NCBI GenBank assembly: GCA_011944185.1
Contig: GCA_011944185.1_3921.2
Source: a phage
Reading direction: 5' to 3' (one strand)
Length of the DNA stretch: 27,455 bases
A program made the translations under genes and the position numbers. Below the pieces are notes generated by a model, which saw nothing but the letters and a program-made list of their open reading frames with translations, ran no database searches and was not told where the DNA came from. Of this stretch, positions 1 through 27,455 are shown one piece after another. How positions within the stretch are numbered: the stretch's first letter is position 1; every line of letters starts with the position of its first letter.

Positions 1-8
1 TGCAGAAA

Positions 9-422
9 ATGTTTGTTCACCCAGACATAGCTGACTTCGTTAGAGCTTTGCAGAAGTTGGAAGAACTTGACATTGCTGCTCAACGGGAATATGCTCACCA
101 TCACAGGAGAATGGTTGATATACAACATGAAATAGAGTTGTCTGAAAACTATGAAGATGACTTAAAATGCTCTGTATTTGAGCATATGAAAGATGTTGCT
201 ACAGCGAGACGTAAAGCTAAAGATACAGTTGCTTTACTAGATTCTCTTAAAAAGAGGTTGCAAAGTGGTACAGACCTGTGTAATCTAGCATCACTGATTA
301 ACGATGTTGAAACTTCTTGGGATAGGCACTATTATCCACGTTCTGAAAAGACACTTGACTTTTCTTCATCCGAAAACTTAAAATGTTCTAGAAAGAAACT
401 TAACCAACTGAGAGAGAAATAA
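9..422 (+). CDS. hypothetical protein (may extend upstream of the window)
   Basis: 137-aa ORF with ATG at 9; stop overlaps the next start (TAATATG). No motif recognised. The frame is open to the window edge, so the true start is uncertain. Confidence 0.45.
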   Translation: MFVHPDIADFVRALQKLEELDIAAQREYAHHHRRMVDIQHEIELSENYEDDLKCSVFEHMKDVATARRKAKDTVALLDSLKKRLQSGTDLCNLASLINDVETSWDRHYYPRSEKTLDFSSSENLKCSRKKLNQLREK

Positions 423-423
423 T

Positions 424-1224
424 ATGAATATCGATGTAGAAAAGATGCTTGAAGAAAAAGGTATTGACGAAGCATTTTTAATCAATGCCGTAGAAAGCAT
501 GGCTATGATTCTTCGTGGTAATAACTACACAGAACAGTTTATGCCTGCAAGCTATAACCTACCTAAAGACAAGTCTGATAACGGTGCTTTTGCAGAACAG
601 GTTAATATGATGTTGACAGACACTACACTTGCTCTGGCATCTATTGCAGTTGGTGTTGATGCGCTTGCTGAGTTCATTTTTTATGAAATGCAAAAGAATG
701 ACTATATCAGAATGTCAGATGAAGATAAGGAACTGTTGCTGACTAAGGACACTGATTTCATTATTGATACGCTTATCTCATCAACGAGTGCTGTTATGGC
801 TGTTCTTGAGAAGCGCATGGAAGAGAAACTTTCACGATATGAAAAACTTGATTGGGGCGTCGAAGAATTAAACCCACGAATCAAAGAGATTATCCAGCAA
901 ACTAAGGATTCTTTGGAAGAAGCTGTTGAAAATGACTCTGTAGCTGATATAGAACCACTTCAGGTGAAAGTTGCACTGATGATTCCAGCTATATCTACGA
1001 TGATGAATATCGTTGCACTAATCCAACTTTCACAGATGATGGGTGTGAGTATTGAGTTCATTGAAGAGATGACTGGCGGAGTCAGTATGCAAGCAATCAA
1101 TGATGTTTTGGTGAACATTGGTGCTTCCATCATTGAAGAGAAACTACGCATTAACTTCGGTGATGCTTTTGTGAAGCAACTTTCAGCTATGGCTGAAAAA
1201 GAGTCTGCTGAGCAACTACACTAA
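424..1224 (+). CDS. hypothetical protein
   Basis: 266-aa ORF, ATG at 424 immediately after the upstream stop; followed by a terminator hairpin. No recognisable motif. Confidence 0.55.
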   Translation: MNIDVEKMLEEKGIDEAFLINAVESMAMILRGNNYTEQFMPASYNLPKDKSDNGAFAEQVNMMLTDTTLALASIAVGVDALAEFIFYEMQKNDYIRMSDEDKELLLTKDTDFIIDTLISSTSAVMAVLEKRMEEKLSRYEKLDWGVEELNPRIKEIIQQTKDSLEEAVENDSVADIEPLQVKVALMIPAISTMMNIVALIQLSQMMGVSIEFIEEMTGGVSMQAINDVLVNIGASIIEEKLRINFGDAFVKQLSAMAEKESAEQLH

Positions 1225-1242
1225 GTCTTTATAAATCTTACA

Positions 1243-1266
1243 AGCCTCCTTAGTTGGGGGCTTTTT
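1243..1266 (+). terminator. Rho-independent terminator (hairpin + U-tract)
   Basis: AGCCTCC / GGGGGCT stem (one G-U wobble) with TTAGTT loop, followed by TTTT; lies directly after the stop at 1224. Confidence 0.5.
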
Positions 1267-1285
1267 AGTAATTAATGGAGATAAA

Positions 1286-2029
1286 ATGAGTAATATTATC
1301 GCCTTTACTGGAAAGGCACGTTCTGGAAAAGACACCTCATGTTCTATTGTGAAGAACATTTTAGAGGATGAGTATGGCTACAATGTTGAAGTAATGGCCT
1401 TTGCAGACAACCTTAAACTATCTGCATCAAAGATATTTGACTTGACTTGGAATGACCTGTGCGGTGAAACTAAAGAGACTCCACAGGTTTTTGACTTATC
1501 ATATCCTGAACTGATGTTTAAAGTTACGGAAGCTATGGAGTTCACCTTCAGAGATGAACGTTACCATATGGACTTCAAGCTTATGTCAGAGTTAACCGGA
1601 CGATTAATCATGGAGCTTAAGAAGGTTGCTAAACCTACCCTATTAACACGTCTGGGATTTAGTAAAAAGTATAAATTCTCATCAAGACAAATTCAACAGA
1701 TTTGGGGTACTGAAGTTGTCCGTAAAGTAATGGGCGACAAGTTCTGGTCTAAAGACCTTGAAAAAAGAATGGTTAGATTCCATGAAATGTGCTCACTTAG
1801 AAATCAATATGGTTTTGTCTTAATCAGTGATTTAAGATTTGACTCTGAAGCTGAATGGCTGAGTAGATTTGCACACCAAACTATTGAAGTAAAAAGAGAC
1901 AATGTGGACAAAGTTTCATCACATGTTTCAGAAAATGGGATTTCTACAAAATATGAGCGTGACATTATTCATAATAATGGTACTCTTGCAGACCTTGAGA
2001 ACAAGCTAAGAGCCATCATTAAAGTTTAA
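1286..2029 (+). CDS. deoxynucleoside monophosphate kinase (T4 gp1-like)
   Basis: N-terminal P-loop FTGKARSGKDT matches the GVKRSGKDT P-loop of T4 gp1 as I recall it; C-terminal ...NNGTLADLENKLR resembles T4 gp1 ...NDGSLEELFSKIK; 247 aa vs about 241 aa for T4 gp1. RBS GGAGATAAA precedes the ATG. Confidence 0.75.
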   Translation: MSNIIAFTGKARSGKDTSCSIVKNILEDEYGYNVEVMAFADNLKLSASKIFDLTWNDLCGETKETPQVFDLSYPELMFKVTEAMEFTFRDERYHMDFKLMSELTGRLIMELKKVAKPTLLTRLGFSKKYKFSSRQIQQIWGTEVVRKVMGDKFWSKDLEKRMVRFHEMCSLRNQYGFVLISDLRFDSEAEWLSRFAHQTIEVKRDNVDKVSSHVSENGISTKYERDIIHNNGTLADLENKLRAIIKV

Positions 2030-2037
2030 AAGAGAGA

Positions 2038-2238
2038 ATGAAGATGAGAGTAAAAGACAATTTTAAAGTTATTGACCACCGTTTAGTGGAACTCTCATCT
2101 CTTTCCAATGAGGTAATGATTGAACGTCTTAAGAGAGTTGAATCACGAAGGAAAGAGATTGCAGATGAAATTCATGAACTGGACAAGATTGAAAATGGAT
2201 TGAAGGCAGAACTACAACGAAGAGGTGCTAATGTCTAA
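2038..2238 (+). CDS. hypothetical small protein (predicted coiled coil)
   Basis: 66-aa ORF, charged and helical in composition; RBS AGAGAGA before the ATG; stop overlaps the primase-helicase start. Confidence 0.45.
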   Translation: MKMRVKDNFKVIDHRLVELSSLSNEVMIERLKRVESRRKEIADEIHELDKIENGLKAELQRRGANV

Positions 2239-4216
2239 AGGTCGTAAATTGAAAGAGGCTGGTCAGTTTATTGGTCATTGTGCATGTCCACGTTGTGGTT
2301 CATCAGATGCTGGTTCAATCTATCATCATGACGATGATTCTTATTCGATGACTTGCTTTAGTTGTAACAAAGGTTTCCCAGAGTGGGATTTTGATAAAGG
2401 ACAAATCGTGAGCACTTATTCTACTGGTTCAGACAATAAAAACCGTACTTTCCGTGGAATGGATTTAGACGATGTAAAAGAAAACCTAGAAGCAATGGAC
2501 TTGAAAGACAGGAAGATTCCTGCAAAAGTCCTTGAACGCTTAGGTATCAAGGTTGACATTGACAGTGACGGTGAAATTGATGCGCACTTCTATCCAACTT
2601 ACAAACGTAATGAAGATGGTAAGCTAGAACATGTTGGCTACCGTGTTCGTCACCGTTACCCAGAAGACCATCCAAAAGAGCACCTACGTGGTAAGCTAAA
2701 AGACTTTTCTGGTGGTGTTGGAGACATTAAAGGTGAACTGGCAATGTTCGGCTCATGGATTGCTCCAGAAGGTGGTAACCGTCTATTCATCTGGGAAGGT
2801 GAGATGGAATGTGCGACAGCAATCTACATGACTTCTTTGGCGATTAAAGATAAGTCTCGTCGTAAGAATTACTGTCACGTATCTGTTCCGTCAGGTGCAA
2901 ACATTAAGTCTATCAAAGATAACTATCAGTACATTACATCATTTGATGAAATTTACTTGTGCTTTGATAACGATGAAGCAGGTGCTAAAGCTACCAAAGA
3001 GGCTGCTGGTATCCTACCTATTGAGAAGGTTCGTTTATTCCAGTATCCAGAAGGTGTAAAAGACCTTAACGAATGGTGGACAAAGTTCTATAAAGAGAAA
3101 GACACAGTTCTTGAAGGGTTTAAGCAGCGTATCTACAATGCGCCCCGTTACTGCCCTGCTGGTATCAAGAACTTCGCAGATGGTTTTGAGGCAATGAAGA
3201 ATCGTGGTCAGATTCCATTGATTCCTTTCCCAGAATCTTTCGGAGATTTGAACAGGCTGACTTATGGCGGTTATGGTTTAGGTGAGATTACAACTCTGGC
3301 AGCACCATCTTCAGTGGGTAAATCAGCATACACTCGTGAAATGATTTATACTGCTTGGAAAGATACCGATTACAATATTGGTGTAATTCCGGTCGAAGAT
3401 ACCTATGAAGAGTTGATGGAGATGCTCTGTGCAATCCACCTCAGCAAGCAGATTTCTGAGATTCCTTATGACGAACGTGATTGGGATGAATTGAAGGAAG
3501 CACATGCAGAGCTATCTAAAGGTCGTCGTATCCACATCGTAGACCATCAAGGTGCAATTGACCAAGATAACCTGCTGGAATTTGTTGACTATCTTGTTAA
3601 CAGTTTAGACTGTAAGATTATTATTCTTGACCCTATCACGTTAGCTCTGTCACGTTCAGATACGGATGAAGAGGAAGTTTTGTCTGAGCTATTGCGTCGT
3701 TGCAAACGCTACCAGTATGCGCAGGTAAACGTATGTCACGTTCGTAAGAGTGCAGGTGGTCAGAAAGCTAACTCTGAAGGTGGGGATATCTCTGAAGAGG
3801 ATATCAAGGGTTCTGGTGCGTATTTCCAGATTTCCATGAATAATATTTTGTTAATGCGTAACAAGGTTGACCCAGACCCTGTTAAGAAAAACTTGACAAA
3901 AATCAAGTTAACTAAATGTCGTCGTCACGGTAAGTCAACGGGTATTGCTGGTCATACTTGGTACAATCCAGATACAGGGCGTCTCATTAAAGCATCTGGT
4001 TGTGGAGTTGACATTGATGGTGCAGCAGAAAATATTCGCCAACAGTTTGGTATTGGCGAAGCTGAAGACCATTACGATGACTCTTTGCCACATTATGAGG
4101 ATGAAGTGTTTGACCGTGAGACTGGTGAAGTCTATACTGAAGAGCAGCGTCAAAGCTCAACGATTCCACCTGTATTAAGTGAGGATGCAGATGACTGCCC
4201 ATTCGAAACTGAGTGA
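2231..4216 (+). CDS. bifunctional DNA primase/helicase (T7 gp4-like)
   Basis: N-terminal Cys4 zinc ribbon (CPRCGSSDAG...CFSCNKGF); TOPRIM-like acidic core (EGEMECATAIY, CFDNDEAG); DnaB-type Walker A (AAPSSVGKSAYT) and Walker B (KIIILDPIT). The ORF track starts at a GTG at 2225; I prefer the ATG at 2231 preceded by GAGG. Confidence 0.85.
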   Translation: MSKGRKLKEAGQFIGHCACPRCGSSDAGSIYHHDDDSYSMTCFSCNKGFPEWDFDKGQIVSTYSTGSDNKNRTFRGMDLDDVKENLEAMDLKDRKIPAKVLERLGIKVDIDSDGEIDAHFYPTYKRNEDGKLEHVGYRVRHRYPEDHPKEHLRGKLKDFSGGVGDIKGELAMFGSWIAPEGGNRLFIWEGEMECATAIYMTSLAIKDKSRRKNYCHVSVPSGANIKSIKDNYQYITSFDEIYLCFDNDEAGAKATKEAAGILPIEKVRLFQYPEGVKDLNEWWTKFYKEKDTVLEGFKQRIYNAPRYCPAGIKNFADGFEAMKNRGQIPLIPFPESFGDLNRLTYGGYGLGEITTLAAPSSVGKSAYTREMIYTAWKDTDYNIGVIPVEDTYEELMEMLCAIHLSKQISEIPYDERDWDELKEAHAELSKGRRIHIVDHQGAIDQDNLLEFVDYLVNSLDCKIIILDPITLALSRSDTDEEEVLSELLRRCKRYQYAQVNVCHVRKSAGGQKANSEGGDISEEDIKGSGAYFQISMNNILLMRNKVDPDPVKKNLTKIKLTKCRRHGKSTGIAGHTWYNPDTGRLIKASGCGVDIDGAAENIRQQFGIGEAEDHYDDSLPHYEDEVFDRETGEVYTEEQRQSSTIPPVLSEDADDCPFETE

Positions 4217-4286
4217 TAGTTACAAAAGAGAGGGGTTCACACCCTTCTTTGAAGAAAAAAGTTTAAATGAATTTCAGGAAGAGTGT

Positions 4287-4315
4287 TTGACAAAGGTTGA
4301 TAGGTTCTATAGAAT
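4287..4315 (+). promoter_or_regulatory. sigma70-like promoter P1 (TTGACA-N17-TAGAAT)
   Basis: TTGACA at 4287-4292, 17-nt spacer, TAGAAT at 4310-4315. Shares the extended context GTTTGACAA with the copies at 4626 and 24275. Confidence 0.5.
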
Positions 4316-4468
4316 GCTCTACATGAAATGTGATGGAGGTGTTGAGGTAGAAGAAAAGTTCCATCACAGCATAATCACAGTCACTATTACTATACCTAAA
4401 CATAATATTGGTTGGCTGTTTGTAATAAAAGAAAATGTGTTTGAATATCAAGTATATCGGAGAATATC

Positions 4469-4618
4469 ATGAAACACTCTAAAGCATTTGAAAAAGTTTT
4501 TGGGGATTCCTTAAAAGCCACTGCTGGAAAACCAGCAAAATACTATGAAGAGAAGCGTGTAAGAACTGGAAAAACTGCACGTAAAGCAGCTTCTAAAGAT
4601 AAGCACAACTTCCAGTAA
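4469..4618 (+). CDS. candidate small lysine-rich protein (49 aa)
   Basis: ORF not in the supplied track (below 60 aa): MKHSKAFEKVFGDSLKATAGKPAKYYEEKRVRTGKTARKAASKDKHNFQ. GGAG lies 7 nt upstream of the ATG; sits between promoters P1 and P2. Confidence 0.3.
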   Translation: MKHSKAFEKVFGDSLKATAGKPAKYYEEKRVRTGKTARKAASKDKHNFQ

Positions 4619-4625
4619 TTAATGT

Positions 4626-4654
4626 TTGACAATAGAGTATCAACAAACTAGAAT
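4626..4654 (+). promoter_or_regulatory. sigma70-like promoter P2 (TTGACA-N17-TAGAAT)
   Basis: TTGACA at 4626-4631, 17-nt spacer, TAGAAT at 4649-4654; about 36 nt upstream of the ATG at 4691, which has an AGAGG RBS. Confidence 0.55.
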
Positions 4655-4690
4655 TGGTACTCTTCATAAATTGAGATAGAGGTTTAAATA

Positions 4691-5548
4691 ATGTCTAAAG
4701 TTGTTAAAATGAAAGCTCCGGTAGAGAAATACAATGGCACTGAACGCCAAACTCTGCGATACCTGCTGAAAGATGTCTGGTTTTATTACCTGAACACTTC
4801 ACCACGTCCGGGAAAAGGTAAGTCTATTGATAAGAAATTCCCAGGCAAAGACTGTAACTACAGCGTATCAATTCTGGCAGAAGACGGTAACAAACTGTTT
4901 AAAGAGTTTACTAAGTCTAAGAAAAATCCAGAAGGTTGGGATAAAGTCACTACTGAAGCAGTTGATGCAGACGACTTCGAAGAGAAGTTTGGTTGTAAAC
5001 CACCTTTTGAAGCAGACACTTACTACATCTTGAAAGTAAGTCGTGCAGCAGCTTATAAAGATGGTGCTGTATGGACAGCTAAACAGTCATTCCCTGTTAT
5101 GCTTATTGAAGAAGTAAATGGTAAGCGTGTAGCTGTTAAGCAGCCGATGAAGAAAATCAAAGCTCAAGCATCTGATAAACATGAAGATGATAAGAACTAT
5201 GATGTAATTCATCCAGATATTGCAGTTGGTAACGGTTCTTTTGGTAGTGTGATTCTTTCTACTCACTTCTACACTTTTGAGAACAATGTTCTGACAAAAC
5301 CTATTCAGGAACAGTTTATCATTGATACTCTTGTACCTTACACTGGTGGTAACGGTGCTAACGGTGAACCTGAACTGGATGAAGACGAACTGGCTATGCT
5401 TGGTCTTGATGGTGTCGAAGATAACGGTGAAATCACTGAAGAAGACGCAACAGACCATAAATCTTCGAATGAGTCTGATGATGGTGATGATGAAGATTTG
5501 CCAGACCCAGATGACGAAGAAGATGAAGACTTCGATACAGAAGACTAA
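4691..5548 (+). CDS. putative single-stranded DNA-binding protein (acidic C-terminal tail)
   Basis: 285-aa ORF directly behind promoter P2. The last ~45 residues are very acidic (DDGDDEDLPDPDDEEDEDFDTED), a hallmark of phage and bacterial SSBs (T7 gp2.5, T4 gp32, E. coli SSB). Sits between the primase-helicase and the exonuclease. No fold-level motif verified. Confidence 0.4.
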   Translation: MSKVVKMKAPVEKYNGTERQTLRYLLKDVWFYYLNTSPRPGKGKSIDKKFPGKDCNYSVSILAEDGNKLFKEFTKSKKNPEGWDKVTTEAVDADDFEEKFGCKPPFEADTYYILKVSRAAAYKDGAVWTAKQSFPVMLIEEVNGKRVAVKQPMKKIKAQASDKHEDDKNYDVIHPDIAVGNGSFGSVILSTHFYTFENNVLTKPIQEQFIIDTLVPYTGGNGANGEPELDEDELAMLGLDGVEDNGEITEEDATDHKSSNESDDGDDEDLPDPDDEEDEDFDTED

Positions 5549-5565
5549 TCTCTAAAAGTTACTTT

Positions 5566-5595
5566 AAAGCCCTGTACTTAGTATGGGGCTTTTTC
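5566..5595 (+). terminator. Rho-independent terminator
   Basis: AGCCCT / GGGGCT stem with 11-nt loop, followed by TTTT; directly after the stop at 5548. Confidence 0.5.
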
Positions 5596-5610
5596 ATATG
5601 GAGAGCCATA

Positions 5611-6651
5611 ATGGAGAAGTACACATTAACAAAACTTCCAGATTCAGTTACACATGTCTTTATTGACTCTGACAGCATTGCCTATAAAGGTGCTTGTGTA
5701 GTTGAGAAAGCAAAGTATAAATACGTTAATAAACTCACAGCAGAAGAATCTGAACCATTTGATAATGCGAAAGATGCTGCAAGATGGTTAGCAGACCAGA
5801 GAATCCTTGTGGAAGAGCTTGGCCTGACATTTGATGAAGATGAATGGGAAAGACAAACTTGGAAAGAAGCTAAGAGTGAAAAAGAAGCTATCATGGCTAC
5901 TCAACAGGTGCTTCAGGAATGGCTTAAGGTTGTTGGTAAAGAAAGAACTTGGGTAGGTTATTTAACAGAGAAGGGTGTGCATAAACATAAAGACATTAAA
6001 GGTCTTGAGCACCAATATCAAGGTAACCGTAAAGATGCCGTCACACCAACACACTTAGTCGCTTGTCGTGAATACCTTTTATCCAGACCAGAGTTCAAGC
6101 TCTTAAAGGGAGGCTTCGAAGCCGATTCAATCGTAATTGCTAAAGCTGAAAAGATGGGTAAGAAGGCTGCTCTTATGAGTATTGACAAAGACCTTCGACA
6201 AGCTGAAGGAACTTATTGTATTGACATGACTTATGAAAAATCACCACTAATCTTTATTGCTGATAATAATGTTGGTGATATCTGGGATTGTCCTATCAAA
6301 TCAAAACCAAAAGCTGCAAAAACAGTTGGTGTAGGTTTTAAATTCTTGTGCTATCAGGCTGTTGCTGGAGATAATGCAGATAACTACTTTGGCCTTAAAG
6401 GTGCTGGTAAAGTAGCTGTGATGAATGCTTTAGATGGTAAAGAGACCTACAAAGAGTGTCTTGATGCTATCTATGAACTCTATGCTAAAAAAGACTCTTA
6501 CACCTATGTATCATGGGATGGACAGATTGTTACAAAGACACCGTTAGAGCTAATGGAACAGCATTTCTTCCTAGCTTATCAAGAAAGAAATCCAAAAGAT
6601 AATTTCTCTTTTAAGAAATATAATTGGGAGCCGTGTATGAATGAAGATTAA
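5611..6651 (+). CDS. 5'-3' exonuclease / flap endonuclease (FEN family, T5 D15-like)
   Basis: N-terminal VFIDSDSIAYKG resembles the FEN PIN-domain start; FEADSIVIAKA resembles the EADD acidic motif; GDNADNYFGLKGAGKVAV fits the H3TH motif GDxxDNxxGxxGxGxK. RBS GGAGAG before the ATG. Confidence 0.65.
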   Translation: MEKYTLTKLPDSVTHVFIDSDSIAYKGACVVEKAKYKYVNKLTAEESEPFDNAKDAARWLADQRILVEELGLTFDEDEWERQTWKEAKSEKEAIMATQQVLQEWLKVVGKERTWVGYLTEKGVHKHKDIKGLEHQYQGNRKDAVTPTHLVACREYLLSRPEFKLLKGGFEADSIVIAKAEKMGKKAALMSIDKDLRQAEGTYCIDMTYEKSPLIFIADNNVGDIWDCPIKSKPKAAKTVGVGFKFLCYQAVAGDNADNYFGLKGAGKVAVMNALDGKETYKECLDAIYELYAKKDSYTYVSWDGQIVTKTPLELMEQHFFLAYQERNPKDNFSFKKYNWEPCMNED

Positions 6652-7138
6652 AGGATTTGGCAATTGTCCTACCTATGGACATTGGGTATCTTTATGTGGG
6701 GAAGTTGACCCCACTAAACATTTTGGTTTTGTCTATTTAGTACACTGTAAGAAGACCGGACAATATTATATCGGAAAGAAACAGCTTAACAGTGTGACCA
6801 AAAGAAAAGTTGCTGGGAAGACTCGGAAGAAGGTAGTCACTAAGGAAAGTGATTGGATGACTTATGAGACTTCTTCTGAGTATATTAAAAAAGATATTGA
6901 GAGCTTTGGAAAAGAATTTTTTGACTTTTACATTATTCAAACCTACTACACAAAAGGTGGTCTAGTTTATGGTGAAGCAAATCTCCAACATAAATTCGAT
7001 GTAATGACAAAAAGGATTGACTCTAAGCTCAGACTCTTCTACAATGCCAATATTGCAGCAATTAAGTTTATCACTAAAGAAACTTATGAAGATGCTGAAA
7101 AAAGAATCCACAAGGTAATGAAAGCAAATTGTGCTTGA
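6641..7138 (+). CDS. putative GIY-YIG endonuclease-like protein
   Basis: GFVYLVHCKKTGQYYIGKK near the N-terminus fits the GIY-(10-11 aa)-YIG spacing of GIY-YIG nucleases (compare I-TevI GIYQIKNTLNNKVYVGSA). Start overlaps the exonuclease stop. Downstream catalytic Arg/Glu not confidently aligned. Confidence 0.4.
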   Translation: MKIKGFGNCPTYGHWVSLCGEVDPTKHFGFVYLVHCKKTGQYYIGKKQLNSVTKRKVAGKTRKKVVTKESDWMTYETSSEYIKKDIESFGKEFFDFYIIQTYYTKGGLVYGEANLQHKFDVMTKRIDSKLRLFYNANIAAIKFITKETYEDAEKRIHKVMKANCA

Positions 7139-7159
7139 TAACTATTGAGAGAGAATAAA

Positions 7160-7408
7160 ATGTTTAACAAAAGTAAAGCTGTGAGTCATGTAGCAAAAGT
7201 TGACAGCAAGATTGAAGAACTTGAGCGCATCCTTGCAAATGCCAGAGAGTCAATAATTAAAGAAGTTGAAGCTGTTGAATCACAAATGCAGCACCTAATG
7301 CTTAAACGCCAAGAGCTACGTGAGCATCTAGAATATACTGAAACACGAGAGCTAAAAGTTAACAGATATTTTAAGGAGTCCGAATGTTTAACTCAAGAGA
7401 ATCAGTAA
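7160..7408 (+). CDS. hypothetical small protein (coiled coil)
   Basis: The ORF track starts at a TTG at 7145; I prefer the ATG at 7160 preceded by GAGAGAG. Product is helical and charged. Confidence 0.45.
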   Translation: MFNKSKAVSHVAKVDSKIEELERILANARESIIKEVEAVESQMQHLMLKRQELREHLEYTETRELKVNRYFKESECLTQENQ

Positions 7409-8139
7409 AAAACTGGAATCTTCGTTGCGGAAAAACTCAAAAACAACCATACAGTAATGAGTATTGGGAGTCTTTGAAATCTCAATCTCTGTGTATGCTT
7501 GAAGAAGCAAAAGAGCTTGTAAAAGCAATTGAAGAGAAAGACCCCATTGAGACACTGGATGCTCAGGCAGATTTGCAATATGTTCTTGACGGTTTGATTT
7601 ACCTGTCACAACATGACCATAATGGTGCTATGAAAGCTGTTTGTCATAATAATGACCTGAAATACACAGACGATTATGAAGAAGCTTTAAAACGTCTTGC
7701 AGATATTGAGAAGCGTACTGGTCAAGATTGTATTGTCAGAATGTCAGTAGTTGATGGTAAAGAGTGGTACGCAATTGTTCGTGTAGCCGATGGGAAGATT
7801 ATGAAGCAATCGAATCTCCCAAAAGTACAGCTTGGTGAATACATTGTAGAACTTGAAAGCCAAGAACTTTTTGTGGTAGTATCTGATACATGCGTTATCT
7901 GCAAAGGTATTGTAGGTAGCTTAAAGGATTTGGGTGTAGATGGTTTTGTAGAAGTTAATCCAATTACCTCTAAAGCAGATAAAGATTTCTGTAAAGAGAA
8001 CGGACTATGGATTGCAGATATTGTCTACTATGATGGTGAGCAGTTCCATGTAACCTCATACCCGAAACTGAATTATGATGCTAATAACCTGAAGTGCTGG
8101 TTAAAAGGGGTTGGTTATAATGGATTCACAGAACATTAA
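7384..8139 (+). CDS. hypothetical protein; possible MazG-like NTP pyrophosphohydrolase domain at the N-terminus
   Basis: 251-aa ORF with AAGGAG 5 nt before the ATG. Residues ~35-75 (LEEAKELVKAIEEKD...LDAQADLQYVLDGL) loosely fit the EExxE...D pattern of all-alpha MazG/dUTPase-like NTPases. Weak, unverified. Confidence 0.3.
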   Translation: MFNSRESVKNWNLRCGKTQKQPYSNEYWESLKSQSLCMLEEAKELVKAIEEKDPIETLDAQADLQYVLDGLIYLSQHDHNGAMKAVCHNNDLKYTDDYEEALKRLADIEKRTGQDCIVRMSVVDGKEWYAIVRVADGKIMKQSNLPKVQLGEYIVELESQELFVVVSDTCVICKGIVGSLKDLGVDGFVEVNPITSKADKDFCKENGLWIADIVYYDGEQFHVTSYPKLNYDANNLKCWLKGVGYNGFTEH

Positions 8140-8443
8140 TAAAGAAGGTGTGGCTCAGAAGAGCCACTTCTCAAACTATAATATTTCTATGACGGTGTTT
8201 ATGTATGACCCGTTACTTGAGAAGTATGGTGAGACTCCAGATACACTTCTGGATAATGAACAAGTTTTAAAAGCAGTCCTGTACAAATACGGGATTGACA
8301 TTGAGAAAGAGTATTCTTTTGAAATCTGCCAACACAGGAATACTTTCGGTAAAGTTGTGATGGCTCCGCTCTTTATGGGTGTAGAAAGGACTGACTATGG
8401 TTGGCTGTATCTGAAAAGAAACTTGGAGAAATACCGTGTTTAA
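8120..8443 (+). CDS. hypothetical protein
   Basis: The ORF track begins at a TTG at 8111; first ATG at 8120 with AAAAGGGG upstream. No motif recognised. Confidence 0.45.
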   Translation: MDSQNINKEGVAQKSHFSNYNISMTVFMYDPLLEKYGETPDTLLDNEQVLKAVLYKYGIDIEKEYSFEICQHRNTFGKVVMAPLFMGVERTDYGWLYLKRNLEKYRV

Positions 8444-8771
8444 AGCGAAAAAGCTATCTTATGATGATATCATTTCTGGCGCTAAATTAGGTGTTGACAG
8501 TCTCGGACAAGACGTTAAACACGGAGACACAGTGATGTACTGTGATGACCGAAGAGGAAGAAGTGCAATCTTGTTTGGAAAAGTTGTATGTAAAATACGC
8601 GGTAATTATGTTGTTTCAGATATGGATGTCAACGTCGCACAAAAGCTCAAAACAATCATGGATAGCAAGATTTCATCATGGCTCTTAAATTGTATGCACG
8701 CATCGTCAATCACAAAGGTAAGTGATAAGTTTTACGATATGTGGCAGAATGAGCAAATTTTCAAGATTTAA
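8436..8771 (+). CDS. hypothetical protein (GTG start)
   Basis: 111-aa ORF; GTG start at 8436 with GGAG 8 nt upstream; overlaps the previous stop; followed by a strong terminator. Confidence 0.4.
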   Translation: MFKAKKLSYDDIISGAKLGVDSLGQDVKHGDTVMYCDDRRGRSAILFGKVVCKIRGNYVVSDMDVNVAQKLKTIMDSKISSWLLNCMHASSITKVSDKFYDMWQNEQIFKI

Positions 8772-8777
8772 ACTAGG

Positions 8778-8799
8778 GAGCCTCTTCGGAGGCTCTTTT
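8778..8799 (+). terminator. Rho-independent terminator (TTCG tetraloop)
   Basis: Perfect GAGCCTC-TTCG-GAGGCTC hairpin followed by TTTT. Confidence 0.6.
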
Positions 8800-8817
8800 C
8801 ATCTGTAGGATTTAAAA

Positions 8818-11052
8818 ATGATTAAGACAATTAAAAAATCAAACGGTACAGTAGTAAGCTTTGACCCAGAAAGACTGAATAAATGGGCATCATGGGCAGA
8901 TAAGCGTGGAATTATCTGGTCAGAAGTCACTATGGAAGCTATGAAACGTGTCTACGAAGGTTGCACCACAAAAGAGATGCACCAAGCCATGATTGATGTT
9001 TGTGTTGATAAACAAACTCAAGAGTACTCAGACATGGCTGGACGGCTACTTCTGGGGATTATCTACAAAGAAGCCTTTGGAGGCTTTACTAAGGTTCCTA
9101 CACTGATTACCTTCGTTAAAAATATGGAGAGAGCAGGACTTTGGGAGAAGATGGATTATTCACAGGAAGAGCTTGAATACCTGCAAGGTTACATCGTGCA
9201 CTCAAAAGATATCTCTTACGGTTATGCAGTCTTGAAACAGTTCAGAGACAAGTATGGCATCCGTGATATTAAAACGGGAAGACTTTTTGAGTCACCACAA
9301 TTTATGTTCATGGGTATGGCTATGAAAGCCTTTGAGAAGCAACCAAAGCACCGTAGACTGCAAGATGTTATCAAGCTGTACACTTACCTATCTGACCTGA
9401 AAATTAACGCTCCTACGCCTTATTTAAACGGTTTAAGAGCAACTAAATCAGGCTATGCGTCATGCTGTTTGATTAAGGCAAATGATACTGCTGAATCACT
9501 TGGTATTGCTGCAAAGGTTGCTTATGATATGACTACAAAGCAAGCTGGTATTGGTATGCTGATGGAGACTCGCACTATTGGTGATGGTATCCGTCAAAAT
9601 ACGATTGAGCACATGGGTAAGCTACCTTATTACAAGCTTGTACGTTCATCTGTAGAGGCAAATAAACAGAAGAGTCGTGGTGGTTCAGCTAATAACTTCT
9701 ACACTGCTCTAGACCCGCAGATTGAAGATTTACTGCGTTTGAAGCACCCTACAACGGTTCCTTCTAAACGTATTAATGAGATGGACTACTCATTCGGTAC
9801 AAACGATTATTTCTGGCAGTGTGTTCAGTATGATACAGATTGGTTGCTATTCTCTTACAAAGATGCACCAAAACTCTATGACATGTTCTACACAGCATCT
9901 GCTGATGAGTTTGCTATGGCAGTTGGTCACGCAGTACATTCAGGAGTTAAGCACAGACGAGTCAAGGCTCGTGAAATTGCTAAGCTGTTTATTCAACAGC
10001 GTTATGCTACAGGTCGTGTGTATCCATTCTTCACTAACAATGCAAACACACATACACCATTTAAAGAACCATTGAAGATGTCAAATCTTTGTATGGAAAT
10101 TGTATTGCCAGTGTATGGTTTTGAGAAAGAGACAGACCTTTACAGAGACGATGCTGTGAAAGAGGATGGTGAGGTTGCTCTTTGCTTCCTAACTAGTTTG
10201 GTTGCAGGGAGAATTTCAGAAGATGAATACGCTGACGTTGCTTATTATGCTCTTGCAATGGTTGACTCCGTTATTGACCTTATGGATTATCCGTATCCGT
10301 CGATGCGTAACCATGTTCAGAAGCGTCGTTCTGTTGGGATTGGCCTTACAAATGTGGCTCACTACCTTGCGAAGAACTACGTGAACTACTCTTCACGAGC
10401 AGGTAAAACGAAGCTTCATGAGCTTGCTGAAATGCACTCTTACTACTTACACGAAGCTTCTTTAAGACTTGCTAAAGAACGTGGTGTGCCTGAGTATATG
10501 CAGTTCACTAAGTATCCTGAAGGATGGGTTCCTCCAAAGACAGCTAACAGGAAGATTGATGAGAAGCATGATGCAAAGCTAAGATATGATTGGGATGACT
10601 TAGCACAACGTATCAAAGAGAACGGTGGAATCCGTAACTCTGTATTAGAGGCTTACATGCCTAATGAGAGTTCTTCTCTGGCGACTAATACAACTAACGG
10701 CTTGTACCCAATTCGTGACTTTATTTTAACTAAAAAGTCTGCAACTGGTAACGTACTGTTTATTGTTCCAGATTATGAAGAGTTGAAGTATGTATATGAA
10801 ATTGCTTGGGATATTGATACCTTTGACCTGATTGATTGTTATGCAATTGTTCAAAAGTTCACTGGTCAAGCTATCTCTTCAGACTTCTATGTTGACTATG
10901 CAAAGTCTAAGAAGGTATCATTGGCTCAAGCTCTGAAGTATATGATTTATGCCAACTCGGTAGGTATGAAAACCATGTACTACCTTAACAGTCGCATCGG
11001 TGTAGGTAAGTCTGCACTGCAAGATGCTTATTGCGAGGGCTGTGGTGTTTAG
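8818..11052 (+). CDS. nrdA: ribonucleoside-diphosphate reductase large subunit (class Ia)
   Basis: N-terminal ATP-cone-like segment (IKKSNGTVVSFDPERL); PTPYLNGLRATKSGYASCCLIKANDTAES (active-site Cys region); NLCMEIVLP (Cys-Glu catalytic motif); PNESSSLATNTTNGLYP; C-terminal Cys pair YCEGCGV. These align to my recollection of T4/E. coli NrdA; 744 aa. Confidence 0.9.
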   Translation: MIKTIKKSNGTVVSFDPERLNKWASWADKRGIIWSEVTMEAMKRVYEGCTTKEMHQAMIDVCVDKQTQEYSDMAGRLLLGIIYKEAFGGFTKVPTLITFVKNMERAGLWEKMDYSQEELEYLQGYIVHSKDISYGYAVLKQFRDKYGIRDIKTGRLFESPQFMFMGMAMKAFEKQPKHRRLQDVIKLYTYLSDLKINAPTPYLNGLRATKSGYASCCLIKANDTAESLGIAAKVAYDMTTKQAGIGMLMETRTIGDGIRQNTIEHMGKLPYYKLVRSSVEANKQKSRGGSANNFYTALDPQIEDLLRLKHPTTVPSKRINEMDYSFGTNDYFWQCVQYDTDWLLFSYKDAPKLYDMFYTASADEFAMAVGHAVHSGVKHRRVKAREIAKLFIQQRYATGRVYPFFTNNANTHTPFKEPLKMSNLCMEIVLPVYGFEKETDLYRDDAVKEDGEVALCFLTSLVAGRISEDEYADVAYYALAMVDSVIDLMDYPYPSMRNHVQKRRSVGIGLTNVAHYLAKNYVNYSSRAGKTKLHELAEMHSYYLHEASLRLAKERGVPEYMQFTKYPEGWVPPKTANRKIDEKHDAKLRYDWDDLAQRIKENGGIRNSVLEAYMPNESSSLATNTTNGLYPIRDFILTKKSATGNVLFIVPDYEELKYVYEIAWDIDTFDLIDCYAIVQKFTGQAISSDFYVDYAKSKKVSLAQALKYMIYANSVGMKTMYYLNSRIGVGKSALQDAYCEGCGV

Positions 11053-11107
11053 TTTTAATAACTATGAGGGTCGTAAAAGACCCTCTAAAATTAACTTTGG
11101 AGAGACT

Positions 11108-11365
11108 ATGAAAGACTTAATAGCAAATCACGAGTGGCCTATATACTTGCTCCACAAACCTCGAAAAACGCTGTACTATGTGAGTAGCACAGATATGATG
11201 ATAAAACAAAATGATGACTCATGGGTCGCTGGTGTCTCTTACATCTCTACAGCAGATGGTAAAATCTATGCAAGACCTTATGACATGTTTAATAAAGAAA
11301 ATTGGGAAGTTTTAGACAGAAAACAAGCCTTAGAGATGATAAAGAAAGGAGAAATCACATTATGA
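11108..11365 (+). CDS. hypothetical small protein
   Basis: The ORF track entry 11024..11365 overlaps the nrdA 3' end; first ATG with an RBS (GGAGAGACT) is at 11108. Stop overlaps the nrdB start as ATGA. Confidence 0.45.
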   Translation: MKDLIANHEWPIYLLHKPRKTLYYVSSTDMMIKQNDDSWVAGVSYISTADGKIYARPYDMFNKENWEVLDRKQALEMIKKGEITL

Positions 11366-12435
11366 TTAACCAACACCCAATCTTTTTAGGTGGTGAGAGA
11401 AAGACATTTGACTCACTTAACAAGCACTACCCAAAAATCTTTGAGCTATATAAACAACAAAAAGCGCAAGACTGGTCAGAAGATGAGTTCCCTTTTGAAC
11501 AATCACGTCTTGATTTTGAAAGTGTGCCAGCATCAATGTCAGGTGTAATGCTTGAGATTCTTAAGTGGCAGTGGGAAGCAGATACCCAAGTTGCTAAAAG
11601 TTTAGCGTTTGCTTTTGCACCATTCATCTCTGATGACATTTATGCAACTGCAATTATGAAGCAGTCTGAGATTGAAAACCTACACGCCCTGACTTACTCG
11701 GAGATTGTAAGGCAATGTATTAAAAATCCTGAAACAATCTTAGATGAGATTAACCAGAACATTGCTGTACAAGACCGATTAAAAACTGTGAATCGTGTTC
11801 TTGAAGAATTGCTGGATGAAGGTATAAACTATCGACTGAGTTATGTCCGTGACTCACTTCTGGACAAAGACCCTTTACACTTCCATAAAGTGATTCTGAA
11901 AGGTCTATTTGCAGTGACTGCACTGGAAGGTATATCTTTTATGGCATCCTTTGCATGTACTTTTGCACTTGATGCTCAAGATAAATTTCAGGGTATTGCT
12001 CAAGCTGTTCAGAAAATTATGCTTGATGAAATCCTTCACACTAAAATTGATATTGAAGTTTTAAAAGAAACTTTAAGAGACGATGAGTGGCAAAAAGCTT
12101 TCCAACAAATTCTTCCAGAGATTAAAGTAATCTTAGATGAAGTAGTTGAAAGCGAAGAAAAATGGTCGTATTATATCTTCTCCGAAGGACGTGCTGTAGT
12201 TGGTTTAAATACAAAGCTTCTCCATGAGTGGGTTTACTATAATGCTGCCCCACTGTATGATATGTTTGGCATTCCCAGAGATTTTGTAGCTCCTAAAGAA
12301 CCACCTTTGAAGTATATGATTAAGAAGATGGAAATTGATAAAGAGCAGAATGCTAATCAGGAGCAACAGAACGGCGCGTACTTATTGAATACTGTTGTAG
12401 ATGATTTGAATAGTGGATTTTTAGAGGTTCCTTAA
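11362..12435 (+). CDS. nrdB: ribonucleoside-diphosphate reductase small subunit (class Ia)
   Basis: 357 aa from the ATG at 11362 (RBS AAGGAGAAA). Size and predicted all-helical ferritin-like character fit NrdB, and it lies between nrdA and the redoxin gene. The ORF track start at 11302 is probably an upstream non-ATG extension. Diiron ligands not individually verified. Confidence 0.8.
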   Translation: MINQHPIFLGGERKTFDSLNKHYPKIFELYKQQKAQDWSEDEFPFEQSRLDFESVPASMSGVMLEILKWQWEADTQVAKSLAFAFAPFISDDIYATAIMKQSEIENLHALTYSEIVRQCIKNPETILDEINQNIAVQDRLKTVNRVLEELLDEGINYRLSYVRDSLLDKDPLHFHKVILKGLFAVTALEGISFMASFACTFALDAQDKFQGIAQAVQKIMLDEILHTKIDIEVLKETLRDDEWQKAFQQILPEIKVILDEVVESEEKWSYYIFSEGRAVVGLNTKLLHEWVYYNAAPLYDMFGIPRDFVAPKEPPLKYMIKKMEIDKEQNANQEQQNGAYLLNTVVDDLNSGFLEVP

Positions 12436-12677
12436 TGACTTATGTGATTTACTCCAAAACTGGATGCCCTCAGTGTGAGACTGCAAAGAATTTTGCAAAA
12501 GCTCGTGGTATTGACCATGTTGTGAGAATGTTAGGGCAGGATTATGAACTGTCAGACCTGATGGATATTGCACAGATGCCAGTTCGTCAGATGCCGTTCA
12601 TCATGAAAACTGATGGACAAAACCTAAAACCTGTTGGAACGCTACAGAATTTTATGGCAGAGGTGAATAATGCTTAA
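12435..12677 (+). CDS. nrdH: glutaredoxin-like NrdH/thioredoxin-family redoxin
   Basis: 80-aa protein with CPQC redox motif near the N-terminus (SKTGCPQCETAK), a size typical of NrdH-redoxins; immediately downstream of nrdB (TAATG overlap). Confidence 0.7.
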   Translation: MTYVIYSKTGCPQCETAKNFAKARGIDHVVRMLGQDYELSDLMDIAQMPVRQMPFIMKTDGQNLKPVGTLQNFMAEVNNA

Positions 12678-12876
12678 ACGCCTTTGGGAAGGTTTGGTTG
12701 TTGATGCACCAGCTATTGTGATTGGTATGCTTGTTGTTAACCTATTTACTGATTTTGAACAAGGTTCATTGTTTGGGGCCATGTTACTATGGGTTATCTT
12801 TGAAATATTAGAGATACAGCTAGGCATCACTGAAAAACTGAGAAAACTCGTTTCTAAGTTTTCTAAAAAGATTTAA
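12670..12876 (+). CDS. small hydrophobic (membrane) protein
   Basis: 68 aa with a long hydrophobic stretch (VVDAPAIVIGMLVVNLF...LFGAMLLWVIFEILEI); GAGGTG RBS; overlaps the nrdH stop. Confidence 0.45.
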   Translation: MLKRLWEGLVVDAPAIVIGMLVVNLFTDFEQGSLFGAMLLWVIFEILEIQLGITEKLRKLVSKFSKKI

Positions 12877-12883
12877 AATGAAA

Positions 12884-12905
12884 GGGTCTCTTCGGAGACC
12901 TTTTT
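12884..12905 (+). terminator. Rho-independent terminator (TTCG tetraloop)
   Basis: GGGTCTC-TTCG-GAGACC hairpin followed by TTTTT. Confidence 0.6.
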
Positions 12906-12924
12906 AGCATGTAAAGGGGCAATA

Positions 12925-15069
12925 ATGAACAAAGTACAGATTATTAAAAAGAATGGCTCACTTGAAGAACCTGATATCAAAAAAGTTTTAGCGGCAGTAA
13001 CAAAGTCAGCTAACAGGGTTGGATATAAAGAACTGCCACCAGATGTTACCCAAGCTCTTGAGTCAGCATTCATGAGGATTTTGGTAAAGTCCACTAAGCA
13101 GAATAATTTGCTTATCTCGGTAAATGATATTCACAGTATTGTTGAAGGTGCTTTGGCAGAGGTCAATCACGAGATTTATGAGTCTTACTCAACATACAGA
13201 AATTACCGTAAAGAGGTTGCTCAAAATTGGGACGAACTCTACCAGAAGACTAAAGATACACTCTTCTTAGGTGACCGTGAAAATGCTAACTTTGACAGCA
13301 GTTTAATTTCTACGAAAGGTTCAATTATCCGTGGTTACCTGACTAAAGAAATCTTTAAACAGTATCATCTAACACCAGAGGAACTTGAAGCCATTGAGAA
13401 AGGCTTTATCTATATCCACGATTTGAGAGACCTGATTTTTGGTGGTATTAACTGTTGCCTGTTTGACATTGGTAAAGTACTAAAAGGTGGCTTTGAAATG
13501 TCCGGCATTGAGTACTGTGAACCTAAATCTGTACTGTCAGCGTTGCAGGTTATTGGTGACGTAGTACTTTCAGCAACTGCACAGCAATTTGGTGGTTTTA
13601 CTTTAGCAGAGATTGATAAGGTACTTGTACCGTATGCTAAGAAGTCTCTACGCTATCATGCTGAGAAAGCATCATCTTATGGTATTCCTAAAGAGCATTA
13701 CCACAATTATGTAATGGAGCAGTTACAAATTGAACTGACTCAAGGTTTTCAGTCACTTGAGATGAAACTAAATACCGTACCTTGTAGCCGTGGTGATTTT
13801 GCATTCACAACTTTAACATTTGGTTTACTTGACTCAGATATGTCTAATGAGGATAATCGACTACAATACATGATTGCAAGTACTCTCCTAGATGTTCGTA
13901 TGAATGGACAAGGCAAGAGTAAAAAGCCTGTTGTATTCCCTAAACTGGTTTATATTTATGACCAGAAGAGACATGATGAAAATATCTGTCAAGGTCACCT
14001 GTACAGTAAAGCTATTGAGTGTTGCTCTAAAGCAATGTACCCAGATTTCTTAAGTGTGTCTGGTCATGGTGCTGTAGCAGAGGCTTTTGAGCGTTCTGGT
14101 AAGGTAATTTCACCGATGGGTTGCAGAGCCTTTTTATCTCCATATCTTAATGAGGGTGGAGAAGAGTTCTACGTTGGTCGTGCTAACATTGGTGCTGTAT
14201 CTTTGAACTTACCAATGATTTACCAGTATTCTAAAGAGAATGGTTTAGATTTCTGGAAAGAGCTTGATAAGTACCTAGAGATGATTCGCAACTTCCACAA
14301 GAAACGCTACGAAATGATTGCTAATATGCCAGCAAGTTCTAACCCTCTTGCGTTCACACAAGGTGGTCTGTACAAAGGAACTAAGAAACCTACTGACAAG
14401 GTTGGTTGGGATATTGTGAAGTCCTTCACAGCTTCTTTTGGTGTTACTGCGCTTGATGAGTTGTCTGTTCTTGCTGAAGGTAAACGACTTCATGAAGTTG
14501 GAAGCTATAGTTTTGCATACGATGTTCTGGCATACATCAACATGAAAACTGAAGAGTTTAAAAATGAAGATGGCTTCTTATATGCCGTCTATGGTACTCC
14601 AGCAGAATCACTTTGTGGAACTCAGCTAAAACAGTTCAGAGATATGTTTGGCGTTATCAAAGGTGTTTCTGATAAGGAATACTTTACAAACAGTTTCCAT
14701 ATGAATGTTGCAGCAGACATCTCACCATTTAAGAAGCAGGACTTAGAAGAGCCATTCTTCCATATCTGTAGAGGTGGGAGAATCCAGTATGTCAGGGTAG
14801 CTAACCCAGAAAACTTAACAGCACTTAAAAGCTGTATTACAAGAGGGATGTTGAAAGGTTTCTATCAGGGGCTTAACTTTGACTTAGCAATCTGTGAACA
14901 TTGTGGTAACAGACCAAAGGCTGATGTTGAAGAATGTGAAGTTTGTCACTCACATGATATCTCTGTGATTAACAGGGTGTGTGGGTATCTTGGATGGACT
15001 AAGATTAAAGGTGAATCCCGAATGAACGATGCAAAAATCGCTGAGATTCGTGACAGAGTTTCTATGTAA
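12925..15069 (+). CDS. nrdD: anaerobic ribonucleoside-triphosphate reductase (class III)
   Basis: N-terminal ATP-cone-like segment (IIKKNGSLEEPDIKKV); C-terminal Cys4 zinc ribbon (CEHCGN...CEVCHSHD) followed by the glycyl-radical motif RVCGYLG; 714 aa. Confidence 0.9.
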   Translation: MNKVQIIKKNGSLEEPDIKKVLAAVTKSANRVGYKELPPDVTQALESAFMRILVKSTKQNNLLISVNDIHSIVEGALAEVNHEIYESYSTYRNYRKEVAQNWDELYQKTKDTLFLGDRENANFDSSLISTKGSIIRGYLTKEIFKQYHLTPEELEAIEKGFIYIHDLRDLIFGGINCCLFDIGKVLKGGFEMSGIEYCEPKSVLSALQVIGDVVLSATAQQFGGFTLAEIDKVLVPYAKKSLRYHAEKASSYGIPKEHYHNYVMEQLQIELTQGFQSLEMKLNTVPCSRGDFAFTTLTFGLLDSDMSNEDNRLQYMIASTLLDVRMNGQGKSKKPVVFPKLVYIYDQKRHDENICQGHLYSKAIECCSKAMYPDFLSVSGHGAVAEAFERSGKVISPMGCRAFLSPYLNEGGEEFYVGRANIGAVSLNLPMIYQYSKENGLDFWKELDKYLEMIRNFHKKRYEMIANMPASSNPLAFTQGGLYKGTKKPTDKVGWDIVKSFTASFGVTALDELSVLAEGKRLHEVGSYSFAYDVLAYINMKTEEFKNEDGFLYAVYGTPAESLCGTQLKQFRDMFGVIKGVSDKEYFTNSFHMNVAADISPFKKQDLEEPFFHICRGGRIQYVRVANPENLTALKSCITRGMLKGFYQGLNFDLAICEHCGNRPKADVEECEVCHSHDISVINRVCGYLGWTKIKGESRMNDAKIAEIRDRVSM

Positions 15070-15079
15070 AACTTGACAT

Positions 15080-15120
15080 GGTGGTGTGAGTCTTGATAGG
15101 CTTACATCACCTTTTTTATT
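15080..15120 (+). terminator. Rho-independent terminator
   Basis: 11-bp stem GGTGGTGTGAG / CTTACATCACC (two G-U wobbles) with 10-nt loop, followed by TTTTTTATT; directly after the nrdD stop. A TTGACA hexamer sits just upstream at 15073-15078. Confidence 0.55.
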
Positions 15121-15223
15121 GGATGTTAGATATGGCAGAGAGTATTATTGGGTTGTTCATAGGTTCTGTCTTACTAGGGTTCTTTTTAGGACTCTCTTAT
15201 TGTGAATTAAGAGGCAAGTTAAA

Positions 15224-15424
15224 ATGTTTAAAATATCAAAAGCGTTGATATACATTCTCCACATTCTAATCTTCTTCTTTGGGGTTAGTGTTATGGTATG
15301 GGGTTTTTCAGACCCACAATGGAGTTTCGCATATCAGGGTCAGATGGATTTATGGTCATGCTTCAAACCATTTTTAGGGTTAGTCATAGCATTCAGTGCA
15401 TTGCCAACTAAGGTGAAATTATGA
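15224..15424 (+). CDS. small hydrophobic (membrane) protein
   Basis: 66 aa, hydrophobic (ILHILIFFFGVSVMVWGF; FLGLVIAFSAL); GAGG RBS. Confidence 0.4.
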   Translation: MFKISKALIYILHILIFFFGVSVMVWGFSDPQWSFAYQGQMDLWSCFKPFLGLVIAFSALPTKVKL

Positions 15425-15816
15425 TTAAGTTGAACAAAAAACAGTTAGAGTGGATTAAAGATTATGCCTCAGAGTGTGGCTCTTGCGAAAAGAATCACGT
15501 AAGATATTCAACATTCCATACGACCTTCACATTGTACATCAGCGACAACGTTCTAAGTGATTCCGTAGAAGATGGTGTAGCGTTACCTAATGAATTGCTT
15601 GACAAATTAGCTGTAGTCTCTGGAACTTGGTCTGAAGAAGACGGTCATGAATTATCTAACGATGTTGTCTTCTACACTCTTGAAAACATTATGAATCCAG
15701 AGTACATTATACTAATGACTTGTGCACAAGATTGTGTGCCATTACAAAACTTCATTAAAGAACACTGCGAAGAATTTATTACTAAACAGGTTCCTTGTCA
15801 GGTGGTGTTTGAATGA
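15421..15816 (+). CDS. hypothetical protein
   Basis: 131-aa ORF; AAGGTGAAA RBS; ATGA overlap with the upstream gene. No motif recognised. Confidence 0.5.
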   Translation: MIKLNKKQLEWIKDYASECGSCEKNHVRYSTFHTTFTLYISDNVLSDSVEDGVALPNELLDKLAVVSGTWSEEDGHELSNDVVFYTLENIMNPEYIILMTCAQDCVPLQNFIKEHCEEFITKQVPCQVVFE

Positions 15817-16112
15817 GTAAAACAATTCGAAGAAAAGGTTTAAAGAACGTTCATGGACTCTATGAGTGGAGAAATGAGGTACGTAACAGAGAAAATGCTT
15901 CAGATGTCTACTTCCATTCTGATATGATGTCCAGAAAAGGTGGCTCTTACGACTTCACAAGCCAGCCTTGTAGAGAGATTAAGAAGGCCACTAAACGTCT
16001 TACAAGAACACAAATAAGGCAGCTTTCTAAGACATCCTTCTTAGATGAAGATTTTGATATTGATAGCAAGTCTCCAAAGAAAGCCGCTAAGAACACTTAT
16101 ATGTATTGGTGA
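15813..16112 (+). CDS. hypothetical basic protein
   Basis: 99-aa ORF; start overlaps the upstream stop; Lys/Arg-rich. Confidence 0.45.
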   Translation: MSKTIRRKGLKNVHGLYEWRNEVRNRENASDVYFHSDMMSRKGGSYDFTSQPCREIKKATKRLTRTQIRQLSKTSFLDEDFDIDSKSPKKAAKNTYMYW

Positions 16113-16121
16113 GGTAACTAG

Positions 16122-16607
16122 ATGAATTACATAGAGATTCGACCATTTGACACAGCTAATGGTGAAGGGGTTCGTGTAAGCCTCTTCGTAGCTGGTTGTA
16201 AGCATCACTGTGAAGGTTGCTTTAATAAGGAATCTTGGAAGTTTAATGCTGGTAAAGAGTTCACTTATGCAAACCTTTATGGCATCATTAAGTTAATGGA
16301 TGATAATGCCATCAGTGGGCTGTCAATACTTGGTGGAGAACCTCTGGATGATAGAAACATTCAAGAGGTTACTAACATATGCAAACGTATTAAAACCGTT
16401 TACCCAGAAAAATCTATCTGGCTCTGGACAGGTTTTCAGTTACATGAAAAAATTCACCTTGATGTGATGAAATATGTTGACGTGGTGATTGATGGTAAGT
16501 ATGATTCATCTAAACCAACAGTTAAACCGTATCGTGGTTCAGATAACCAAAACCTCTGGAGAAAAGAGTACGGATGGCAAGGTGATTGTCAGTGGAGAGC
16601 AGAGTGA
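16122..16607 (+). CDS. nrdG: anaerobic ribonucleotide reductase activating protein (radical SAM)
   Basis: CKHHCEGC = CxxxCxxC radical-SAM cluster motif near the N-terminus; 161 aa (T4 NrdG is about 156 aa); sits close to nrdD. Confidence 0.8.
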   Translation: MNYIEIRPFDTANGEGVRVSLFVAGCKHHCEGCFNKESWKFNAGKEFTYANLYGIIKLMDDNAISGLSILGGEPLDDRNIQEVTNICKRIKTVYPEKSIWLWTGFQLHEKIHLDVMKYVDVVIDGKYDSSKPTVKPYRGSDNQNLWRKEYGWQGDCQWRAE

Positions 16608-16689
16608 TTATTCTGGCAAATGGACTAAGGTATAACTCCAATTGGTATCACTGAAGAAGAACTTCATAAGTTCTGTATTAAACTTTAAT

Positions 16690-16713
16690 GAGAGAGAGAG
16701 AGAGAGAGAGAGA
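16690..16713. repeat. (GA)12 dinucleotide microsatellite immediately upstream of a start codon
   Basis: Perfect GAGAGAGAGAGAGAGAGAGAGAGA at 16690-16713; the ATG at 16720 follows 6 nt later. Confidence 0.95.
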
Positions 16714-16719
16714 CTAAAA

Positions 16720-16986
16720 ATGGGAATTTTAGGTAATATGAAAGCTGGATTCTTGAAGGCACTGGCAAAAGCAGCAGCAATTGTTGCTATGACTGGAAAG
16801 CAGGTCGGTGTGGATGCTTCAGCGGTTGCACAGGTTCTTACAAGCCAAATTGAACAGCAGCCTTACATCTATGTAGGCCGTGGCAAAGGTGGTAAGAAAC
16901 AAGCCCACCGTCCGTCTGGTGCAGCAGCTATTAAACGAGCAGCTAAGAAAGCTCGTAACCGTAAACGTAATAAGAAGGCTAGATAA
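16720..16986 (+). CDS. small protein with hydrophobic N-terminus and polybasic C-terminal tail
   Basis: 88 aa from the first ATG; the ORF track starts at a TTG at 16642 and reads through the GA repeat as (ER)n. N-terminal GFLKALAKAAAIVAMTG; C-terminal GGKKQAHRPSGAAAIKRAAKKARNRKRNKKAR. Confidence 0.45.
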   Translation: MGILGNMKAGFLKALAKAAAIVAMTGKQVGVDASAVAQVLTSQIEQQPYIYVGRGKGGKKQAHRPSGAAAIKRAAKKARNRKRNKKAR

Positions 16987-16988
16987 CC

Positions 16989-17300
16989 ATGAGCAAAATC
17001 TATAACACTCGTAAATTACAGATTGCAATCCTGTGCCAGTTTATGGCTGATAAGCACAACTCACACTATTGTGGTACAGGTTTCCTTATGCAAGGTCGTG
17101 GCTACATTAGCTTCAAAGAAGCTGTGAAGATGTACAATGAGCACCCTGAAGATGACAAAGAGTTGAAACAACTGAAGCTTACTTATGACAAGAAGCGTAA
17201 GAAAATTGTATGCTTGAACAACCTTATCAAGCAAACTGAAAACGTTTATGATGCAATTGGTGAAGAGGGTTTCTTAAAAGTCTTGAAAATAGCTCAGTAA
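16989..17300 (+). CDS. hypothetical protein
   Basis: 103-aa ORF followed by a perfect terminator. No motif recognised. Confidence 0.45.
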   Translation: MSKIYNTRKLQIAILCQFMADKHNSHYCGTGFLMQGRGYISFKEAVKMYNEHPEDDKELKQLKLTYDKKRKKIVCLNNLIKQTENVYDAIGEEGFLKVLKIAQ

Positions 17301-17312
17301 ATGTATATGATT

Positions 17313-17341
17313 AGGGAACTGTAAAGGTTCCCTTTTTATTT
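17313..17341 (+). terminator. Rho-independent terminator
   Basis: Perfect AGGGAAC / GTTCCCT stem with 7-nt loop, followed by TTTTTATTTT. Confidence 0.65.
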
Positions 17342-17351
17342 TGGAGATAAT

Positions 17352-17867
17352 ATGTATCTGTCAAATCTGAAACGTTCTGCTGCAATGTCAGTGTTAAGAC
17401 TCAGTTTTGAGGAACGTCAAGAGTTCATTGACTCCCACCAATACGACCCTTCCAACTCCAATCACATGATTCTCTGGAATCGTGAGAGTACTCGTGAAAG
17501 AGCATTATTTCGATATTACCCACACTACACCATAGACAACCTGTATGAATGTTTTGTTGTGAAGAACACCATTACAGTACTCAATAAACTTTGCAGATAC
17601 ACAGGCAGTCAATCCTTCACATTAGGCCACCACAATCCTGTTACAAAAGGTGGTGAACATCACTGTGCAAACTGGTTTATTCAGACTAAAGCTGATAACC
17701 AGAAGCAAGGAGATAGTCTTTTAAGTACCCCTAAGATGACCTATGAAGAGCAAGAGAGATATATCAAAAATAATATGCCAGATGTGCTTGACAACAACTA
17801 TACAGATTTGGCAATATCTCTCCTGTTGAAGTTCGAGATAGTTTATAGGGCAACTTACAATGGCTAA
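17352..17867 (+). CDS. putative HNH (His-Me finger) endonuclease
   Basis: LCRYTGSQSFTLGHHNPVTKGGEHHCANWFIQTKADNQKQGD fits the HNH pattern C..C...HH.P...GG...N...N.K; GGAG RBS. Confidence 0.5.
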   Translation: MYLSNLKRSAAMSVLRLSFEERQEFIDSHQYDPSNSNHMILWNRESTRERALFRYYPHYTIDNLYECFVVKNTITVLNKLCRYTGSQSFTLGHHNPVTKGGEHHCANWFIQTKADNQKQGDSLLSTPKMTYEEQERYIKNNMPDVLDNNYTDLAISLLLKFEIVYRATYNG

Positions 17868-18138
17868 AGAAAAGTGGGAGATTTTACCATTAGTCAGTGA
17901 AGGTGGTAATGGTTGTGAAATGTACATGATACGTGGTCATGTTCCAGAGCCAATTGCACTTGAGATGGTAAACAACTTTACAGATGGTTCTTACAAAGAC
18001 TTAGGCGAACCAACTGTCAAGCAACAATGGGTTAAACCTGTACCAGACAGCACAGGTAACTGTAGTGTACTTTATCACGTTGTAGACCCTGCAAAATGCA
18101 AATCTGCAATGGCAGTAACAAACATAACTTTTGATTGA
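17860..18138 (+). CDS. hypothetical protein
   Basis: 92-aa ORF overlapping the upstream stop. No motif recognised. Confidence 0.45.
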   Translation: MAKEKWEILPLVSEGGNGCEMYMIRGHVPEPIALEMVNNFTDGSYKDLGEPTVKQQWVKPVPDSTGNCSVLYHVVDPAKCKSAMAVTNITFD

Positions 18139-18149
18139 GAGAGAAAACT

Positions 18150-19031
18150 ATGAAAACATCTATACGTGTTACAGTTCATTCACCAACTAAAGGAACTCAT
18201 GAAGAAGAGTTTAACATCATCCAATTTCCTTCTGGTGAGATTGGTGGACACTTTTCGCCAGAGTTTGTTGATTTCACTGCTTATGCAGCATCATCCATCA
18301 ACAATGTGATTATGATTGTAAAAGGTTATGATAAGGACACATTGTTTGCTGTGGCACTTGCTAAAGAAGCAATTGATGATTTAATTCCTCACGATTATGC
18401 TTTAAAGACTGTCATCTTTTACTACTTACCAAATGCACGATATGACCGTCACATGTTTAAAGGCGACGCAGCAGCTTTAAAGGTTTTTGCTAAACAGATT
18501 AATGCAATGGGGTTTGGCGCAGTCTGTGCAGTTGACCCTCACAGCTATGTACCAGATAACCTGTTTAACTGCTTCCAGAGTATTCCTCAAAAGGAAATTG
18601 CAGTCCACTATGCAAATGACCCACTGATTGATTACTTAGTAGCCCCAGATGCAGGTGCTGCTAAGAAGATTGCAGAGACTGCTAAAGAGGTGGATAAACC
18701 ATACATCACAATGTCTAAGGTGCGTAACCTTAAGACTGGTGAAATTACTGGTATGCGAATCCTTGATGATGTTGATTTGACAGATAAAACCGTTATGATT
18801 CTGGATGATATCTGTGATGGTGGTCGAACCTTCATAGAAGCAGCGAAACATCTTCGTGAAGCAGGTGCAAAACGTGTGGAACTTTATGTAACACATGGTA
18901 TCTTCTCTAAAGATGTTGAAAACCTTCTTGACAATGGTATCGACCATATTTACACTACAAACTCTTTAGGCGAAGCTAAAGACCGTGGCTTAACACATTA
19001 TGGTCAAGTTACTGTAGCGAACCTTGATTAG
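18150..19031 (+). CDS. ribose-phosphate pyrophosphokinase (Prs)-family protein; PRPP synthetase or ADPR-pyrophosphate synthetase-like
   Basis: C-terminal half aligns with E. coli Prs as I recall it: VAPDAGAAKKIAE...VMILDDICDGGRTFIEAAKHLREAGAKRVELYVTHGIFS vs VSPDIGGVVRARA...[38 protein letters not shown]; DPHS resembles the Prs DLHA motif. The PRTase loop reads DGGRT where I recall DTGGT in Prs. The ORF track starts at a TTG at 18135; I prefer the ATG at 18150 after GAGAGAG. Confidence 0.75.
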   Translation: MKTSIRVTVHSPTKGTHEEEFNIIQFPSGEIGGHFSPEFVDFTAYAASSINNVIMIVKGYDKDTLFAVALAKEAIDDLIPHDYALKTVIFYYLPNARYDRHMFKGDAAALKVFAKQINAMGFGAVCAVDPHSYVPDNLFNCFQSIPQKEIAVHYANDPLIDYLVAPDAGAAKKIAETAKEVDKPYITMSKVRNLKTGEITGMRILDDVDLTDKTVMILDDICDGGRTFIEAAKHLREAGAKRVELYVTHGIFSKDVENLLDNGIDHIYTTNSLGEAKDRGLTHYGQVTVANLD

Positions 19032-19039
19032 GTAACAGT

Positions 19040-19531
19040 ATGAATAAGGGTTATTTTGAAAAATACCTAATATATGAACCAGATACAGGTTTATTAATTT
19101 GGAGAGTAACCCTTTGCAGTACCGCTATTGCTGGTAATGTGGCTGGCACAAAGTCTAAGAAGGGTTATATCCAAGTCCAGATAAATAAGAAGAGGTACTA
19201 TGCACATAATATTGCATGGATTATGTCTGGAGGTGAGATACCAAGTGGATATGAGATAGACCACATAGACCTTGATAAAGCTAATAATAAGTTGGAGAAT
19301 TTAAGACTTAGCACAAAGTCACAAAATCAGAGGAATAGGGGTATACACAAGAATAATAAAACTGGTGTGAAGGGTGTAAGTTTTTGTAAACAAACAGGTC
19401 TTTACAAAGCAAGAGTCATGCTTTACCATAAAGAATACTTTTGTGGAAGATTTAAAACGGTAGAAGAAGCAAAAGAAGCTGTAATTAAAAAGCGAATAGA
19501 ACTTCATGGTGAGTTTGCAAGACATAACTAA
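19040..19531 (+). CDS. free-standing HNH homing endonuclease with AP2-type DNA-binding domain
   Basis: YAHNIAWIMSGGEIPSGYEIDHIDLDKANNKLENLRL matches the HNH_3 pattern; C-terminal KTGVKGVSFCKQTGLYKARV...FKTVEEAKEA resembles an AP2 domain. Inserted between two functionally linked genes (Prs-like and Nampt-like). Confidence 0.75.
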   Translation: MNKGYFEKYLIYEPDTGLLIWRVTLCSTAIAGNVAGTKSKKGYIQVQINKKRYYAHNIAWIMSGGEIPSGYEIDHIDLDKANNKLENLRLSTKSQNQRNRGIHKNNKTGVKGVSFCKQTGLYKARVMLYHKEYFCGRFKTVEEAKEAVIKKRIELHGEFARHN

Positions 19532-19545
19532 GAGAGAGATAAAAT

Positions 19546-21327
19546 ATGAGTAAGTCACTTTACGCAGTACCAGCAGGTCTTAATGCAGATGCTTACAAGG
19601 CATCACATATATATCAGTATCCAGATGCTACGCAATATCTTATGTTAAACCTGACACCACGTAGTGATAAATGGTTTAACAGCCCTTTAGCAATTGACGG
19701 TGTAGTGGCTTTTGGTATTCAACGTTTTGTTAAAGATTACTTGATAGACCACTGGAACGCCACCTTCTTTGAACGTGACAAAAAAGAAGCAATTGACGAA
19801 ATCTTAGAAGTCATGAACGGTGTTCTGGGTAAAGATGCTATCGGTAGAGAACATTGGGAAGCACTTCACGACTTAGGCTATCTACCAGTTGAAGTATACG
19901 CTGTAGAAGAAGGCACAGTTGTTCCTATGCGTGTACCAATGATTGTCTTCCAGAACACTGTTTCAGGTTTCCATTGGGTAGCTGGGTATCTGGAAGATGC
20001 TTTCTCTGCTGAGATTTGGAAGGCTTGTACCATTGCAACTATTGCATTGCACTACAAACGTATCTGTAAGAAGTGGTCTGACCTTACTTGTGACAACGAC
20101 TTGCATTTGCCTTATCAGTGCCATGACTTTGCTATGCGTGGTATGTCCGGCTTTACTGATGACGCATTTAACGCTGTAGGCCACTTAACCAGCTTTAAAG
20201 GAACTGATAGCTTCCCTGCTGTATATACAGCTAAACGCATCTATGGACAGTCCTACCCAATCTCTGATATTGGTAGCTCTGTACCAGCCACTGAACACTC
20301 TGTGATGTGTGCAAACATTGCTTGGGAAGGTGGTAATGAGTTGGTTGAAGAAGAAAGACGCTTTAAAGGTGAGTTGCAAACCTTCCGTCGCTTCTTAACA
20401 GAAACTTATCCAACTGGTATTGCAAGTGTTGTTTCAGACACTTATAACTTCTGGAGAACTGTGTCAGAAATCTTACCAGCACTCCGTAAAGAAATTATGG
20501 AACGTGATGGCAAACTGGTAATTCGTCCTGACTCTGGAGACCCTGTACACATTGTCACAGGTTATAAAGCAATCCACTTAGAGTGTGCTAAAAAGGCTTA
20601 TTATGAGCACCTAAGCAATCTGGAAGCCAGTGACACAATGCTGAATGCTGTTCTGAACATGAAGCTTGAAAACATCAGCTATGGTATTGCTGGATGGCTA
20701 CTGTCAGAAGGCTACGAAATGGTTGTTGACAGAGAAGACTTTGAAGTTGCTGATACAGTGATGTTGAAGAACGCTTATATGGTTGGTTCTGCAAACGTTG
20801 TAACACGCCCTGTAGCAGAGATTGATGGAGCTATTAAGACCTTGTATAACATCTTTGGAGGAACTATTAACTCTAAAGGTTTTAAGGTACTGGATGAGCA
20901 CATTGGCCTTATCTATGGCGACTCTATCACGTTGGAACGTGCAAACGAAATCCTGAAGCGTCTGTATGAAATGGGGTTTGCAAGCTCTAACGTGGTGTTT
21001 GGTGTAGGCTCTTACACTTACCAGTACATGACTCGTGACACCTTTGCATTTGCTGTCAAAGCAACTCTTGCAAGCATTGGTGGCAAAGAGATTATGCTTG
21101 CAAAAGACCCTAAAACAGATAGTGGTGTTAAGAAATCTGCCTTTGGTGGTGTAGCACCTATGTGGGATGGTGAGAATTTGAAAGCTGTAGATGGCTATGG
21201 ATTCCAGAGCTTTGCAGATGCACTTGAACATCCAGCTTGTGCTTTACGTTTAGTCTTTAGCGACTCTGAGCAGTACGGTTACACAACTCTTGGTGATATT
21301 CGAAATAATATTGACAATCAGCTTTAA
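19546..21327 (+). CDS. nicotinamide phosphoribosyltransferase (Nampt/NadV)-family protein; possibly nicotinamide ADPR-transferase-like
   Basis: N-terminal LNADAYKASHIYQYPD fits the (D)xYKxxH signature of the Nampt/NAPRTase family; 593 aa; AGAGAGAG RBS; followed by a terminator. Catalytic residues not individually verified. Confidence 0.7.
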   Translation: MSKSLYAVPAGLNADAYKASHIYQYPDATQYLMLNLTPRSDKWFNSPLAIDGVVAFGIQRFVKDYLIDHWNATFFERDKKEAIDEILEVMNGVLGKDAIGREHWEALHDLGYLPVEVYAVEEGTVVPMRVPMIVFQNTVSGFHWVAGYLEDAFSAEIWKACTIATIALHYKRICKKWSDLTCDNDLHLPYQCHDFAMRGMSGFTDDAFNAVGHLTSFKGTDSFPAVYTAKRIYGQSYPISDIGSSVPATEHSVMCANIAWEGGNELVEEERRFKGELQTFRRFLTETYPTGIASVVSDTYNFWRTVSEILPALRKEIMERDGKLVIRPDSGDPVHIVTGYKAIHLECAKKAYYEHLSNLEASDTMLNAVLNMKLENISYGIAGWLLSEGYEMVVDREDFEVADTVMLKNAYMVGSANVVTRPVAEIDGAIKTLYNIFGGTINSKGFKVLDEHIGLIYGDSITLERANEILKRLYEMGFASSNVVFGVGSYTYQYMTRDTFAFAVKATLASIGGKEIMLAKDPKTDSGVKKSAFGGVAPMWDGENLKAVDGYGFQSFADALEHPACALRLVFSDSEQYGYTTLGDIRNNIDNQL

Positions 21328-21341
21328 AAGTATATGATAAG

Positions 21342-21364
21342 AGGCTCCTACGGGAGCCTTTTTA
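21342..21364 (+). terminator. Rho-independent terminator (TACG loop)
   Basis: Perfect AGGCTCC-TACG-GGAGCCT hairpin followed by TTTT. Confidence 0.65.
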
Positions 21365-21380
21365 ATTTCTGGAGAAGATT

Positions 21381-21716
21381 ATGAAAATCAAAGAGATGAA
21401 CATCAACATTGTCTTAGAAGAACGTTGGGAGAATATTAAGAAACCTGAAGATGGTAAAAAGTTCCTTAACAAAATTTTAGTAGCAGCTAAAGAAGAACTG
21501 ACTGGCAAGATTGCAGCAGCAGTCACAATAAAAGTTTGTGTAAAAGGTCTTCCAGACAACCACCAATTTGCGCTTGACGAGTTTAAAAAAAGCTTCTACA
21601 ATCCAAACAAACAGATGCTTGAAAGTAACTTTGCAGTATCTACAAGTATCGTCCATGACAGAAGCTTTATCCTTTACAAAAATATGAGAGGTGAGTCATG
21701 CAAGCATATTGGATAG
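21381..21716 (+). CDS. hypothetical protein
   Basis: 111-aa ORF; GGAGAAG RBS. No motif recognised. Confidence 0.5.
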   Translation: MKIKEMNINIVLEERWENIKKPEDGKKFLNKILVAAKEELTGKIAAAVTIKVCVKGLPDNHQFALDEFKKSFYNPNKQMLESNFAVSTSIVHDRSFILYKNMRGESCKHIG

Positions 21717-21874
21717 AAATTTTACTGTCACTTGGCAGCGTAGCAGTATTTGTTTACCTTCTTTGCAAGTACTATGCAGAGTACAAGAAGTGTGATTACT
21801 GCAATGGGGAAGGGTATACAAGAGCAGGTTGTTGCCCTATGTGTGGTGGTTCTGGTAAAATGTTTAATAAGTAA
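21698..21874 (+). CDS. small membrane-anchored protein with tandem DnaJ-type CxxCxGxG zinc-finger motifs
   Basis: 58-aa ORF absent from the supplied track: hydrophobic N-terminus (WIEILLSLGSVAVFVYLL) then CDYCNGEG...CPMCGGSG, two CxxCxGxG repeats. AGGTGA 5 nt before the ATG; overlaps the upstream gene end. Confidence 0.45.
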   Translation: MQAYWIEILLSLGSVAVFVYLLCKYYAEYKKCDYCNGEGYTRAGCCPMCGGSGKMFNK

Positions 21875-21902
21875 TTTAACAGTAAACTAAGAGGAAAGTA
21901 TT

Positions 21903-24269
21903 ATGCGCATGGTAAATGACCACGCAGAAGTGATTAAGAGTTCAACTTCTTTAGAGACGTCTCAAGCACAGATTACAATGACACCTGAGATGTTCAGCCT
22001 TTTGAGTTCTGGTGTGTATACCTTTAAAGAAAGGGCAGTGATTCGTGAACTGTCATGTAACGCAGTAGATGCTCAGAAAGAAGCTGGAAAAGAGAACATT
22101 CCATTCCATGTGCATTTACCTACTCGTTTTGAGCCTTACTTCGAAGTTCGTGATTTTGGAACTGGATTGACTCATGATAAAGTTATGAGTTTGTACCTAA
22201 ACTATGGAGCTTCTACGAAGAATGACTCTAATGACTACATTGGTGCAATGGGTATCGGCTCAAAGTCACCATTTGCAATTGCTCAGTCATTCACAGTATC
22301 TAGCTATGTTGACGGTGTTGTTAATAAGTACTCTGTTTATCTTGAGAATGGTATCCCTCAAGTAACTAAGCTGACAACTAACCCAACAAAAGAACCTAAT
22401 GGTTTAGCTGTACGTGTGGCAGTTGCTGACCACCGTATCTCAAAGTTCTTTGAAGAAGCTGGGAATGTGTACTCATACTTCACTGTAAAACCAGAAAGTA
22501 ATATTGAGTACGACGATATATTAGCAGATATGAACGTCATTGCCCGTGAAGAAGGTGTTTATGATGCCATGATTCATAAGCAAAGCTGGCGTTCTGGCGC
22601 TAACAGAACAGAGTTTAATGTGGTGATGGGTAACATTGCCTACCCTGTTAACATGGAAGCATTACTTGGAGATGATTTCTTCAAAGTATTGCCAGAATTT
22701 TTCCGTAGGAGCGTAGACCTTGTAAACATCTACATGCCTATTGGTTCAGTTGCTATTGCAGCTTCTCGTGAAGCATTGCAGATGAATGACACGACAAAAA
22801 ATGTTATCATTGAGGCTACTAAAAAGATAACTGAAGCCATTACAAAGGATGTTATCAAGAAAGTTAATAGCCAACCTACACTCATGGATGCTGCACAGGC
22901 TTATGCTGAGTTACGTTTGAACTCACGAGAGATGTTTAATGCTGTGTGTCCAAAGCTAGAGTGGGGAGGCGTTAAGCTTGATTCTCTGGAAGAAGAATTA
23001 CTAAACATTCGTCGTGGGATTATCTACGCAGAAGACGGCTCAGTCATTTATGAACGTGACGGTAAAGGTAATATTAAGGTTGATAGGAACGGAAACAACA
23101 TCCCTAAAGTAGATTTTCTTTATGACCCAGTTGCTTATGTCAAGTTCAACTCTTTAGAGAGTAAGATTCGTGCAACAGCACTTTCCTACACTCAAGAGGC
23201 AAGTATGTTCAATATCTTTGGTGCAATGCGTAAAAGCCAAATTGAACAGTTTTTGTTCGTGATTAATGACCGTCGCAATAAAAATGGTACTGAGAAGACT
23301 GTAGGACGAAATCAAATCTTGCGTGGTGCATGTCGAGACTACGCTAACGAGTCAGGCCTGTTCCACAGATACAATGGCATTGTGTTTGTATTCTCGACTG
23401 AAAAAGAGTTAGACGACCTAATCAACCTACACAAACTTGATAAAAGCTTGTTAAAGATTGTGAAGATGTCTGATAAGGAACATCACTATCAGCGTAAAGA
23501 AGCTGTAAGAGGTGTTGTAAAACTCTGGAAAGCTGTTCCAGCAGAAGGTGTAGCTTCCTATAAAGAGGTTTCAGAGGACTTTGATACAATTGAAGAACCT
23601 CAGCTTTACATTAAGGCAGTTGGTGACACAGTTGATGGTAGATGTTTTTGCTCATCTCCAGAAGATGTAGCTAAGTCAGTTGCTAATGTTACAGGTAAGA
23701 CAGTCTATGTTTTCCGAAAAGCAAATTGGAAAAAGATACCAGAAGACTGGATTGAAGTAGATGAGCAACTCTTGAACGATAGCTTAACTGATGTTCACTG
23801 GATTAATCATAACAGGTATATGACACGCATCTACATGAATGGTGTTCTTGACCTTACAAGCAGTTGGATTATTGCCAGAAACTTTACATTCAATAACAGG
23901 AAGATTTCTCGTGGCTATTGCTATTCACGAGATACTAGCAAAACTATCTTCCTAGAAGGTAATGAAGAGGCTGTAGAGGCTATGTTCGGTAAAATCCAAT
24001 ACGTTGCTGCACCATTTGCATACACTTATACTATTAGTAGATTGCAAACTTTGAAAGAATGCCTTGACAATGACACAAAACTGTACAAAAAGATTAAAAA
24101 AGCAGGTGACCGCATGGTTATCAAGCTGACAAACTATCTTTCAAAAAGAAAACAAGAAAACTTCTTGCTTTCACACTTAGATTGGAATAAAGTATCACCT
24201 ATCGAAGTGAGTAAGTTTTTAGGCTTTAATGTGAAATGTGTTCCAGAAGGTACAACAATTTACGATTAA
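21903..24269 (+). CDS. rIIA: rIIA-like protein (GHKL/HATPase_c-type ATPase domain at N-terminus)
   Basis: GHKL motifs: IRELSCNAVDA (N box), VRDFGTGL (DxGxG), IGAMGIGSKSPFAIA (G box). Segments FSLLSSGVYTFKERAVIRELSCNAVDAQ, NDYIGAMGIGSKSPF and PIGSVAIAASREALQMNDTTKNVI match my recollection of T4 rIIA; 788 aa. Confidence 0.75.
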   Translation: MRMVNDHAEVIKSSTSLETSQAQITMTPEMFSLLSSGVYTFKERAVIRELSCNAVDAQKEAGKENIPFHVHLPTRFEPYFEVRDFGTGLTHDKVMSLYLNYGASTKNDSNDYIGAMGIGSKSPFAIAQSFTVSSYVDGVVNKYSVYLENGIPQVTKLTTNPTKEPNGLAVRVAVADHRISKFFEEAGNVYSYFTVKPESNIEYDDILADMNVIAREEGVYDAMIHKQSWRSGANRTEFNVVMGNIAYPVNMEALLGDDFFKVLPEFFRRSVDLVNIYMPIGSVAIAASREALQMNDTTKNVIIEATKKITEAITKDVIKKVNSQPTLMDAAQAYAELRLNSREMFNAVCPKLEWGGVKLDSLEEELLNIRRGIIYAEDGSVIYERDGKGNIKVDRNGNNIPKVDFLYDPVAYVKFNSLESKIRATALSYTQEASMFNIFGAMRKSQIEQFLFVINDRRNKNGTEKTVGRNQILRGACRDYANESGLFHRYNGIVFVFSTEKELDDLINLHKLDKSLLKIVKMSDKEHHYQRKEAVRGVVKLWKAVPAEGVASYKEVSEDFDTIEEPQLYIKAVGDTVDGRCFCSSPEDVAKSVANVTGKTVYVFRKANWKKIPEDWIEVDEQLLNDSLTDVHWINHNRYMTRIYMNGVLDLTSSWIIARNFTFNNRKISRGYCYSRDTSKTIFLEGNEEAVEAMFGKIQYVAAPFAYTYTISRLQTLKECLDNDTKLYKKIKKAGDRMVIKLTNYLSKRKQENFLLSHLDWNKVSPIEVSKFLGFNVKCVPEGTTIYD

Positions 24270-24274
24270 AGTGT

Positions 24275-24304
24275 TTGACAAGGGGCTTTGAAGCCCCTTA
24301 GAAT
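24275..24304 (+). promoter_or_regulatory. sigma70-like promoter P3 (TTGACA-N18-TAGAAT) with a perfect hairpin in the spacer
   Basis: TTGACA at 24275-24280 and TAGAAT at 24299-24304; the whole 18-nt spacer is the palindrome AGGGGCT-TTGA-AGCCCCT (24281-24298). Same GTTTGACAA context as P1 and P2. Lies between rIIA and rIIB. Confidence 0.5.
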
Positions 24305-24348
24305 AGCCTCACAAATTGATTGATTAACTAACAAGAGAGAGTAATAAG

Positions 24349-25458
24349 ATGACTACTAAAACTAAAGCACAGATTGACGCAGAAATTTACAAACTGGTTA
24401 AAGAAGGTAAGCTGACCAAAACAGCTATTGCACAGAAATTTAACACTTCAACCCGTTCAGTTGGTCGTGCTGTAGAGCGTCATGAAGCAACCCTAAAAGG
24501 GAATAAAAAGGCAACTTCTGCACCAGCTACGAAGACTTTGAAACAAGTTGCTAAGACTTTTAAAAAGAAAGCTGGCAAACCAGTTGAAAAGGTCGTTAAA
24601 GAGACTGTACAGAAAGCTCCAGTAAATAAACTGCACGAAGCTATGCAGAAAGATGACAAAATTGAGTACATGATTACTGGTGACTCTGTAATTATGACTT
24701 ATGGTTCAGAATCTGAAATTGTTGAGTCTACTCATCCAAACTATCAAGAGATTGTAGTTCATGTTGTGAAAGGTGAGTTCAAGAAAGCATTTGAACTGAT
24801 GAACATCCGTAAGTCTATCGAAAACTTCACTCAGGGTGCTATTACAATCAAAGGTGACAAGCTATTCTACGGTGCTGTTGAGATGCGTTCTACTCTGGTT
24901 GACCGTATTCTCCACATGATGAAGACTGGTGATAAAGGTTTTGAACGACTTGTAATGTTCTTCGAAAAACTGATGGAAAACCCATCTAAAGATTCTGTAG
25001 AACAACTTTGGGGATTTGTATCTCACCTTGATGTTGAAATTGATGAAGAAGGCTACATCATTGGTTGGAAGAAAGTCTCTACTCGTGAAGGCAAGCTGGT
25101 TGACTCTCACACCTACAAAGTGCCTAATGATTTGGGTAACATTGTAGAAATGCCACGTTGGATGGTTGATAATAACCGTAACGTAACTTGCTCTCAAGGT
25201 CTTCATGTTGGTGCTTGGGATTATGTTCGTTGCTTCTCAGGTGATACAATCCTGAAGGTTCGCGTACATCCACGAGATGTTGTATCTGTTCCAACTGATT
25301 ACAACGATATGAAGATGCGTTCCTCTCGTTATGAAGTTGCAGCAATCGTTGATAATCAACGTAAAGTGCTGGAAGCATGGGACGGTAAGACTGAAGCTTT
25401 GCATGTCATCGTTGGCACTGCTGGTGAACTCATCTCTCAACGTAAACGTGAAATCTAA
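24349..25458 (+). CDS. rIIB: rIIB-like protein
   Basis: Segments ITIKGDKLFYGAVEMRSTLVDRILHMM, FFEKLMENPSKDSVEQLW and VRVHPRDVVSVPTDYNDMKMRSSRYEV match my recollection of T4 rIIB (VRIEGGSLFYQNIELRSGLVDRILDSM; VKVHPRDVVSIPIDYNDAKMRTCQYEV); immediately downstream of rIIA; AGAGAGAG RBS. Confidence 0.75.
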   Translation: MTTKTKAQIDAEIYKLVKEGKLTKTAIAQKFNTSTRSVGRAVERHEATLKGNKKATSAPATKTLKQVAKTFKKKAGKPVEKVVKETVQKAPVNKLHEAMQKDDKIEYMITGDSVIMTYGSESEIVESTHPNYQEIVVHVVKGEFKKAFELMNIRKSIENFTQGAITIKGDKLFYGAVEMRSTLVDRILHMMKTGDKGFERLVMFFEKLMENPSKDSVEQLWGFVSHLDVEIDEEGYIIGWKKVSTREGKLVDSHTYKVPNDLGNIVEMPRWMVDNNRNVTCSQGLHVGAWDYVRCFSGDTILKVRVHPRDVVSVPTDYNDMKMRSSRYEVAAIVDNQRKVLEAWDGKTEALHVIVGTAGELISQRKREI

Positions 25459-25474
25459 TAAGTAATTTCTTAAA

Positions 25475-25500
25475 AGGCTGCTTCGGCGGCCTTTTTTATT
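25475..25500 (+). terminator. Rho-independent terminator (TTCG tetraloop)
   Basis: AGGCTGC-TTCG-GCGGCCT hairpin (one U-G wobble) followed by TTTTTT. Confidence 0.6.
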
Positions 25501-25527
25501 TGTATTTTGTGCAGAGTGCTGTATAAT
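25500..25527 (+). promoter_or_regulatory. candidate promoter (TTGTAT-N16-TATAAT)
   Basis: Perfect -10 TATAAT at 25522-25527 with a weak -35-like TTGTAT 16 nt upstream; about 30 nt before the ATG at 25559. Confidence 0.35.
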
Positions 25528-25558
25528 TGTTGTCACGATAAACTAAACAGGAGAACCA

Positions 25559-26107
25559 ATGAAGAAATTGATTCTAGGCTTGTGCTTAATGTTTACAGCA
25601 CACTTATCTTATGCAGTTGACTGCCCAGAGCTATCAATTAGCCAAAAAGTAAACATGTTAAAAGCTTACCAGTATGGTGAGAATAATATGGGGAAAGGCT
25701 GGGGTATTACTCTAGCAGCTATAGCCTTACAAGAGTCAGAGTTAGGTCTGAAGGTAGAGAATAAAAAGACCCACGACTATGGTATTTTCCAGAATCACTT
25801 GAAGACTGTTGTAAAGCGTAACAAAATTAGTCCTAATGTGGCTAAAAAGAAACTCTTAAAAGATTTTGACTATGCAGCAAAAGAGACGCATAAAGAGCTT
25901 GAGTTTTGGACTAAGGTACATGGTCACCCGAAGTCAAAGAAGACTTTACAAAAAGTTTTAGCATCGTATAATGCTGGGTATTCGTACAAAATCCCTAAAG
26001 CTAAGAAATACTCTCAAGATGTCTATAACAATATGAAAGTTATTGCTCAATGTGAATTTGCAACAAACATTTCTAAGGTAAATCATGAAAAAATTAAGAA
26101 AGTCTGA
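25559..26107 (+). CDS. secreted lysozyme-like / lytic transglycosylase (SLT)-domain protein
   Basis: N-terminal signal-peptide-like segment MKKLILGLCLMFTAHLSYA; LQESELG...HDYGIFQ resembles the catalytic Glu and G(L/I)xQ region of the lysozyme-like fold; later ASYNAGYSY resembles the AYNAG motif of SLT domains. AGGAGAA RBS. Confidence 0.5.
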   Translation: MKKLILGLCLMFTAHLSYAVDCPELSISQKVNMLKAYQYGENNMGKGWGITLAAIALQESELGLKVENKKTHDYGIFQNHLKTVVKRNKISPNVAKKKLLKDFDYAAKETHKELEFWTKVHGHPKSKKTLQKVLASYNAGYSYKIPKAKKYSQDVYNNMKVIAQCEFATNISKVNHEKIKKV

Positions 26108-26780
26108 TGAAGTCCTGTGCCAAGCTTATGACTTGCACCCTCATGAGTTAGGTCTTGATTCCTGTGTATGGACTCCAGAACAGTGCAGGGATTTTGAAGA
26201 CACTGCAAGAGAAGTTGTATGTTCACTGGAAGAGTTCCACACATCAGAACCAATTGTGAACGTTGTGGACAAAGAGACTGGGAAGTCTATAGGTGTAAGA
26301 CGTGACAGTTTAGTCATAGTCAATAAAGACCTTGTAGAAAAAGGTAACCTCATCTTAGCAGATATTGATGGTGTTCTTACAAATTTTAATCACGAAGATT
26401 GCTCAACGGAATTGACTGATGGGTCATTCTCACAGTATACTAATCTCCTTGACTCTGTAAGAGCAAAACCAACGTATGTTTTTAGTATTATTGATGCAAT
26501 TGCTAATCATGCTGCCATCGGACTCTTGACAGCAAGAGGTGAAACTCAGAGAATACCTACTGAGATGTTCTTGAGGCACAATATAGAGCATGATTACATA
26601 CTTTTTATGCGTGGTTTTGGAACTAACTCTCTAAGTGCAGAAAGTTTGAAAGTGAGGATGATTCAGTCTTGCATTCTGCCTTACTTTAATATAGTATGCT
26701 TTATAGAAGATACAGAGAAGAATGTTCAGAAGGTAAACAGAATCCTTCCACACATTAAAACCATGCTAGTTAAACATTGA
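26085..26780 (+). CDS. putative HAD-superfamily hydrolase (phosphatase/nucleotidase-like)
   Basis: LILADIDGVLTNF contains the HAD motif I DxDG(T/V)L; GLLTARGE is a candidate motif II; CFIEDTEKN is a possible acidic motif IV. Start overlaps the upstream gene by about 23 nt and is uncertain. Confidence 0.4.
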   Translation: MKKLRKSDEVLCQAYDLHPHELGLDSCVWTPEQCRDFEDTAREVVCSLEEFHTSEPIVNVVDKETGKSIGVRRDSLVIVNKDLVEKGNLILADIDGVLTNFNHEDCSTELTDGSFSQYTNLLDSVRAKPTYVFSIIDAIANHAAIGLLTARGETQRIPTEMFLRHNIEHDYILFMRGFGTNSLSAESLKVRMIQSCILPYFNIVCFIEDTEKNVQKVNRILPHIKTMLVKH

Positions 26781-26791
26781 GAGAAAAATTT

Positions 26792-27256
26792 ATGAACAAT
26801 ATCATTACGGTAGCACTGGACGATACGGCAAACAAATCTGAAGTAGTTCGTAAAATGATTCAAGGTAACTTTGAAGGTAAAATTTTTCGTGCTGTTAATG
26901 TAAAAGCTGATGGCAGTATTCGTGAATACCGTGCATTGTTGAATGTTAAAAAGCACGTAAAAGGTGCTGGTTCAACGACTGCACACAAAGAAAACCTGAT
27001 GACTATCTATGATATGGGTAAGGCTTCAGAGTTAGGTGCTGAAGGTATCGTTAAAGAAGGTGCTCCGTATCGCTCTTTCAATCTGGAAACTACTCTTATG
27101 CTTTCCTTTACAAGTGGTTCTAAAACAATCACTTATCTCTTTACTGATGCTGCAACGGTATCTGCTATTAAGGATAGCACTGTCAAAGCTGGCGTAGTTG
27201 CTGCTGCAAAAGCTTCTTCGATGGCTGCAAATATCCTTGCAAAAGTCCTCGGTTAA
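26792..27256 (+). CDS. hypothetical protein
   Basis: The ORF track starts at a TTG at 26777; first ATG at 26792 after GAGAG. Ala/Lys-rich C-terminus; followed by a terminator. Confidence 0.45.
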   Translation: MNNIITVALDDTANKSEVVRKMIQGNFEGKIFRAVNVKADGSIREYRALLNVKKHVKGAGSTTAHKENLMTIYDMGKASELGAEGIVKEGAPYRSFNLETTLMLSFTSGSKTITYLFTDAATVSAIKDSTVKAGVVAAAKASSMAANILAKVLG

Positions 27257-27267
27257 GGTTAAGATAC

Positions 27268-27292
27268 AGGCTCCTTCGGGAGCCTTTTTATT
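27268..27292 (+). terminator. Rho-independent terminator (TTCG tetraloop)
   Basis: AGGCTCC-TTCG-GGAGCCT hairpin followed by TTTTTATTTT. Confidence 0.65.
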
Positions 27293-27307
27293 TTCTAAGG
27301 AGTATTA

Positions 27308-27455
27308 ATGAAGCCGATGTTCAAATATCTTGGTGGTAAAACAAGAATATTAAAAGAGTATGAGCGTTTAGGTGTCTTCCCAGACAACTGTAAAAACTTC
27401 TATGACCTGTTTTCAGGTGGTGGTTCAGTAGCTATCTGGGCTTATAACAGATACC
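27308..27455 (+). CDS. dam: DNA N6-adenine methyltransferase (Dam-like), 5' partial
   Basis: FKYLGGKTRILKEY...FYDLFSGGGSVAIWAY matches the Dam N-terminus (GGK...L; F-x-D/E-L/P-F-x-GGG-S/A-V SAM-binding motif I). AAGGAG RBS. ORF runs off the window end. Confidence 0.65.
   Translation, partial: MKPMFKYLGGKTRILKEYERLGVFPDNCKNFYDLFSGGGSVAIWAYNRY

Follow-up and report, generated by a model that had tools for sequence, protein, structure and literature searches.

Is the 474-bp interval at positions 4217-4690 of the analysed phage DNA, which separates a primase/helicase gene from the gene for a 285-aa protein, a regulatory region or a part of the coding sequence? The stretch of DNA analysed as a whole, here called the window, comprises 27,455 nucleotides, and a sequence-only reading had taken the interval as its longest low-coding stretch, namely a regulatory gap with two promoters (P1 and P2), a 9-bp inverted repeat in a possible leader or small RNA, and a short lysine-rich ORF. 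We identified the window as Felixounavirus DNA (Felix O1/wV8 group), with Escherichia phage JLBYU32 as the best match (99.0% identity). A query of 701 bases around 4217-4690 matched 258 phage records, with 92-98% identity in the wV8 / Felix O1 group (Felixounavirus) and about 70% nucleotide identity in 43 records from other Ounavirinae genera. We conclude with high confidence that four genes of the replication module of a Felix O1-like phage meet in this region, all in the same direction and in this order:

2225..4216, plus strand: primase/helicase gene, Felix O1 gp101 (phrog_239, E = 1.2e-184; Toprim and DnaB_C Pfam domains)
4191-4472, plus strand: ORF A, Felix O1 gp102 and wV8 gene 109 (phrog_4982; 93 aa, ATG at 4191, stop codon at 4470-4472)
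4469-4618, plus strand: ORF B, Felix O1 gp103 and wV8 gene 110 (phrog_4424; 49 aa, ATG start)
4691..5548, plus strand: gene for a 285-aa protein with an acidic tail, Felix O1 gp104 (phrog_3877)

The first of these genes is labelled as primase/helicase in the records of the relatives as well, and its stop codon at 4214-4216 follows an acidic C-terminus (...EDADDCPFETE, encoded within 4180-4216). The start of ORF A overlaps this end by 26 nt, while the stop codon of ORF A and the start codon of ORF B overlap via the sequence ATGA. The supposed low-coding gap is thus filled by two protein genes except for the 72 nt at 4619-4690, the sole non-coding part of the interval, and both P1 and the inverted repeat, which had been tentatively assigned to a regulatory leader or small RNA, sit inside the conserved 93-aa coding sequence. 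ORF A and ORF B are the same genes as gp102 and gp103 of Felix O1 and occupy the identical position between primase/helicase and gp104; nothing material differs between the two arrangements, and ORF A of the window carries a wV8-type allele. The re-annotation of Felix O1 lists gp102 with 93 aa and a pI of 6.6 and gp103 with 49 aa and a pI of 10.2 (Whichard et al. 2010, PMC3185647). Both genes have been annotated before, as coding for hypothetical proteins, and the region contains no new kind of element.

Both ORFs are annotated in most of the approximately 258 related phage records, including those of wV8, JLBYU32, SUSP2, Michonne, mistaenkt, KPS64 and UAB_Phi87. The original Felix O1 record includes ORF A, and a few others, such as those of BPS15Q2 and Henu11, carry no annotation for it. 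At about 70% nucleotide identity, Suspvirus and Mooglevirus phages possess a 92-codon ORF A that overlaps both neighbours in the same way, and Pectobacterium phage Wc4-1 shows a similar gene order with a 97-codon ORF in the position of ORF A. Of the 42 loci fetched, 40 had intact frames of ORF A and ORF B; the exceptions are MET-P1-301 and EC6, in which single-base deletions in homopolymer A runs break ORF A, and in MET-P1-301 ORF B is broken as well. Because of these deletions, which are probably sequencing errors, ORF A is left unannotated in both records. The A run concerned corresponds to 4253-4258 of the window.

We propose that ORF A and ORF B would be translated from the transcript of the replication module, with a gene packing that would allow translational coupling of the two along the operon transcript. 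In phage T7, the primase/helicase gene 4 is followed by the small overlapping ORFs 4.1, 4.2, 4.3, 4.5 and 4.7. ORF A and ORF B resemble these in their packing after a T7-type primase/helicase gene, which is an analogy of layout only, as we detected no similarity in sequence or fold between the two sets. The locus illustrates that a "gap" in the raw sequence of a phage replication module can consist of two tightly overlapping small genes, which matters little beyond annotation hygiene. The 285-aa protein downstream, which had been labelled as SSB-like, ends in a very acidic C-terminal tail (...DEEDEDFDTED, encoded within 5480-5548); it gave no significant Pfam or PDB sequence match, and PADLOC was uninformative. 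The acidic tails of this protein and of the primase/helicase resemble the C-termini of T7 gp2.5 and gp4, respectively.

The sequence-only reading had also pointed to an inverted repeat just behind P1. We confirmed it as a perfect 9-nt repeat with the arms TGTGATGGA at 4329-4337 and TCCATCACA at 4360-4368, which lie 22 nt apart:

4329..4368, plus strand: 9-bp inverted repeat in codons 47-60 of ORF A, with arms encoding K-C-D-G-G and F-H-H-S

Perfect 9-nt inverted repeats with loops of 3-40 nt occur eight times in the window, compared with 6.5 +/- 3.5 in first-order Markov simulations, and the probability of at least one such repeat in 474 nt is 0.09; one perfect repeat of this length can be expected by chance in 27 kb of AT-rich DNA. 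The repeat falls in the 90-nt segment with the highest diversity in the region (4320-4409). Of 36 unique relatives, only the 13 with an identity to the window of 96.8% or more retain 8-9 of the 9 pairs of the stem, and one of these has a G-U variant in the stem. Felix O1-type arms (e.g., TGCGATGGG / TCCACCAGA) form 4-7 of the 9 pairs without compensatory change, and with 2-3 of 9 pairs the stem is absent from Suspvirus and Mooglevirus. A check for conservation or covariation in related phages was accordingly negative, since the repeat is perfect only in a wV8-like subclade and no compensatory pair was found; under the condition set by the sequence-only reading, this refutes the repeat as a conserved element. 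Folded over its full length, the predicted P1 leader (4322-4470) is no more stable than shuffled sequence (z = -0.62); the excised hairpin at 4329-4368, a segment chosen after the fact, reaches -13.8 kcal/mol (z = -4.2). A search of positions 4000-4900 against Rfam at a permissive threshold yielded the S15 leader as the sole match, which is not credible at 17.3 bits versus a gathering score of 39.5 (E = 0.23). As an intrinsic terminator, 4329-4368 was rejected in view of its 22-nt loop, a 3' sequence (GCATAATCACAG) without a T-run and a silent terminator scan. The hairpin in the 5' UTR of ompA is the known example of a 5' stem-loop that stabilises an mRNA. The 9-bp repeat is similarly close to the 5' end of a transcript (that predicted from P1), but it would be preceded by approximately 7 unpaired nt, is part of a coding sequence and lacks conservation.

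We read the inverted repeat as incidental, i.e., as a lineage-specific by-product of the ORF A codons in one allele of the hypervariable sheet region, without a conserved role. It might instead represent a recently acquired regulatory hairpin of the wV8-type phages, serving as an mRNA stabiliser or RNase site in P1 or operon transcripts, and the retention of 8-9 pairs in 13 of 13 unique window-like sequences, one with the G-U variant, would agree with this. However, these 13 sequences are near-identical throughout the segment, so that shared ancestry explains the retention, and there is no compensatory pair among them. Four other 9-nt repeats with comparable loops (21-34 nt) fall inside genes elsewhere in the window, and with its 22-nt loop the structure is weak in the context of the entire predicted leader. 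We consider a hairpin function in this lineage improbable and retain the reading as a by-product of the coding sequence.

The ORF A product matched the phrog_4982 HMM with E = 1.9e-49 (residues 1-93 on profile positions 1-92 of 92), the members of which are Felix O1 gp102-like proteins of 92-97 aa, and 70 clusters (90% identity) were retrieved in a database search, nearly all of them exactly 93 aa long. The frame stays open across sequences with 37-42% amino-acid identity and has a counterpart with 16-19% identity in Wc4-1, while the single indel among the relatives is 3 nt long. Where residues differ, they do so conservatively (I/V, K/R, D/E, F/Y), and the relatives share the motifs EGFxPF, ECLT and FEYxxYRR. 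For the variable half of the gene, the diversity within Felixounavirus amounted to 0.103, 0.036 and 0.177 at codon positions 1, 2 and 3, respectively. The dN/dS values of 0.14-0.64 (Nei-Gojobori) are high for a phage core gene, compared with 0-0.13 for the flanking genes. As judged from the retained frame and the excess of synonymous changes in the alignments, ORF A evolves as a protein. Based on a 30-sequence alignment of database-derived homologues, AlphaFold2 produced a model with a pLDDT of 82 and a pTM of 0.71 (pLDDT >90 for 46 residues), in which a disordered N-terminus precedes a helix (22-46) and an antiparallel sheet of four strands (52-90). Searches against Pfam, PADLOC and PDB sequences gave no informative match for ORF A, and a BFVD search returned family members only.

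The possibility that ORF A is not translated, its frame being open by chance or by a constraint at the DNA level, would turn 4217-4468 into a 5' leader of ORF B. The dN/dS of up to 0.64 and the missing annotation in the BPS15Q2 and Henu11 records are compatible with this, and the low synonymous diversity in the first half of the gene suggests a constraint at the nucleic-acid level. Against it stand an AT-rich frame of 93 codons that remains open at the low identities given above, even in Wc4-1, a lone indel that is a multiple of three, the conservative replacements with retained motifs, the maximum of variation at third codon positions and the 46 residues modelled with a pLDDT >90. We regard an untranslated ORF A as very unlikely. 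A further reading is that of a non-coding leader or small RNA starting at P1 and occupying 4217-4468, with the 9-bp 5' stem-loop stabilising or regulating the transcript: P1 matches the consensus strongly and the excised hairpin is stable and begins approximately 7 nt from the predicted 5' end, but this reading is largely refuted because the repeat is not conserved, decaying without compensation in Felix O1-like phages and missing from Suspvirus and Mooglevirus, and it is further opposed by an intact 93-codon ORF in most of the 70 clusters and in three genera, with coding substitutions and a confident fold, as well as by the unremarkable folding of the whole leader, the absence of an Rfam match and the chance frequency of the repeat, which together render it extremely unlikely.

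ORF A of the window is of the wV8-type in its variable middle and 84% identical to the Felix O1 protein. This middle part (4320-4409) is a hotspot of variation with a diversity of 0.14-0.18, compared with at most 0.058 in the other 30-nt bins of 4080-4769, and gp102 thus presents itself as a variation hotspot flanked by almost invariant DNA. Judged by its gene neighbourhood alone, our best guess is that ORF A codes for a fast-evolving host-interaction protein. Two deep haplotypes of the ORF A middle coexist within one genus (pS 0.33, pN 0.11). Next to the hotspot, 4440-4710 (the end of ORF A, ORF B, the spacer and the start of the next gene) is near-invariant, synonymous sites included, and the diversity is zero at 4560-4619 and 4650-4709.

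Another potential secondary structure was noted at the beginning of the gene:

4227-4250, plus strand: 10-bp hairpin, 11 nt past the helicase stop codon (-13 kcal/mol, z = -2.5)

It coincides with the conserved ORF A codons for E-G-F-x-P-F, in which Pro is encoded by CCC in 26 of 27 unique sequences. We rejected it as a canonical terminator, as it has no downstream U-run and sequence variants break as well as restore its pairs. A programmed frameshift fusing the helicase with ORF A was set aside as well: ORF A is in the +1 frame, the open overlap comprises only 38 nt, and no slippery motif was seen. A 62-codon ORF on the minus strand (4263-4451), which lies wholly within ORF A, corresponds to ORF247 of the original Felix O1 record; it is probably spurious, since the variation by codon position fits the plus-strand frame.

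For the second ORF, the sequence-only reading held up. A lysine-rich ORF of 49 aa was present at 4469-4618 with 11 Lys and 3 Arg residues (net charge approximately +9) behind a GGAG ribosome-binding site, and the suggestion that it may code for a tiny protein was borne out, as it is a real and strongly conserved gene in terms of dN/dS, an unchanged ribosome-binding site and a second gene context.

4459-4462, plus strand: GGAG ribosome-binding site of ORF B, 6 nt before the ATG, within the ORF A codons CGG AGA

The ORF B product matched the phrog_4424 HMM over its entire length (E = 7.4e-36, residues 1-49 on profile positions 1-49 of 49), the members of which are Felix O1 gp103-like proteins of 45-49 aa. 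It is 100% identical in 171 phage records, those of Felix O1 and wV8 included, and being identical in this number of genomes, gp103 is among the best-conserved small proteins of these phages. The dN/dS was 0-0.26, with a dS of 1.3-1.5 versus the other genera, and the region of the ribosome-binding site, TATCGGAGA, is unchanged in all eight sequences of an alignment covering three genera (A1); the GGAG itself is unchanged wherever the layout with the ATGA overlap is present. By the same sequence test as applied to ORF A (frame kept, synonymous excess), ORF B evolves as a protein.

The family of ORF B comprises 16 clusters at 90% identity, and an exhaustive profile search of 1.84 billion representative proteins added just two further true clusters. 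Two other matches of the profile are long multi-stretch proteins, one of which (P0109) was inspected, found to be a repeat protein and discarded as spurious. The family is thus confined to Ounavirinae-like phages and consists of few clusters. A homologue with 72% identity occurs in an unrelated contig (Logan contig SRR26282644_116395; L043 1215-2514), in the order FEN-like exonuclease, an unrelated acidic 97-aa ORF, the homologue, a canonical intrinsic terminator, a 272-aa protein and DNA ligase. Because the homologue sits in an unrelated contig amid such genes, ORF B is an autonomous gene that stays with genes of DNA metabolism. The model of ORF B shows three short helices at modest confidence (pLDDT 67). 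We obtained no Pfam match at E <= 1, no informative PADLOC match, no significant PDB sequence match (best E = 0.36) and no Foldseek match, the latter being a weak test of the fold at this pLDDT. An InterPro note in the KPS64 record points to a helix-turn-helix or lambda-repressor-like DNA-binding domain, for which neither the sequence searches (Pfam, PDB) nor Foldseek with the pLDDT 67 model gave a match. From the gene neighbourhood alone, our best guess for ORF B is that of a small, basic protein with an accessory role in phage DNA metabolism.

The two promoters proposed for the region proved to be well founded as sequence elements, since the motif TTGACA-N17-TAGAAT was found twice and the positions of both copies are conserved across three genera. 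They are listed here together with a third promoter-like site upstream and a short repeat at P2:

4110-4138, plus strand: promoter-like TTGACC-N17-TATACT inside the helicase gene, same sequence as Felix O1 P102
4287-4315, plus strand: P1, sigma-70-type TTGACA-N17-TAGAAT (-35 at 4287-4292, -10 at 4310-4315) in ORF A codons 33-42
4626-4654, plus strand: P2, sigma-70-type TTGACA-N17-TAGAAT (-35 at 4626-4631, -10 at 4649-4654) in the spacer 4619-4690
4634-4639 / 4658-4663, no strand assigned: 6-bp inverted repeat AGAGTA / TACTCT, bracketing the P2 -10 hexamer

P1 and P2 are exact matches to this motif, 339 nt apart, whereas the expectation for the entire window, even if one mismatch is permitted, is just 0.40 matches, so the pair is above chance. 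Compared with the E. coli sigma-70 consensus TTGACA-N17-TATAAT, each agrees at 11 of 12 positions and has the optimal spacer of 17 nt; they differ from canonical sigma-70 promoters in the extended upstream sequence TGTTTGACAA and the -10 hexamer TAGAAT, and P1 in addition by its location inside a coding sequence. Both the upstream sequence and the TAGAAT hexamer recur at a third site at 24275, and Felix O1-like phages carry a recurring promoter type TGTTTGACAA-N13/14-TAGAAT with a spacer of 17 or 18 nt.

In Suspvirus and Mooglevirus, the geometry of P1 is preserved as TTGAC(T/G)-N17-TAAAGT, and no promoter match was found at the equivalent position of Wc4-1. The T at -12 of P1 (4310) never varies, even though it closes four different codons (TAT, GCT, TGT, GGT), and the Leu codon TTG in the -35 hexamer is likewise invariant. 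Because P1 lies within the ORF A codons for E-C-L-T...Y-R-M, its conservation is confounded by the constraint on the protein. P2 appears in Suspvirus and Mooglevirus as TTGACA-N17-TAAGAT, TAACAT or TAATAT and in Wc4-1 as TTGACA-N17-TAACAT, and the diversity of its spacer within the genus is 0.022. T-12, A-11 and T-7 of the promoters are kept across the genera. We conclude that P2 is very likely functional, while for P1 the balance tips slightly towards function. The predicted transcript starts are near 4322 for P1 and near 4661 for P2. Host RNA polymerase would then also start at P2 within the 72-nt spacer and boost the expression of the 285-aa gene, and a probable start at P1 inside ORF A would yield a transcript expressing ORF B and the downstream genes without ORF A.

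Whichard et al. (2010, PMC3185647) argue that Felix O1 depends on host RNA polymerase; their promoter list contains the P102 site corresponding to 4110-4138, and P1 and P2 are missing from it. Nor does the published promoter table of UAB_Phi87 have an entry at the P1/P2 locus, and we found no mapped transcription starts or RNA-seq data for Felix O1-like phages in the published literature. The -35 hexamer of the 4110-4138 site is conserved in the other genera, and its -10 hexamer partly (TACACT/TACACA).

The 6-bp repeat around the -10 hexamer of P2 reads GGAGTA / TACTCC in Suspvirus and Mooglevirus, which represents one compensatory A-T to G-C change, and it extends to 7 bp in one contig. In the alignment, 85% of the cells are paired, compared with 42-61% in slid controls. 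The repeat may serve as an operator, or it may form a hairpin in RNA that reads through from upstream. Several of these elements can be combined into one scheme, in which the gp103 family would be a tiny DNA-metabolism or DNA-binding factor that moves between replication modules independently of its neighbours, gp103 would act at the P2 repeat in an autoregulation of the 285-aa gene, P1 would uncouple the expression of gp103 from that of ORF A, and the hypervariable sheet of ORF A would form an arms-race interface with a host factor. Taken jointly, we think this scheme unlikely.

Finally, the tandem promoters at 4110, 4287 and 4626 next to a T7-type primase/helicase gene could be taken as a transcription-activated replication origin like the primary origin of T7, given three co-directional promoter-like sites within 550 nt, a helicase resembling T7 gp4 and the unusually high conservation of 4440-4710 down to synonymous sites; yet the region offers no non-coding AT-rich tract and only one spacer, of 72 nt, neither GC skew nor AT skew shifts along it, no iterons or other direct repeats were seen in the stretch that was read, and promoters are expected anyway upstream of an abundantly needed gene of the replication module, which leaves an origin at this locus hardly plausible.

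Two further observations were made on the way. The third extended-type promoter, GTGTTTGACAA...TAGAAT, is located at 24275-24304 in the spacer after a gene for a 788-aa protein, and its own 18-nt spacer holds the palindrome AAGGGGCTT-TG-AAGCCCCTT, so that a terminator-like hairpin is nested in the promoter. The records GU169904.1 and MG065664.1, named Staphylococcus phage SA1 and Campylobacter phage A132, carry the Felixounavirus locus with 92-98% protein identity, which suggests that these two records are contaminated or mislabelled.

Follow-up and report, generated by a model that had tools for sequence, protein, structure and literature searches.

Two sigma70-type sequences at gene junctions of this phage, one between gp110 and gp111 (site 2) and one between rIIA and rIIB (site 3), are probably strong promoters of the host sigma70 polymerase that require no co-factor. 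Together with a third site inside gp109 (site 1), they are the closest matches within a graded family of about 20 TTGACA promoters, spread through Felix O1-like genomes, with -10 hexamers spanning TAnnnT. The idea of a new class of promoters, read with a phage co-factor, does not hold up, and the finding overall is an ordinary one. It is only mildly new, in a possible tendency of this phage group to nest promoters in hairpins; GenBank already carries promoter annotations for sites 2 and 3. The window, the whole stretch of 27,455 nucleotides that was analysed, comes from a Felixounavirus (Felix O1-like) with about 98% identity to phage wV8.

Three strict matches and their conservation

Three TTGACA-N17/18-TAGAAT motifs are present in the window, with exactly the coordinates that the sequence-only reading had given (Table 1). 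For TTGACA-N16-19-TAGAAT the expectation is 0.03, and none of 100 shuffles reached three. At each site the -35 is an exact TTGACA and the -10 matches five of the six consensus positions, with spacers of 17, 17 and 18 nt, respectively. The 10-mer TGTTTGACAA also occurs exactly three times in the window, at sites 1, 2 and 3. The genome-wide motif scan that had been suggested, carried out on complete wV8 (88.5 kb), revealed a wider family with a common extension, but the strict TAGAAT pattern was confined to the same three places.

Table 1. Positions of promoter matches, hairpins and genes in the window
Feature	Position	Strand	Description
Fourth promoter-like site	4110..4138	+	gaaGTGT-TTGACC-N17-TATACT; last 106 nt of primase/helicase gene
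gp109	4191..4472	+	small, fast-evolving protein, phrog_4982; contains site 1
Site 1, promoter match	4287..4315	+	TTGACA 4287-4292, N17, TAGAAT 4310-4315; within gp109 CDS
gp110	4469..4618	+	49 aa, phrog_4424; start overlaps gp109 stop (ATGA)
Site 2, sigma70-type promoter	4626..4654	+	TTGACA 4626-4631, N17, TAGAAT 4649-4654; intergenic gp110/gp111
Site-2 hairpin	4634..4663	+	5' arm AGAGTATCAA 4634-4643, loop 4644-4653, 3' arm TTGGTACTCT 4654-4663
gp111	4691..5548	+	285 aa, beta-rich, acidic tail ...DDEEDEDFDTED; served by site 2 (predicted)
Promoter + terminator	15073..15111	+	TTGACA 15073-15078, one base before nrdD terminator hairpin 15080-15111
Promoter + terminator	17283..17333	+	aaaagtc-TTGAAA-N17-TATGAT 17283-17311, hairpin 17313-17333
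Promoter + terminator	21311..21362	+	TTGACA-N16-TATGAT 21311-21338, flush with hairpin 21339-21362; predicted start in 5' arm; conserved in relatives
rIIA	21903..24269	+	phrog_612
Site 3, sigma70-type promoter	24275..24304	+	TTGACA 24275-24280, N18, TAGAAT 24299-24304
Site-3 hairpin	24280..24299	+	G+C stem AAGGGGCT-TTGA-AGCCCCTT; 3' end of rIIA
rIIB	24349..25458	+	phrog_609; served by site 3 (predicted)
Promoter + terminator, weaker match	27237..27285	+	TTGCAA-N17-TAAGAT 27237-27265, hairpin 27268-27285

Among relatives, T-12, A-11 and T-7 of the -10 are always retained, as is the spacer length. The shared flank is an identical 10-mer within the window, but base-by-base conservation fails in relatives, which carry TATTTGACAA at site 2 (wV8 and many others), AGTATTTGACAA at site 3 (some) and GTGCTTGACT at site 1 (the Suspvirus/Mooglevirus clade). 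Likewise, the exact TAGAAT holds at the three window sites, but relatives differ at every one of them, site 2 having TAAGAT, TAATAT or TAACAT, site 3 TAAAAT and site 1 TAAAGT. Since both flank and -10 vary among close relatives, the phage-specific class GTTTGACAA...TAGAAT is not supported, and the three sites are the best matches in a continuum. A separate TAGAAT sub-class was also ruled out, the third base of the -10, a G, not being conserved in relatives. A duplication as the origin of sites 1 and 2 was rejected because their flanks and spacers are unrelated.

Site 2 has the orientation of the genes and lies 65 nt from the start of gp111. Transcription is predicted to begin at about 4659-4662, 30 nt before the gp111 ATG (4691), with an RBS, GAGG, at 4679-4682. 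All 29 relatives have an identical -35. Their spacers have been rewritten in the 3' half while the length is fixed at 17, and the -10 varies only within TAnnAT; the -35 has no variable column among its 6, the -10 has 2 of 6, the spacer 10 of 17 and the upstream flank 9 of 12. At the orthologous position, Erwinia phage phiEa104 has TTGCAA-N17-TAAGAT and Pectobacterium phage Arno18 has TTGACA-N17-TAACAT. This pattern, in which hexamers and spacing are kept and the spacer sequence and the middle of the -10 are free, is what a functioning sigma70 promoter should show, and it extends over Felixounavirus, Suspvirus, Mooglevirus, Kolesnikvirus and Arno18.

Site 3 does lie in the rIIA-rIIB gap, as had been noted, 74 nt from the start of rIIB and in the same orientation as the genes. 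Its predicted start is at about 24311, 38 nt before the rIIB ATG. It is conserved in the same manner, as TTGAC(A/T)-N17/18-TA(G/A)AAT in Felixounavirus, Suspvirus and Mooglevirus, and its upstream half matches the core of the early-region repeat promoters of wV8 at 19 of 22 positions. By RT-PCR in Felix O1, an end-point assay with crude timing, rIIB peaks at 10 min and rIIA at 25 min (PMC3185647). GenBank record KR014248 (vB_EcoM_AYO145A) annotates sites 2 and 3 as 'promoter, similar to TTGACA(N15-18)TATAAT with 1bp mismatch' and gives site 1 no promoter annotation. The promoter list of the Felix O1 paper omits all three (PMC3185647).

Site 1 differs in that its -35 is formed by the codons TGT-TTG-ACA of the conserved gp109 peptide ECLTK, which makes promoter function uncertain. 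As predicted from sequence, a working promoter is conceivable here, with a start at about 4321-4323 and gp110 and gp111 as the genes served, but we lean somewhat against it. Slightly favoured is the reading that site 1, and with it the stacked arrangement, is a coincidence of gp109 coding (ECLTK...FYRML) and that site 2 alone drives gp111. Indeed, gp109 is a real conserved ORF, intact in every clade, so that conservation of the hexamers is confounded by coding constraint. The -35 falls on invariant codons, and in the diverged clade synonymous changes (TGC-TTG-AC(T/G)) alter both flank and hexamer, while the -10 drifts to TAAAGT alongside a change in the protein. By our own estimate, chance should yield one to a few 11/12 matches in a genome as large as this and with its composition; further intragenic matches of 10-11/12 occur in the window, and site 1 has no overlapping hairpin (z +0.3), in contrast to sites 2 and 3. 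On the other side, site 1 is oriented like the genes and carries the AGAGT-GT extension of the family, the Leu codon remains TTG, TTGAC and TA...T at 17 nt persist in all clades, and a second promoter-like site in the same context lies just upstream. This site at 4110, overlooked in the sequence-only reading, is 177 nt upstream of site 1, shares its GTGT-TTGAC context and is the Felix O1 predicted promoter 'P102', TTGACC(N17)TATACT (PMC3185647). It is kept as TTGACC-N17-TA(T/C)ACT in all clades, yet its sequence is coding. Site 1 may be a weak internal promoter or, equally, a by-product of gp109 coding.

The description of two promoters stacked upstream of an SSB gene is therefore not supported, as site 1 is intragenic with a conservation explained by coding, and gp111 is no more than a putative SSB. 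The only pointers to SSB are the acidic tail and the gene position. Single-sequence and profile searches of Pfam, NCBIfam and PDB gave no family or structure match, the PHROGs family has no assigned function, and an AlphaFold model built with 11 homologues has a mean pLDDT of 45. The gp111 homologue of Felix O1 is placed by the RT-PCR timing at 25 min (middle), not early (PMC3185647).

An upstream extension in a wider family

Information beyond the hexamers, as had been supposed, is real. The pattern A(A/G)AGT-NN-TT(G/T)AC occurs 16 times in wV8 against 1.55 expected, and 12 times against 0.08 when TAnnnT is required at 16-18 nt. In the profile of 21 family sites in wV8, A reaches 71% at -44..-40 (background 32%), T 52% at -49..-46 (background 29%) and A 56% at -55..-50 (background 32%). 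Judged by its composition, the extension upstream of the -35 looks like the A-tract/T-tract/A-tract layout of an UP element for the alpha subunit of polymerase. The flank that sites 1, 2 and 3 have in common is the edge of this UP-like extension. The A-tract is weaker at the three flagged sites than in the best family members (site 3: ttaAAGtgt). Strict AAAGT-NN-TTGAC is not significantly enriched in the distant phage phiEa104 (3 versus 1.4 expected), and the extension is thus only partly conserved at that distance. Of the 19 intergenic TTGACA sites in wV8, 18 are oriented like the neighbouring genes.

The sequence-only reading had suggested recognition by host sigma70 with a phage co-factor. 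Its first half stands for sites 2 and 3, which are probably read by sigma70, given their 11/12 core and its conservation; the co-factor is not supported, in view of the UP-like extension and of cell-free booting, in which purified Felix O1 and VpaE1 DNA gave infectious phage in an E. coli cell-free (TXTL) extract (10.1101/2023.12.07.570578, preprint). A search of the literature returned no TSS, RNA-seq, in vitro transcription or promoter study of Felix O1-like phages, and the wV8 genome paper does not mention promoters; initiation at sites 2 and 3 is what we infer from sequence, statistics and conservation.

Potential hairpins overlapping probable promoters

Both sites 2 and 3 are interlocked with a conserved potential hairpin. 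At site 2, the 5' arm lies within the spacer, the loop contains TAGAA of the -10 and the 3' arm covers the predicted start (dG -9.8, z -2.2). In the Suspvirus/Mooglevirus clade the stem becomes GGAGTA/TACTCC, a compensatory change from A-T to G-C; this pair was taken directly from the sequences, the MAFFT alignment of the hairpin having misplaced a 1-nt indel. Other stems occupy the same position in phiEa104 and Arno18 (z -1.4 and -4.2, respectively). Over three independent lineages the Fisher combined P is 0.0016, while the site-2 hairpin taken alone is marginal: its loop is long, and z lies between -1.4 and -2.2 in three of the four lineages. No U-tract follows the stem; the next sequence is TACTCTTCATAAA, with no run of T. 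A search of Rfam over the window returned nothing at gathering score, the S15 leader near site 2 being at chance level (17 bits versus a threshold of 39.5).

At site 3 the hairpin, with a dG of about -13 to -14, fits the spacer exactly: it starts on the final base of the -35 and stops on the first of the -10. The stem is retained in relatives while the loop changes between TTGA, TCAA, GCAA and GAAA, and unlike stems are found at the same rIIA-rIIB junction in L062 (AAGTGGTC/GGCCACTT) and Kolesnikvirus (GGGCTG/CAGCCC). No intergenic words of wV8 are more enriched than the arms GGGGCTT/AAGCCCC. Here too the stem is followed by no U-tract, the next sequence being CCCCTTAGAAT, with no run of T.

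Analogous to intrinsic terminators, the hairpins at sites 2 and 3 stand at the 3' ends of genes and have G+C stems, with stable tetraloops at site 3, and the GGGGCT/AGCCCC arms also occur in bona fide terminators of the same genome. They differ in the missing U-tract, the place of which is filled by the -10 hexamer or the start region, and real termination there is therefore doubtful. At best, they are weak terminators or hairpins for pausing or stability.

Four other hairpins in the window, at 15080, 17313, 21339 and 27268, have a G+C stem followed by a U-tract, as in intrinsic terminators, and each is accompanied by a promoter-like sequence (Table 1). The nrdD terminator hairpin contains a -10-like TAGGCT (15097-15102) at N18 from the TTGACA. 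In relatives of the promoter at 17283, TTGAAA and the 17-nt spacing are invariant and the -10 is TATGAT or TACTAT, while the stretch from the stop codon to the -10 has been rewritten. In wV8, a promoter of at least 10/12 stops 0-4 nt short of the stem at 3 of 23 hairpins (null 0.6%, P = 3e-4), and in phiEa104 a promoter of at least 8/12 abuts 6 of 25 terminator hairpins (P = 0.001). The null first used for this overlap, random genome positions, is blind to local AT-richness, and an offset profile around the same terminators was used instead. For 41 terminators in two genera it shows a single sharp peak at -6..+5, with 13 hits against 0-3 per bin elsewhere, so that the -10 elements of the promoters are sharply phased against the terminator stem; these statistics come from small numbers, with terminators and starts that are predicted, not mapped. 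A search of the literature for described promoter/terminator overlaps in phages found nothing relevant.

These overlaps suggest, tentatively, that Ounavirinae systematically nest promoters in terminator-type hairpins, with sites 2 and 3 as leaky versions that lack the U-tract. The nesting might take three forms, a geometry that we put forward with the same reserve: the -10 placed inside the loop, within a spacer that separates the arms, or directly against the 5' arm. With the -10 inside or flush with the hairpin, the start site would fall within the stem. That sites 2 and 3 act as terminate-and-restart modules is, from the sequences, nearly an even call, with the balance tipping slightly against it.

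The view that all of the sites are non-functional, chance sigma70-like matches in an AT-rich genome can draw on the matches of at least 9/12 in the window, which are only slightly above shuffles (39 versus 34.8 and 54 versus 35.7). It is very improbable, given the three matches to the strict pattern against 0.03 expected, the intergenic position of two sites in gene orientation and at a proper distance from an RBS, and the selective conservation of hexamers across protein distances of 45% identity. A phage-specific class, in which a co-factor acting with host sigma70 reads the extra bases or the overlapping dyads (as in T4 with Alt, or MotA and AsiA), has more in its favour. There is genuine information outside the hexamers and dyad symmetry over sites 2 and 3; injected Alt of T4 stimulates some early promoters with extra consensus about 2-fold (PMC2988021); the gp111 homologue is 'middle' by RT-PCR; and the mechanism of transcription timing in Felix O1 is stated to be unknown (PMC3185647). 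We nevertheless consider it unlikely. An 11/12 core with optimal spacing requires no activator, the extension resembles an UP element, and the flank and -10 bases that would define the class differ among close relatives. The dyads are unrelated in sequence at different promoters, which leaves no common operator. Booting of naked phage DNA succeeds in E. coli extract, and the Felix O1 authors found no polymerase-modifying proteins (PMC3185647).

Much the same low probability attaches to the idea that the inverted repeats at sites 2 and 3 are not RNA structures but DNA operators for a late-acting repressor. They lie exactly over spacer, -10 and start site, where operators classically sit, the half-sites at site 3 are about one helical turn apart from centre to centre, and gene 91 of wV8 encodes a putative transcriptional regulator. 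Against this, the stems differ between promoters and genera, yet compensatory and wobble changes maintain the pairing, and the G-T wobbles keep RNA pairing but break DNA dyad symmetry. Among the loops are tetraloops of the GNRA and UNCG types, as is typical for RNA hairpins, and GGGGCT/AGCCCC arms elsewhere form ordinary terminators with U-tracts.

In the preferred reading, of host sigma70 promoters overlapped by RNA hairpins, region 4 of sigma would read TTGACA and region 2 TAnnAT, at optimal spacing at sites 2 and 3. Just before the -35, the A-rich tract with G-T would probably provide an UP-element-like contact for the alpha subunits. Transcription would restart at gene junctions, from site 2 for gp111 and the recombination and nucleotide-metabolism genes that follow and from site 3 for rIIB. 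RNA arriving from upstream would carry the whole hairpin and might be paused, partly terminated or left with a stable 3' end. Promoter-born transcripts would begin inside or after the hairpin, so that the complete hairpin, with its 5' arm, would be missing from them and they would read through unhindered. One element of 50-60 nt would thereby insulate and restart each transcription unit.

Known promoters and the biology of the phage

The classical strong sigma70 promoters of coliphages (T7 A1/A2/A3, lambda PL/PR and the early promoters of T5) combine TTGAC(A/T), a 17-bp spacer and a TAnnnT that is one or two positions off TATAAT, and serve the unmodified host polymerase as soon as infection begins. 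Sites 2 and 3 share this type of -35, spacer and -10. The classical promoters are experimentally mapped, whereas the present sites are predicted and lie at internal gene junctions, not clustered at a genome end. The five-copy repeat promoters of wV8 use TTTACA, close to a -35 variant of T4 early promoters.

The likeness to T4 is broader. Its early 'über' promoters (Hinton 2010, PMC2988021) are likewise strong, belong to a virulent myovirus that lacks its own polymerase and are read directly by host sigma70 holoenzyme. Their hexamers are near consensus, the region from -40 to -60 is A/T-rich and UP-like, and to this a family-specific extra consensus is added; they stand in many copies through the prereplicative genes; T7 PA1 and lambda PL have been grouped with them (PMC2988021). 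They differ in the TGn extended -10, which a promoter scan found at none of sites 1, 2 and 3, and in the -35, here the canonical TTGACA. Felix O1-like DNA is not known to be modified, and no homologues of Alt, Mod, AsiA or MotA are known in the Felix O1-like phage (PMC3185647). Interlocking with hairpins is, as far as we found, not a described feature of T4 early promoters. T4 middle promoters, which depend on MotA and AsiA, have a MotA box centred at -30 in place of the perfect TTGACA seen here. Since T4 rIIB is served by the MotA-dependent PrIIB1 and PrIIB2 (PMC2988021), a TTGACA promoter for rIIB would be a different solution. Existing in-silico annotations (KR014248; PMC3185647; the UAB_Phi87 paper, PMC4837284) are pattern matches, from which the upstream extension, cross-genus conservation and hairpin overlap are absent.

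Felix O1 is a classic phage for Salmonella typing and biocontrol that is now rebuilt and engineered cell-free. The family consensus, an A-tract, g-t, TTGACA, N17 and TAnnnT, can serve a promoter map, which would make genome engineering and the reading of a future transcriptome easier. If confirmed, the promoter-in-hairpin layout would join termination and re-initiation in one element and could be a reusable part for synthetic biology. For the phage itself, the recombination/replication genes and rIIB would have conserved points of restart in sites 2 and 3, respectively, and such a phage can probably lean on the unmodified host polymerase for a large share of its programme.

Three promoter-like sites and their setting

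Between 3800 and 5600 the window shares ~98% identity with Escherichia phages JLBYU32 and wV8, and 259 Felix O1-like records match this region, so the window's source is assigned by sequence to Felixounavirus (Ounavirinae), a virulent myovirus of ~88 kb. The window maps to wV8 from ~66.4 kb to the record end, then to the first 5.3 kb. The GenBank records GU169904 (Staphylococcus phage SA1) and MG065668 (Campylobacter phage A126) also hold Felix O1-like DNA, 96–98% identical to the window, and are probably contaminated or mislabelled.

TTGACA-N16–19-TAGAAT was observed three times in the window, against 0.03 expected from dinucleotide-preserving shuffles, and the coordinates given by the sequence-only reading are exact. 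TGTTTGACAA is found at these three sites and nowhere else in the window. Complete wV8 has the strict pattern at the same three positions only. The same GTGT-TTGAC context recurs at a fourth site, 177 nt ahead of site 1. The sigma70 consensus is matched at 11/12 in two other places, 25945–25972 (+) and 8632–8605 (−), as TTTACA-N16-TATAAT, inside a CDS, and TTGACA-N16-CATAAT, antisense to genes.

Predicted promoters, hairpins and repeats in the window and related genomes
Feature	Genome	Position	Form	Setting
Site 1	window	4287–4315 (+)	TTGACA-N17-TAGAAT	inside gp109 (4191–4472)
Site 2	window	4626–4654 (+)	TTGACA-N17-TAGAAT	between gp110 and gp111 (4691–5548)
Site 3	window	24275–24304 (+)	TTGACA-N18-TAGAAT	rIIA-rIIB gap
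Fourth site	window	4110–4138	TTGACC-N17-TATACT	
Site-2 hairpin	window	4634–4643 paired with 4654–4663	10-bp stem	−10 in loop, predicted start in 3′ arm
Site-3 hairpin	window	24280–24299	AAGGGGCT-TTGA-AGCCCCTT	fills spacer, last −35 base to first −10 base
Early-region direct repeats (annotated)	wV8 (L002)	8547, 8926, 9996, 10792, 12063		
Early-region repeat-type promoters	phiEa104 (L068)	10785, 13183		
Double −35 elements	wV8	23802–23830, 66281–66310		second ~190 nt upstream of the window's first gene

Conservation at the three sites

Relatives were drawn from IMG/VR (28 for the stretch upstream of gp111, 30 for the rIIA-rIIB junction), with Erwinia and Pectobacterium phages added from GenBank. 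Site 2 has the same −35 throughout the IMG/VR set, the spacer keeps its 17 nt with the 3′ half rewritten in the Suspvirus/Mooglevirus clade, and variation in the −10 is confined to TAnnAT (TAGAAT, TAAGAT, TAATAT, TAACAT). The orthologous position reads ttttaaaaaagttg-TTGCAA-N17-TAAGAT in the Erwinia phage phiEa104. In Arno18, whose downstream protein shares only 45% identity, it reads TTGACA-N17-TAACAT. Site 3 is kept as TTGAC(A/T)-N17/18-TA(G/A)AAT in three genera. This pattern predicts that sites 2 and 3 behave like functional promoters. They are not new as predictions because both are already annotated in KR014248 (vB_EcoM_AYO145A) as 'promoter, similar to TTGACA(N15-18)TATAAT with 1bp mismatch'. 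No experimental start-site data were found in the literature searched. The Felix O1 genome paper gives five other predicted promoters and states that promoters downstream of terminators and temporal control are unknown (PMC3185647). End-point RT-PCR of Felix O1 placed the rIIB peak at 10 min and the rIIA peak at 25 min (PMC3185647), consistent with rIIB having its own promoter. In phiEa104, rIIB (2503–3631) is annotated as two CDS, a 'fragment' and a second part, which could be a frameshift or sequencing error. At the Erwinia phage rIIA-rIIB junction, as seen in the related vEam_PM_21 (L065), the hairpin is kept and there is no obvious TTGACA promoter.

The sequence-only reading had two promoters stacked upstream of a putative single-stranded DNA-binding protein (SSB) gene. 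Both matches are present, but site 1 lies within gp109 and the SSB label of the downstream gene is putative. The gp109 ORF is intact in all clades although the protein diverges fast. The −35 of site 1 forms the codons TGT-TTG-ACA of a conserved peptide, ECLTK. The diverged clade reads TGC-TTG-AC(T/G) here through synonymous changes and has TAAAGT as its −10, where the protein has changed too. As far as the sequences go, conservation here can be explained by coding alone. No hairpin overlapping site 1 was found, and KR014248 carries no promoter annotation there. Site 1 is thus a doubtful promoter. Because TTGAC and TA...T at 17 nt persist in every clade, it could nonetheless be active, a possibility put at slightly less than an even chance. 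The gp109 stop and gp110 start overlap as ATGA (4469–4472), which suggests translational coupling of these small genes. The gp111 product is conserved and beta-rich; its long acidic tail ends in ...DDEEDEDFDTED, and it is encoded between primase/helicase and exonuclease; searches gave no family match, PDB match or confident structure match, and a putative SSB-like role is plausible.

Upstream extension, dyads and the question of a co-factor

The shared flanking bases had been read as suggesting a phage-specific promoter class. Information beyond the hexamers does exist genome-wide, but the flank is not fixed: it is TATTTGACAA at site 2 in wV8 and many other relatives, AGTATTTGACAA at site 3 in some relatives and GTGCTTGACT at site 1 in the diverged clade. 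Among the intergenic TTGACA sites of wV8, 18 of 19 are co-directional with neighbouring genes, and most have an A-tract in front (e.g., ttttAAAAAAGTG-TTGACA). A(A/G)AGT-NN-TT(G/T)AC(A/C/T) occurs 16 times in wV8 against 1.55 ± 1.35 expected, and 12 times with TAnnnT at 16–18 nt against 0.08. The profile of 21 sites is A-rich at −55 to −50, T-rich at −49 to −46 and AAAAA at −44 to −40 (71% A against a background of 32%), followed by g-t-T, TTGACA and a. We take this layout to be that of an UP element. The flank would then be the proximal edge of an UP-element-like extension, and the three sites stand out within the family by having the best −10 elements; they do not form a class apart. UP elements are A/T-rich, lie between −40 and −60 and serve as contact sites for the alpha C-terminal domains (PMC2988021).

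The upstream half of site 3 (TAAAGTGTTTGACAAGGGGCTT) is identical at 19 of 22 positions to the core of the five-copy wV8 early-region repeat (TAAAGTACTTTACAAGGGGCTT), which reads as TTTACA-N17-TAnnnT. These direct repeats take the promoter form ataAAGTacTTTACA-N17-TAnnnT. A GGGGCTTA/TAAGCCCC hairpin encloses the −10 in its loop, and TAAAG..CTTTA palindromes flank the −10; in the phiEa104 copies, compensatory changes (GGTGTTTA/TAAGCACC) preserve the hairpin. Both divergent intergenic regions of wV8 hold a double −35 element that follows an A-tract, TTGACAa(a/t)gtacTTGACAaggtg, presumably as the main early divergent promoters; only one is noted in the Felix O1 paper (P41; PMC3185647).

The site-3 stem is conserved while its loop varies (TTGA, TCAA, GCAA, GAAA), and more distant phages have stems of other sequence at this junction. 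At site 2, the stem shows a compensatory A-T to G-C change in the diverged clade, and phiEa104 and Arno18 carry unrelated stems at the same position (combined P = 0.0016, three independent lineages). Both hairpins lack a following U-tract, and an Rfam search returned no matching family.

Recognition by sigma70 with a phage co-factor had also been proposed. No sign of one was seen: the core matches 11/12 of the consensus at optimal spacing, so none is needed, and the overlapping dyads are unrelated in sequence from one promoter to another. The authors of the Felix O1 paper noticed no genes that would modify the polymerase (PMC3185647), and an E. coli cell-free extract supplied with purified Felix O1 or VpaE1 genomes makes infectious phage (10.1101/2023.12.07.570578). 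A modulating factor resembling T4 Alt is possible, if unlikely, but nothing calls for one. The sequence features of a sigma70 −35/−10 promoter are present, with hexamers and spacing at all three sites and a non-coding position upstream of a gene at sites 2 and 3, and the predicted way of working is that of T4 early and classical strong coliphage promoters. T4 early promoters are 'über' UP/-35/TGn/-10 promoters with extra consensus regions (PMC2988021); the TGn element is missing here. In contrast to T4 middle promoters, a perfect −35 stands in place of the MotA box; T4 rIIB has MotA-dependent promoters (PMC2988021). The sites are read as ordinary host-type promoters, very probably so at sites 2 and 3, and were partly annotated before; the original observation was correct and its interpretation over-reached.

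Predicted promoters abutting terminators

Promoters end 0–2 nt ahead of the window's terminator stems at 17313, 21339 and 27268, and TTGACA lies one base ahead of the nrdD terminator at 15080. In wV8, a promoter of at least 10/12 ends 0–4 nt ahead of the stem at 3 of 23 hairpins (null 0.6%, P = 3e-4); in the distant phiEa104, 6 of 25 have one of at least 8/12 at the same place (null 4.9%, P = 0.001). A locally controlled offset profile of 41 terminators (6-nt bins, −90 to +113) gave a single sharp peak of 13 hits with the −10 end at −6 to +5 from the stem start, against 0–3 hits in nearly all other bins. Upstream of the 17352 gene, relatives keep TTGAAA, including the choice of Leu codon, and TATGAT/TACTAT exactly 17 nt away, with the intervening sequence rewritten.

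That gene is preceded by two alternative genes (L093–L113, relatives of 17250–17350), both ending in the same promoter-plus-terminator module. Mosaic junctions also occur among relatives of 21290–21380 (L078, L083, L084, L090), some of which have a different gene in front of the 21381 gene and lack this junction's own promoter/terminator module. Terminator hairpins fall into sequence families (window 27268–27285 and 21342–21359; wV8 20703 and 5293; many phiEa104 sites): AGGCTCC-TTCG/TACG-GGAGCCT recurs within the Felixounavirus genome, and phiEa104 has at least 10 copies of GGACTC-TTCG-GAGTCC.

With a start ~7 nt past the −10, transcripts from abutting promoters would begin 4–7 nt inside the 5′ arm and would therefore be without most of the stem. 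We infer that the promoter-hairpin units may be compact terminate-and-restart modules. What is modestly novel is the family-wide extension, together with the phased promoter-hairpin architecture across Ounavirinae.

Follow-up and report, generated by a model that had tools for sequence, protein, structure and literature searches.

According to Dwivedi et al. 2013 (PMC3653736), 27% of the phages that encode a ribonucleotide reductase (RNR) have both a class I and a class III enzyme, as do most phages infecting facultative anaerobes. For Felix O1, a cluster of nrdABDG with a gene for an 80-aa glutaredoxin and small membrane proteins was already present in the genome paper of 2010 (PMC3185647). 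The annotation of phage wV8 likewise has this glutaredoxin of 80 aa, small membrane proteins and two terminators. T4, an enterobacterial myovirus, also pairs class Ia and class III enzymes with a phage redoxin (nrdA/nrdB/nrdC and nrdD/nrdG), its nrd genes being dispersed and not clustered.

The region analysed here, 8818-16607, lies in a stretch of phage DNA of 27,455 nucleotides (the window). Over the whole window, DNA identity was 97.9% with Escherichia coli O157 typing phage 1 and 97.6% with wV8, and the source is a Felixounavirus (Ounavirinae; Felix O1-type, virulent). The region encodes NrdA, NrdB, NrdD and NrdG at full length and, between nrdB and nrdD, an 80-aa redoxin of glutaredoxin fold (Table 1), in the same gene order and with the same gene lengths as in Felix O1 and wV8. 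A 1-nt indel close to codon 722 shortens the annotated wV8 NrdA to 723 aa. The window, like every other relative examined, codes for 744 aa including the C-terminal Cys pair; apart from this annotation there is essentially no difference from the Felix O1 and wV8 clusters. The gene order is constant across Felixounavirus, Mooglevirus and Suspvirus, and the five core genes are under strong purifying selection (dN/dS 0.00-0.15). The original prediction of complete class Ia and class III sets was confirmed by full-length ORFs, Pfam and NCBIfam matches and catalytic residues in place, the proteins being colinear with their E. coli and T4 counterparts. The cluster is standard, intact, intron-free and ordinary for Felix O1-like enterobacterial phages; having been published for Felix O1 in 2010, it therefore contains nothing new.

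Table 1. Features of the nucleotide-reduction region, in window coordinates.
Feature	Coordinates	Strand	Basis
nrdA, class I RNR large subunit, 744 aa	8818..11052	+	Pfam, NCBIfam, alignment, motifs
Hairpin between nrdA and 85-aa ORF	11066..11085	+	dG -13.8 kcal/mol, z -2.7; no clear U-tract
85-aa hydrophilic ORF, phrog_2652	11108..11365	+	PHROG 2e-38
nrdB, class Ia-type small subunit, 357 aa from ATG	11362..12435	+	Pfam, alignment, motifs
80-aa glutaredoxin-fold redoxin, C11-P-Q-C14	12435..12677	+	Pfam, phrog_22, dN/dS
68-aa membrane protein, phrog_4532	12670..12876	+	Two TM-like segments, GRAVY 0.81, Lys-rich C-terminus
Hairpin with UUCG loop and U5 tail, between 68-aa ORF and nrdD	12879..12906	+	dG -15.8, z -4.3
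nrdD, class III RNR, 714 aa	12925..15069	+	Pfam, NCBIfam, alignments, motifs
Empty group I intron site, phase 0, nrdD codons G399/C400	14121..14122	+	Junction mapping, in-silico splicing
Intrinsic terminator after nrdD, 14-bp hairpin and U6	15080..15117	+	dG -21.8, z -5.7
38-aa single-TM protein, basic C-terminus, phrog_20082	15132..15248	+	Hydropathy
66-aa membrane protein, phrog_11929	15224..15424	+	Hydropathy, GRAVY 0.93
131-aa acidic ORF, phrog_4382	15421..15816	+	PHROG, gene order in relatives
99-aa very basic ORF, phrog_1774	15813..16112	+	PHROG; DUF5499 match below cut-off
nrdG, NrdD radical-SAM activase, 161 aa	16122..16607	+	TIGR02491, Fer4_12, motif

In the class I arm, NrdA matched Ribonuc_red_lgC (PF02867, 2e-90) and NCBIfam TIGR02506 (578 bits against a cut-off of 341), and its residues 6-730 were aligned to residues 8-739 of E. 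coli R1 (E 1.6e-126). In this alignment C216, N423, C425, E427 and C456 correspond to E. coli C225, N437, C439, E441 and C462; Y721-Y722, the equivalents of E. coli alpha Y730/Y731, and a C-terminal C739-x-x-C742 are also kept. The mechanically called nrdB ORF begins earlier than the ATG used here, at a TTG (11302). NrdB matched Ribonuc_red_sm (3.7e-34) and aligned to solved class Ia beta subunits, with D74, E105, H108, E189, E223 and H226 as metal ligands, Y112 as the radical Tyr (not Phe as in class Ic), and W38 and Y340 as radical-transfer residues (beta W48/Y356 equivalents). The dN/dS values were 0.01-0.05 for nrdA and 0.00-0.03 for nrdB.

The best model for NrdB was that of class Ia (NF006576, 131 bits) versus 40 bits for the class Ib NrdF, and no NrdI-like ORF, the class Ib partner, was found by domain searches of the cluster ORFs. 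The strict class Ia cut-offs of NCBIfam were missed by both subunits (NrdA NF006578, 504 against 813 bits; NrdB NF006576, 131 against 346); these are divergent class I enzymes and not close E. coli orthologues. Folds, radical-transfer residues and metal ligands are shared with E. coli NrdAB, and NrdA is of similar length (744 against 761 aa), whereas the C-terminal Cys pair of the phage NrdA is a CxxC, its ATP-cone appears degenerate, and the operon has its own dedicated redoxin gene. The N-terminus of NrdA aligned to the E. coli cone with a Ser at the R10 position, and the Pfam score for the cone was weak (20.5 bits, below the cut-off of 25.8); therefore, overall-activity regulation may differ from that of E. 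coli. As predicted from the sequence, NrdB would form an O2-requiring di-metal tyrosyl radical on Y112, the radical would pass from W38 and Y340 of NrdB through Y722 and Y721 of NrdA to the catalytic C425, and NrdA would act on ribonucleoside diphosphates. The resulting C216/C456 disulfide would be re-reduced via C739/C742 by the phage CPQC redoxin.

In the class III arm, NrdD matched NRDD (PF13597, 3.5e-114) and TIGR02487 (482 bits against a cut-off of 326), and its residues 4-693 aligned to residues 15-703 of a solved 734-aa NrdD. The protein carries an ATP-cone, an NCC motif (176-178), the catalytic C400 in PMGCRAF, N421, the Zn cysteines C657/C660/C671/C674 and the glycyl-radical G687 in RVCGYLG at 684. 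Its length is similar to that of E. coli NrdD and it spans the NF006732 model (712 positions) from one end to the other, while falling under the PRK09263 equivalog cut-off. The T4-type NrdD has the same catalytic motifs at about 30% identity but is without the N-terminal ATP-cone region, so that the alignment begins at residue 118 of the window protein (118-701 to T4 NrdD 20-591). NrdG scored 197 bits with TIGR02491 (cut-off 126), matched Fer4_12 (1.8e-43) and has the radical-SAM motif C26-x3-C30-x2-C33. The dN/dS values were 0.01-0.09 for nrdD and 0.02-0.15 for nrdG. The predicted activity is one in which NrdG, with its 4Fe-4S cluster, S-adenosylmethionine and electrons from host flavodoxin, would generate the glycyl radical on G687 of NrdD, which would then act on ribonucleoside triphosphates through C400. 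Formate may be the reductant, as in the enzymes of E. coli and T4 that NrdD most resembles.

Fitness data were available from a knockout screen of a relative, phage Bas63, on the laboratory host E. coli S17 under aerobic conditions; its cluster proteins (nrdD left out) are 88-99.7% identical to those of the window. Knockouts of nrdA (-0.89/-0.44/-0.05) and nrdB (-0.54/-0.54/-0.20) had negative scores and lowered fitness, and the phenotype of the redoxin (-0.10/-0.38/-0.50) tracked both. In contrast, knockouts of nrdD, nrdG and most small ORFs scored positive, up to about +1.8, and that of the 66-aa membrane ORF was noisy (-0.53/+1.55/+0.67).

The nrd genes had been described as uninterrupted in contrast to T4, and uninterrupted they are. 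Besides the colinear alignments, the Rfam search reached the gathering score nowhere in the window and had no hit at E<=1 in 8500-17000; as a positive control, it detected RF00028 in two relatives (53.6 bits in REP6, 32.2 bits in vB_Si_35FD). No intein, endonuclease or other extra domain was found by Pfam in the nrd proteins. The absence of introns is nevertheless true of this genome and not of the lineage. In 94 records of related phages a group I intron fills this nrdD site, which lies directly before the catalytic Cys codon; 61 of them have an HNH endonuclease gene, and in a further 49 related records a MobE-like endonuclease gene lies just 3' of nrdD; the window is the empty-site allele at both places. 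Felixounavirus alleles with 94-96% DNA identity (e.g. UAB_Phi87, JH2, vB_Si_35FD, BPS17S6, Bas63, REP6 and VpaE1) carry a group I intron at 399|400, either 742 nt long with an HNH_3 ORF or 316 nt long and ORF-less, and some have a MobE-like NUMOD3 endonuclease gene immediately past the nrdD stop, in addition to the intron or in its place. When the intron-bearing alleles were spliced in silico, a perfect 714-aa frame was obtained. In T4, group I introns are present in nrdB and nrdD (PMC1865063), and the T4-type nrdD intron is located at the equivalent of window residues 280|281. The contrast with T4 thus stands for this genome but is weaker than proposed, as about one-third of the close relatives have an nrdD intron, at a non-T4 site.

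Three intergenic hairpins, missing from the earlier description of the region, were also located. The one before nrdD is a predicted terminator or attenuator, with too little space for a promoter ahead of that gene. A TTGACA hexamer (15073-15078) is found just upstream of the terminator that follows nrdD, the hairpin of which is kept across genera with wobble-preserving changes. These last two hairpins are both annotated as terminators in wV8.

Three hydrophilic ORFs (11108-11365, 15421-15816 and 15813-16112) had likewise been passed over. The 85-aa ORF has a GGAGAG Shine-Dalgarno, a stop overlapping the nrdB start (ATGA), a weak match to DUF1653 (E 0.034, under the cut-off) and homologues in Erwinia, Vibrio and Pectobacterium phages; its dN/dS is about 0.1 and it is dispensable in Bas63. 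The 131-aa ORF (dN/dS about 0.08; one of its six Cys invariant) or a homologue is found upstream of nrdG across genera, adjoining nrdG where the 99-aa ORF is absent. The latter (dN/dS about 0.04) was detected in 95 phage records only, is missing from BPS17S6, JH2 and humlepung, and is a variable accessory gene. Together with the three hydrophobic ORFs, these interspersed small ORFs are probably all genuine but accessory genes.

The original prediction counted three or four tiny hydrophobic ORFs; hydropathy supported three, and there is no fourth, the other interspersed ORFs being hydrophilic. Judging from their dN/dS (0.03-0.35), these three are real genes, and it is highly unlikely that they are frames open by chance in the intergenic or regulatory DNA near nrdD. 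In favour of such an origin, the 38-aa ORF has a weak Shine-Dalgarno, lacks an annotation in several relatives, the closest one among them, and has alternative starts at ATG 15123 (41 aa) and TTG 15093 (51 aa), the longer extension overlapping the terminator hairpin; moreover, its dS against SUSP2 is low (0.35), which could reflect nucleotide-level constraint. However, in every relative that has them the three frames stay open and do not change in length, and all match PHROG families (E 1e-37 to 1e-47). The 38-aa ORF itself (dN/dS 0.03-0.27; dispensable in Bas63) is conserved in SUSP2 and Silverhawkium, and both the 68- and the 66-aa ORF are preceded by a good Shine-Dalgarno sequence. The 68-aa ORF (dN/dS 0.1-0.3; also dispensable in Bas63) overlaps the redoxin gene by 8 nt and is beside it in 258 of 258 matching records, all Ounavirinae-type; its product keeps 40-68% amino-acid identity in other genera, with polar TM residues among the invariant D12, N24, D28, Q31 and E45. 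The 66-aa ORF (dN/dS 0.23-0.35) is present in Felixounavirus relatives and not in those of Mooglevirus/Suspvirus (absent from L010, L012 and L013). As for their role, Felix O1 gp116, gp118 and gp119 are among the holin candidates selected by TM segments and charged C-termini (PMC3185647), and the two TM-like segments and Lys-rich tail of the 68-aa protein and the single TM and basic tail of the 38-aa protein would agree with a holin or antiholin. That any of the three has this function is nonetheless improbable, as the ORFs are within, and translationally coupled to, nucleotide-metabolism genes and not late or lysis genes, the sister genera do without the 66-aa ORF, and the predicted holin of Bas63 is a different gene (gene 29; knockout -0.35 to -0.48), whereas knockouts of genes 66 and 69 are positive and that of gene 70 is noisy (-0.53, +1.55, +0.67). 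Most likely, and as a guess, the three are small inner-membrane host-interaction proteins and not RNR components.

Two further alternatives concern the redoxin and the RNR sets. The redoxin gene, the start of which overlaps the nrdB stop, encodes a protein matching Glutaredoxin (PF00462, 4.4e-07, 30.5 bits against a cut-off of 22.9) and phrog_22 'thioredoxin domain' (5e-14), with weak matches only in the PDB and a dN/dS <0.1; none of the bacterial glutaredoxin equivalog cut-offs of NCBIfam was reached. Of its earlier label 'NrdH-like', a redoxin of glutaredoxin fold was upheld but an NrdH-specific identity was not, given the CPQC and the 23.3 bits obtained with TIGR02194 (cut-off 85.75, E 5.5e-05). 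NrdH proteins have an active-site motif C-(V/M)-Q-C and a conserved WSGFRP motif. The protein has the size of NrdH, its CPQC shares the Gln, and NrdH is among its weak matches (TIGR02194; E. coli NrdH 1h75, E 0.26), but several glutaredoxin models score equally weakly, Glutaredoxin is the top Pfam match, a WSGFRP-like motif was not found in the redoxin sequence, and the usual partner of NrdH is the class Ib NrdEF, not class Ia. That it acts as an NrdH-redoxin, reduced by host thioredoxin reductase and not by glutathione, is possible but doubtful. A far less probable alternative, to which we give hardly any weight, is that only one RNR set is in use, the other being a decaying relic. The dispensability of nrdD and nrdG in Bas63 on laboratory E. 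coli and the frequent targeting of nrdD by selfish elements in relatives would favour it, but both genes have dN/dS of 0.01-0.15 over three genera with every catalytic residue kept, and spliced intron-bearing nrdD alleles regain their frame. An O2-sensitive enzyme should, in addition, be dispensable in aerobic culture.

Unlike in E. coli, FNR and NrdR boxes were not found beyond chance in the region, and therefore the choice of enzyme is probably made by enzyme chemistry and not by transcription. The genes from nrdA to nrdD would apparently be co-transcribed through a leaky hairpin, with nrdG in the next unit. The use of both RNRs, under oxic and anoxic conditions, would follow by standard inference from the gene content, and the Bas63 fitness pattern fits such a division of labour. 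The region is thus very probably the nucleotide-reduction module of a Felix O1-type phage, which supplies dNTPs for phage DNA replication.

Calling of ORFs across the nrd cluster (window 8818-16607, all genes on the plus strand) reproduced the coordinates of the original prediction, and the features are collected in the table. All the residues that define the chemistry of NrdA, NrdB, NrdD and NrdG were found by alignment and motif scan. NrdA, colinear over residues 6-730 with residues 8-739 of E. coli R1 (E 1.6e-126), carried C216, N423/C425/E427, C456, Y721/Y722 and a C-terminal C739-x-x-C742; NrdB carried D74, E105, H108, E189, E223, H226, the radical tyrosine Y112, W38 and Y340. NrdD, alignable along its whole length to a solved 734-aa NrdD and, from its residue 118 onwards, to T4 NrdD, contained the NCC motif, C400, N421, four Zn cysteines and G687 in RVCGYLG, and NrdG contained the C26-x3-C30-x2-C33 motif. 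The four RNR genes gave dN/dS values of 0.00-0.15 against up to ten relatives.

Features of the nrd cluster, in window order (dG and z refer to hairpins, dN/dS to ORFs)
Feature	Position	Length	Description	dN/dS or stability
nrdA	8818-11052	744 aa	RNR barrel and all-alpha domain matches	
hairpin 1	11066-11085		no clear U-tract	dG -13.8 kcal/mol, z -2.7
85-aa ORF	11108-11365	85 aa	hydrophilic	about 0.1
nrdB	ATG at 11362	357 aa	full-length alignment to solved class Ia beta subunits	
redoxin (grx)	12435-12677	80 aa	Pfam Glutaredoxin 30.5 bits (cut-off 22.9); active site CPQC	
68-aa ORF	12670-12876	68 aa	hydrophobic, two TM-like segments, Lys-rich tail	0.1-0.3
hairpin 2	12879-12906		UUCG loop, U5	dG -15.8 kcal/mol, z -4.3
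nrdD	12925-15069	714 aa	ATP-cone, NRDD domain and glycyl-radical domain	
hairpin 3	15080-15111		followed by U6	dG -21.8 kcal/mol, z -5.7
38-aa ORF	15132-15248	38 aa	hydrophobic, one TM segment, basic tail	0.03-0.27
66-aa ORF	15224-15424	66 aa	hydrophobic	0.23-0.35
131-aa ORF	15421-15816	131 aa	hydrophilic, acidic	about 0.08
99-aa ORF	15813-16112	99 aa	hydrophilic, very basic	about 0.04
nrdG	16122-16607	161 aa	NrdG equivalog model passed	

Neither the domain search nor the alignments revealed an extra domain, insertion or endonuclease in the nrd genes, and Rfam gave no match at the gathering score in the whole window and none at E ≤ 1 in 8500-17000. Therefore, the nrd genes are uninterrupted, as had been claimed. 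A hidden or degenerate intron was rejected on the same empty Rfam search, whose intron model does match relatives. The N-terminal ATP-cone of NrdA (window 8818-9100) scored 20.5 bits against a Pfam cut-off of 25.8 and has Ser at the position of E. coli R10; it is thus classed as degenerate from its sequence, and allosteric inhibition by dATP may be weakened or lost. In the T4 RNR, dATP inhibition is weakened or lost. As a separate observation, NrdA of phage wV8 is annotated as 723 aa, without the C-terminal Cys pair and with a longer ORF next to it, owing to a 1-nt indel at 4666-4700 of its locus (window about 10983-11017); the window and the other relatives examined all have 744 aa, and the indel is probably a sequencing or annotation artefact.

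The 7.8-kb region was 97.9% identical to Escherichia coli O157 typing phage 1 and 97.6% to wV8, and was matched by 262 phage records, 239 of which span at least 80% of it. Most of the matching records carry names of Escherichia, Salmonella, Shigella or Citrobacter phages, and every one inspected falls within the subfamily Ounavirinae. The order and orientation of the genes were identical in annotated relatives, and the G+C content was uniform across the region. The cluster sits in a replication and nucleotide-metabolism block, preceded by primase/helicase, exonuclease and MazG-like protein genes and followed by prs, nadV and rIIA/rIIB. Upstream, window 7384-8139 encodes a MazG/PRA-PH-like pyrophosphatase (Pfam 1e-05); downstream, 18150-21000 encodes a ribose-phosphate pyrophosphokinase and a nicotinamide phosphoribosyltransferase according to the annotation of the closest relative. 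The ORF at 16989-17300, labelled 'putative HNH endonuclease' in wV8 and 'endonuclease' in phage fjerdesal, matched only DUF7390 in Pfam (1.1e-15), with no HNH domain detected.

The claim that introns are absent stood for the window genome and failed for its lineage, in which 94 phage records carry an intron in nrdD, with an endonuclease gene in 61 of them. In the split gene, codon 399 is followed by a 742-nt insert encoding an HNH_3 endonuclease in vB_Si_35FD, BPS17S6, JH2, UAB_Phi87 and Bas63 (5605-6346 in related locus L003), and by an ORF-less insert of 316 nt in REP6 and others (1500-1815 in locus L006). The insert is assigned to the group I introns because the Rfam Intron_gpI model (RF00028) scored 53.6 bits for the ORF-less form (gathering score 50) and 32.2 bits (E 3e-6) for the ORF-containing one, the last nucleotide of the 5' exon is U and that of the insert G, in-silico removal of the insert restores a stop-free frame of 714 aa about 98% identical to the window NrdD, and the GenBank record of Bas63 (MZ501086) already annotates nrdD as a join. 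On the ORF-less score, the U/G ends and the stop-free splice, true genes-in-pieces were also rejected for these relatives. The corresponding position in the window, 14121|14122 (codons 399|400, PMG|CRAF), is an empty site directly 5' of the catalytic Cys codon and, as the cluster is present in about 258-262 records, represents the majority allele. An intron site shared with T4 was rejected, since the T4-type nrdD intron, examined in the T4-like phage HY03, corresponds to window residues 280|281 and the Felixounavirus one to 399|400. In the marine Vibrio phage 1.084.O, nrdD is split at PMG|C, the site of the Felixounavirus intron. Felixounavirus, T4-like, Campylobacter-phage and Vibrio-phage records share a 42-nt stretch of the intron core at 95% identity or more. 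In addition, in 49 records the nrdD stop is followed directly by a free-standing gene for a MobE-like (NUMOD3) endonuclease, 5' of the conserved terminator hairpin (6555-7121 in related locus L004, window about 15069-15072); the window lacks this gene.

The best-supported mechanism is the conventional one of a phage-encoded dNTP supply, in which the phage redoxin would re-reduce an O2-dependent class Ia enzyme and NrdG would activate an O2-sensitive class III enzyme of the glycyl-radical type. The genes are identified, intact, conserved and under selection, and we infer their activities, reductants and a division of labour between oxic and anoxic conditions. Most phages of facultative anaerobes encode class I and III RNRs (Dwivedi et al., PMC3653736). 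In the relative Bas63, whose cluster proteins are 88-99.7% identical to those of the window (nrdD excluded from the comparison), PhageMaP knockout on E. coli S17 gave negative scores, that is, a costly loss, for nrdA, nrdB and the redoxin gene, and positive scores for nrdD, nrdG and most small ORFs; the scores of the 66-aa membrane ORF were noisy (-0.53/+1.55/+0.67). The oxic/anoxic reading fits both this data set and the survey of Dwivedi et al.

The redoxin had been labelled 'NrdH-like', a label that was not sustained, as the protein reached 23.3 of the 85.75 bits required by the NrdH model and fell below the cut-off of every specific NCBIfam model; only the general Glutaredoxin model was passed, and the PDB matches were marginal. 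On these scores the name 'glutaredoxin-fold redoxin' is justified and 'NrdH' is not. The start of its gene overlaps the nrdB stop. Because its knockout phenotype in Bas63 follows that of nrdA and nrdB, the data support, without proving, the role of reductant of the phage class Ia enzyme proposed in the Felix O1 paper (PMC3185647).

The 'three or four' tiny hydrophobic ORFs of the original prediction proved to be three, within a total of six interspersed ORFs. All six matched PHROG families, and dN/dS against up to ten relatives indicated purifying selection on each. The 38-aa ORF is kept in Suspvirus and Mooglevirus too, and the 66-aa ORF is absent from relatives in both. A start of the 38-aa ORF at ATG 15132, or at ATG 15123 as in 41-aa annotations, is more plausible than the TTG inside the terminator hairpin used for the 51-aa form of wV8. 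Its dS to SUSP2 (0.35) was below that of the neighbouring genes compared (0.56-2.0); the sample is small, and the cause may be constraint on the nucleotide sequence or a recombination tract. In every relative examined, nrdG is preceded by the 131-aa ORF or a homologue, and immediately where the 99-aa ORF is missing; as only one of the six cysteines of the 131-aa protein is invariant across genera, this Cys-rich acidic protein was rejected as an Fe-S/Zn electron donor for NrdG. The 99-aa ORF is a variable accessory gene, present in only 95 phage records and missing from BPS17S6, JH2 and humlepung; it gave a sub-cut-off match to DUF5499 and has distant homologues only in Yersinia and Pectobacterium phages. 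In fjerdesal, an insertion of ~100 bp (its locus about 8810-8905) separates this ORF from nrdG at window 16112-16122, where the window lacks it, and NrdG is unusually divergent (90% amino-acid identity). The 85-aa ORF has homologues in Erwinia, Vibrio and Pectobacterium phages (32-48% identity); a YfaE-like ferredoxin was rejected for it, as it has no Cys and gave only a sub-threshold match to DUF1653 (E 0.034).

A role of the 68-aa protein as a dedicated membrane partner of the nucleotide-reduction machinery, and not an unrelated passenger, was considered because its gene and that of the redoxin share 8 nt in all the Ounavirinae genomes found, occurring together in 258 of 258 matching records at identities down to 40%, and because acidic and polar residues are invariant inside its TM segments. 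Such a partner could, for example, tether the redoxin and the RNR complex at the inner membrane, or condition RNR use in particular hosts or oxygen regimes. This role is judged highly improbable, because the protein lacks cysteines and its evolution is several-fold faster than that of the redoxin, whose knockout in Bas63 was costly where that of the 68-aa ORF was neutral. An older idea, that the small membrane proteins of the cluster are holins (PMC3185647), was weighed against the Bas63 knockout scores and the prediction of another Bas63 gene as the holin, and these argue against it. An accessory interaction with the host at the inner membrane is the most likely role of the small membrane proteins, but this is a guess.

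Stable hairpins fill three intergenic gaps of the cluster, and those at 12879-12906 and 15080-15111 are terminators in the wV8 annotation. As only about 18 nt separate the former from the nrdD start, expression of nrdD probably depends on read-through from the nrdA operon. The hairpin at 15080-15111 persists across genera, where wobble changes preserve its base pairs, and moves with the downstream genes where an endonuclease gene is inserted upstream of it. Window 15073-15117, with this hairpin and an adjacent TTGACA hexamer, is almost invariant in three genera. Regulation of the cluster by host oxygen or dNTP signals was rejected, as searches for FNR and NrdR boxes gave chance-level matches only, none of them within the cluster; the sigma-70 promoter scan was uninformative (31 matches, 25 ± 3.7 expected).

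Nothing in the cluster is new. A description from 2010 (PMC3185647) already covers the nrdABDG cluster with an 80-aa glutaredoxin, the lack of introns in Felix O1 and the small TM proteins, and reports of a split nrdD in relatives date from 2013-2016 (PMC4837284). Among minor points, what may be under-appreciated is that a genuine group I intron, with or without an ORF, splits nrdD of relatives at the catalytic Cys codon, as well as that the redoxin is not NrdH, that the NrdA ATP-cone is degenerate and that a 1-nt indel accounts for the 723-aa NrdA of wV8. As a textbook auxiliary module of nucleotide metabolism, known from Felix O1 and wV8 since publications of 2009-2010 and found in more than 250 sequenced relatives, the cluster matters little as a discovery, and what is useful here is of a practical kind. 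In annotation, the redoxin should be called a glutaredoxin-fold redoxin instead of NrdH, and the three tiny membrane genes are real, yet dispensable in aerobic laboratory culture. The nrdD locus is a hot spot for selfish elements in the lineage, at which the window carries the intron-free and endonuclease-free alleles; therefore, this phage would be a natural recipient in intron-homing crosses.

Follow-up and report, generated by a model that had tools for sequence, protein, structure and literature searches.

A previously undescribed GA microsatellite in a Shine-Dalgarno-type ribosome-binding site of Felixounavirus phages

A stretch of phage DNA of 27,455 nt (the window; contig GCA_011944185.1_3921.2 of GenBank assembly GCA_011944185.1) carries a perfect (GA)12 repeat just upstream of a small gene, and this repeat is a previously undescribed phage microsatellite. 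Comparison with related genomes points to a conserved (GA)4 ribosome-binding site (RBS) that is present here as an expanded allele and that differs in length among close relatives. From models, the tract may also tune translation of the gene behind it, an effect that is probably small. As a whole, the explanation that we favour is a slippage-expanded (GA)4 RBS microsatellite that brings a modest, graded translational gain and whose long alleles are short-lived; we give it a probability of about 0.5.

The tract and its genomic setting

The tract occupies positions 16690-16713 on the plus strand. Both direct reading of the sequence and Tandem Repeats Finder return a period of 2, 12.0 copies and 100% matches, and the 24-nt repeat ends 6 nt before the ATG at 16720, exactly as an earlier note on this DNA had described from the letters alone. 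It is separated from that start codon by the spacer CTAAAA (16714-16719), and the ATG opens a reading frame (16720-16986) of 88 aa plus stop. The strings that bracket the tract on its 5' and 3' sides are TTTAAT...CTAAAAATG. No other dinucleotide run in the 27.5-kb window exceeds four units, and a first-order Markov model of the window predicts 2e-9 tracts of this kind.

A sequencing or assembly artefact is a most improbable source of the tract. A separate Logan assembly of SRR9069990 is 100% identical to the window over 1,067 nt, and because it carries the same (GA)12, an error of a single assembler is unlikely. Expanded alleles also occur in unrelated GenBank records and in IMG/VR contigs, which come from different laboratories. 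Stutter is nevertheless common at dinucleotide repeats, and the exact repeat number (n) of any single record may be one unit off.

The window is a segment of a Felixounavirus genome (FelixO1-like, Ounavirinae). Its gene content includes nrdA/B, nrdD/G, prs, nadV and rIIA/B, and the closest GenBank records are approximately 95-97% identical to it over 25 kb. Felixounavirus sequence matching the region at approximately 87-96% identity is also found in GU169904.1 (Staphylococcus phage SA1) and MG065668.1 (Campylobacter phage A126), which are probably contaminated or mislabelled records.

Within the window, the tract lies between nrdG (16122-16607) and the 88-aa gene. The interval that precedes it (16608-16688, plus strand) is the remnant of an upstream gene of approximately 91 aa that was broken by a 157-nt deletion, as seen in annotations and in an alignment in which Meda and garuso have the intact gene and KhF2 and heid the deletion. 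The gene, which overlaps the end of nrdG, is intact in Meda (Meda_011), garuso (garuso_48), P219 and others. The deletion, which breaks the frame, is common to the window, KhF2 and heid, and the first ATG of the gene now reads ACG. Only the conserved 3' end remains (16629-16688, with the stop codon TAA at 16686-16688), abutting the tract, and the leader of the 88-aa gene now consists of the conserved last 20 codons and the stop of the former gene. This leader includes a 7-bp hairpin, AGAACTT-CAT-AAGTTCT (16658-16674, plus strand), in the minimum free energy (MFE) fold, 5' of the tract. Its stem is largely kept in relatives, and where the upstream gene is intact the hairpin falls within the coding 3' end of that gene.

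Searches for other signals gave little. There was no Rfam match at E<=1 in 15800-17600. A role as promoter element was rejected, as a sigma-70 scan found no promoter that uses the tract or the adjacent TTTAAT. The sole terminator found in the promoter/terminator scan lies downstream of the tract, at 17313-17333. Beside this terminator, an 11-bp 'attP' recombination site is annotated in KhF2 and KhF3 (in KhF2, positions 1738-1748 of locus L001, equivalent to approximately 17340 of the window); in these virulent phages the annotation looks doubtful.

Other parts of the neighbourhood also vary. The nrdD gene is a single ORF of 714 aa in the window (12925-15069) and is annotated as two CDS, approximately 400-830 nt apart, in P219, SPJ41 and phiWec177 (loci L022, L024 and L027). 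Small ORFs lie in the gap in P219 and phiWec177, and the split suggests an intron or the insertion of a homing endonuclease in these three phages. An ORF of 163 aa (19040-19531) separates prs from nadV in the window and some relatives; the records of ECML-1 and phiWec177 label it an HNH endonuclease. In its place, other relatives carry no more than a GC-rich hairpin (GGGCTTnnAAGCCC) and a TTTT after it, and the GA-type RBS of nadV is present either way.

Origin from a conserved ribosome-binding site

Evidence on the origin of the tract comes from the orthologous position in relatives. In dozens of Felixounavirus genomes this position reads TTTAAT-GAGAGAGA-CTAAAA-ATG, that is, (GA)4 with identical flanks. 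FelixO1, wV8 and typing phage 1 have a divergent allele, whose product is only approximately 50% identical in its N-terminal half; this allele likewise has GAGAGAGA, a 6-nt spacer and ATG. The spacer is kept in relatives, with the minor variants CTAAA and TTAAAA. In the window, the corresponding start-proximal register of the tract is 16706-16713 (plus strand); it ends 6 nt before the ATG in all relatives too, and it corresponds to the ancestral Shine-Dalgarno-type site.

Supporting this, the same motif recurs in front of other genes. Outside the tract, GAGAGAG occurs at six further sites in the window, all on the plus strand, and five of the six lie 6-7 nt before start codons. Counting the overlapping matches within the tract as well, the window has 15 occurrences, where shuffled sequence would give 4.1 +/- 2.1. 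The five plus-strand sites are the (GA)4 tracts of the gene starting at 424 (410-417), of the gene starting at 7160 (7147-7154) and of the ribose-phosphate pyrophosphokinase gene prs, which starts at 18150 (18137-18144, located by the GAGAGAG scan), together with the (AG)4 tracts of nadV, which starts at 19546 (19531-19538), and of rIIB, which starts at 24349 (24334-24341). Those before 7160, 18150, 19546 and 24349 had been pointed out in the earlier note and are all present as described; the one before 424 brings their number to five. The orthologs have (GA)4 between identical flanks and at an identical 6-nt distance from the start, and five other genes of the window share the motif; the tract is therefore the phage's own RBS motif in expanded form, which is what the earlier note had proposed. 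(GA)4 is thus a Shine-Dalgarno-type motif that recurs and is conserved in the genus, and the window tract is an allele of it that has grown by 16 nt.

In sequence and position, the motif has the properties of a Shine-Dalgarno (SD) site. Its complementarity to the 3' end of 16S rRNA gives a predicted duplex of -5.6 kcal/mol for every n of 4 or more, and its distance to the start codon is conserved within the usual 5-9 nt, with a spacer of 6 nt in nearly all relatives and of 5 nt in a few. The anti-SD duplexes at the five other GA-type RBSs are predicted at -5.1 to -5.5 kcal/mol, which lies within this phage's normal range, and those of the window's other genes at approximately -3.5 to -8.7 kcal/mol, calculated with the E. 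coli anti-SD. In the Salmonella phage OPT-SAL01, which has the gene allele here called B, the tract reads GAGAGAAGGA in place of GAGAGAGA (locus L036, approximately 346-355), a 2-nt change that produces a more canonical AAGGA Shine-Dalgarno core.

Variation in repeat length

Repeat numbers were obtained by direct reading of 40 loci. Seven lengths other than that of the window were found, with unchanged flanks: n=4 in the majority of loci, n=5 in DE17, fjerdesal, SSBS18 and three IMG/VR contigs (L006, L007 and L012), n=6 in JLBYU32, n=7 in SPJ41, n=8 in two IMG/VR contigs (L005 and L010), n=11 in P219 and n=15 in ESCO50, where the tract precedes the other gene allele. The record spans in two BLAST surveys place n>4 in 8 of approximately 85 distinct allele-A GenBank records inspected. 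For allele B, a BLAST span survey gave one record with n>4 among the 60 matches listed. (GA)4 accounts for approximately 90% of the inspected allele-A GenBank records and for almost all allele-B records. Two allele-B records with odd spans, RPN213 and SP116, were considered as expansions and rejected, as they have unrelated indels and n=4; ESCO50 is the sole true expansion on this allele. A metagenome scan found four loci, all with n=4.

Close pairs of genomes indicate how fast the tract changes. P219 (n=11) and SPJ41 (n=7) differ by no mismatch and no gap in the two 1000-nt flanks. Between the window and its closest contig, L005, the only gap in 12,257 aligned nt is the tract itself, and a single mismatch occurs in the 1,000 nt to its right. 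In a tree built from the flanks, (GA)5 appears in at least four clades, and the expanded alleles are scattered as singletons over unrelated lineages with no host pattern. Together, these observations support independent length changes in several lineages. The tract thus resembles a contingency locus in that a simple sequence repeat (SSR) differs in length between close genomes. The earlier note had called the repeat prone to slipped-strand length change and had named an invariant length across relatives as the outcome that would speak against it. The relatives range from n=4 to n=15, with independent changes on identical or near-identical flanks, in line with the former and contrary to the latter.

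Is such change a general property of (GA)4 tracts in these phages? The other GA-type RBSs of the window served as controls, and across panels of 7-19 loci none of the tracts before 424, 7160, 18150 and 24349 had changed by a repeat unit. Length was the same in 7/7 relatives for the tract before 424 and in 9/9 for that before 7160, and the rIIB tract was invariant in 8/8 loci. Among 19 loci, the prs tract had substitutions and one 1-nt shift (in L008) and no change of repeat units, and a span survey of this tract found no +/-2 changes among high-identity matches. For rIIB, 54 of the 57 full-length record spans equalled the query. Candidates for a +2 change numbered at most one in the prs and rIIB span surveys (57-60 rows each) versus 8 of 60 at the 16690 tract. 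The nadV tract is mildly length-polymorphic, with (GA)5 in IMG/VR contigs L006 and L007, (AG)6 in L013 and four units elsewhere. These controls show that fast repeat-unit change is specific to the 16690 site and that the other (GA)4 RBS tracts are almost invariant.

The 88-aa protein

The gene behind the tract (16720-16986, plus strand) was found by tblastn in 256/256 Felixounavirus-type records that match the region. Its product matches phrog_4425 (E=5.8e-48), which PHROG labels as 'unknown function'. No Pfam or NCBIfam match was found, and the best hit among PDB sequences (E=2.4) is not significant. The homologs are all unnamed or hypothetical (31/31) and come from Felixounavirus-like contigs.

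The protein combines a variable, amphipathic N-terminal half with a conserved, basic C-terminal module. The module, VGRGKGGKKQAHRxxGAAAIKRAAKKARNRKRNKKAK, is almost invariant, with the core VGxGKGGKK...GAAAIKRAAKKA.NR invariant in the alignment, whereas at least four divergent versions of the N-terminal half occur. Of the description given in the earlier note, the Lys/Arg-rich tail holds, whereas the 'hydrophobic N-terminus' is better described as an Ala-rich amphipathic helix with several Lys residues (predicted helix 3-28). An AF2 model (mean pLDDT 65) has three helices, of which only the basic C-terminal one (68-87) is modelled with confidence. A nucleic-acid-binding role is plausible. The GRGKGGKK motif resembles the N-terminal tail of histone H4, a similarity that we take to be probably coincidental.

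The Erwinia phage phiEa21-4 (Kolesnikvirus) has neither the 88-aa protein nor a (GA)4 tract in its 84.6 kb. In the genomes compared, the protein and the (GA)4 tracts are thus both traits of the Felixounavirus lineage, which one outgroup cannot link to each other. The annotated length of the gene is 88, 94, 98 or 110 aa across records; JLBYU32, for instance, is annotated with 110 aa from a start further upstream. All of this variation arises in gene calling: where n brings an upstream ATG or TTG into frame, the caller lengthens the gene through the GA tract.

Possible effect on translation and alternative explanations

Under the favoured explanation, replication slippage, the mechanism that we infer, would expand the conserved (GA)4 Shine-Dalgarno-type RBS of a gene that belongs to the Felixounavirus core. 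In this one place, the RBS has become a true microsatellite, in which GA units are gained and lost much faster than the flanks accumulate substitutions. Added units lengthen the tract only on the side away from the start codon, which preserves the register and the 6-nt spacing to the AUG and keeps the gene translatable. The tract lies outside the ORF and the SD-AUG spacing is the same at every n, so an on/off phase switch of the contingency-locus type is ruled out. A graded 'volume control' may instead be possible: a longer tract would offer more anti-SD registers and a longer unstructured purine landing pad (a standby site), with modestly higher 30S recruitment as the predicted outcome. Long alleles such as (GA)12 would probably be short-lived and have a small fitness effect, because (GA)4 is by far the commonest state.

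Thermodynamic modelling predicts at most a change of this kind. In the model, the minimum anti-SD duplex energy, like the SD-AUG spacing, is unchanged for all n of at least 4, and the ensemble energy of anti-SD binding is -4.2 kcal/mol at n=4 and -5.9 kcal/mol at n=12. The probability that the start-proximal 8 nt are unpaired rises from 0.54 (n=4) to 0.82 (n=12). Of 200 shuffles of the 131-nt region, 199 fold more stably than the region itself. Its MFE structure leaves the tract unpaired and has a weak A-U hairpin that includes the start codon (16713-16734, plus strand). Of the two features that define a standby site, a single-stranded segment adjoining the RBS is thus present in prediction only, with an unpaired probability that grows with n, and sequestration of the RBS is limited to the weak A-U hairpin over the AUG. 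From these models, and by analogy with systems discussed below, we favour a modest and graded increase in initiation at (GA)12. The direction of the effect, like its size, is drawn from such reasoning, and the upstream SD-like registers could equally act as decoys that lower initiation at the AUG, or have no influence on it at all.

Several other explanations were weighed against this one. The tract may have the same origin in slippage and yet be functionally silent in its extra units: only the start-proximal register would matter, the dosage of the gene would be uncritical, and the additional units would be tolerated noise that drifts and collapses back. This is a possible, if somewhat doubtful, account. 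The constancy of the minimum anti-SD duplex energy and of the spacing from n=4 upwards is what it expects, as is the flat tail of lengths (5, 6, 7, 8, 11, 12, 15), which length-dependent neutral slippage predicts. The strong predominance of (GA)4, with long alleles as rare singletons over unrelated lineages and hosts, is also in its favour, and from the comparison of genomes near-neutral slippage with transient long alleles fits this pattern at least as well as adaptive tuning does. However, no expansion is seen at three other intergenic (GA)4 RBS tracts that have the same length and composition, and therefore either those tracts are constrained or the 16690 site is favoured. Large expansions have, moreover, arisen independently at least three or four times at one gene, on two gene alleles. 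At the opposite end, the (GA)n RBS could be a selected 'rheostat', in which length heterogeneity within a lysate diversifies the dose of the protein; the protein might in turn bind the (GA)4 motif of prs, nadV, rIIB and other early genes, with one tract resetting a small translational regulon. We regard this as unlikely, and if true, it would be the first RBS-located dinucleotide contingency locus in a virus. Another regulatory proposal makes the (GA)4 motif an operator, to which a phage translational regulator would bind; the arginine-rich 88-aa protein might be that regulator, and expansion of its own RBS would reset autoregulation. The points that suggest it are circumstantial, namely the precise (GA)4 motif common to six genes in 27 kb, the conserved basic helix of arginine-rich type and the joint absence of protein and tract from phiEa21-4. 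Given that this co-occurrence rests on a single outgroup genome and that an SD role accounts for the position of the motif with no extra factor, the operator is highly improbable.

Other explanations place the function of the tract elsewhere. The ATG at 16688 overlaps the upstream TAA stop (TAATG), a classic coupling arrangement, and n sets its frame relative to the main start. At n mod 3 = 2, the ATG would open an in-frame (Arg-Glu)n N-terminal extension; at n mod 3 = 1, as in (GA)4, a uORF overlapping the main start. At n mod 3 = 0, as in the window, frame analysis for n=3-16 gives a candidate 9-codon uORF (16688-16717, plus strand; MRERERERD and stop) that ends 2 nt before the ATG at 16720 and would allow termination-reinitiation. 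Gene callers do start at this ATG when n=5 (fjerdesal, 94 aa) or n=11 (P219, 98 aa), and also in P0002, where a 5-nt spacer restores the frame (MRETKMGIL). Such frame selection is quite unlikely all the same, as the ATG has no preceding SD, the allele-B leader (ATTGAGAG...) has no such ATG, and n has no frame preference, with 4 and 7, 5, 8 and 11, and 6, 12 and 15 all seen. In the window, the 157-nt deletion has destroyed the upstream gene, whose frame closes at 16626, and therefore no terminating ribosomes reach the ATG. A related candidate, a repeat that is itself coding, was rejected: only at n = 0 mod 3 does the upstream frame read through the tract, the TTG at 16642 has no SD, and the frame is broken in n=4 relatives, so the tract is non-coding. 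A role at the DNA level, as H-DNA (triplex), as a pause site for replication or transcription, or as a site of recombination or protein binding, is very unlikely. The 24-bp (GA)12 is a perfect homopurine-homopyrimidine mirror repeat of the approximately 20 bp or more from which H-DNA can form, a potential read from sequence only, and its neighbourhood is mosaic, with the 157-nt indel, two gene alleles and nearby HNH genes. The conserved ancestral state is, however, 8 bp, too short for such structures, and at six genes the motif keeps a set distance from the start codon (6-nt spacer), always on the coding strand, a position that indicates a role at the RNA level.

Comparison with known systems

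Hypermutable repeats are a classic bacterial means of varying gene expression. In phages, to our knowledge, they have been claimed only recently and only as homopolymers that frameshift ORFs. The Felixounavirus lineage of coliphages and Salmonella phages is widely isolated and is used in biocontrol and therapy. This virulent phage lineage carries a dinucleotide microsatellite inside an RBS that has expanded independently several times. The tract could serve as a practical marker for strain typing, and it is also a source of inconsistent gene calls. Should its effect on expression prove negligible, it would still illustrate, in clean form, site-specific slippage during phage replication.

Among purine-rich short repeats, the (GAA)n tract of Mycoplasma gallisepticum vlhA lies upstream of the promoter and requires exactly 12 units, and the (CT/GA)n repeats of Helicobacter pylori lie inside coding regions and act by frameshift. 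Both control expression by repeat number, and neither is an RBS. The '(AG)n vampire pathogen' paper makes no link between AG repeats and SD sites, and no description of the present locus was found in the literature on Felixounavirus repeats or RBSs and on phage microsatellites.

Parallels exist in repeats that lie outside the gene. In Moraxella catarrhalis, the SSRs G(n) of uspA1 and AGAT(n) of uspA2 are located 29-132 bp upstream and act on the mRNA level in a graded manner, from high through mid to low (PMC7302503). Like these, the GA tract is upstream of the ORF and not inside it, and its number varies between strains; the graded outcome is theirs and, for the phage, a model-based prediction. 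Unlike uspA1 and uspA2, the tract here is the RBS itself, is a GA dinucleotide and belongs to a virulent phage.

Phage contingency loci have been described in T2 and T4 by Gomez, Barrick & Waters 2025 (bioRxiv 10.1101/2025.10.21.683753) as homopolymers of at least 6 bp, mostly in ORFs, which by frameshift turn genes off and on again. Dinucleotide repeats, RBSs and Felixounavirus go unmentioned in the text of that paper. The present locus shares with them a hypermutable SSR, its occurrence in virulent coliphage genomes and the attribution to slippage. It differs in being a dinucleotide, in being intergenic and in that it cannot frameshift the main ORF, and in these respects it falls outside their class.

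For the predicted effect on initiation, the nearest analogue is experimental. Sterk, Romilly & Wagner 2018 (PMC5934652) found that unstructured CA/AU repeat tails before an RBS raise translation according to their length, with a peak at 16-18 nt. The phage tract is similarly a single-stranded dinucleotide repeat immediately 5' of an RBS, and its natural expansion adds 16 nt. By contrast, those tails were synthetic CA/AU sequences in front of the strongly structured MS2 coat RBS, in a described series that did not include GA, whereas the GA units here resemble the SD itself and the hairpin at the start codon is weak. Across relatives, nature has supplied an allelic series from n=4 to n=15 on identical flanks, which suits tests of how the length of SD-like repeats and unstructured leaders affects initiation in vivo.

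Follow-up and report, generated by a model that had tools for sequence, protein, structure and literature searches.

A probable NARP1 counter-defence operon carrying an HNH endonuclease gene in a Felixounavirus genome fragment

Phage pathways that restore NAD+

In NAD+ reconstitution pathway 1 (NARP1), a virus restores NAD+ after host immunity has destroyed it, and it does so through two reactions that were unknown before 2024. The founding example consists of genes 79-80 of phage Bas63 (JohannRWettstein), which encode Adps and Namat (Osterman et al. 2024, bioRxiv 10.1101/2024.02.11.579819). Bas63 devoid of these two genes forms about 20-fold fewer plaques on SIR2-HerA, and ADPR-PP (m/z 720.010) is found only upon infection of defence-carrying cells by wild-type Bas63. 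Rescue by NARP1 was also shown for FADO and SPbetaL1 against DSR2, Thoeris, and other systems. Bas63 Adps "did not purify well"; both enzyme activities were demonstrated in vitro, and crystal structures were solved, for the SPbetaL1 homologues of Adps and Namat.

NARP2, represented by NadV and NatV of phage KVP40, similarly employs an enzyme of the Nampt family, yields NAD+, and counters NAD+-depleting defence. By contrast, NARP2 starts from PRPP, requires an Nmnat, and over-produces NAD+. Other phages have a third gene in the operon. In NARP1-AP (Adps-Adpp-Namat, Vibrio phage Gary) this gene encodes a Macro-domain ADPR-1''-phosphatase, and in RyDEP loci (mycobacteriophage DyoEdafos) it encodes a RyR-domain cADPR glycosidase. 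The locus described here also has a third gene, in this case for a selfish HNH endonuclease. It lies in a 27,455-nucleotide stretch of phage DNA, referred to as the window, and all coordinates given below are those of its + strand.

Layout of the locus and relation to Bas63

Three co-oriented ORFs make up the locus: a Prs-family gene at 18150-19031 (adps; 293 aa, ATG start), an HNH endonuclease gene at 19040-19531 (163 aa), and a Nampt-family gene at 19546-21327 (namat; 593 aa). An earlier note on this DNA had described a co-oriented Prs-like and Nampt-like gene pair that is split by a homing endonuclease and closed by a terminator. ORF calls, Pfam, and PHROG return the two enzyme genes at the same coordinates, and the other two elements were also recovered, as an HNH_3 ORF with presence/absence polymorphism and as an intrinsic terminator at 21339-21368. 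The terminator comprises a hairpin (21339-21362) with a 10-bp stem AAGAGGCTCC/GGAGCCTTTT containing 5 G-C pairs and with a 4-nt loop, followed by the T-rich tail TAATTT. A TTG at 18135 is an alternative upstream start of adps, and the ATG at 18150 agrees with the annotated start in Bas63.

The start of namat is positioned 515 nt past the adps stop with a single gene in between, which places the pair within the ten-gene distance used to define NARP1. The pairing of adps and namat is not due to chance: some 230-260 Ounavirinae records show the same arrangement. The window, which derives from a Felixounavirus, is collinear with positions 33703-61762 of Bas63 at 84-96% nucleotide identity, and the neighbours common to both run from NrdG through genes 77, 78, 79, and 80 to rIIA. 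Window adps and namat have their syntenic orthologues in Bas63 genes 79-80, with gap-free protein alignments in which 230 of 293 residues of Adps (78%; Bas63_0079) and 573 of 593 residues of Namat (97%; Bas63_0080) are identical. The two operons share their genus, the position between nrdG and rIIA, the protein lengths of 293 and 593 aa, the clamp residues of Namat, and a subdomain inserted into Namat. Unlike the window, Bas63 has no HNH gene; the two also have different alleles in the N-terminal third of Adps, and the window lacks a homologue of bas63_0081, which is located downstream in Bas63.

Based on gene order, orthology, motifs, fold, purifying selection, and insertion polymorphism, we consider it very probable that the region is the NARP1 counter-defence operon of a Felixounavirus. 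The note had proposed an ADPR-PP synthetase and a nicotinamide ADPR-transferase as an alternative to plain PRPP supply plus Nampt but could not decide between the two; its proposal is supported by orthology to Bas63 genes 79-80, and also by the identity of window Adps to the phiWec177 protein at 290 of 293 positions (99%). The phiWec177 and Bas63 proteins are both listed in the Adps table (Table S1) of Osterman et al. (bioRxiv 10.1101/2024.02.11.579819), where phiWec177 Adps is flagged as Namat-associated. The allele pair of the window presumably shares the two enzyme activities of its homologues. NARP1 being already known, the operon is a rediscovery in the genus of its original discovery; it adds no new system, and near-identical proteins are already present in the discoverers' tables.

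In the mechanism proposed here, a host effector of the SIR2, TIR, or SEFIR type, such as SIR2-HerA, DSR1/2, type I Thoeris, or others, would split NAD+ into ADP-ribose and nicotinamide. Using ATP, Adps would pyrophosphorylate the free ribose of ADP-ribose to give ADPR-PP, and Namat would then replace the pyrophosphate of ADPR-PP with nicotinamide to form NAD+ directly, with no NMN intermediate and no need for an Nmnat. Because the pathway would be limited by its substrate, it would remain silent until a defence fires. In the context of phage therapy, Felixounaviruses with a NARP1 operon would be expected to resist NAD+ depletion of the SIR2, TIR, or SEFIR type.

Features of the Prs-like and Nampt-like proteins

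Database labels taken at face value would suggest classical salvage, in which PRPP from the Prs-like enzyme would be used by the Nampt-like enzyme to form NMN, to be converted into NAD+ by host NadR/PncC-dependent routes or by a phage Nmnat, as in a NARP2-like or metabolic-boost module. Pfam, PHROG, NCBIfam, and GenBank all label the two proteins as Prs and as Nampt or NAPRTase. Adps matches Pribosyltran (1.2e-11) and Pribosyl_synth (4.7e-10) in Pfam and phrog_619, "ribose-phosphate pyrophosphokinase" (3e-97). Namat matches NAPRTase (2.9e-35) and NAMPT_N (8.8e-6) in Pfam and phrog_448, "nicotinamide phosphoribosyl transferase" (1e-201). Adps and Namat are not distinguishable from Prs and Nampt by the curated models of NCBIfam and Pfam, and public records name the genes "ribose-phosphate pyrophosphokinase", "nicotinamide/nicotinate phosphoribosyltransferase", and in one case "nadR". 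The practical value of the present analysis is consequently one of annotation. The earlier note had proposed alignments to characterised Prs and Nampt proteins and to phage Adps and Namat proteins; when these were made, both window proteins matched Adps and Namat.

According to identity and profile scores, window Adps falls with the phage Adps clade, apart from cellular Prs. In our alignment its identity is 23-34% to six other Adps proteins and 23% to Escherichia coli Prs (b1207). We rejected an assignment to canonical Prs: the protein scores below all NCBIfam Prs equivalog cut-offs, the best equivalog reaching 104 bits where 296 are required, and it has no DTxGT loop. Only the broad subfamily model TIGR01251 is passed (122.6 against 113). 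As a control, E. coli Prs scores 533 against a cut-off of 297. Window Adps and E. coli Prs have in common the fold family and the FxxGE, RxDR, His, and KxR catalytic-loop elements; they differ at LHA and DTGGT of the E. coli protein, which read PHS and DGGRT in window Adps. Going by the biochemistry of homologues, its substrate would be ADP-ribose, as opposed to ribose-5-phosphate for Prs. The catalytic lysine, Lys190 (codon at 18717-18719), corresponds to K162 of SPbetaL1 Adps and K197 of Bacillus subtilis Prs and is invariant in the alignment of seven Adps proteins with E. coli Prs. The mutation K162A in SPbetaL1 Adps abolished NARP1 activity.

The DGGRT loop (residues 223-227; 18816-18830) aligns with the ribose-5-phosphate loop of E. 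coli Prs, within LDDICDGGRT (residues 218-227) opposite DDMIDTGGT. The earlier note had given DTGGT for E. coli Prs, and the actual Prs sequence of E. coli K-12 reads the same. It had also taken DGGRT as a hint of altered substrate specificity. The Thr at position 2 of the Prs loop is replaced in every aligned Adps (by G, F, or Y), but DGGRT is not a general marker of Adps, given that SPbetaL1 reads SFGGT and that the Arg varies among the aligned Adps proteins. The N-terminal third of window Adps is deeply diverged from the experimentally tested Bas63 allele, with 62 of 100 residues identical and synonymous sites saturated. It is possible that selection by host factors underlies these diverged N-terminal alleles.

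The Nampt-like protein has its top PDB sequence matches in 9w5w and 9w5x (4.5e-128). Its AF2 model (pLDDT 93.6) finds its best fold matches in crystal structures labelled "Namat" (target TM 0.95), and in both sequence and fold 9w5w/9w5x outrank HdNadV and human NAMPT. The catalytic residues D15, Y17, F195, R198, D221, H251, R327, and D329 are all present and invariant in 43 homologues; their counterparts in SPbetaL1 Namat are D13, Y15, F189, R192, D215, the catalytic His, R306, and D308. Two elements are predicted to clamp the adenine. The selectivity-clamp helix motif (SCH), GSYTYQYMTRD (residues 488-498; 21007-21039), conforms to GS-X-phi-X-phi-X-phi-TRD with aromatic X, the consensus published for Namat, and has Met at phi3, where Asn or Val is commonest. 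This motif is kept in all 43 homologues aligned, and the equivalent in SPbetaL1 is GSFTYQYNTRD. The selectivity-clamp loop (SCL), SDKWFNSPLAI (residues 40-50; 19663-19695), aligns with R40 of SPbetaL1 and places K42-W43 at the predicted adenine-stacking position. According to Lan et al. (PMC12774641), either an Arg at position 3 of this loop stacks, or a Lys or Tyr occupies position 3 and residue 4 stacks, and Bas63 Namat is their example of the Lys type. The window loop, in which S40-D41-K42-W43 are identical to Bas63 Namat, is therefore predicted from its residues to stack in the same manner.

The in vitro biochemistry rests on the SPbetaL1 proteins (PDB 9w5w, 9w5x; Lan et al., PMC12774641), to which window Adps and Namat are about 30% and about 38% identical, respectively. 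Shared between the two systems are the two-gene logic, the catalytic Lys of Adps, and the catalytic core, aromatic SCH motif, and fold of Namat; the differences are Arg40 in the SCL in place of Lys-Trp, the Adps loop mentioned above, and the absence from SPbetaL1 Namat of a 15-residue insert and of an 88-residue subdomain (residues 340-427; 20563-20826). This subdomain folds confidently in the AF2 model, is absent from crystallised Namat and from Nampt, and occurs in Ounavirinae only. A search for its sequence or structural relatives detected none. It could dock Adps and thereby channel the labile ADPR-PP, or it could gate the entrance to the active site or act as a shield against a host counter-measure. 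That it is a functional NARP1 add-on, making Felixounavirus Namat a mechanistic variant of SPbetaL1 Namat, seems unlikely to us at present.

The search for an Nmnat also bears on the choice between NARP1 and classical salvage. A Pfam scan of every one of the 35 non-overlapping window ORFs that reach 60 aa, and of one 58-aa ORF, gave no match to CTP_transf_like or Nudix, and a six-frame scan of the 27-kb window for the Nmnat signatures GxFxPxHxGH and ISSTxxR was blank, in agreement with the note, which had not seen such a gene there. Nor is an Nmnat annotated, or found by signature, in the complete Bas63 genome. The window covers 27 kb of the phage genome, and an Nmnat gene could lie in the remainder; no case is known of both NARP pathways in one phage, the authors stating that no phage encodes NARP1 and NARP2 together. 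NARP2 was also considered for the locus itself and rejected: no Nmnat was found in the window, and the Nampt homologue carries the Namat clamp, is adjacent to its partner gene adps, and is 97% identical to an "Adps-associated" protein. In favour of salvage, Namat deprived of ADPR-PP can convert PRPP into NMN in vitro; when both substrates are supplied, however, NAD+ is the only product. SPbetaL1 Adps formed ADPR-PP from ADPR, yet gave no Prs-type product in a control reaction, the substrate of which was ribose-5-phosphate according to the legend of Fig. 2D and PRPP according to the text. Moreover, Bas63 overcomes SIR2-HerA even in a pncC nadR double-deletion host. Together with the Namat-defining aromatic adenine clamp and the profile scores and loop of Adps, these results render classical salvage highly improbable.

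Neighbouring ORFs and the HNH endonuclease gene

In view of the accessory genes found between or beside adps and namat in other phages, the middle gene or a neighbour might encode an additional enzyme that feeds ADP-ribose into NARP1, in the manner of Adpp in NARP1-AP or of RyDEP. Two small ORFs (17352-17867 and 17860-18138) lie within the terminator-bounded unit of the operon; both fall in PHROGs of unknown function. No window ORF matches Macro (PF01661, PF14519, PF20016) or RyR (PF02026) in Pfam at E<=0.01, and the middle gene clearly encodes an HNH_3 endonuclease, so that we regard such an extended pathway as the least probable of the readings considered. With no gene for an Adpp phosphatase in the window, the phage is predicted to be sensitive to aRES-type defence, as would be Felixounaviruses with this operon in general.

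As judged from its sequence and distribution, the middle gene is a mobile, selfish, free-standing HNH homing endonuclease gene with a predicted place outside the NAD+ pathway. Its product matches HNH_3 (5.5e-19) in Pfam, with a weak AP2 match (4.8e-4) under the gathering score, and phrog_99, "HNH endonuclease" (1.9e-68). By megablast the gene is present in 62 records, compared with 232-258 records containing the flanking genes, that is, in approximately one quarter of relatives, and the site is empty in Bas63 and DE17. The endonuclease would have landed in the adps-namat spacer, which comprises 45 bp in Bas63 and the place of which is taken in the window by the 492-nt gene. The cassette is separated from the adps stop by 8 nt and from the start of namat by 14 nt, leaving both enzyme genes intact.

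The insertion replaces a conserved hairpin of the native spacer, and the only experimentally tested Felixounavirus operon, that of Bas63, has no such insertion. The HNH gene might decouple or silence Namat expression, leaving a decaying remnant. We consider such impairment of the operon very doubtful. The Adps and Namat ORFs are full length, with dN/dS values relative to Bas63 of 0.15 and 0.07, respectively, and no terminator was found in a search of the HNH cassette region. The ribosome-binding region of namat, GAGAGAGATAAAAT (19532-19545), is retained downstream of the cassette; in Bas63 and DE17, where the site is HNH-free, namat is preceded by the same GAGAGAGA-N-ATG context. Furthermore, the interrupted arrangement persists in the sequenced phages of all 62 records, Felix O1 included. 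The HNH gene is about 99% identical among its carriers although their adps genes are only about 93% identical, the respective values for VpaE1 being 99.2% and 93.2%.

Gene organization and relation to a described pathway

The Prs-family gene adps (18150-19031, plus strand, 293 amino acids from ATG), an HNH gene (19040-19531, plus strand, 163 amino acids) and the Nampt-family gene namat (19546-21327, plus strand, 593 amino acids) are close-packed in the same orientation in the ORF listing, and a terminator hairpin (21339-21362; 10-bp stem, T-rich tail) closes the group. Translation of adps could alternatively start at a TTG (18135), but the ATG agrees with the annotated orthologues. Pfam assigned the three products to Pribosyltran and Pribosyl_synth, to HNH_3 (5.5e-19, plus a weak AP2 match), and to NAPRTase and NAMPT_N, respectively; the corresponding PHROGs families are ribose-phosphate pyrophosphokinase (3e-97), HNH endonuclease (2e-68) and nicotinamide phosphoribosyl transferase (1e-201). 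An earlier note, made from the sequence alone, had described a co-oriented Prs-like/Nampt-like pair closed by a terminator, and this observation is confirmed in every particular.

A megablast search with 18000-21500 against 50,697 phage records matched 258, nearly all of them Felix O1-like phages of Escherichia, Salmonella, Shigella and Citrobacter, with the top matches (96.8% identical) in Felixounavirus LF110P4 and phiWec177. The entire window is collinear with positions 33703-61762 of Escherichia phage JohannRWettstein (Bas63; MZ501086) at 84-96% identity, and both share as neighbors dNMP kinase, primase-helicase, NrdA/B, NrdD/G, genes 77-80 and rIIA/B.

NAD+ reconstitution pathway 1 (NARP1), consisting of ADP-ribose pyrophosphate synthetase (Adps) plus nicotinamide ADP-ribose transferase (Namat), was discovered in Bas63 genes 79-80 (Osterman et al., bioRxiv 10.1101/2024.02.11.579819). 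Deletion of the operon lowered Bas63 plaque numbers ~20-fold on SIR2-HerA cells, NAD+ recovered with wild-type Bas63 only, the effect was still present in a pncC nadR double-deletion host, and ADPR-pyrophosphate (ADPR-PP; m/z 720.010) was seen only when operon and defense system were present together (bioRxiv 10.1101/2024.02.11.579819). Purified Adps of Bacillus phage SPbetaL1 formed ADPR-PP from ADP-ribose and ATP and gave no Prs-type product in a control, the substrate of which was ribose-5-phosphate according to the figure legend and PRPP according to the text; purified SPbetaL1 Namat formed NAD+ from ADPR-PP and nicotinamide, and preferred ADPR-PP over PRPP (same preprint).

When aligned to a phage ADPR-PP synthetase and nicotinamide ADPR transferase, as the earlier note had proposed, the window proteins match those of Bas63 without gaps, at 230 of 293 positions (78%) for Adps and 573 of 593 (97%) for Namat. 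The Prs-like protein is also identical at 290 of 293 positions to the phiWec177 protein, a Namat-associated Adps in Table S1 of Osterman et al., whose Table S2 labels the Nampt homologues of Bas63, phiWec177 and Felix O1 "Adps-associated" (bioRxiv 10.1101/2024.02.11.579819). The dN/dS values against Bas63 (Namat 0.07, Adps 0.15) indicate purifying selection. Bas63 NARP1 has the same gene order and neighbors, but an HNH-free 45-bp spacer. Orthology to Bas63 genes 79-80 thus settles the identity of the module, which is very probably NARP1: another instance of a described system in the genus of its discovery, and not a new one. A small doubt is retained because the in vitro biochemistry comes from non-Felixounavirus enzymes, and the phage phenotype from another allele/HNH arrangement. 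Our literature search found no paper naming both Felixounavirus and NARP1.

In the GenBank records of relatives, adps is labeled "ribose-phosphate pyrophosphokinase", in some cases under the gene name "nadR"; namat appears as "nicotinamide/nicotinate phosphoribosyltransferase", and the names Adps and Namat are used in none of these annotations. NCBIfam release 20 contains no specific model for either protein.

Specificity features of Namat and Adps

The NCBIfam library gives one shared name to Namat and the Nampt of phage KVP40, and curated models therefore cannot tell the two activities apart. Structures of SPbetaL1 Namat with nicotinamide and with NAD+ are available, and a "selectivity clamp" separates Namat from Nampt; it comprises a helix motif GS-X-phi-X-phi-X-phi-TRD, in which X is aromatic, and a variable loop giving a stacking residue (Lan et al., PMC12774641). 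Residues 488-498 of the window Namat, GSYTYQYMTRD, fit the helix motif, and residues 40-43, SDKW, are of the Lys-then-stacking-residue loop type described for Bas63 (PMC12774641). The catalytic-core residues D15, Y17, F195, R198, D221, H251, R327 and D329 are all kept. Namat entries 9w5w/9w5x were the best matches in a PDB sequence search (4.5e-128), outranking 9ke8 (Haemophilus ducreyi NadV) and human NAMPT. Similarly, Namat crystal structures were the top Foldseek matches (target TM 0.95) of an AlphaFold2 model built with 43 homologues (mean pLDDT 93.6, pTM 0.91).

The window Namat is ~100 residues longer than the crystallized enzyme, mainly through an insert at residues 340-427 that is predicted with high confidence to form a compact alpha/beta unit, in the full-length model as well as on its own (pLDDT 94.7, pTM 0.83 when modeled alone). 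In tblastn, this insert matched 254 Ounavirinae records only; the inserts that other long phage Namats have at this position are different ones, and the text of the structural paper (PMC12774641) does not mention the insert. Bas63 Namat has the same insert, which thus does not distinguish the window from the known system.

For Adps, the PDB copy searched contains no solved structure (best match an archaeal Prs, 3e-18), and a literature search for papers on Adps structure or specificity determinants found none. We aligned the Adps proteins of the window, Bas63, SPbetaL1, FADO and three other Table S1 entries with E. coli K-12 Prs. The catalytic lysine (SPbetaL1 K162, window K190) is invariant, all aligned Adps have PHS at the position of Prs LHA, and none of them retains the Thr found at position 2 of DTGGT, the ribose-5-phosphate loop of Prs. 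The difference that the earlier note had drawn between DGGRT in the window and DTGGT in E. coli is borne out by the K-12 sequence. As a diagnostic Adps marker, DGGRT was rejected, with SFGGT in SPbetaL1, SYGGT in FADO and DGGAT in a Pseudomonas phage. Its Arg is missing from these three Adps, and the motif is thus, judging from this alignment, a clade feature and not a marker of the family.

Among NCBIfam models, the window Adps scored above the cut-off only for the broad TIGR01251 subfamily (122.6 vs 113) and below every Prs equivalog cut-off (e.g. 104 vs 296); E. coli Prs scored 533 against a cut-off of 297. This failure at the equivalog level, the Namat clamp motif and the orthology to Bas63 all agree with an ADPR-PP route to NAD+, which the earlier note had put forward as a candidate for the gene pair.

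Namat homologues of ~496 amino acids are also encoded chromosomally in Klebsiella, Cronobacter, Kosakonia, Phytobacter and Kluyvera (P0069-P0120); they are annotated as nicotinate phosphoribosyltransferase and contain GS[YF]TYQYNTRD, a Namat-type aromatic motif. This motif suggests that Enterobacteriaceae genomes harbor NARP1-like enzymes (or prophage copies), consistent with the bacterial NARP1 that Lan et al. reported (PMC12774641). Two separate PHROGs families, 16547 and 15800, each match one half of Namat, N-terminal (1-320) or C-terminal (267-593), and truncated homologues of 409-443 amino acids exist (P0045, P0057). It is thus possible that namat is split or interrupted in some phages.

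The HNH gene and recombination in the operon

By megablast, the HNH ORF was present in 62 records vs 232-258 records for the flanking genes; in Bas63 and DE17 the site is empty and the spacer measures 45 bp. The Felix O1 copy is 90% identical; among HNH carriers, identity is ~99% for HNH vs ~93% for adps (99.2% vs 93.2% for VpaE1). In the junction alignment, the cassette starts directly after the adps stop codon, takes the place of a spacer hairpin (GGGGCTTAAAAGCCCC followed by a T-run) and leaves the namat ribosome-binding region GAGAGAGA intact. The presence/absence polymorphism, the empty sites and the better conservation of HNH than of adps argue for homing-endonuclease behavior. Together with the HNH_3 domain, they uphold the description of the pair as split by a homing endonuclease, and by these sequence criteria the middle gene is free-standing and not a pathway component.

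HNH-free relatives share a conserved terminator-like hairpin, GGGGCTT[G/A]AAAGCCCC followed by a T-run, between adps and namat (15629-15673 in the Bas63 stretch L002 and 3898-3942 in the DE17 stretch L006; the cassette stands in its place in the window equivalent, 19032-19545). This hairpin could fix the proportion in which Adps and Namat are made.

The N terminus of adps is dimorphic, with the window-type allele deeply diverged from the Bas63/Felix O1 type. Window positions 18150-18450 (Adps residues 1-100) are ~61% identical to Bas63 and Felix O1 at the nucleotide level, with synonymous sites saturated; 62 of these 100 amino acids are identical, against 168 of the remaining 193, and outside the N-terminal third adps is 85-93% identical. 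DE17 adps is of the window type (98.7%). All four allele/HNH combinations were found: window-type with HNH (window) and without (DE17), and Felix-type with HNH (Felix O1) and without (Bas63). The region thus recombines freely, and the independent assortment of allele type and HNH presence points to recombination within adps.

Homing-endonuclease mosaicism extends beyond the operon. A SegE-like GIY-YIG endonuclease gene is present at 6641-7138 (Pfam 9e-28), and nrdD (12925-15069) is uninterrupted, the intron and homing-endonuclease insert of Bas63 nrdD (MZ501086 47828-48568) being absent from the site at ~14122.

Transcription unit and accessory functions

Upstream of the adps group are a promoter-like site (17283-17311) and a terminator-like hairpin (17313-17333). 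Based on these elements and the hairpin at 21339-21362, the transcription unit likely extends from ~17350 to 21362 and takes in two further small ORFs of unknown function (17352-17867 and 17860-18138; PHROGs 3500 and 4726), homologues of bas63_0077/0078. Because they lie between the upstream hairpin and adps, these ORFs may be co-transcribed with NARP1. The 171-amino acid protein from this pair contains an HNH-motif-like stretch, HH..P...GG....N..N, and has a weak HNH PHROG match (3e-4); its PDB sequence search returned only a spurious, repeat-summed match to protein A. A near-consensus sigma-70-like promoter at 21311-21338 (TTGACA-16-TATGAT, 11/12 of consensus) overlaps the last namat codons and lies directly against the terminator hairpin. 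The window lacks the bas63_0081 homologue found after namat in Bas63 and DE17.

A Pfam scan of 36 window ORFs (35 non-overlapping ORFs of at least 60 amino acids and one of 58) detected no nucleotidyltransferase, Nudix, Macro or RyR domains. A six-frame scan of the window and the complete Bas63 genome found no Nmnat signatures, and the Bas63 annotation lists no Nmnat gene. The ORF and six-frame scans thus agree with the earlier note, which had seen no Nmnat in the window. According to the NARP authors, no phage has both NARP1 and NARP2, the Nampt plus Nmnat salvage pathway. In KVP40, natV is not adjacent to nadV, as placed by a published primer.

Unlike the window, NARP1-AP has a Macro-domain ADPR-1''-phosphatase between adps and namat, which counters aRES, and an extended NARP1 operon known elsewhere includes a RyR-domain cADPR glycosidase. 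Neither is encoded here, and the prediction for this phage is therefore a basic pathway with retained aRES sensitivity. The middle gene was considered as a NARP1 accessory (such as Adpp or RyDEP), a reading rejected on its HNH domain content and presence/absence polymorphism.

The window also encodes a deoxynucleotide monophosphate kinase (1286-2029; Pfam DNMK 1.2e-20). The trigger reported for the NAD+-depleting Kongming system (KomABC), which NARP1 can neutralize, is a phage dNMP kinase (Lan et al., PMC12774641). It is thus possible that this phage carries both the trigger of Kongming and its antidote.

Follow-up and report, generated by a model that had tools for sequence, protein, structure and literature searches.

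The window analysed in this study, a stretch of phage DNA of 27,455 nt, comes from a Felixounavirus (a Felix O1-like myophage) whose identity to GenBank phages peaks at approximately 94-96%. A short open reading frame (ORF) lies between two of its larger genes, and it had been predicted to encode an HNH endonuclease with a C-terminal AP2-like DNA-binding domain. This raises the question of whether the ORF is a homing endonuclease gene (HEG) that became inserted between its neighbours and, if so, which DNA it recognises. The analysis makes it very probable that the ORF is a free-standing HEG of the phage HNH(N)-AP2 class, located between the adps and namat genes of a NARP1 operon. The coordinates of the features discussed below are collected in Table 1.

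Table 1. Features of the adps-namat locus and its surroundings (positions within the window)
Feature	Position	Strand	Remarks
HNH-AP2 endonuclease ORF	19040..19531	+	163 aa; weak Shine-Dalgarno sequence AGGT at 19030-19033
HNH_3 nuclease core (H-N-N, I-HmuI-like), predicted	19196..19333	+	residues 53-98; Pfam, profile, Foldseek
AP2-type DNA-binding domain, predicted	19361..19510	+	residues 108-157; profile matches, model superposition
HNH-specific cassette, 502 nt	19030..19531	+	junction comparison of 31 loci
namat ribosome-binding region GAGAGAGATAAAAT	19532..19545	+	retained, common to insert-free genomes
Prs-like gene, most likely Adps (ADPR pyrophosphorylating enzyme of NARP1)	18135..19031	+	PF14572, PF00156; phrog_619, E=3.4e-97
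Nampt-like gene, most likely Namat (nicotinamide ADPR-transferase of NARP1)	19546..21327	+	PF04095 + PF18127; phrog_448, E=1e-201
HNH-linked block, first ~100 nt of namat	19546..19645	+	core about 19594-19641, codons 17-32, D-A-Y-K-x-x-H-x-Y-Q-Y-P motif
Recombinant patch relative to near-identical HNH-free contigs L005 and L027	18164..20304	.	~2.1 kb, cassette-centred

Architecture of the predicted endonuclease

The ORF was recovered exactly as originally predicted, on the + strand, from an ATG to a TAA codon. Its tight spacing was also confirmed, although the gaps, which had been put at 9-15 bp, are of 8 nt (19032-19039) upstream and 14 nt (19532-19545) downstream. The gene is indeed free-standing: it sits between two complete genes with their own stop and start codons, and an Rfam scan of the window detected no intron (groups I and II included) and no other RNA family. 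The presence of these separate ORFs, together with the lack of an Rfam match, rules out an intron or an intein. No paralogue of the protein was found by tblastn in the 27 kb of the window.

Residues 53-98 of the protein match the complete Pfam profile HNH_3 (PF13392; profile positions 1-46 of 46, E=5.5e-19, 68 bits against a cut-off of 24.8), and the ORF was assigned to phrog_99 ('HNH endonuclease', E=1.9e-68) of the PHROG collection. The Pfam match of the single sequence to AP2 (PF00847; residues 108-157, profile positions 1-53 of 54) is weak (E=4.8e-4, 20.8 bits) and lies under the cut-off of 33.3; a precomputed PF00847 match is present in many homologues. Since phmmer with the single sequence found nothing in the PDB at E<=1, a profile of the family (65 sequences) was needed for structural matches. 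Over residues ~108-160 this profile matched the plant AP2/ERF structures of WRI1 (7WQ5, E=3.4e-11), TEM1 (7ET4, E=2.7e-7), ERF096 (E=1.3e-4) and AtERF1 (E=1.5e-3), which settled the AP2 assignment. Over residues 30-105 it matched I-HmuI (1U3E, E=1.9e-9).

An AlphaFold2 model of the 163-aa protein (mean pLDDT 94.6) was confident for both domains. Its top Foldseek match in the PDB was also 1U3E (E=1.6e-4, probability 1.00), with a whole-chain TM-score of only 0.48 because the C-terminal domains differ. The C-terminal part of the model could be superposed on the AP2 domains of AtERF1 (1GCC, rmsd 1.4 Å over 49 columns) and TEM1 (7ET4, 1.2-1.3 Å over 47 columns); it comprises strands 113-116, 121-128 and 131-138 and then a long helix (141-159), which form a three-stranded antiparallel sheet on one helix. 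In the alignment of 65 homologues, residues D74, H75, N87, R89 and N96 of the HNH core are invariant, as is N99, located one residue past it (nt 19334-19336), and the catalytic-type residues D74/H75, N87 and N96 align to the DH...N...N of 1U3E. The proposed combination of an HNH nuclease and a C-terminal AP2 domain is therefore backed by the Pfam HNH_3 match, the family profile and the superposition of the model, and the ORF is an intact predicted nuclease of the I-HmuI type (H-N-N) fused to an AP2 domain. The full-length 163-aa ORF is present in all nine of the copies compared, with dN/dS of about 0.1. One draft assembly (P0004) contains a version shortened to 109 aa.

Relationship to known endonucleases

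In both the structure and the profile comparisons, residues ~30-105 were matched best by I-HmuI of the Bacillus phage SPO1, which has the same DH...N...N layout of the active site, at an identity of ~18%. It is, however, encoded within an intron and has helical/HTH C-terminal DNA-binding modules, whereas the gene described here is free-standing and its product carries an AP2 domain. I-HmuI is a nicking endonuclease. The shared layout of the active site therefore leads us to predict strand-specific nicking, rather than a double-strand cut, for the phage enzyme.

An N-terminal H-N-N domain without Cys dyads and a C-terminal AP2 domain, encoded by free-standing genes dispersed in phage genomes, characterize the HNH-AP2 (HNN-AP2) class, which includes cyanobacterial proteins, those of phages Xp10, OP1 and Xop411, and RB49 ORF040c; the protein studied here has the same features, and 'Bacteriophage Felix 01' has been named as a carrier of the class. 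The motifs D/H, DNR, NLR and EN described in Xoo phages (PMC2248197) are matched by the invariant residues D74-H75, N83, N87-L88-R89 and N96. In the literature searched, no mapped cleavage site was found for any close HNH-AP2 member.

At the sequence level, its orthologue in Felix O1 is ORF128 (NP_945017), and dozens of GenBank entries already annotate this gene as "HNH (homing) endonuclease". Members of this family (from Mushroom, VpaE1, Si3, pinkbiff, Moogle, phiSUSP1 and others, annotated 'HNH homing endonuclease') are the same gene at the same junction. The nucleotide identity to the gene of the window is 90% for Felix O1, and reaches 99.6% for phiWec172/174/177 and ULIM9. The copy in the window lies in a wV8/SP22-like backbone, unlike the Felix O1- or VpaE1-like one; otherwise nothing material differs. 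Six HNH endonuclease homologues have been reported in Felix O1 (PMC3185647). In itself, the gene has the appearance of the free-standing phage HEGs known from textbooks, and GenBank already labels it so.

The flanking genes form a probable NARP1 pair

The genes on either side had been described as two NAD-pathway genes, Prs-like and Nampt-like. These phages would use the pair to rebuild NAD+, but the labels have to be refined: on the Pfam and PDB matches, these genes are most likely the anti-defence pair Adps/Namat of NARP1, and not classical Prs and Nampt. The best PDB matches of the Nampt-like protein were to the SpbetaL1 Namat (9W5W/9W5X, E=4.5e-128), compared with ~1e-41 to 1e-52 for true Nampts. 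The NARP1 operon has been characterised in phage Bas63 (JohannRWettstein), a Felixounavirus, which resembles the phage of the window in genus, gene order and Pfam signatures (PF14572; PF18127 + PF04095). In Bas63, adps and namat are consecutive (genes 79-80), which implies an HNH-free allele, whereas in the window they are separated by the HNH gene. The word "endonuclease" has 0 occurrences in the NARP1 preprint, and this context of the insertion is new. A scan for promoters and terminators yielded consensus-level sites only, none of which exceeded the shuffle expectation (15 found, against 10.0 +/- 3.5 in shuffled sequences). One of them, a TTGACA-17-TACACT match at 18928-18956, is located within adps.

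Distribution among related phages and boundaries of the cassette

The adps-namat locus was identified in about 253-258 related phage records, and 62-64 of these contain the HNH gene; about a quarter of related phages therefore carry it. The expectation that insert-free relatives exist was thus borne out, and HNH-free alleles are even the majority (the gene is present in 62 of about 253-258 records). For a comparison of the junction we fetched 31 loci, 9 with the gene (HNH+) and 22 without it (HNH-: wV8, SP22 and 20 other loci). The gap between adps and namat is 517-521 nt in the HNH+ loci, as opposed to a spacer of 47-52 nt in the HNH- loci. The junctions were read directly; a MAFFT alignment placed the empty-site alleles wrongly.

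Homology to the insert-free genomes ends inside the stop codon of the Prs-like gene (TAG in all HNH+ alleles, TGA or TAA in HNH- alleles of the 31 loci) and restarts at GAGAGAGA (19532). The cassette takes the place of ~32 nt with a conserved hairpin (GGGGCTTAAAAGCCCC + ATTTT). At the empty site this 6-bp G+C hairpin has a dG of -12.6 kcal/mol (z=-3.1); in the folding comparison, no structure was found at the HNH+ junctions. An exact search of IMG/VR with the 37-mer of the upstream junction of the window gave 0 matches, so that the collection contains no identical allele.

Evidence of mobility

Judging from comparisons of the gene with its surroundings, the HNH gene has moved horizontally, independently of its flanks and across genera. 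The copies of Moogle and phiSUSP1, which belong to sister genera, share 89-92% aa and 90-95% nt identity with those of Felixounavirus, as compared with 73-76% aa and 75-81% nt for the flanks, and the Pectobacterium phage Arno162 has a 56% identical homologue at the same adps-namat junction. In the window, the flanks are closest to those of HNH- phages (L005, L027, SP22 and wV8; 97-98%), yet the HNH gene is 99.2% identical to the copies of Si3 and VpaE1, two phages with only 93-95% identity in the flanks. The two main allele types of the gene in Felixounavirus are 10% apart at the nucleotide level, which exceeds the divergence of their flanks (~5%). This indicates that the gene, besides having invaded recently, has long been resident as well.

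The individual transfer that may have given rise to the allele of the window could be examined by comparison with L005 and L027, two HNH-free phage contigs from IMG/VR. The window and L005 have 0 mismatches over 16983-18163 (1.2 kb) and 20305-23413 (3.1 kb), and the mismatches cluster in the patch between these regions, which consists of the cassette and up to ~870 nt of donor-type flank upstream and ~760 nt downstream. Between 18884 and 19914 the informative sites are of the type found in the HNH+ phages Si3 and VpaE1 ('informative sites' at 19498-19545 were set aside as artefacts of aligning the hairpin with the 3' end of the HNH gene). Sites at 18517-18834, inside the patch, keep the backbone type of L005, which suggests that the patch may be composite. 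Two further mosaic patches between the window and L005 (15522-15760 and 23414-24098) contain no HEG. Ordinary homologous recombination alone can therefore produce such patches, and the one around the HNH gene is no proof of endonuclease-driven conversion. As possible traces of co-conversion, the gene has around it this 2.1-kb donor-type patch and a strictly linked block of 100 nt, but similar patches free of a HEG lie close by.

The linked block in namat and the putative mechanism of homing

The strictly linked block became apparent in a comparison of 6 HNH+ with 18 HNH- genomes, in which kinship was ignored. All 16 columns with an allele-frequency difference of >=0.8 fall within nt 1-100 of namat, whose surroundings (1100 nt on the upstream side and 1680 nt on the downstream side) contain none. 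The distinctive block, in which the sequence is roughly 27% divergent, is carried contiguously by 62 of 62 HNH+ records. Among the HNH- records, the block is plus-like in about 36, and in 37 the agreement with the minus type is limited to nt 1-53. Such mosaics, of which EC6 and tootiki are examples, resemble the products of short conversion tracts around the namat block that stopped short of the HEG. The namat of Arno162, which is HNH+ and encodes the 56% identical enzyme, has a 'minus-like' K-S-G-H motif, and the candidate immunity block would therefore not be universal, although so distant an enzyme may not be comparable. The 5' block of namat may be the cleavage and immunity site, or else a co-converted flank. 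If homing does occur, we favour as its target the beginning of namat at about codons 17-32, which encode the conserved DAYK..H.YQYP motif, and to this location we would give slightly less than an even chance.

Intronless homing is well known from the T4 endonucleases SegF, SegG and MobE, whose genes lie between conserved genes and whose targets lie in the neighbouring gene of HEG-less phages; flanking DNA is converted along with the gene, and sequence differences at the target shield the HEG+ genome. The T4 Seg (GIY-YIG) and Mob enzymes belong to other nuclease families or have other DNA-binding modules, and beyond the sequence signatures the likeness is one that we infer. By analogy with these seg/mob systems and with I-HmuI, we infer nuclease activity, site specificity, the choice between a nick and a double-strand cut, and endonuclease-driven transfer. 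In a mixed infection, the AP2 domain would bind a specific site in the HNH-free co-infecting genome, which would then be nicked or cut by the I-HmuI-like H-N-N active site (D74/H75/N96). Recombinational repair off the HNH+ genome would copy the 502-nt cassette together with adjoining flank, and the HNH+ genome would be immune because its own site differs. We found no biochemical or genetic test of this enzyme in the literature searched.

Alternatively, the same HEG might recognise and cleave the intergenic hairpin (GGGGCTTAAAAGCCCC), in which case insertion would destroy the target, in the manner of classical homing by introns or inteins, and the namat block would be hitch-hiking donor flank. 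We regard this as possible but doubtful. In every HNH+ genome the cassette stands exactly where the hairpin would be, and the hairpin, conserved across genera, is the sole G+C-rich element of the A+T-rich spacer; this would suit AP2 domains, which characteristically bind G/C-rich motifs (GCC box), and a cyanobacterial HNH-AP2 protein is said (in work attributed to Magnani et al., 2004) to bind poly(dG)/poly(dC). However, the linked SNPs are found downstream only, and are not symmetric: the last 100 nt of adps are variable and none of their variants is HNH-linked. Moreover, in the HNH- mosaics the hairpin is retained and namat is of the minus type for its first 18-53 nt, after which the plus-type block follows, an arrangement that is hard to derive from a break at the hairpin and easy to derive from a break within the block.

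Two other readings dispense with present-day homing. The gene could encode a resident nuclease that has lost homing or never had it, and that acts in another role (degradation of competitor or host DNA, or a change of NARP1 expression through removal of the hairpin), its patchy distribution being due to ordinary recombination. This agrees with the pervasive recombination and the HEG-free patches of similar size nearby, with the coexistence of two old allele types, with purifying selection, which suits any functional protein, and with the expectation that losing a terminator-like hairpin must alter the transcription or translational coupling of adps and namat. We nevertheless consider it improbable, since the gene always occupies one junction, in four Ounavirinae lineages with very different flank divergence, is far better conserved between genera than its flanks and is completely linked to a single short block beside it, which together constitute the standard signature of site-specific HEG invasion and not of random recombination. 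Still more improbable, in our view, is that the ORF represents a HEG in decay, with its activity already lost. Degenerating HNN-AP2 genes are common in other phages, e.g. the Xanthomonas phages Xp10, OP1 and Xop411 (PMC2248197), and the 109-aa version of assembly P0004 also speaks for this reading, but the nine genomes compared all have the full-length gene under constraint, every family-invariant catalytic-type residue is present and the model is confident for both domains.

Possible consequences for the NARP1 operon

NARP1 is an anti-defence operon validated by experiment, and about one in four Felix O1-like phages has it interrupted by the HNH gene. Phages of this type are widely used in the biocontrol and typing of Salmonella and E. 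coli. The window and the contigs L005 and L027 provide a clean natural before/after pair, and the target and immunity sequences are now concretely predicted. If this prediction holds, the locus would be another case of nuclease genes marking the boundaries of genetic exchange in phages (cf. PMC10448857), and would show that selfish elements reshuffle counter-defence alleles.

A more specific proposal, which we put forward as speculative and would not expect to prevail, is that the HNH-AP2 protein has as its target the codons (~17-32) for the conserved N-terminal substrate-site motif of Namat, so that a selfish nuclease would be engaged in an arms race with the NARP1 operon and would drive the exchange of its alleles. 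If this were true, HNH+ phages would carry an immune, recoded namat block, and about 15% of HNH- phages would have gained the block but no HEG, which would make their 'mosaic' alleles resistant. With every round of homing, up to 1-2 kb of adps/namat would be swapped, the hairpin removed and the expression of the operon rewired, and the quarter of Felix O1-like phages that carry the gene would represent a natural system for studying the effect of a HEG on counter-defence genes.

Other candidate nucleases in the window

The ORF had been counted as one of three free-standing nucleases in the window. Besides 19040-19531, this view is supported for the gene at 6641-7138, which matches the Pfam family SegE_GIY-YIG (E=9.4e-28); it is carried by 215 of 231 related records, and therefore gives no presence/absence signal. 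It is not supported for the supposed HNH gene at 17352-17867, for which no Pfam HNH match was obtained even at E<=5. This gene shows only a weak PHROG HNH match (E=3.2e-4), and its conservation extends to HNH+ and HNH- relatives alike.

The HNH-AP2 gene and its place in the NARP1 operon

The gene predicted between the Prs-like gene (adps, prs) and the Nampt-like gene (namat, nadV) was found as an intact ORF, which starts 8 nt past the adps stop codon and ends 14 nt ahead of the namat ATG. The single protein sequence matched Pfam HNH_3 far over threshold (68 bits, residues 53-98) and the PHROGs family phrog_99, “HNH endonuclease” (E=1.9e-68); its match to Pfam AP2 (residues 108-157) reached 20.8 bits, below the threshold of 33.3. 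Because this AP2 match was weak, a 65-sequence alignment was made of homologues found in a database search with the protein. The resulting profile matched I-HmuI (1U3E, E=1.9e-9) through residues ~30-105 and plant AP2/ERF domains (WRI1, 3.4e-11; TEM1, 2.7e-7; ERF096; AtERF1) through residues ~108-160. The AlphaFold2 model was confident (pLDDT 94.6), its top Foldseek match was I-HmuI, and its C-terminal unit of three strands and a helix fits TEM1 and AtERF1 at 1.2-1.4 A. The alignment has D74, H75, N87, R89, N96 and N99 as invariant residues, the D-H...N...N pattern that marks the H-N-N subclass. Together these results confirm both the observation and the assignment of an HNH and an AP2 domain.

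The novelty of the gene itself is low, because the gene, its class and the “homing endonuclease” label were already known from databases and the literature. Its orthologue in Felix O1 is ORF128/NP_945017, and many records label the gene “HNH (homing) endonuclease”. Six HNH endonuclease homologues were reported with the Felix O1 genome (PMC3185647), and “Bacteriophage Felix 01” is among the original HNH-AP2 examples (Magnani et al. 2004, according to the citing passage in PMC5318435); the class was also described in Xanthomonas phages (PMC2248197) and in RB49/RB43 (PMC1524935). To this our analysis adds a carrier census and the NARP1 context, defines the insertion exactly, compares a recipient with donors as they occur in nature, and offers a testable hypothesis on target and immunity.

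The Pfam signature of the flanking genes (PF14572; PF18127 + PF04095) is exactly that of the two-gene NARP1 operon, and the window “Nampt” matches SpbetaL1 Namat crystal structures at E=4.5e-128, versus ~1e-41 for true Nampts. The homing endonuclease gene (HEG) therefore interrupts an anti-defence operon between its two genes. NARP1 was characterised in Bas63/JohannRWettstein, a Felixounavirus, where Adps and Namat restore NAD+ from ADPR and nicotinamide against NAD+-depleting defences (10.1101/2024.02.11.579819; PMC8594841); the preprint makes no mention of an endonuclease (10.1101/2024.02.11.579819).

Coordinates of the features discussed
Feature	Position	Strand	Remarks
5'-3' exonuclease gene	5611-6651		
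Exonuclease/GIY-YIG-like junction	6641-6651		
GIY-YIG-like gene	6641-7138		
nrdD	12925-15069		714 aa, uninterrupted
Mosaic patch	15522-15760		40 SNPs, within hypothetical gene 15421-15816
DUF7390 ORF	16989-17300		
HNH-like gene	17352-17867		
adps	18135-19031		
HNH-specific segment (cassette)	19030-19531	+	502 nt, replaces ~32 nt of the insert-free allele
HNH-AP2 ORF	19040-19531	+	163 aa, ATG to TAA
namat	19546-21327		
Predicted sigma-70-like promoter, near-consensus	21311-21338		TTGACA-16-TATGAT, 11/12 matches, overlaps namat end
Terminator-like hairpin, strong	21339-21362		directly 3' of namat; 10-bp stem, AAGAGGCTCC-TACG-GGAGCCTTTT
Mosaic patch	23414-24098		~60 SNPs, within 3' part of rIIA (21903-24269)

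Insert-free alleles

Over the prs-HNH-nadV stretch, 258 phage records match, nearly all from Felixounavirus and sister genera (closest phiWec177, 96.9%); taken whole, the window reaches ~96% identity at best with any GenBank phage. A search with the gene itself found it in 62-64 records. A junction probe (HNH 3' end, spacer and nadV nt 1-115) matched 253 records and was contiguous in exactly 62, so that ~24% carry the gene at this junction (HNH+). The insert-free (HNH-) relatives that had been anticipated thus exist, and both alleles occur among the 31 related loci fetched for comparison.

Junction anatomy was uniform within each allele across these loci. In every HNH- genome the adps stop (TGA or TAA) is followed by AACTTTATA-GGGGCTTAAAAGCCCC-ATTTT and then GAGAGAGATTAAAAG-ATG, and in every HNH+ genome a TAG stop is followed by ~8 nt, the ORF and GAGAGAGA; this last element, the Shine-Dalgarno region before namat, is identical in both. 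What is lost to the cassette is a 6-bp G+C hairpin and the short T run behind it (dG -12.6 kcal/mol, z=-3.1); the element is conserved across Felixounavirus, Moogle and SUSP groups and varies mostly in its loop. Nothing comparable was found in the HNH+ junctions examined for structure. The HEG removes the internal hairpin of the NARP1 operon in a quarter of these phages.

Evidence for movement

In Moogle and phiSUSP1 the HNH gene is much closer to that of the window (89-92% aa, 90-95% nt) than are Adps and Namat (73-76% aa) or the flanks (75-81% nt), and the same genera include HNH- relatives (L025, L026, L029-L031). Pectobacterium phage Arno162 carries a 56% identical homologue at the same junction. 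The window flanks are nearest to HNH- phages (L005, L027, SP22, wV8; 97-98%), and its HNH gene is 99.2% identical to the VpaE1 and Si3 copies, whose flanks reach 93-95%. Two HNH allele types, 10% apart, occur side by side in Felixounavirus; the element is both old and recently exchanged. The protein is under purifying selection (dN/dS ~0.1; 9/9 copies intact).

The window and L005/L027, two near-identical HNH- contigs from IMG/VR, form a natural before/after pair. There are zero mismatches across 16983-18163 and 20305-23413, and mismatches are concentrated at 18164-20304, around the cassette. Informative sites at 18884-19914 are all donor-type (HNH+), none backbone-type; the patch is possibly composite, as the run 18517-18834 within it retains L005-type backbone. 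Recombination alone can produce such patches, since the same comparison revealed two more (mosaic patches in the table), both free of endonuclease genes in the window; short-patch recombination is thereby shown to be pervasive among these phages. The original interpretation of the ORF as a homing endonuclease gene is supported.

At least 12 distinct Felix O1-like contigs (L004-L006, L011, L012, L014, L016, L017, L021, L026, L027, L031), belonging to two genera, come from a single metagenome (3300045988, IMG/VR), and HNH+, HNH- and mosaic adps-namat junctions are all represented among them. This co-occurrence of donors and recipients makes ongoing exchange plausible.

A candidate target in namat

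Comparison of six HNH+ with 18 HNH- Felixounavirus loci (allele-frequency difference >= 0.8) revealed 16 HNH-associated alignment columns, all in nadV nt 1-100 (19546-19645), and none in the 1100 nt upstream or the remaining 1680 nt downstream. The HNH-linked (plus) and the other (minus) type of this block differ at ~27/100 positions, with amino-acid changes among them (M-S-K...Y-K-A-S-H-I-Y-Q-Y-P-D versus M-T-K...Y-K-S-G-H-V-Y-Q-Y-P-S). Within the block is encoded the N-terminal DxYK..H.YQYP motif that is conserved in the Nampt family; its offset relative to human NAMPT was set by alignment. The plus type is present in 113 records (>= 95% identical in 84), including 62/62 HNH+ records; in ~36 HNH- records the block is >= 90% plus-like, and 37 records match the minus type over nt 1-53 only. 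The HNH- loci EC6/L009, L011 and L021 retain the hairpin and are of minus type for the first 18-53 nt, after which they turn to plus type. The high-identity tract of Moogle and phiSUSP1 stops ~60-66 nt inside nadV.

A break inside the block, followed by repair, would leave short plus-type tracts centred on it that do not reach the HEG. The main alternative target, the intergenic hairpin of the empty allele, is held less likely, as block-centred plus tracts lacking the HEG would be difficult to derive from a break there. The tracts that stop short of the HEG therefore favour a target in namat; our candidate, held tentatively at somewhat less than even odds, is the stretch that in HNH- alleles spans codons ~17-32, and the plus block would give immunity. 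The analogy with I-HmuI suggests that the DNA may be nicked at the target.

Other nuclease-like genes

Of two further free-standing nucleases predicted in the window, the GIY-YIG-like gene was upheld (Pfam SegE_GIY-YIG, E=9.4e-28). The HNH-like gene was not: it has no Pfam HNH match, only DUF7167 (E=0.005), and relatives conserve it whether they are HNH+ or HNH-. The nearby DUF7390 ORF, which several GenBank records call “putative HNH homing endonuclease”, matches that family only (E=1.1e-15); the nuclease labels of both look unsupported. Found in 215/231 related records, the GIY-YIG-like gene behaves as a conserved gene and lacks the presence/absence pattern of an HEG. The name “NAD synthetase” (phrog_447), given to it in several RefSeq and PHROG annotations, is apparently a mislabel.

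At the junction between the exonuclease and GIY-YIG-like genes, the window has the empty site of another HNH-AP2 HEG, a paralogue that it lacks. An HNH gene of ~490 bp lies there in pinkbiff, VpaE1, EC6, dune, BPS15Q2 and others; the pinkbiff copy (gene 109) shows 39% aa identity to the HNH protein of the window. The anaerobic ribonucleotide reductase gene, nrdD, is cut in two by a free-standing I-HmuI-like HNH gene in pinkbiff (pinkbiff_97) and Mushroom, as noted for the latter previously (PMC4392139).

Follow-up and report, generated by a model that had tools for sequence, protein, structure and literature searches.

A putative promoter with a hairpin-forming spacer between rIIA and rIIB in a Felix O1-like phage

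The rIIA-rIIB junction and its genes

The window analyzed in this study, by which the whole stretch of 27,455 nucleotides of phage DNA is meant (NCBI GenBank assembly GCA_011944185.1, contig GCA_011944185.1_3921.2), carries all of its open reading frames of note on the plus strand and belongs to the long early/middle transcription unit described as genes 97-131/1-23 in the Felix O1 genome paper. A 1-kb query centered on the element described here retrieved 251 phage records, nearly all of Felix O1-like myoviruses (Felixounavirus, Ounavirinae). The best match was Escherichia phage vB_EcoM-Ro111lw (95.8% identity), in which "rIIA | rIIB" is annotated beneath the match. Over 200 Felixounavirus records annotate the flanking genes as rIIA and rIIB, and the rIIB product matches the rIIB of T4-like phages in tblastn. 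Neither the rIIA nor the rIIB protein matched a family in Pfam, and the genes are therefore identified by the annotation of the records and by tblastn. A preliminary description had placed the element at an rIIA-rIIB junction, which the record annotation bears out; the phage is Felix O1-like, not T4-like.

The rIIA coding sequence (21903..24269, plus strand; taken from the ORF list and the annotation of matching Felixounavirus records) ends with the stop codon TAA at 24267-24269 and is the source of read-through transcripts that would carry the hairpin described below. The rIIB coding sequence (24349..25458, plus strand; ORF list, record annotation and tblastn) starts with the ATG at 24349. 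It is preceded on the same strand by a leader (24312..24348) that contains a Shine-Dalgarno-like GAGAGAG at 24335-24341 and whose 3' part is conserved in relatives. Downstream lies a canonical intrinsic terminator (25472..25501, plus strand; AAAAGGCTGC-TTCG-GCGGCCTTTT followed by a T-tract), which ends the rIIB transcript and is the t2 of the Felix O1 paper.

Between the two genes the plus strand reads ...GATTAA AGTGT TTGACA AGGGGCT TTGA AGCCCCT TAGAAT AGCC... The stop codon and an A/T-rich lead-in (TAAAGTGT, 24267..24274) stand immediately 5' of a -35 hexamer, from which the stop codon is separated by 5 nt (lead-in GATTAAAGTGT); a TAA..AAAGTTG block likewise precedes the PeSL cassettes of phage RB49 that are discussed below. 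The -35 hexamer TTGACA (24275..24280) has the consensus sequence and is kept in 29 of 30 close relatives, the exception being L028 with TTGACT. The -10 hexamer TAGAAT (24299..24304) is replaced by TAAAAT in some relatives. Together the hexamers match the sigma-70 consensus at 11 of 12 positions, and they are located between the TAA at 24267 and the ATG at 24349. The 18-nt spacer (AGGGGCTTTGAAGCCCCT, 24281..24298) consists of AGGGGCT-TTGA-AGCCCCT, a perfect 7-bp inverted repeat; re-reading confirmed the sequence and coordinates that had been given for this palindrome. Pairing of A24280, the end of the -35 hexamer, with T24299, the first base of the -10 hexamer, extends the stem from 7 to 8 bp, such that the 5' arm AAGGGGCT occupies 24280..24287 (the 7-bp version begins at 24281), the loop TTGA 24288..24291, and the 3' arm AGCCCCTT 24292..24299. 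The -10 hexamer thus stands where a canonical terminator would carry its U-tract. The predicted transcription start is A24311 on the plus strand, 7 nt after the -10 hexamer according to standard sigma-70 geometry and 12 nt downstream of the hairpin. Because the predicted start lies downstream of the hairpin, RNA initiated at the promoter would not contain it.

A likely sigma-70 promoter and a stable hairpin

Judged by its sequence, TTGACA-N18-TAGAAT very likely represents a genuine sigma-70 promoter of rIIB. Its hexamers, 17-18 nt apart, are conserved across three genera while the flanks diverge. The pattern TTGAC[AT]-N16-18-TA[GAT]AAT is matched by only four sites in the 87 kb of the Ro111lw genome. 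Each of them lies on the plus strand of the early region and has its counterpart in the window, at 355, 4287, 4626 and 24275. Three of the four share (A/G)TGTTTGACAA...TAGAAT, the window copies being 4287, 4626 and 24275 itself. The 18-nt G/C-rich spacer is suboptimal for sigma-70. In published RT-PCR experiments with Felix O1, ORF2 (rIIB) was maximal at 10 min and ORF1 (rIIA) at 25 min, a timing that fits separate promoters, end-point RT-PCR being a crude measure. The GenBank records examined have no promoter or terminator annotated at the rIIA-rIIB site, the text of the wV8 paper contains nothing on promoters, terminators or repeats, and the searchable literature yielded no mapping of transcription starts or 3' ends in Felixounavirus or Felix O1.

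The hairpin alone has a calculated free energy of -12.5 kcal/mol as RNA. In its 59-nt context the values are -15.1 kcal/mol (z = -2.2) as RNA and -8.2 kcal/mol (z = -2.6) as DNA. Folds equally good within 30 nt exist at only ten loci of the 27.4-kb window, and seven of these are canonical T-tract terminators. The hairpin therefore belongs to the energy class of the intrinsic terminators of the phage, and like them it directly follows a stop codon. It differs from them in what comes after the stem. The tail is UAGAAUAG after the 7-bp stem and AGAAUAGC after the 8-bp stem, and the 8 nt following the stem (CCCCUUAGAAUAG) contain only three U, fewer than the at least about five in 8 nt of an intrinsic terminator. 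A consensus terminator scan, which lists 25472, 21339, 17313, 15080 and 27268, skips the hairpin of the rIIA-rIIB junction. No Rfam 15 family matched either strand of 24100-24500 at E <= 1.

A palindrome that arose by chance within a promoter-like match that is itself accidental has next to no probability. Promoter-like hexamer pairs are indeed common in this A/T-rich genome (53 found vs 33 expected in half the window). However, at the base composition of the window, seven Watson-Crick pairs are expected in a spacer with a probability of ~8e-5, which for the nine TTGACA-N15-20-TANNNT sites of the window amounts to ~7e-4 overall, and near-consensus sites of the present type number only four in 87 kb. 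The conservation of the element across genera already refutes an origin by chance.

Conservation in relatives

The junction was read in 30 IMG/VR loci and in GenBank records, and rIIA and rIIB are syntenic in all of the 30+ relatives examined. TTGAC(A/T), GGGGCT, AGCCCC and TA(G/A)AAT are kept across Felixounavirus, Suspvirus (SUSP2) and Mooglevirus-like phages, whose rIIB proteins are down to ~76% identical and in which the 3' end of rIIA and the rIIB leader are heavily diverged. In these three genera the flanks and the loop vary while the arms stay. The loop is the only freely varying part of the element and occurs in four forms (TTGA, TCAA, GCAA and GAAA), those of the GNRA type (GAAA, GCAA) being found in several relatives. 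GGGGCT of the 5' arm is invariant in all loci of the three groups, and one A that is present or absent among relatives makes the spacer 18 or 17 nt long. The sole change of the stem in the close clade is a G to A exchange in the 3' arm of L008 and L031, which creates one C.A mismatch and leaves a 6-bp G/C stem.

Invariance of the stem over the distances within the close clade is uninformative, since the ordinary terminator after rIIB, examined as a control in the same loci, is equally invariant, with a single G.U to A-U change. Nor does the close clade separate a requirement for RNA structure from one for DNA sequence, because no covariation is found there at the rIIA-rIIB site; the stem is invariant and the one variant breaks a pair. 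As the stem is invariant in the clade that can be aligned and the junctions are unalignable beyond it, shuffle tests in each genus took the place of a covariation count.

A significantly stable hairpin was found in seven of eight Ounavirinae rIIA-rIIB junctions (p <= 0.017 each against shuffles), formed by at least five different stems. The hairpin of Erwinia phage phiEa21-4 is GGGCTG-GAAA-CAGCCC and that of Pectobacterium phage Arno162 is TGGTGGCC...GGCCACCA; in Yersinia phage P778 a 15-pair hairpin is wrapped around the -10 hexamer of TTGACA-N17-TTAAAT, and in the IMG/VR relative L032 TTGACA is accompanied by a hairpin over the -10 region. The junction of a Hafnia phage, a gap of 20 nt, contains no hairpin and is the only such case among the Ounavirinae junctions compared. 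A U-tract follows the junction hairpin in none of the genera compared. At the junctions of phiEa21-4 and Arno162 no -35 and -10 hexamers are recognizable, and the hairpin consequently characterizes the junction independently of a promoter. In the Felix O1 clade, the junction hairpin is enclosed by a promoter.

Resemblance to the PeSL cassettes of T4-like phages

PeSLs were described in the T4-like phages RB49 and phi1 as sigma-70 consensus promoters in A/T-rich gaps combined with a stable stem-loop, "frequently polyG followed by polyC" (PMC2839356). The stem-loop was proposed to terminate or attenuate transcription from upstream, which the promoter then restarts, and the succession of stop codon, -35 hexamer, hairpin in the spacer and -10 hexamer is one of the two commonest layouts (PMC2839356). 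One PeSL promoter yielded ~13,000 Miller units, and the stem-loop of PeSL211/210, which has no U-tract, lowered lacZ expression to roughly the extent seen with the strong terminator rrnB T1 (PMC2839356). A small number of PeSLs lie in core modules (PMC2839356). They also occur in PST/T4 and nt-1/KVP40 (Arbiol et al. 2010, PMC2839356; Comeau et al. 2014, PMC4122927).

RB49 (NC_005066) was read directly as a positive control. PeSL211/210 consists of TAA..AAAGTTG TTGACA-GGGGATCACGTATCCCC-TATACT, PeSL206/205 contains TTGACA GGGGATCGGTGATCCCC TATAAT, and PeSL191/190 contains TTGACA GGGGAGGATAACTCCCC TACAAT. These latter two and PeSLs 187/186, 210/209 and 192/191 resemble 211/210, and none has a U-tract. 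The element at 24275-24304 has the composition of a PeSL, with a promoter in the gap between a stop codon and the Shine-Dalgarno sequence and ATG, a stem-loop in the spacer and an A/T-rich lead-in. The likeness extends over the entire order of parts, from the stop codon and lead-in through TTGACA, a G-run/C-run hairpin that fills a 17-18-nt spacer, and TAnAAT to the Shine-Dalgarno sequence and ATG, and includes the missing U-tract. AAAGTG-TTGACA-GGG is identical to PeSL191/190 at 16 of 17 positions (p ~0.04). The element is thus a PeSL-type architecture, known since 2010, in a lineage from which no PeSL had been reported in the searchable literature.

There are also differences. The phage belongs to the Ounavirinae and is not T4-like. 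The inner stem is GGGGCT and not GGGGAT, and the spacer has 18 nt in most Felixounaviruses. In contrast to the ~50 copies among the ORFans of RB49, the spacer-hairpin form is present as a single copy between core genes; the same scan for spacer hairpins of at least 7 bp identified six in 50 kb of RB49 and exactly one, the rIIA-rIIB site, in an 87-kb Felixounavirus genome. Since a strict genome-wide scan for perfect-stem hairpins that overlap promoters matching the consensus at 10 or more of 12 positions retrieved only four sites, the spacer-hairpin form is not a repeated motif in the Felixounavirus phage. Finally, indel boundaries like those at PeSLs were not seen at the rIIA-rIIB copy, the junction being syntenic in the 30+ relatives examined.

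A promoter for rIIB near the start of the gene is not peculiar to Felix O1-like phages. In T4, separate rIIB promoters, early and MotA-dependent middle ones, are located at the end of rIIA. The junction resembles T4 and RB49 in that rIIB has its own promoter near its start, but T4 uses MotA-dependent promoters. In RB49, TGGTATAAT upstream of rIIB is followed by the U-less hairpin GGGCGGC-GATA-GTCGCCC; there the hairpin is located in the leader, downstream of the -10 hexamer, and a small ORF separates rIIA from rIIB. The intrinsic terminators of the phage itself, such as that after rIIB at 25472 and those in Table 2 of the Felix O1 paper, likewise form G/C-rich hairpins of similar energy a few nucleotides after a stop codon, several of them with GGGGCT/AGCCCC-type stems. 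They differ from the rIIA-rIIB element by having a U-tract where the latter has a -10 hexamer.

Composite sites in the window and repeated cassettes in Ro111lw

Hairpins and promoters are combined at further sites of the window. The site at 15073, to which a similar layout had been ascribed, indeed has one: TTGACA (15073-15078) abuts a 14-pair hairpin (15080-15111), which is followed by TTTTTT. It is conserved across genera and its stem has undergone a compensatory G-C to A-U change. At 17283 and 21311, TTGAAA/TTGACA-N16-17-TATGAT runs straight into T-tract terminators, and a transcript started at these promoters would begin inside the 5' arm of the terminator. At 4626, TTGACA-N17-TAGAAT is accompanied by a 10-pair stem whose arms lie on either side of the -10 hexamer. 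The T-tract of the terminator after rIIB runs into a conserved TATAAT promoter.

The window contains a single copy of the element, between core genes. In Ro111lw the core TT[GT]AC[AT]N0-2GGGG occurs seven times (1.1 expected). Six of the seven copies are intergenic on the plus strand and are followed by GGGGCT...AGCCCC-type hairpins, and four of them are in the small-ORF region. These sister copies have long loops with a -10-like hexamer inside the loop. In the small-ORF region (80-86 kb), gaps of ~90 nt recur regularly and are occupied by two repeated cassettes. Type A consists of CTTTACA(N)GGGGCTTA, a loop, and TAAGCCCC AGATAAAG, with TANNNT in the loop 17 nt after TTTACA. Over the first 24 nt, type A agrees with the rIIA-rIIB element at 20 positions. 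Type A copies show compensatory changes, for example GGGGCTTA/TAAGCCCC versus GGGGCTAT/ATAGCCCC. An outer stem formed by these copies includes TTTACA, which may therefore have a structural role, either alone or in addition to serving as a -35 hexamer.

The cassettes correspond to the 57-bp and 39-bp direct repeats that were left uninterpreted in the Felix O1 paper and to the DR features of the wV8 record. According to local blastn, both boundaries of every indel that distinguishes Felix O1, wV8 and Ro111lw within the small-ORF region coincide with a cassette. One Ro111lw gene, for instance, is situated between a pair of type A cassettes, and wV8 has just one cassette at this place. Indels bounded by cassettes are a PeSL signature. 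In addition, the translation-initiation block of the cassettes, CTTAAAC(TA)GGAGATTCAAAAATG, which can also be written CTTAAAC(TA)GGAGA(T/A)TCAAAAATG or in short form CTTAAAC..GGAGAWTCAAAAATG, is nearly identical to that of the RB49 PeSLs (p < 0.003 vs shuffles). Felix O1-like phages appear to possess a PeSL-like cassette system that resembles that of RB49. No paper that links PeSLs to Felix O1-like phages was found in the searchable literature.

Proposed function of the element and alternative explanations

We regard it as probable, with moderate confidence, that the element is a composite PeSL-type cassette of small size, in which a sigma-70 promoter is combined with a hairpin that acts on rIIA read-through RNA. 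The sequences show the anatomy of the element, its conservation and its match to PeSLs characterized by experiment; that the promoter is active, what becomes of the read-through RNA and how efficiently it is terminated we infer as follows. In duplex DNA, TTGACA-N18-TAGAAT would serve as a host sigma-70 promoter at which the rIIB transcript starts at about 24311. When polymerases arrive from rIIA, the spacer RNA would fold into the 8-bp G/C-rich hairpin right after the rIIA stop codon and would attenuate or terminate their transcription, and in read-through molecules that are cut later the hairpin would cap the 3' end of rIIA. Transcripts of rIIB would escape the hairpin, as the start of their promoter is located downstream. 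Expression of rIIA and rIIB could in this way be uncoupled within 30 bp. By analogy, the reporter result obtained with RB49 argues for a strong effect of the hairpin. The lack of a U-tract argues against full termination. In phiEa21-4 and Arno162, rIIB must be transcribed through the hairpin because no recognizable promoter follows it, and the read-through predicted from these sequences argues for attenuation or stabilization rather than full termination. In the preliminary description the hairpin was considered a possible pause or processing site at the 3' end of rIIA. An RNA hairpin on read-through transcripts is still the best reading; its nearest precedent from experiments, the stem-loop of a PeSL, acts as a terminator or attenuator although no U-tract follows it.

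The main rival, to which we assign a rather low probability, is that the hairpin is an intercistronic element of mRNA stability or processing and not a terminator, around which the promoter merely happens to be wrapped. REP elements, such as that between malE and malF, are U-less intercistronic hairpins that can block 3' exonucleases and set different levels of the upstream and downstream genes; they resemble the present hairpin in being stable, U-less and located between cistrons but are not embedded in promoters. In a similar fashion, long rIIA-rIIB RNA might be cleaved within the A/U-rich leader of rIIB and degraded in the 3'-to-5' direction up to the hairpin, which would give rIIA a half-life of its own. 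Such a role is in keeping with the junction hairpins without U-tract in every genus, although canonical T-tract terminators abound in the same genomes, with phiEa21-4 and Arno162, where rIIB needs read-through of a hairpin that has no recognizable promoter, and with further U-less hairpins of the window, at 8150-8170 and 11066-11085, that directly follow a stop codon. The stem-loop of RB49 PeSL211/210, whose architecture is identical, nevertheless cut expression like rrnB T1, in an assay that mixes termination and RNA decay. Still less probable is that the hairpin is only the footprint of a mobile or recombinogenic PeSL-like cassette fixed between two core genes, has no present regulatory role and is kept mainly because its mutation would harm the promoter context. 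The 5' half of the element (TAAAGT..TT[G/T]ACA(A)GGGGCTT) is common to the cassettes that bound every indel of the Felix O1/wV8/Ro111lw small-ORF region, and PeSLs have been proposed as recombination sites. Yet sigma-70 spacers normally drift, and here both arms are invariant while the loop drifts; moreover, hairpins persist at the junction in genera with unrelated stems, and the junction is syntenic in all relatives examined.

The palindrome had also been called an ideal operator for a dimeric regulator, a phage or host protein that would bind AGGGGCT-N4-AGCCCCT and repress or activate the core of the rIIB promoter. This is improbable to an even greater degree and finds no support in the subfamily, across which the hairpin is kept and not the sequence. 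The invariance of both arms across three genera around a varying center would suit two half-sites, the position is ideal for repression, and Ro111lw encodes a small protein annotated as "putative transcriptional regulatory protein". But invariance is not diagnostic, since the terminator after rIIB is equally invariant in the same phages, and distant relatives keep the pairing with unrelated arm sequences. An operator would recur at promoters as the same repeat with fixed half-site spacing, whereas of the three exact copies of the palindrome in the 87-kb relative only one lies on a promoter and the other two are in terminator-like contexts away from promoters. Sister cassettes, in terminator-like contexts, hold the same GGGGCT/AGCCCC arms 11 nt apart, a spacing that is incompatible with one dimer geometry. 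Among the PeSL copies of RB49 the arms differ by compensatory changes, and the GNRA loops point to RNA.

Other candidates were considered and rejected. A terminator of the minus strand would have the tail UGUCAAACAC and would find no minus-strand genes at the junction. Extrusion of a cruciform is presumably unlikely for an 8-bp stem with a 4-nt loop, and the stem is probably too short for an RNase III site. In the promoters of the phage N4 virion RNA polymerase, a hairpin on extruded single-stranded DNA is the recognition element. They share a short DNA hairpin with the rIIA-rIIB site, the hexamers of which, however, are plain sigma-70 consensus, and the authors of the Felix O1 genome paper report no phage-encoded RNA polymerase.

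Implications for Felix O1-like phages

The Felix O1 genome paper left open how transcription passes the many terminators in the early/middle unit and how its timing is set. The composites in the window suggest that terminators are passed by restarting transcription at overlapping or adjacent promoters; each of the overlapping terminator/promoter cassettes would reset transcription for the next gene. For annotation, U-less hairpins nested in promoters escape terminator finders and promoter finders alike. Felixounaviruses are used in biocontrol and diagnostics, for the engineering of which the element is a 30-bp candidate for an "insulator plus promoter" part.

We further propose, as a tentative view that we hold with less than even confidence, that PeSL-type cassettes are not a speciality of T4-like phages. 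The Ounavirinae would have a family of their own, consisting of the Felix O1 57-/39-bp repeats and DR_1 to DR_9 of wV8, with the layout and an almost identical initiation block in common with the RB49 PeSLs, and the rIIA-rIIB element would be a domesticated core copy with a minimal loop that uncouples both genes. If this is true, the cassettes either move between unrelated coliphage lineages or have been reinvented repeatedly. The PeSL layout together with cassette-bounded indels in phages beyond the T4-like group would widen the reach of this evolutionary mechanism.

Predicted promoters, terminators and hairpins in the window

Two other predicted promoters resemble the rIIB site in being of the TGTTTGACAA...TAGAAT type, and both combine the -10 hexamer with an inverted repeat. 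At 4626-4663 (TTGACA-N17-TAGAAT), the -10 is flanked by the arms of a 10-pair stem (AGAGTATCAA / TTGGTACTCT). The third promoter of the type, at 4287-4315, lies within a predicted ORF, and a 10-bp palindrome, TTCTATAGAA, covers its -10.

Promoter-like sequences are also merged with terminators. The nrdD terminator, a 14-pair hairpin followed by TTTTTT, is immediately adjoined by TTGACA (15073-15117), and its 3' arm contains TAGGCT, a weak -10 candidate. The site is kept in Felixounavirus, Suspvirus and Mooglevirus-like loci, where a G-C pair has undergone a compensatory change to A-U; in five relatives its place is taken by an inserted sequence that begins directly 3' of the nrdD stop codon. 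At two more positions a predicted promoter runs without a gap into a canonical terminator hairpin with a T-tract: TTGAAA-N17-TATGAT at 17283-17338 and TTGACA-N16-TATGAT at 21311-21367. RNA initiated at the 17283 and 21311 promoters would have its 5' end within the 5' arm and would escape the terminator, and RNA arriving from upstream would be stopped. The T-tract of the rIIB terminator continues into a conserved promoter-like sequence, ..TTTGTATTTTGTGCAGAGTGCTGTATAAT (25496-25530). Every relative keeps its TATAAT unchanged, and Mooglevirus-like loci show a clearer -35, TTGAAA. Judged by sequence, the terminator and this putative promoter together make up an uncompressed version of the terminator-then-promoter cassette.

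Two additional stable hairpins without a U-tract are found in the window immediately 3' of stop codons, and are perhaps intercistronic RNA elements of the same kind as the rIIA-rIIB hairpin. GTGGCTC-AGAA-GAGCCAC (8150-8170) follows a gene that ends at 8139, and GAGGGTC-GTAAAA-GACCCTC, succeeded by TAAAAT (11066-11085), comes after ORF 8818-11052 (stop at 11052), the counterpart of the CDS annotated as ribonucleoside triphosphate reductase alpha chain in the related Escherichia phage vB_EcoM-Ro111lw. The listed ORF 11024-11365, like the matching Ro111lw CDS, runs over the 3' end of the reductase gene and the 11066-11085 hairpin; the ATG at 11109, preceded by GGAGAG, looks the more likely start.

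The rIIB region of RB49

The rIIA (788 aa) and rIIB (369 aa) proteins encoded at 21903-25455 gave no matches in Pfam-A; tblastn related the rIIB protein to rIIB of T4-like phages with 32-36% identity. In the T4-like phage RB49 a small ORF separates rIIA from rIIB (junction of the RB49 sequences L105 and L104, 163,813-163,876), and rIIB is preceded by an extended -10 promoter, TGGTATAAT, and then by the U-less hairpin GGGCGGC-GATA-GTCGCCC. A promoter paired with a GC hairpin beside rIIB is therefore present in a T4-like phage as well, although its geometry differs from that in the window.

Small-ORF cassettes and RB49 PeSLs

Outside the window, the small-ORF gaps of Ro111lw (80,590-85,630; L039+L040), wV8 (8,100-13,630; L102) and Felix O1 (8,630-12,000; L101) hold two recurring types of intergenic cassette of about 90 nt. 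Type A takes the form of a long hairpin, CTTTACA-GGGGCTTA...TAAGCCCC-AGATAAAG, and type B reads ..TCAACGGGGAGGG..CCTTCCC-ACTAAATAAAGTCCTTAAACTAGGAGATTCAAAATG. They correspond to the direct repeats left uninterpreted in the Felix O1 paper and to features DR_1 to DR_9 of wV8. A cassette stands at both ends of every indel that distinguishes the small-ORF regions of the three phages.

The Ro111lw cassettes were compared with the promoter-early stem-loops (PeSLs) 211/210, 192/191 and 199/198 of RB49 (L103). The translation-initiation block CTTAAAC(TA)GGAGA(T/A)TCAAAAATG is nearly identical in the Felix O1-type cassettes and the RB49 PeSLs (p < 0.003 against shuffles), and the block following the -10, ACACATCAA, is likewise common to both. 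Because they have these two blocks in common, the sequences suggest that unrelated coliphage lineages have exchanged cassettes or have converged strongly.

Follow-up and report, generated by a model that had tools for sequence, protein, structure and literature searches.

A predicted Sec-exported peptidoglycan glycosidase of the T4 Vs.1 family encoded downstream of rIIA and rIIB in a Felixounavirus

The DNA analyzed here, a phage contig of 27,455 nucleotides (GCA_011944185.1_3921.2 of assembly GCA_011944185.1, referred to as the window), belongs to a Felixounavirus, and many genomes of this genus match it along its length with 92-97% identity. Behind rIIA and rIIB it carries a real gene, the product of which is, judged from its sequence, an exported lysozyme-like enzyme that would cut the cell wall. 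This gene, its neighbors and the elements within it are located as follows.

21903-24269, rIIA, upstream of the glycosidase gene
24349-25458, rIIB, directly upstream of the glycosidase gene
25472..25495, plus strand, intrinsic terminator closing the rIIA-rIIB unit, AAAAGGCTGC-TTCG-GCGGCCTTTT followed by a T-run (terminator scan)
25500..25527, plus strand, candidate sigma-70-type promoter, TTGTAT, 16-nt spacer, TATAAT (read from the sequence)
25549..25554, plus strand, Shine-Dalgarno sequence AGGAGA, 4 nt 5' of the glycosidase ATG (read from the sequence)
25559..26107, plus strand, gene for the putative exported peptidoglycan glycosidase of the Vs.1 family, orthologue of Felix O1 ORF3 (182 aa, ATG start)
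25559..25615, plus strand, predicted Sec (signal peptidase I) signal peptide, codons 1-19, MKKLILGLCLMFTAHLSYA followed by VD (hydropathy and -3/-1 rule)
25733..25738, plus strand, codons of E59-S60, the putative catalytic general-acid Glu and the adjacent Ser (equivalents Slt70 E478, EtgA E42, HEWL E35)
25775..25792, plus strand, DYGIFQ, codons 73-78, beta-hairpin motif (the 'GLMQ' motif of lytic transglycosylases, LTs), with Asp73 at the position of HEWL D52 and EtgA D60
25964..25978, plus strand, SYNAG, codons 136-140, the 'AYNAG' motif of LTs (equivalents EtgA Y116 and N117)
26009..26011, plus strand, codon of Y151, the putative active-site Tyr (equivalent EtgA Y133), invariant in the family
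26085..26780, plus strand, polynucleotide kinase/phosphatase (PNK) gene (phrog_3970, E 6.5e-132)
27268..27285, plus strand, intrinsic terminator ending the three-gene unit of glycosidase, PNK and a phrog_2267 ORF (terminator scan)

The glycosidase gene has a strong ribosome-binding site, and its G+C content is 35% compared to 39% for the window. The candidate promoter in front of it combines a weak -35 element, in which 3 of 6 bases match, with a perfect -10 element, and hence stayed below the threshold of the promoter scan. In Felix O1 and in Salmonella phage HMD-P8 the spacer between rIIB and the glycosidase gene, with both terminator and promoter, is identical to that of the window. In Mooglevirus Sf18 the terminator hairpin is found in the same position with a substitution that improves the stem (GCGGC to GCAGC), and TTGAAA-16-TATAAT lies where the candidate promoter lies in the window. 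A promoter of its own ahead of the gene, as proposed in the first-pass annotation, is plausible on these sequence features. The last 23 nt of the glycosidase gene are shared with the start of the PNK gene, as in Felix O1 and Sf18, and therefore both genes are expected to be co-transcribed. A strong promoter-like site is also present inside the glycosidase gene at 25945-25972 on the plus strand (TTTACA-16-TATAAT, 11 of 12 bases matching), 113 nt 5' of the PNK start at 26085; it could give PNK a transcript of its own or could have arisen by chance, given the AT-rich DNA.

Further upstream, genes for the aerobic and anaerobic ribonucleotide reductases, PRPP synthetase, NadV and an HNH endonuclease precede rIIA and rIIB. 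The large subunit of the anaerobic reductase is a single ORF of 714 aa in the window (12925-15069, plus strand), and in HMD-P8 (8101-10561) the same reductase is annotated as two CDSs about 400 bp apart, which could reflect a frameshift, an insertion or a difference in annotation. HNH homing-endonuclease ORFs were observed among the nucleotide-metabolism genes at 16989-17300 and 19040-19531 (plus strand), the first between nrdG and the PRPP synthetase gene and the second between the latter and nadV, and such interspersed ORFs are typical of Felix-O1-like genomes. No tRNA genes, and no Rfam families at the gathering threshold, were found in the whole window. Two records described as 'Campylobacter phage A132/A126' with the host C. 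jejuni (MG065664.1 and MG065668.1) are 93.6% identical over 3.1 kb to positions 24300-27455 of the window, which suggests that they are mislabelled or contaminated.

The neighbors of the glycosidase gene are rIIA, rIIB, the PNK gene and the phrog_2267 ORF, with no secretion apparatus genes among them, and all contexts of homologues that were examined are phage genomes. The order rIIA-rIIB-(x)-glycosidase-PNK is common to Mooglevirus, Kolesnikvirus and a metagenomic relative at 38% identity.

Comparison of the protein with sequence databases placed it in a family that is already known. Its sequence is the same as that of a protein of Escherichia phage vB_EcoM_E9 (100% identity), and with Felix O1 ORF3 (Felix01p003, NP_944779) it shares 98.4% identity. 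The ORF3 record carries the note 'hypothetical 20.7 KD protein in vs-regB intergenic region', a designation formerly used for T4 Vs.1. It matched phrog_600 with an E-value of 1.3e-57 (residues 1-170 against profile positions 1-176 of 178), the family to which T4 vs.1 is assigned in a published table (PMC11879866 supplement). By tblastn T4 Vs.1 itself was reached (MT984581, 61771-62259, annotated 'Vs.1 conserved hypothetical protein') with 31.6% identity over residues 1-155 and E 4e-9. The same search detected the protein in 1,901 of 50,697 phage records, and a profile search against representatives clustered at 50% identity yielded 1,267 clusters at E<=1e-3 and 604 at E<=1e-10, nearly all of them 160-195 aa long. 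In some GenBank records the orthologue is named 'lytic transglycosylase domain-containing protein', 'putative lysin' or 'putative lysozyme domain-containing protein'. Nolan et al. (2006; PMC1524935) described a match of vs.1 to SLT that was marginal yet consistent across six T4-like phages, and they credit the first such observation to earlier PSI-BLAST work. What the first-pass annotation presented as a fresh observation is thus the known T4 Vs.1/Felix O1 ORF3 family, already represented in GenBank by an identical protein, and not a discovery.

Members of the family occur exclusively in large virulent phages, which belong to several phage families. NCBIfam contains no model for the protein, and a scan of the longer family members (250-376 aa) for extra domains revealed no informative one, with only two sub-threshold hits for one member. 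A homologue labelled as a Campylobacter coli transglycosylase SLT domain-containing protein was found at 8001-8582 of ACBEZJ010000004.1 (GCA_053226485.1, 214,766 bp). Because a gene matching Chimallin_Phikzvirus is located at 10019-11953, 1.4 kb from the homologue, the contig, although part of a bacterial assembly, appears to be that of a jumbo phage of the nucleus-forming kind.

The motifs described in the first-pass annotation could all be identified in the 182-aa ORF, as QESELG (E59, S60 and G63), DYGIFQ (73-78) and SYNAGY (136-141). Together they comprise the complete set of family-1 LT/GH23 motifs, E59-S60, G75-I-F-Q78, S136-Y-N-A-G140 and Y151, which correspond to the active-site residues listed for EtgA (PMC10880428). 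As a single sequence the protein scored 18.8 bits (E 0.0012) against Pfam SLT (PF01464), under the gathering threshold of 21.3. At E<=0.01 this model was matched by 64 of 84 aligned family members, with a best E-value of 2.8e-12. A search of the PDB with the single sequence gave no match, whereas the profile of 84 sequences found EtgA (8URN) with E 8.3e-7, followed by c-type lysozymes with E-values of 2e-3 to 5e-2. The AlphaFold model, built from 15 sequences, had a pLDDT of 84.6 and a pTM of 0.79, with block means mostly >90 over residues 21-160. All top Foldseek matches share the lysozyme-like fold, with weak E-values for PDB chains (best 6e-3), and the best matches in a library of viral structures were other phage 'Transglycosylase SLT domain-containing proteins'. 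The predicted fold is thus the lysozyme-like alpha-helical catalytic fold of SLT/GH23 enzymes, and here the first-pass reading was borne out.

Conservation of the active site was analyzed in 169 family sequences. E59, a lack of conservation of which would have counted against the earlier proposal, is present in all of them, and Y137, G140 and Y151 are likewise invariant. Next to E59, residue 60 is Thr in 6 sequences and Ser in all others (163), and N138 is kept in 159. A pseudo-enzyme was considered and rejected, since the active site is invariant across the family. At the level of the modeled fold and the aligned active site, reading the protein as a lysozyme-like enzyme is well supported.

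Which reaction would be catalyzed is a separate question. In HMMER and BLASTP alignments Asp73 lies opposite D60 of EtgA and the Asp of the c-type lysozyme motif D-Y-G-L/I-F/L-Q-L/I-N, and the sequence DYGIFQN is nearly the hairpin of hen lysozyme. D60 of EtgA is equivalent to lysozyme D52 and its replacement in D60N lowers the activity, while Slt70 has Ala at this position; EtgA is regarded as a muramidase/LT hybrid by the authors of that study, with its reaction product still open (PMC10880428). Because Asp73 occupies the place of lysozyme D52 and EtgA D60, hydrolytic chemistry is possible, and the protein may be a hydrolytic muramidase rather than an LT that forms 1,6-anhydro products. The name 'lytic transglycosylase' used in the first-pass annotation is a fold assignment and not an established reaction. 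Among the 169 sequences position 73, encoded at 25775-25777 in the window, is most often Ser (94), with Asp in 57, the Felix-O1 lineage among them, and Ala in 14, one of which is T4 Vs.1. This variation may naturally switch the chemistry between hydrolysis and transglycosylation.

The N-terminus also agrees with what had been noted before, namely a typical Sec signal peptide. It reads MKK-LILGLCLMFTAHL-SYA, followed by VD, with two Lys, a hydrophobic core of 13 residues (Kyte-Doolittle maximum 2.5) and a small-x-small site with Ser/Ala at -3/-1, which predicts cleavage after residue 19. This call was made with simple rules (hydropathy and -3/-1) and not with a trained predictor. Residues 1-19 had low confidence in the AlphaFold model (pLDDT <50). 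An N-terminal hydrophobic segment was detected in 150 of 161 full-length family representatives and is preceded by Lys/Arg in 145 of these; representatives that do not have a signal-like N-terminus look like truncated gene calls or seem to carry longer N-terminal membrane anchors. The N-terminus of T4 Vs.1 is MRKALLAGLLAISMMAHS. These signal-peptide features suggest that the glycosidase is exported via Sec. A lipoprotein was rejected, as Leu precedes Cys9 and there is no lipobox, and a signal-anchor-release (SAR) anchor was rejected on the basis of the hydrophobic core of only 13 residues followed by a cleavage site.

Two Cys, one just behind the signal peptide and the other in the last helix, tend to occur together: of 169 sequences 81 contain the pair, 70 lack both residues, and 18 have one of the two (Fisher p = 6e-27, a value not corrected for phylogeny). 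Exactly two Cys in the mature part were counted in 95 of the 169. EtgA-type enzymes have a conserved disulfide (PMC10880428). The pattern fits a Cys22-Cys165 disulfide, and because of this putative bond an oxidizing compartment would be the site of folding.

In the RT-PCR series on Felix O1 the ORF3 transcript was maximal at 25 min ('middle'; Whichard et al., PMC3185647 Table 3). The 25-min class also contains ORF1 (rIIA), ORF4 (PNK), ORF6 (Rz-like) and ORF35 (lysin), and ORF3 is in neither the 5-min nor the 10-min class (PMC3185647). T4 vs.1 is classified as early RNA/middle protein, and its product was detected as protein (PMC9697503 supplement). In the first-pass annotation the gene was said to be expressed early and to lie among nucleotide-metabolism genes rather than in a lysis cassette. 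This framing is only partly right. The 25-min peak of Felix O1 ORF3, shared with the endolysin ORF35 and the Rz-like ORF6, speaks against early expression. The contrast with a lysis cassette makes no distinction, as Felix-O1-like phages have no such cassette; in Felix O1, the Phage_lysozyme endolysin of which is gp35, no holin-lysin cassette was found (Whichard et al., PMC3185647). The gene directly follows rIIA and rIIB, and spanin genes are found farther downstream in relatives. In Felix O1 and Sf18 a spanin pair is located 1.2 kb downstream of the glycosidase gene on the same strand. In HMD-P8 the distance to the pair, again on the same strand, is 3 kb, and the endolysin is encoded on the other strand at a distance of about 18 kb.

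The virion proteome of Felix O1 was determined by two proteomic methods, and gp3 was absent from it (PMC3185647). The proteins identified were gp23, 36, 49, 53-55, 57-59, 63, 64, 67-69, 73, 74 and 77 (PMC3185647). In T4, transposon insertions were recovered in 46 of 52 sites of vs.1, which was classified as 'Non-essential' (bioRxiv 10.1101/2025.11.20.689424 supplement). In the HIDEN-SEQ tables, a conditional comparison for vs.1 gave a log2FC of -1.01 with q 1.0, not significant after correction. Knock-down of vs.1 with dCas13d (CRISPRi-ART) was scored 'Semi-Fit', with a weak effect (KS p 0.099; PMC11879866). The literature searched on vs.1 and on Felixounavirus transglycosylases contained no enzymatic assay, localization or mutant phenotype for any member, and within it vs.1 is covered only by the 2006 comparative-genomics paper and high-throughput tables.

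When compared with characterized proteins, the closest relatives are T4 Vs.1 (UniProt P13311) and Felix O1 ORF3, which share the family, the length of 182 aa, the signal peptide, the E-S, G-x-F-Q and S-Y-N-x-G motifs and the invariant Tyr. Unlike the protein of the window, T4 Vs.1 has Ala at the position of Asp73 and no Cys pair, and its gene is flanked by regB and vs instead of rIIB and PNK. EtgA of enteropathogenic E. coli (PDB 8URN, 4XP8), a 'specialized' glycosidase of type III secretion, is about 24% identical over 120 residues. The phage protein resembles EtgA/VirB1-type enzymes in being small (182 aa), single-domain and predicted to be exported via Sec, and its E59 and D73 align with E42 and D60 of EtgA. 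However, the inner-rod protein EscI of a secretion machine recruits EtgA and stimulates it, whereas the phage protein has no known partner or envelope-spanning machine and its gene lies outside any envelope-spanning secretion apparatus. By analogy it may work like enzymes of the EtgA/VirB1 type, but it is not a member of that group. The family-1 LTs of GH23 (Slt70, MltC, MltE and MltF) and goose-type lysozyme differ from it as host housekeeping enzymes that are mostly lipoproteins or multidomain proteins, and Slt70 has Ala where the phage glycosidase has Asp73.

It is likely that the gene encodes a small, single-domain, Sec-exported peptidoglycan glycosidase of the Vs.1 family that serves as an accessory wall remodeller in mid-infection and not as the main lysin. 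The precursor would be exported through SecYEG and cut by signal peptidase I after Ala19. The mature domain, 163 residues long and basic (pI about 9.7), would then fold in the periplasm, probably stapled by the Cys22-Cys165 disulfide. There it would cleave MurNAc-beta-1,4-GlcNAc bonds of the host sacculus with Glu59 as the general acid and, in the Felix-O1 lineage, with Asp73 as a possible second carboxylate. The enzyme would reach the wall independently of a holin, before lysis and without killing the cell, and would most likely remodel it with low activity or only locally, much as EtgA and VirB1 do. The wall would be nicked or thinned in mid-infection, and the enzyme would be an accessory to canonical endolysin-spanin lysis by conditioning the sacculus for that step. 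An accessory, low-activity or restrained role is proposed because the wall would be accessible without a holin, synthesis precedes lysis, and the homologue is dispensable in T4, which has a separate endolysin. A free and active muramidase in the periplasm would be expected to be toxic before lysis, and low or regulated activity is assumed here to remove that conflict. Aid to lysis is one of several possible roles of the glycosidase.

One of these is an action on the wall apart from lysis, in which the enzyme would exclude or handicap superinfecting phages, allow cell enlargement during a long infection, or release muropeptides that alter host signaling or defense. This is unlikely in our judgement, although an enzyme made before lysis with holin-independent access to the wall would suit it, as would the confinement of the family to large virulent phages of several families. 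The gene directly follows rIIA and rIIB, the T4 counterparts of which counter RexAB defense, and the rII synteny is kept down to 38% identity; however, in T4 and the Vi1-like phages the neighbor is regB and not rII, so that the neighborhood signal is inconsistent. In the CRISPRi-ART study a possible link to defense is suggested for semi-fit genes of unknown function such as vs.1 (PMC11879866), but the HIDEN-SEQ conditional comparison given above was not significant for vs.1 after correction.

A second, holin-independent endolysin, exported via Sec, restrained in the periplasm and lysing the cell upon membrane depolarization, is decidedly unlikely. It would resemble Lys44 of the Oenococcus phage fOg44, which, like P1 Lyz and R of phage 21, crosses the inner membrane via the host Sec system and not through holin holes. 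In SAR enzymes the anchor is weakly hydrophobic and is not cleaved off. The export signal and muralytic fold would suit such an endolysin, but the signal of the phage glycosidase looks cleavable, with its core of 13 residues and its cleavage site, and so is not a signal-anchor-release domain; we know of no mechanism that would hold a soluble periplasmic enzyme inactive. Lys44, Lyz and R are also the sole endolysins of their phages and required for lysis, whereas a separate, canonical GH24 endolysin is already present in relatives of the phage (Felix O1 and HMD-P8). Felix O1 has no recognized holin beside its lysin, ORF3 shares its transcript class with the lysin ORF35 and the Rz-like ORF6, the spanin genes follow 1.2-3 kb downstream, and several GenBank records say 'putative lysin'. 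Nevertheless, the T4 homologue is dispensable for plaque formation, whereas lysis by T4 needs e and t. A virion-associated enzyme that pierces the wall at DNA injection, like T4 gp5, T7 gp16, PRD1 P7 and phiKZ gp144, is extremely improbable and essentially excluded by the Felix O1 proteome, in which gp3 is missing (PMC3185647); a cleavable signal peptide would moreover take the protein out of the cytoplasm, where virions are assembled, and T4 has gp5 as well as Vs.1.

The accessory wall remodeller favored here can be extended to the family. It is possible, if doubtful, that Vs.1-family proteins provide a general holin-independent 'wall-conditioning' step, performed in mid-infection by a Sec-exported, EtgA-like glycosidase that is restrained by a phage or host partner. 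Its remodelling of the sacculus would measurably set the speed of lysis, the enlargement of the cell or the resistance to superinfection, and Asp, Ser or Ala at residue 73 would toggle the family between muramidase and lytic-transglycosylase chemistry. The phages concerned might be large virulent phages of Gram-negative hosts, comprising T4-like, Felix-O1-like, Vi1-like and rV5-like phages and at least one chimallin-encoding jumbo phage.

For the window itself the finding adds little, as an identical protein is in GenBank and the SLT resemblance of the T4 homologue was printed about twenty years ago. The residual interest lies in the role of a conserved exported enzyme and in the Asp/Ser/Ala polymorphism at the position of lysozyme D52. 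With about 1,900 of 50,697 phage records, the Vs.1 family ranks with those accessory genes of large virulent phages that are conserved most widely. It has retained an export signal together with a full active site, and its T4 member is expressed and has a weak fitness effect upon knock-down. The natural variants at Asp73 could help to find out how a lysozyme differs from a lytic transglycosylase. If the role of an exported wall-cutting enzyme before lysis were settled, an extra step would be added to the textbook picture of holin, endolysin and spanin.
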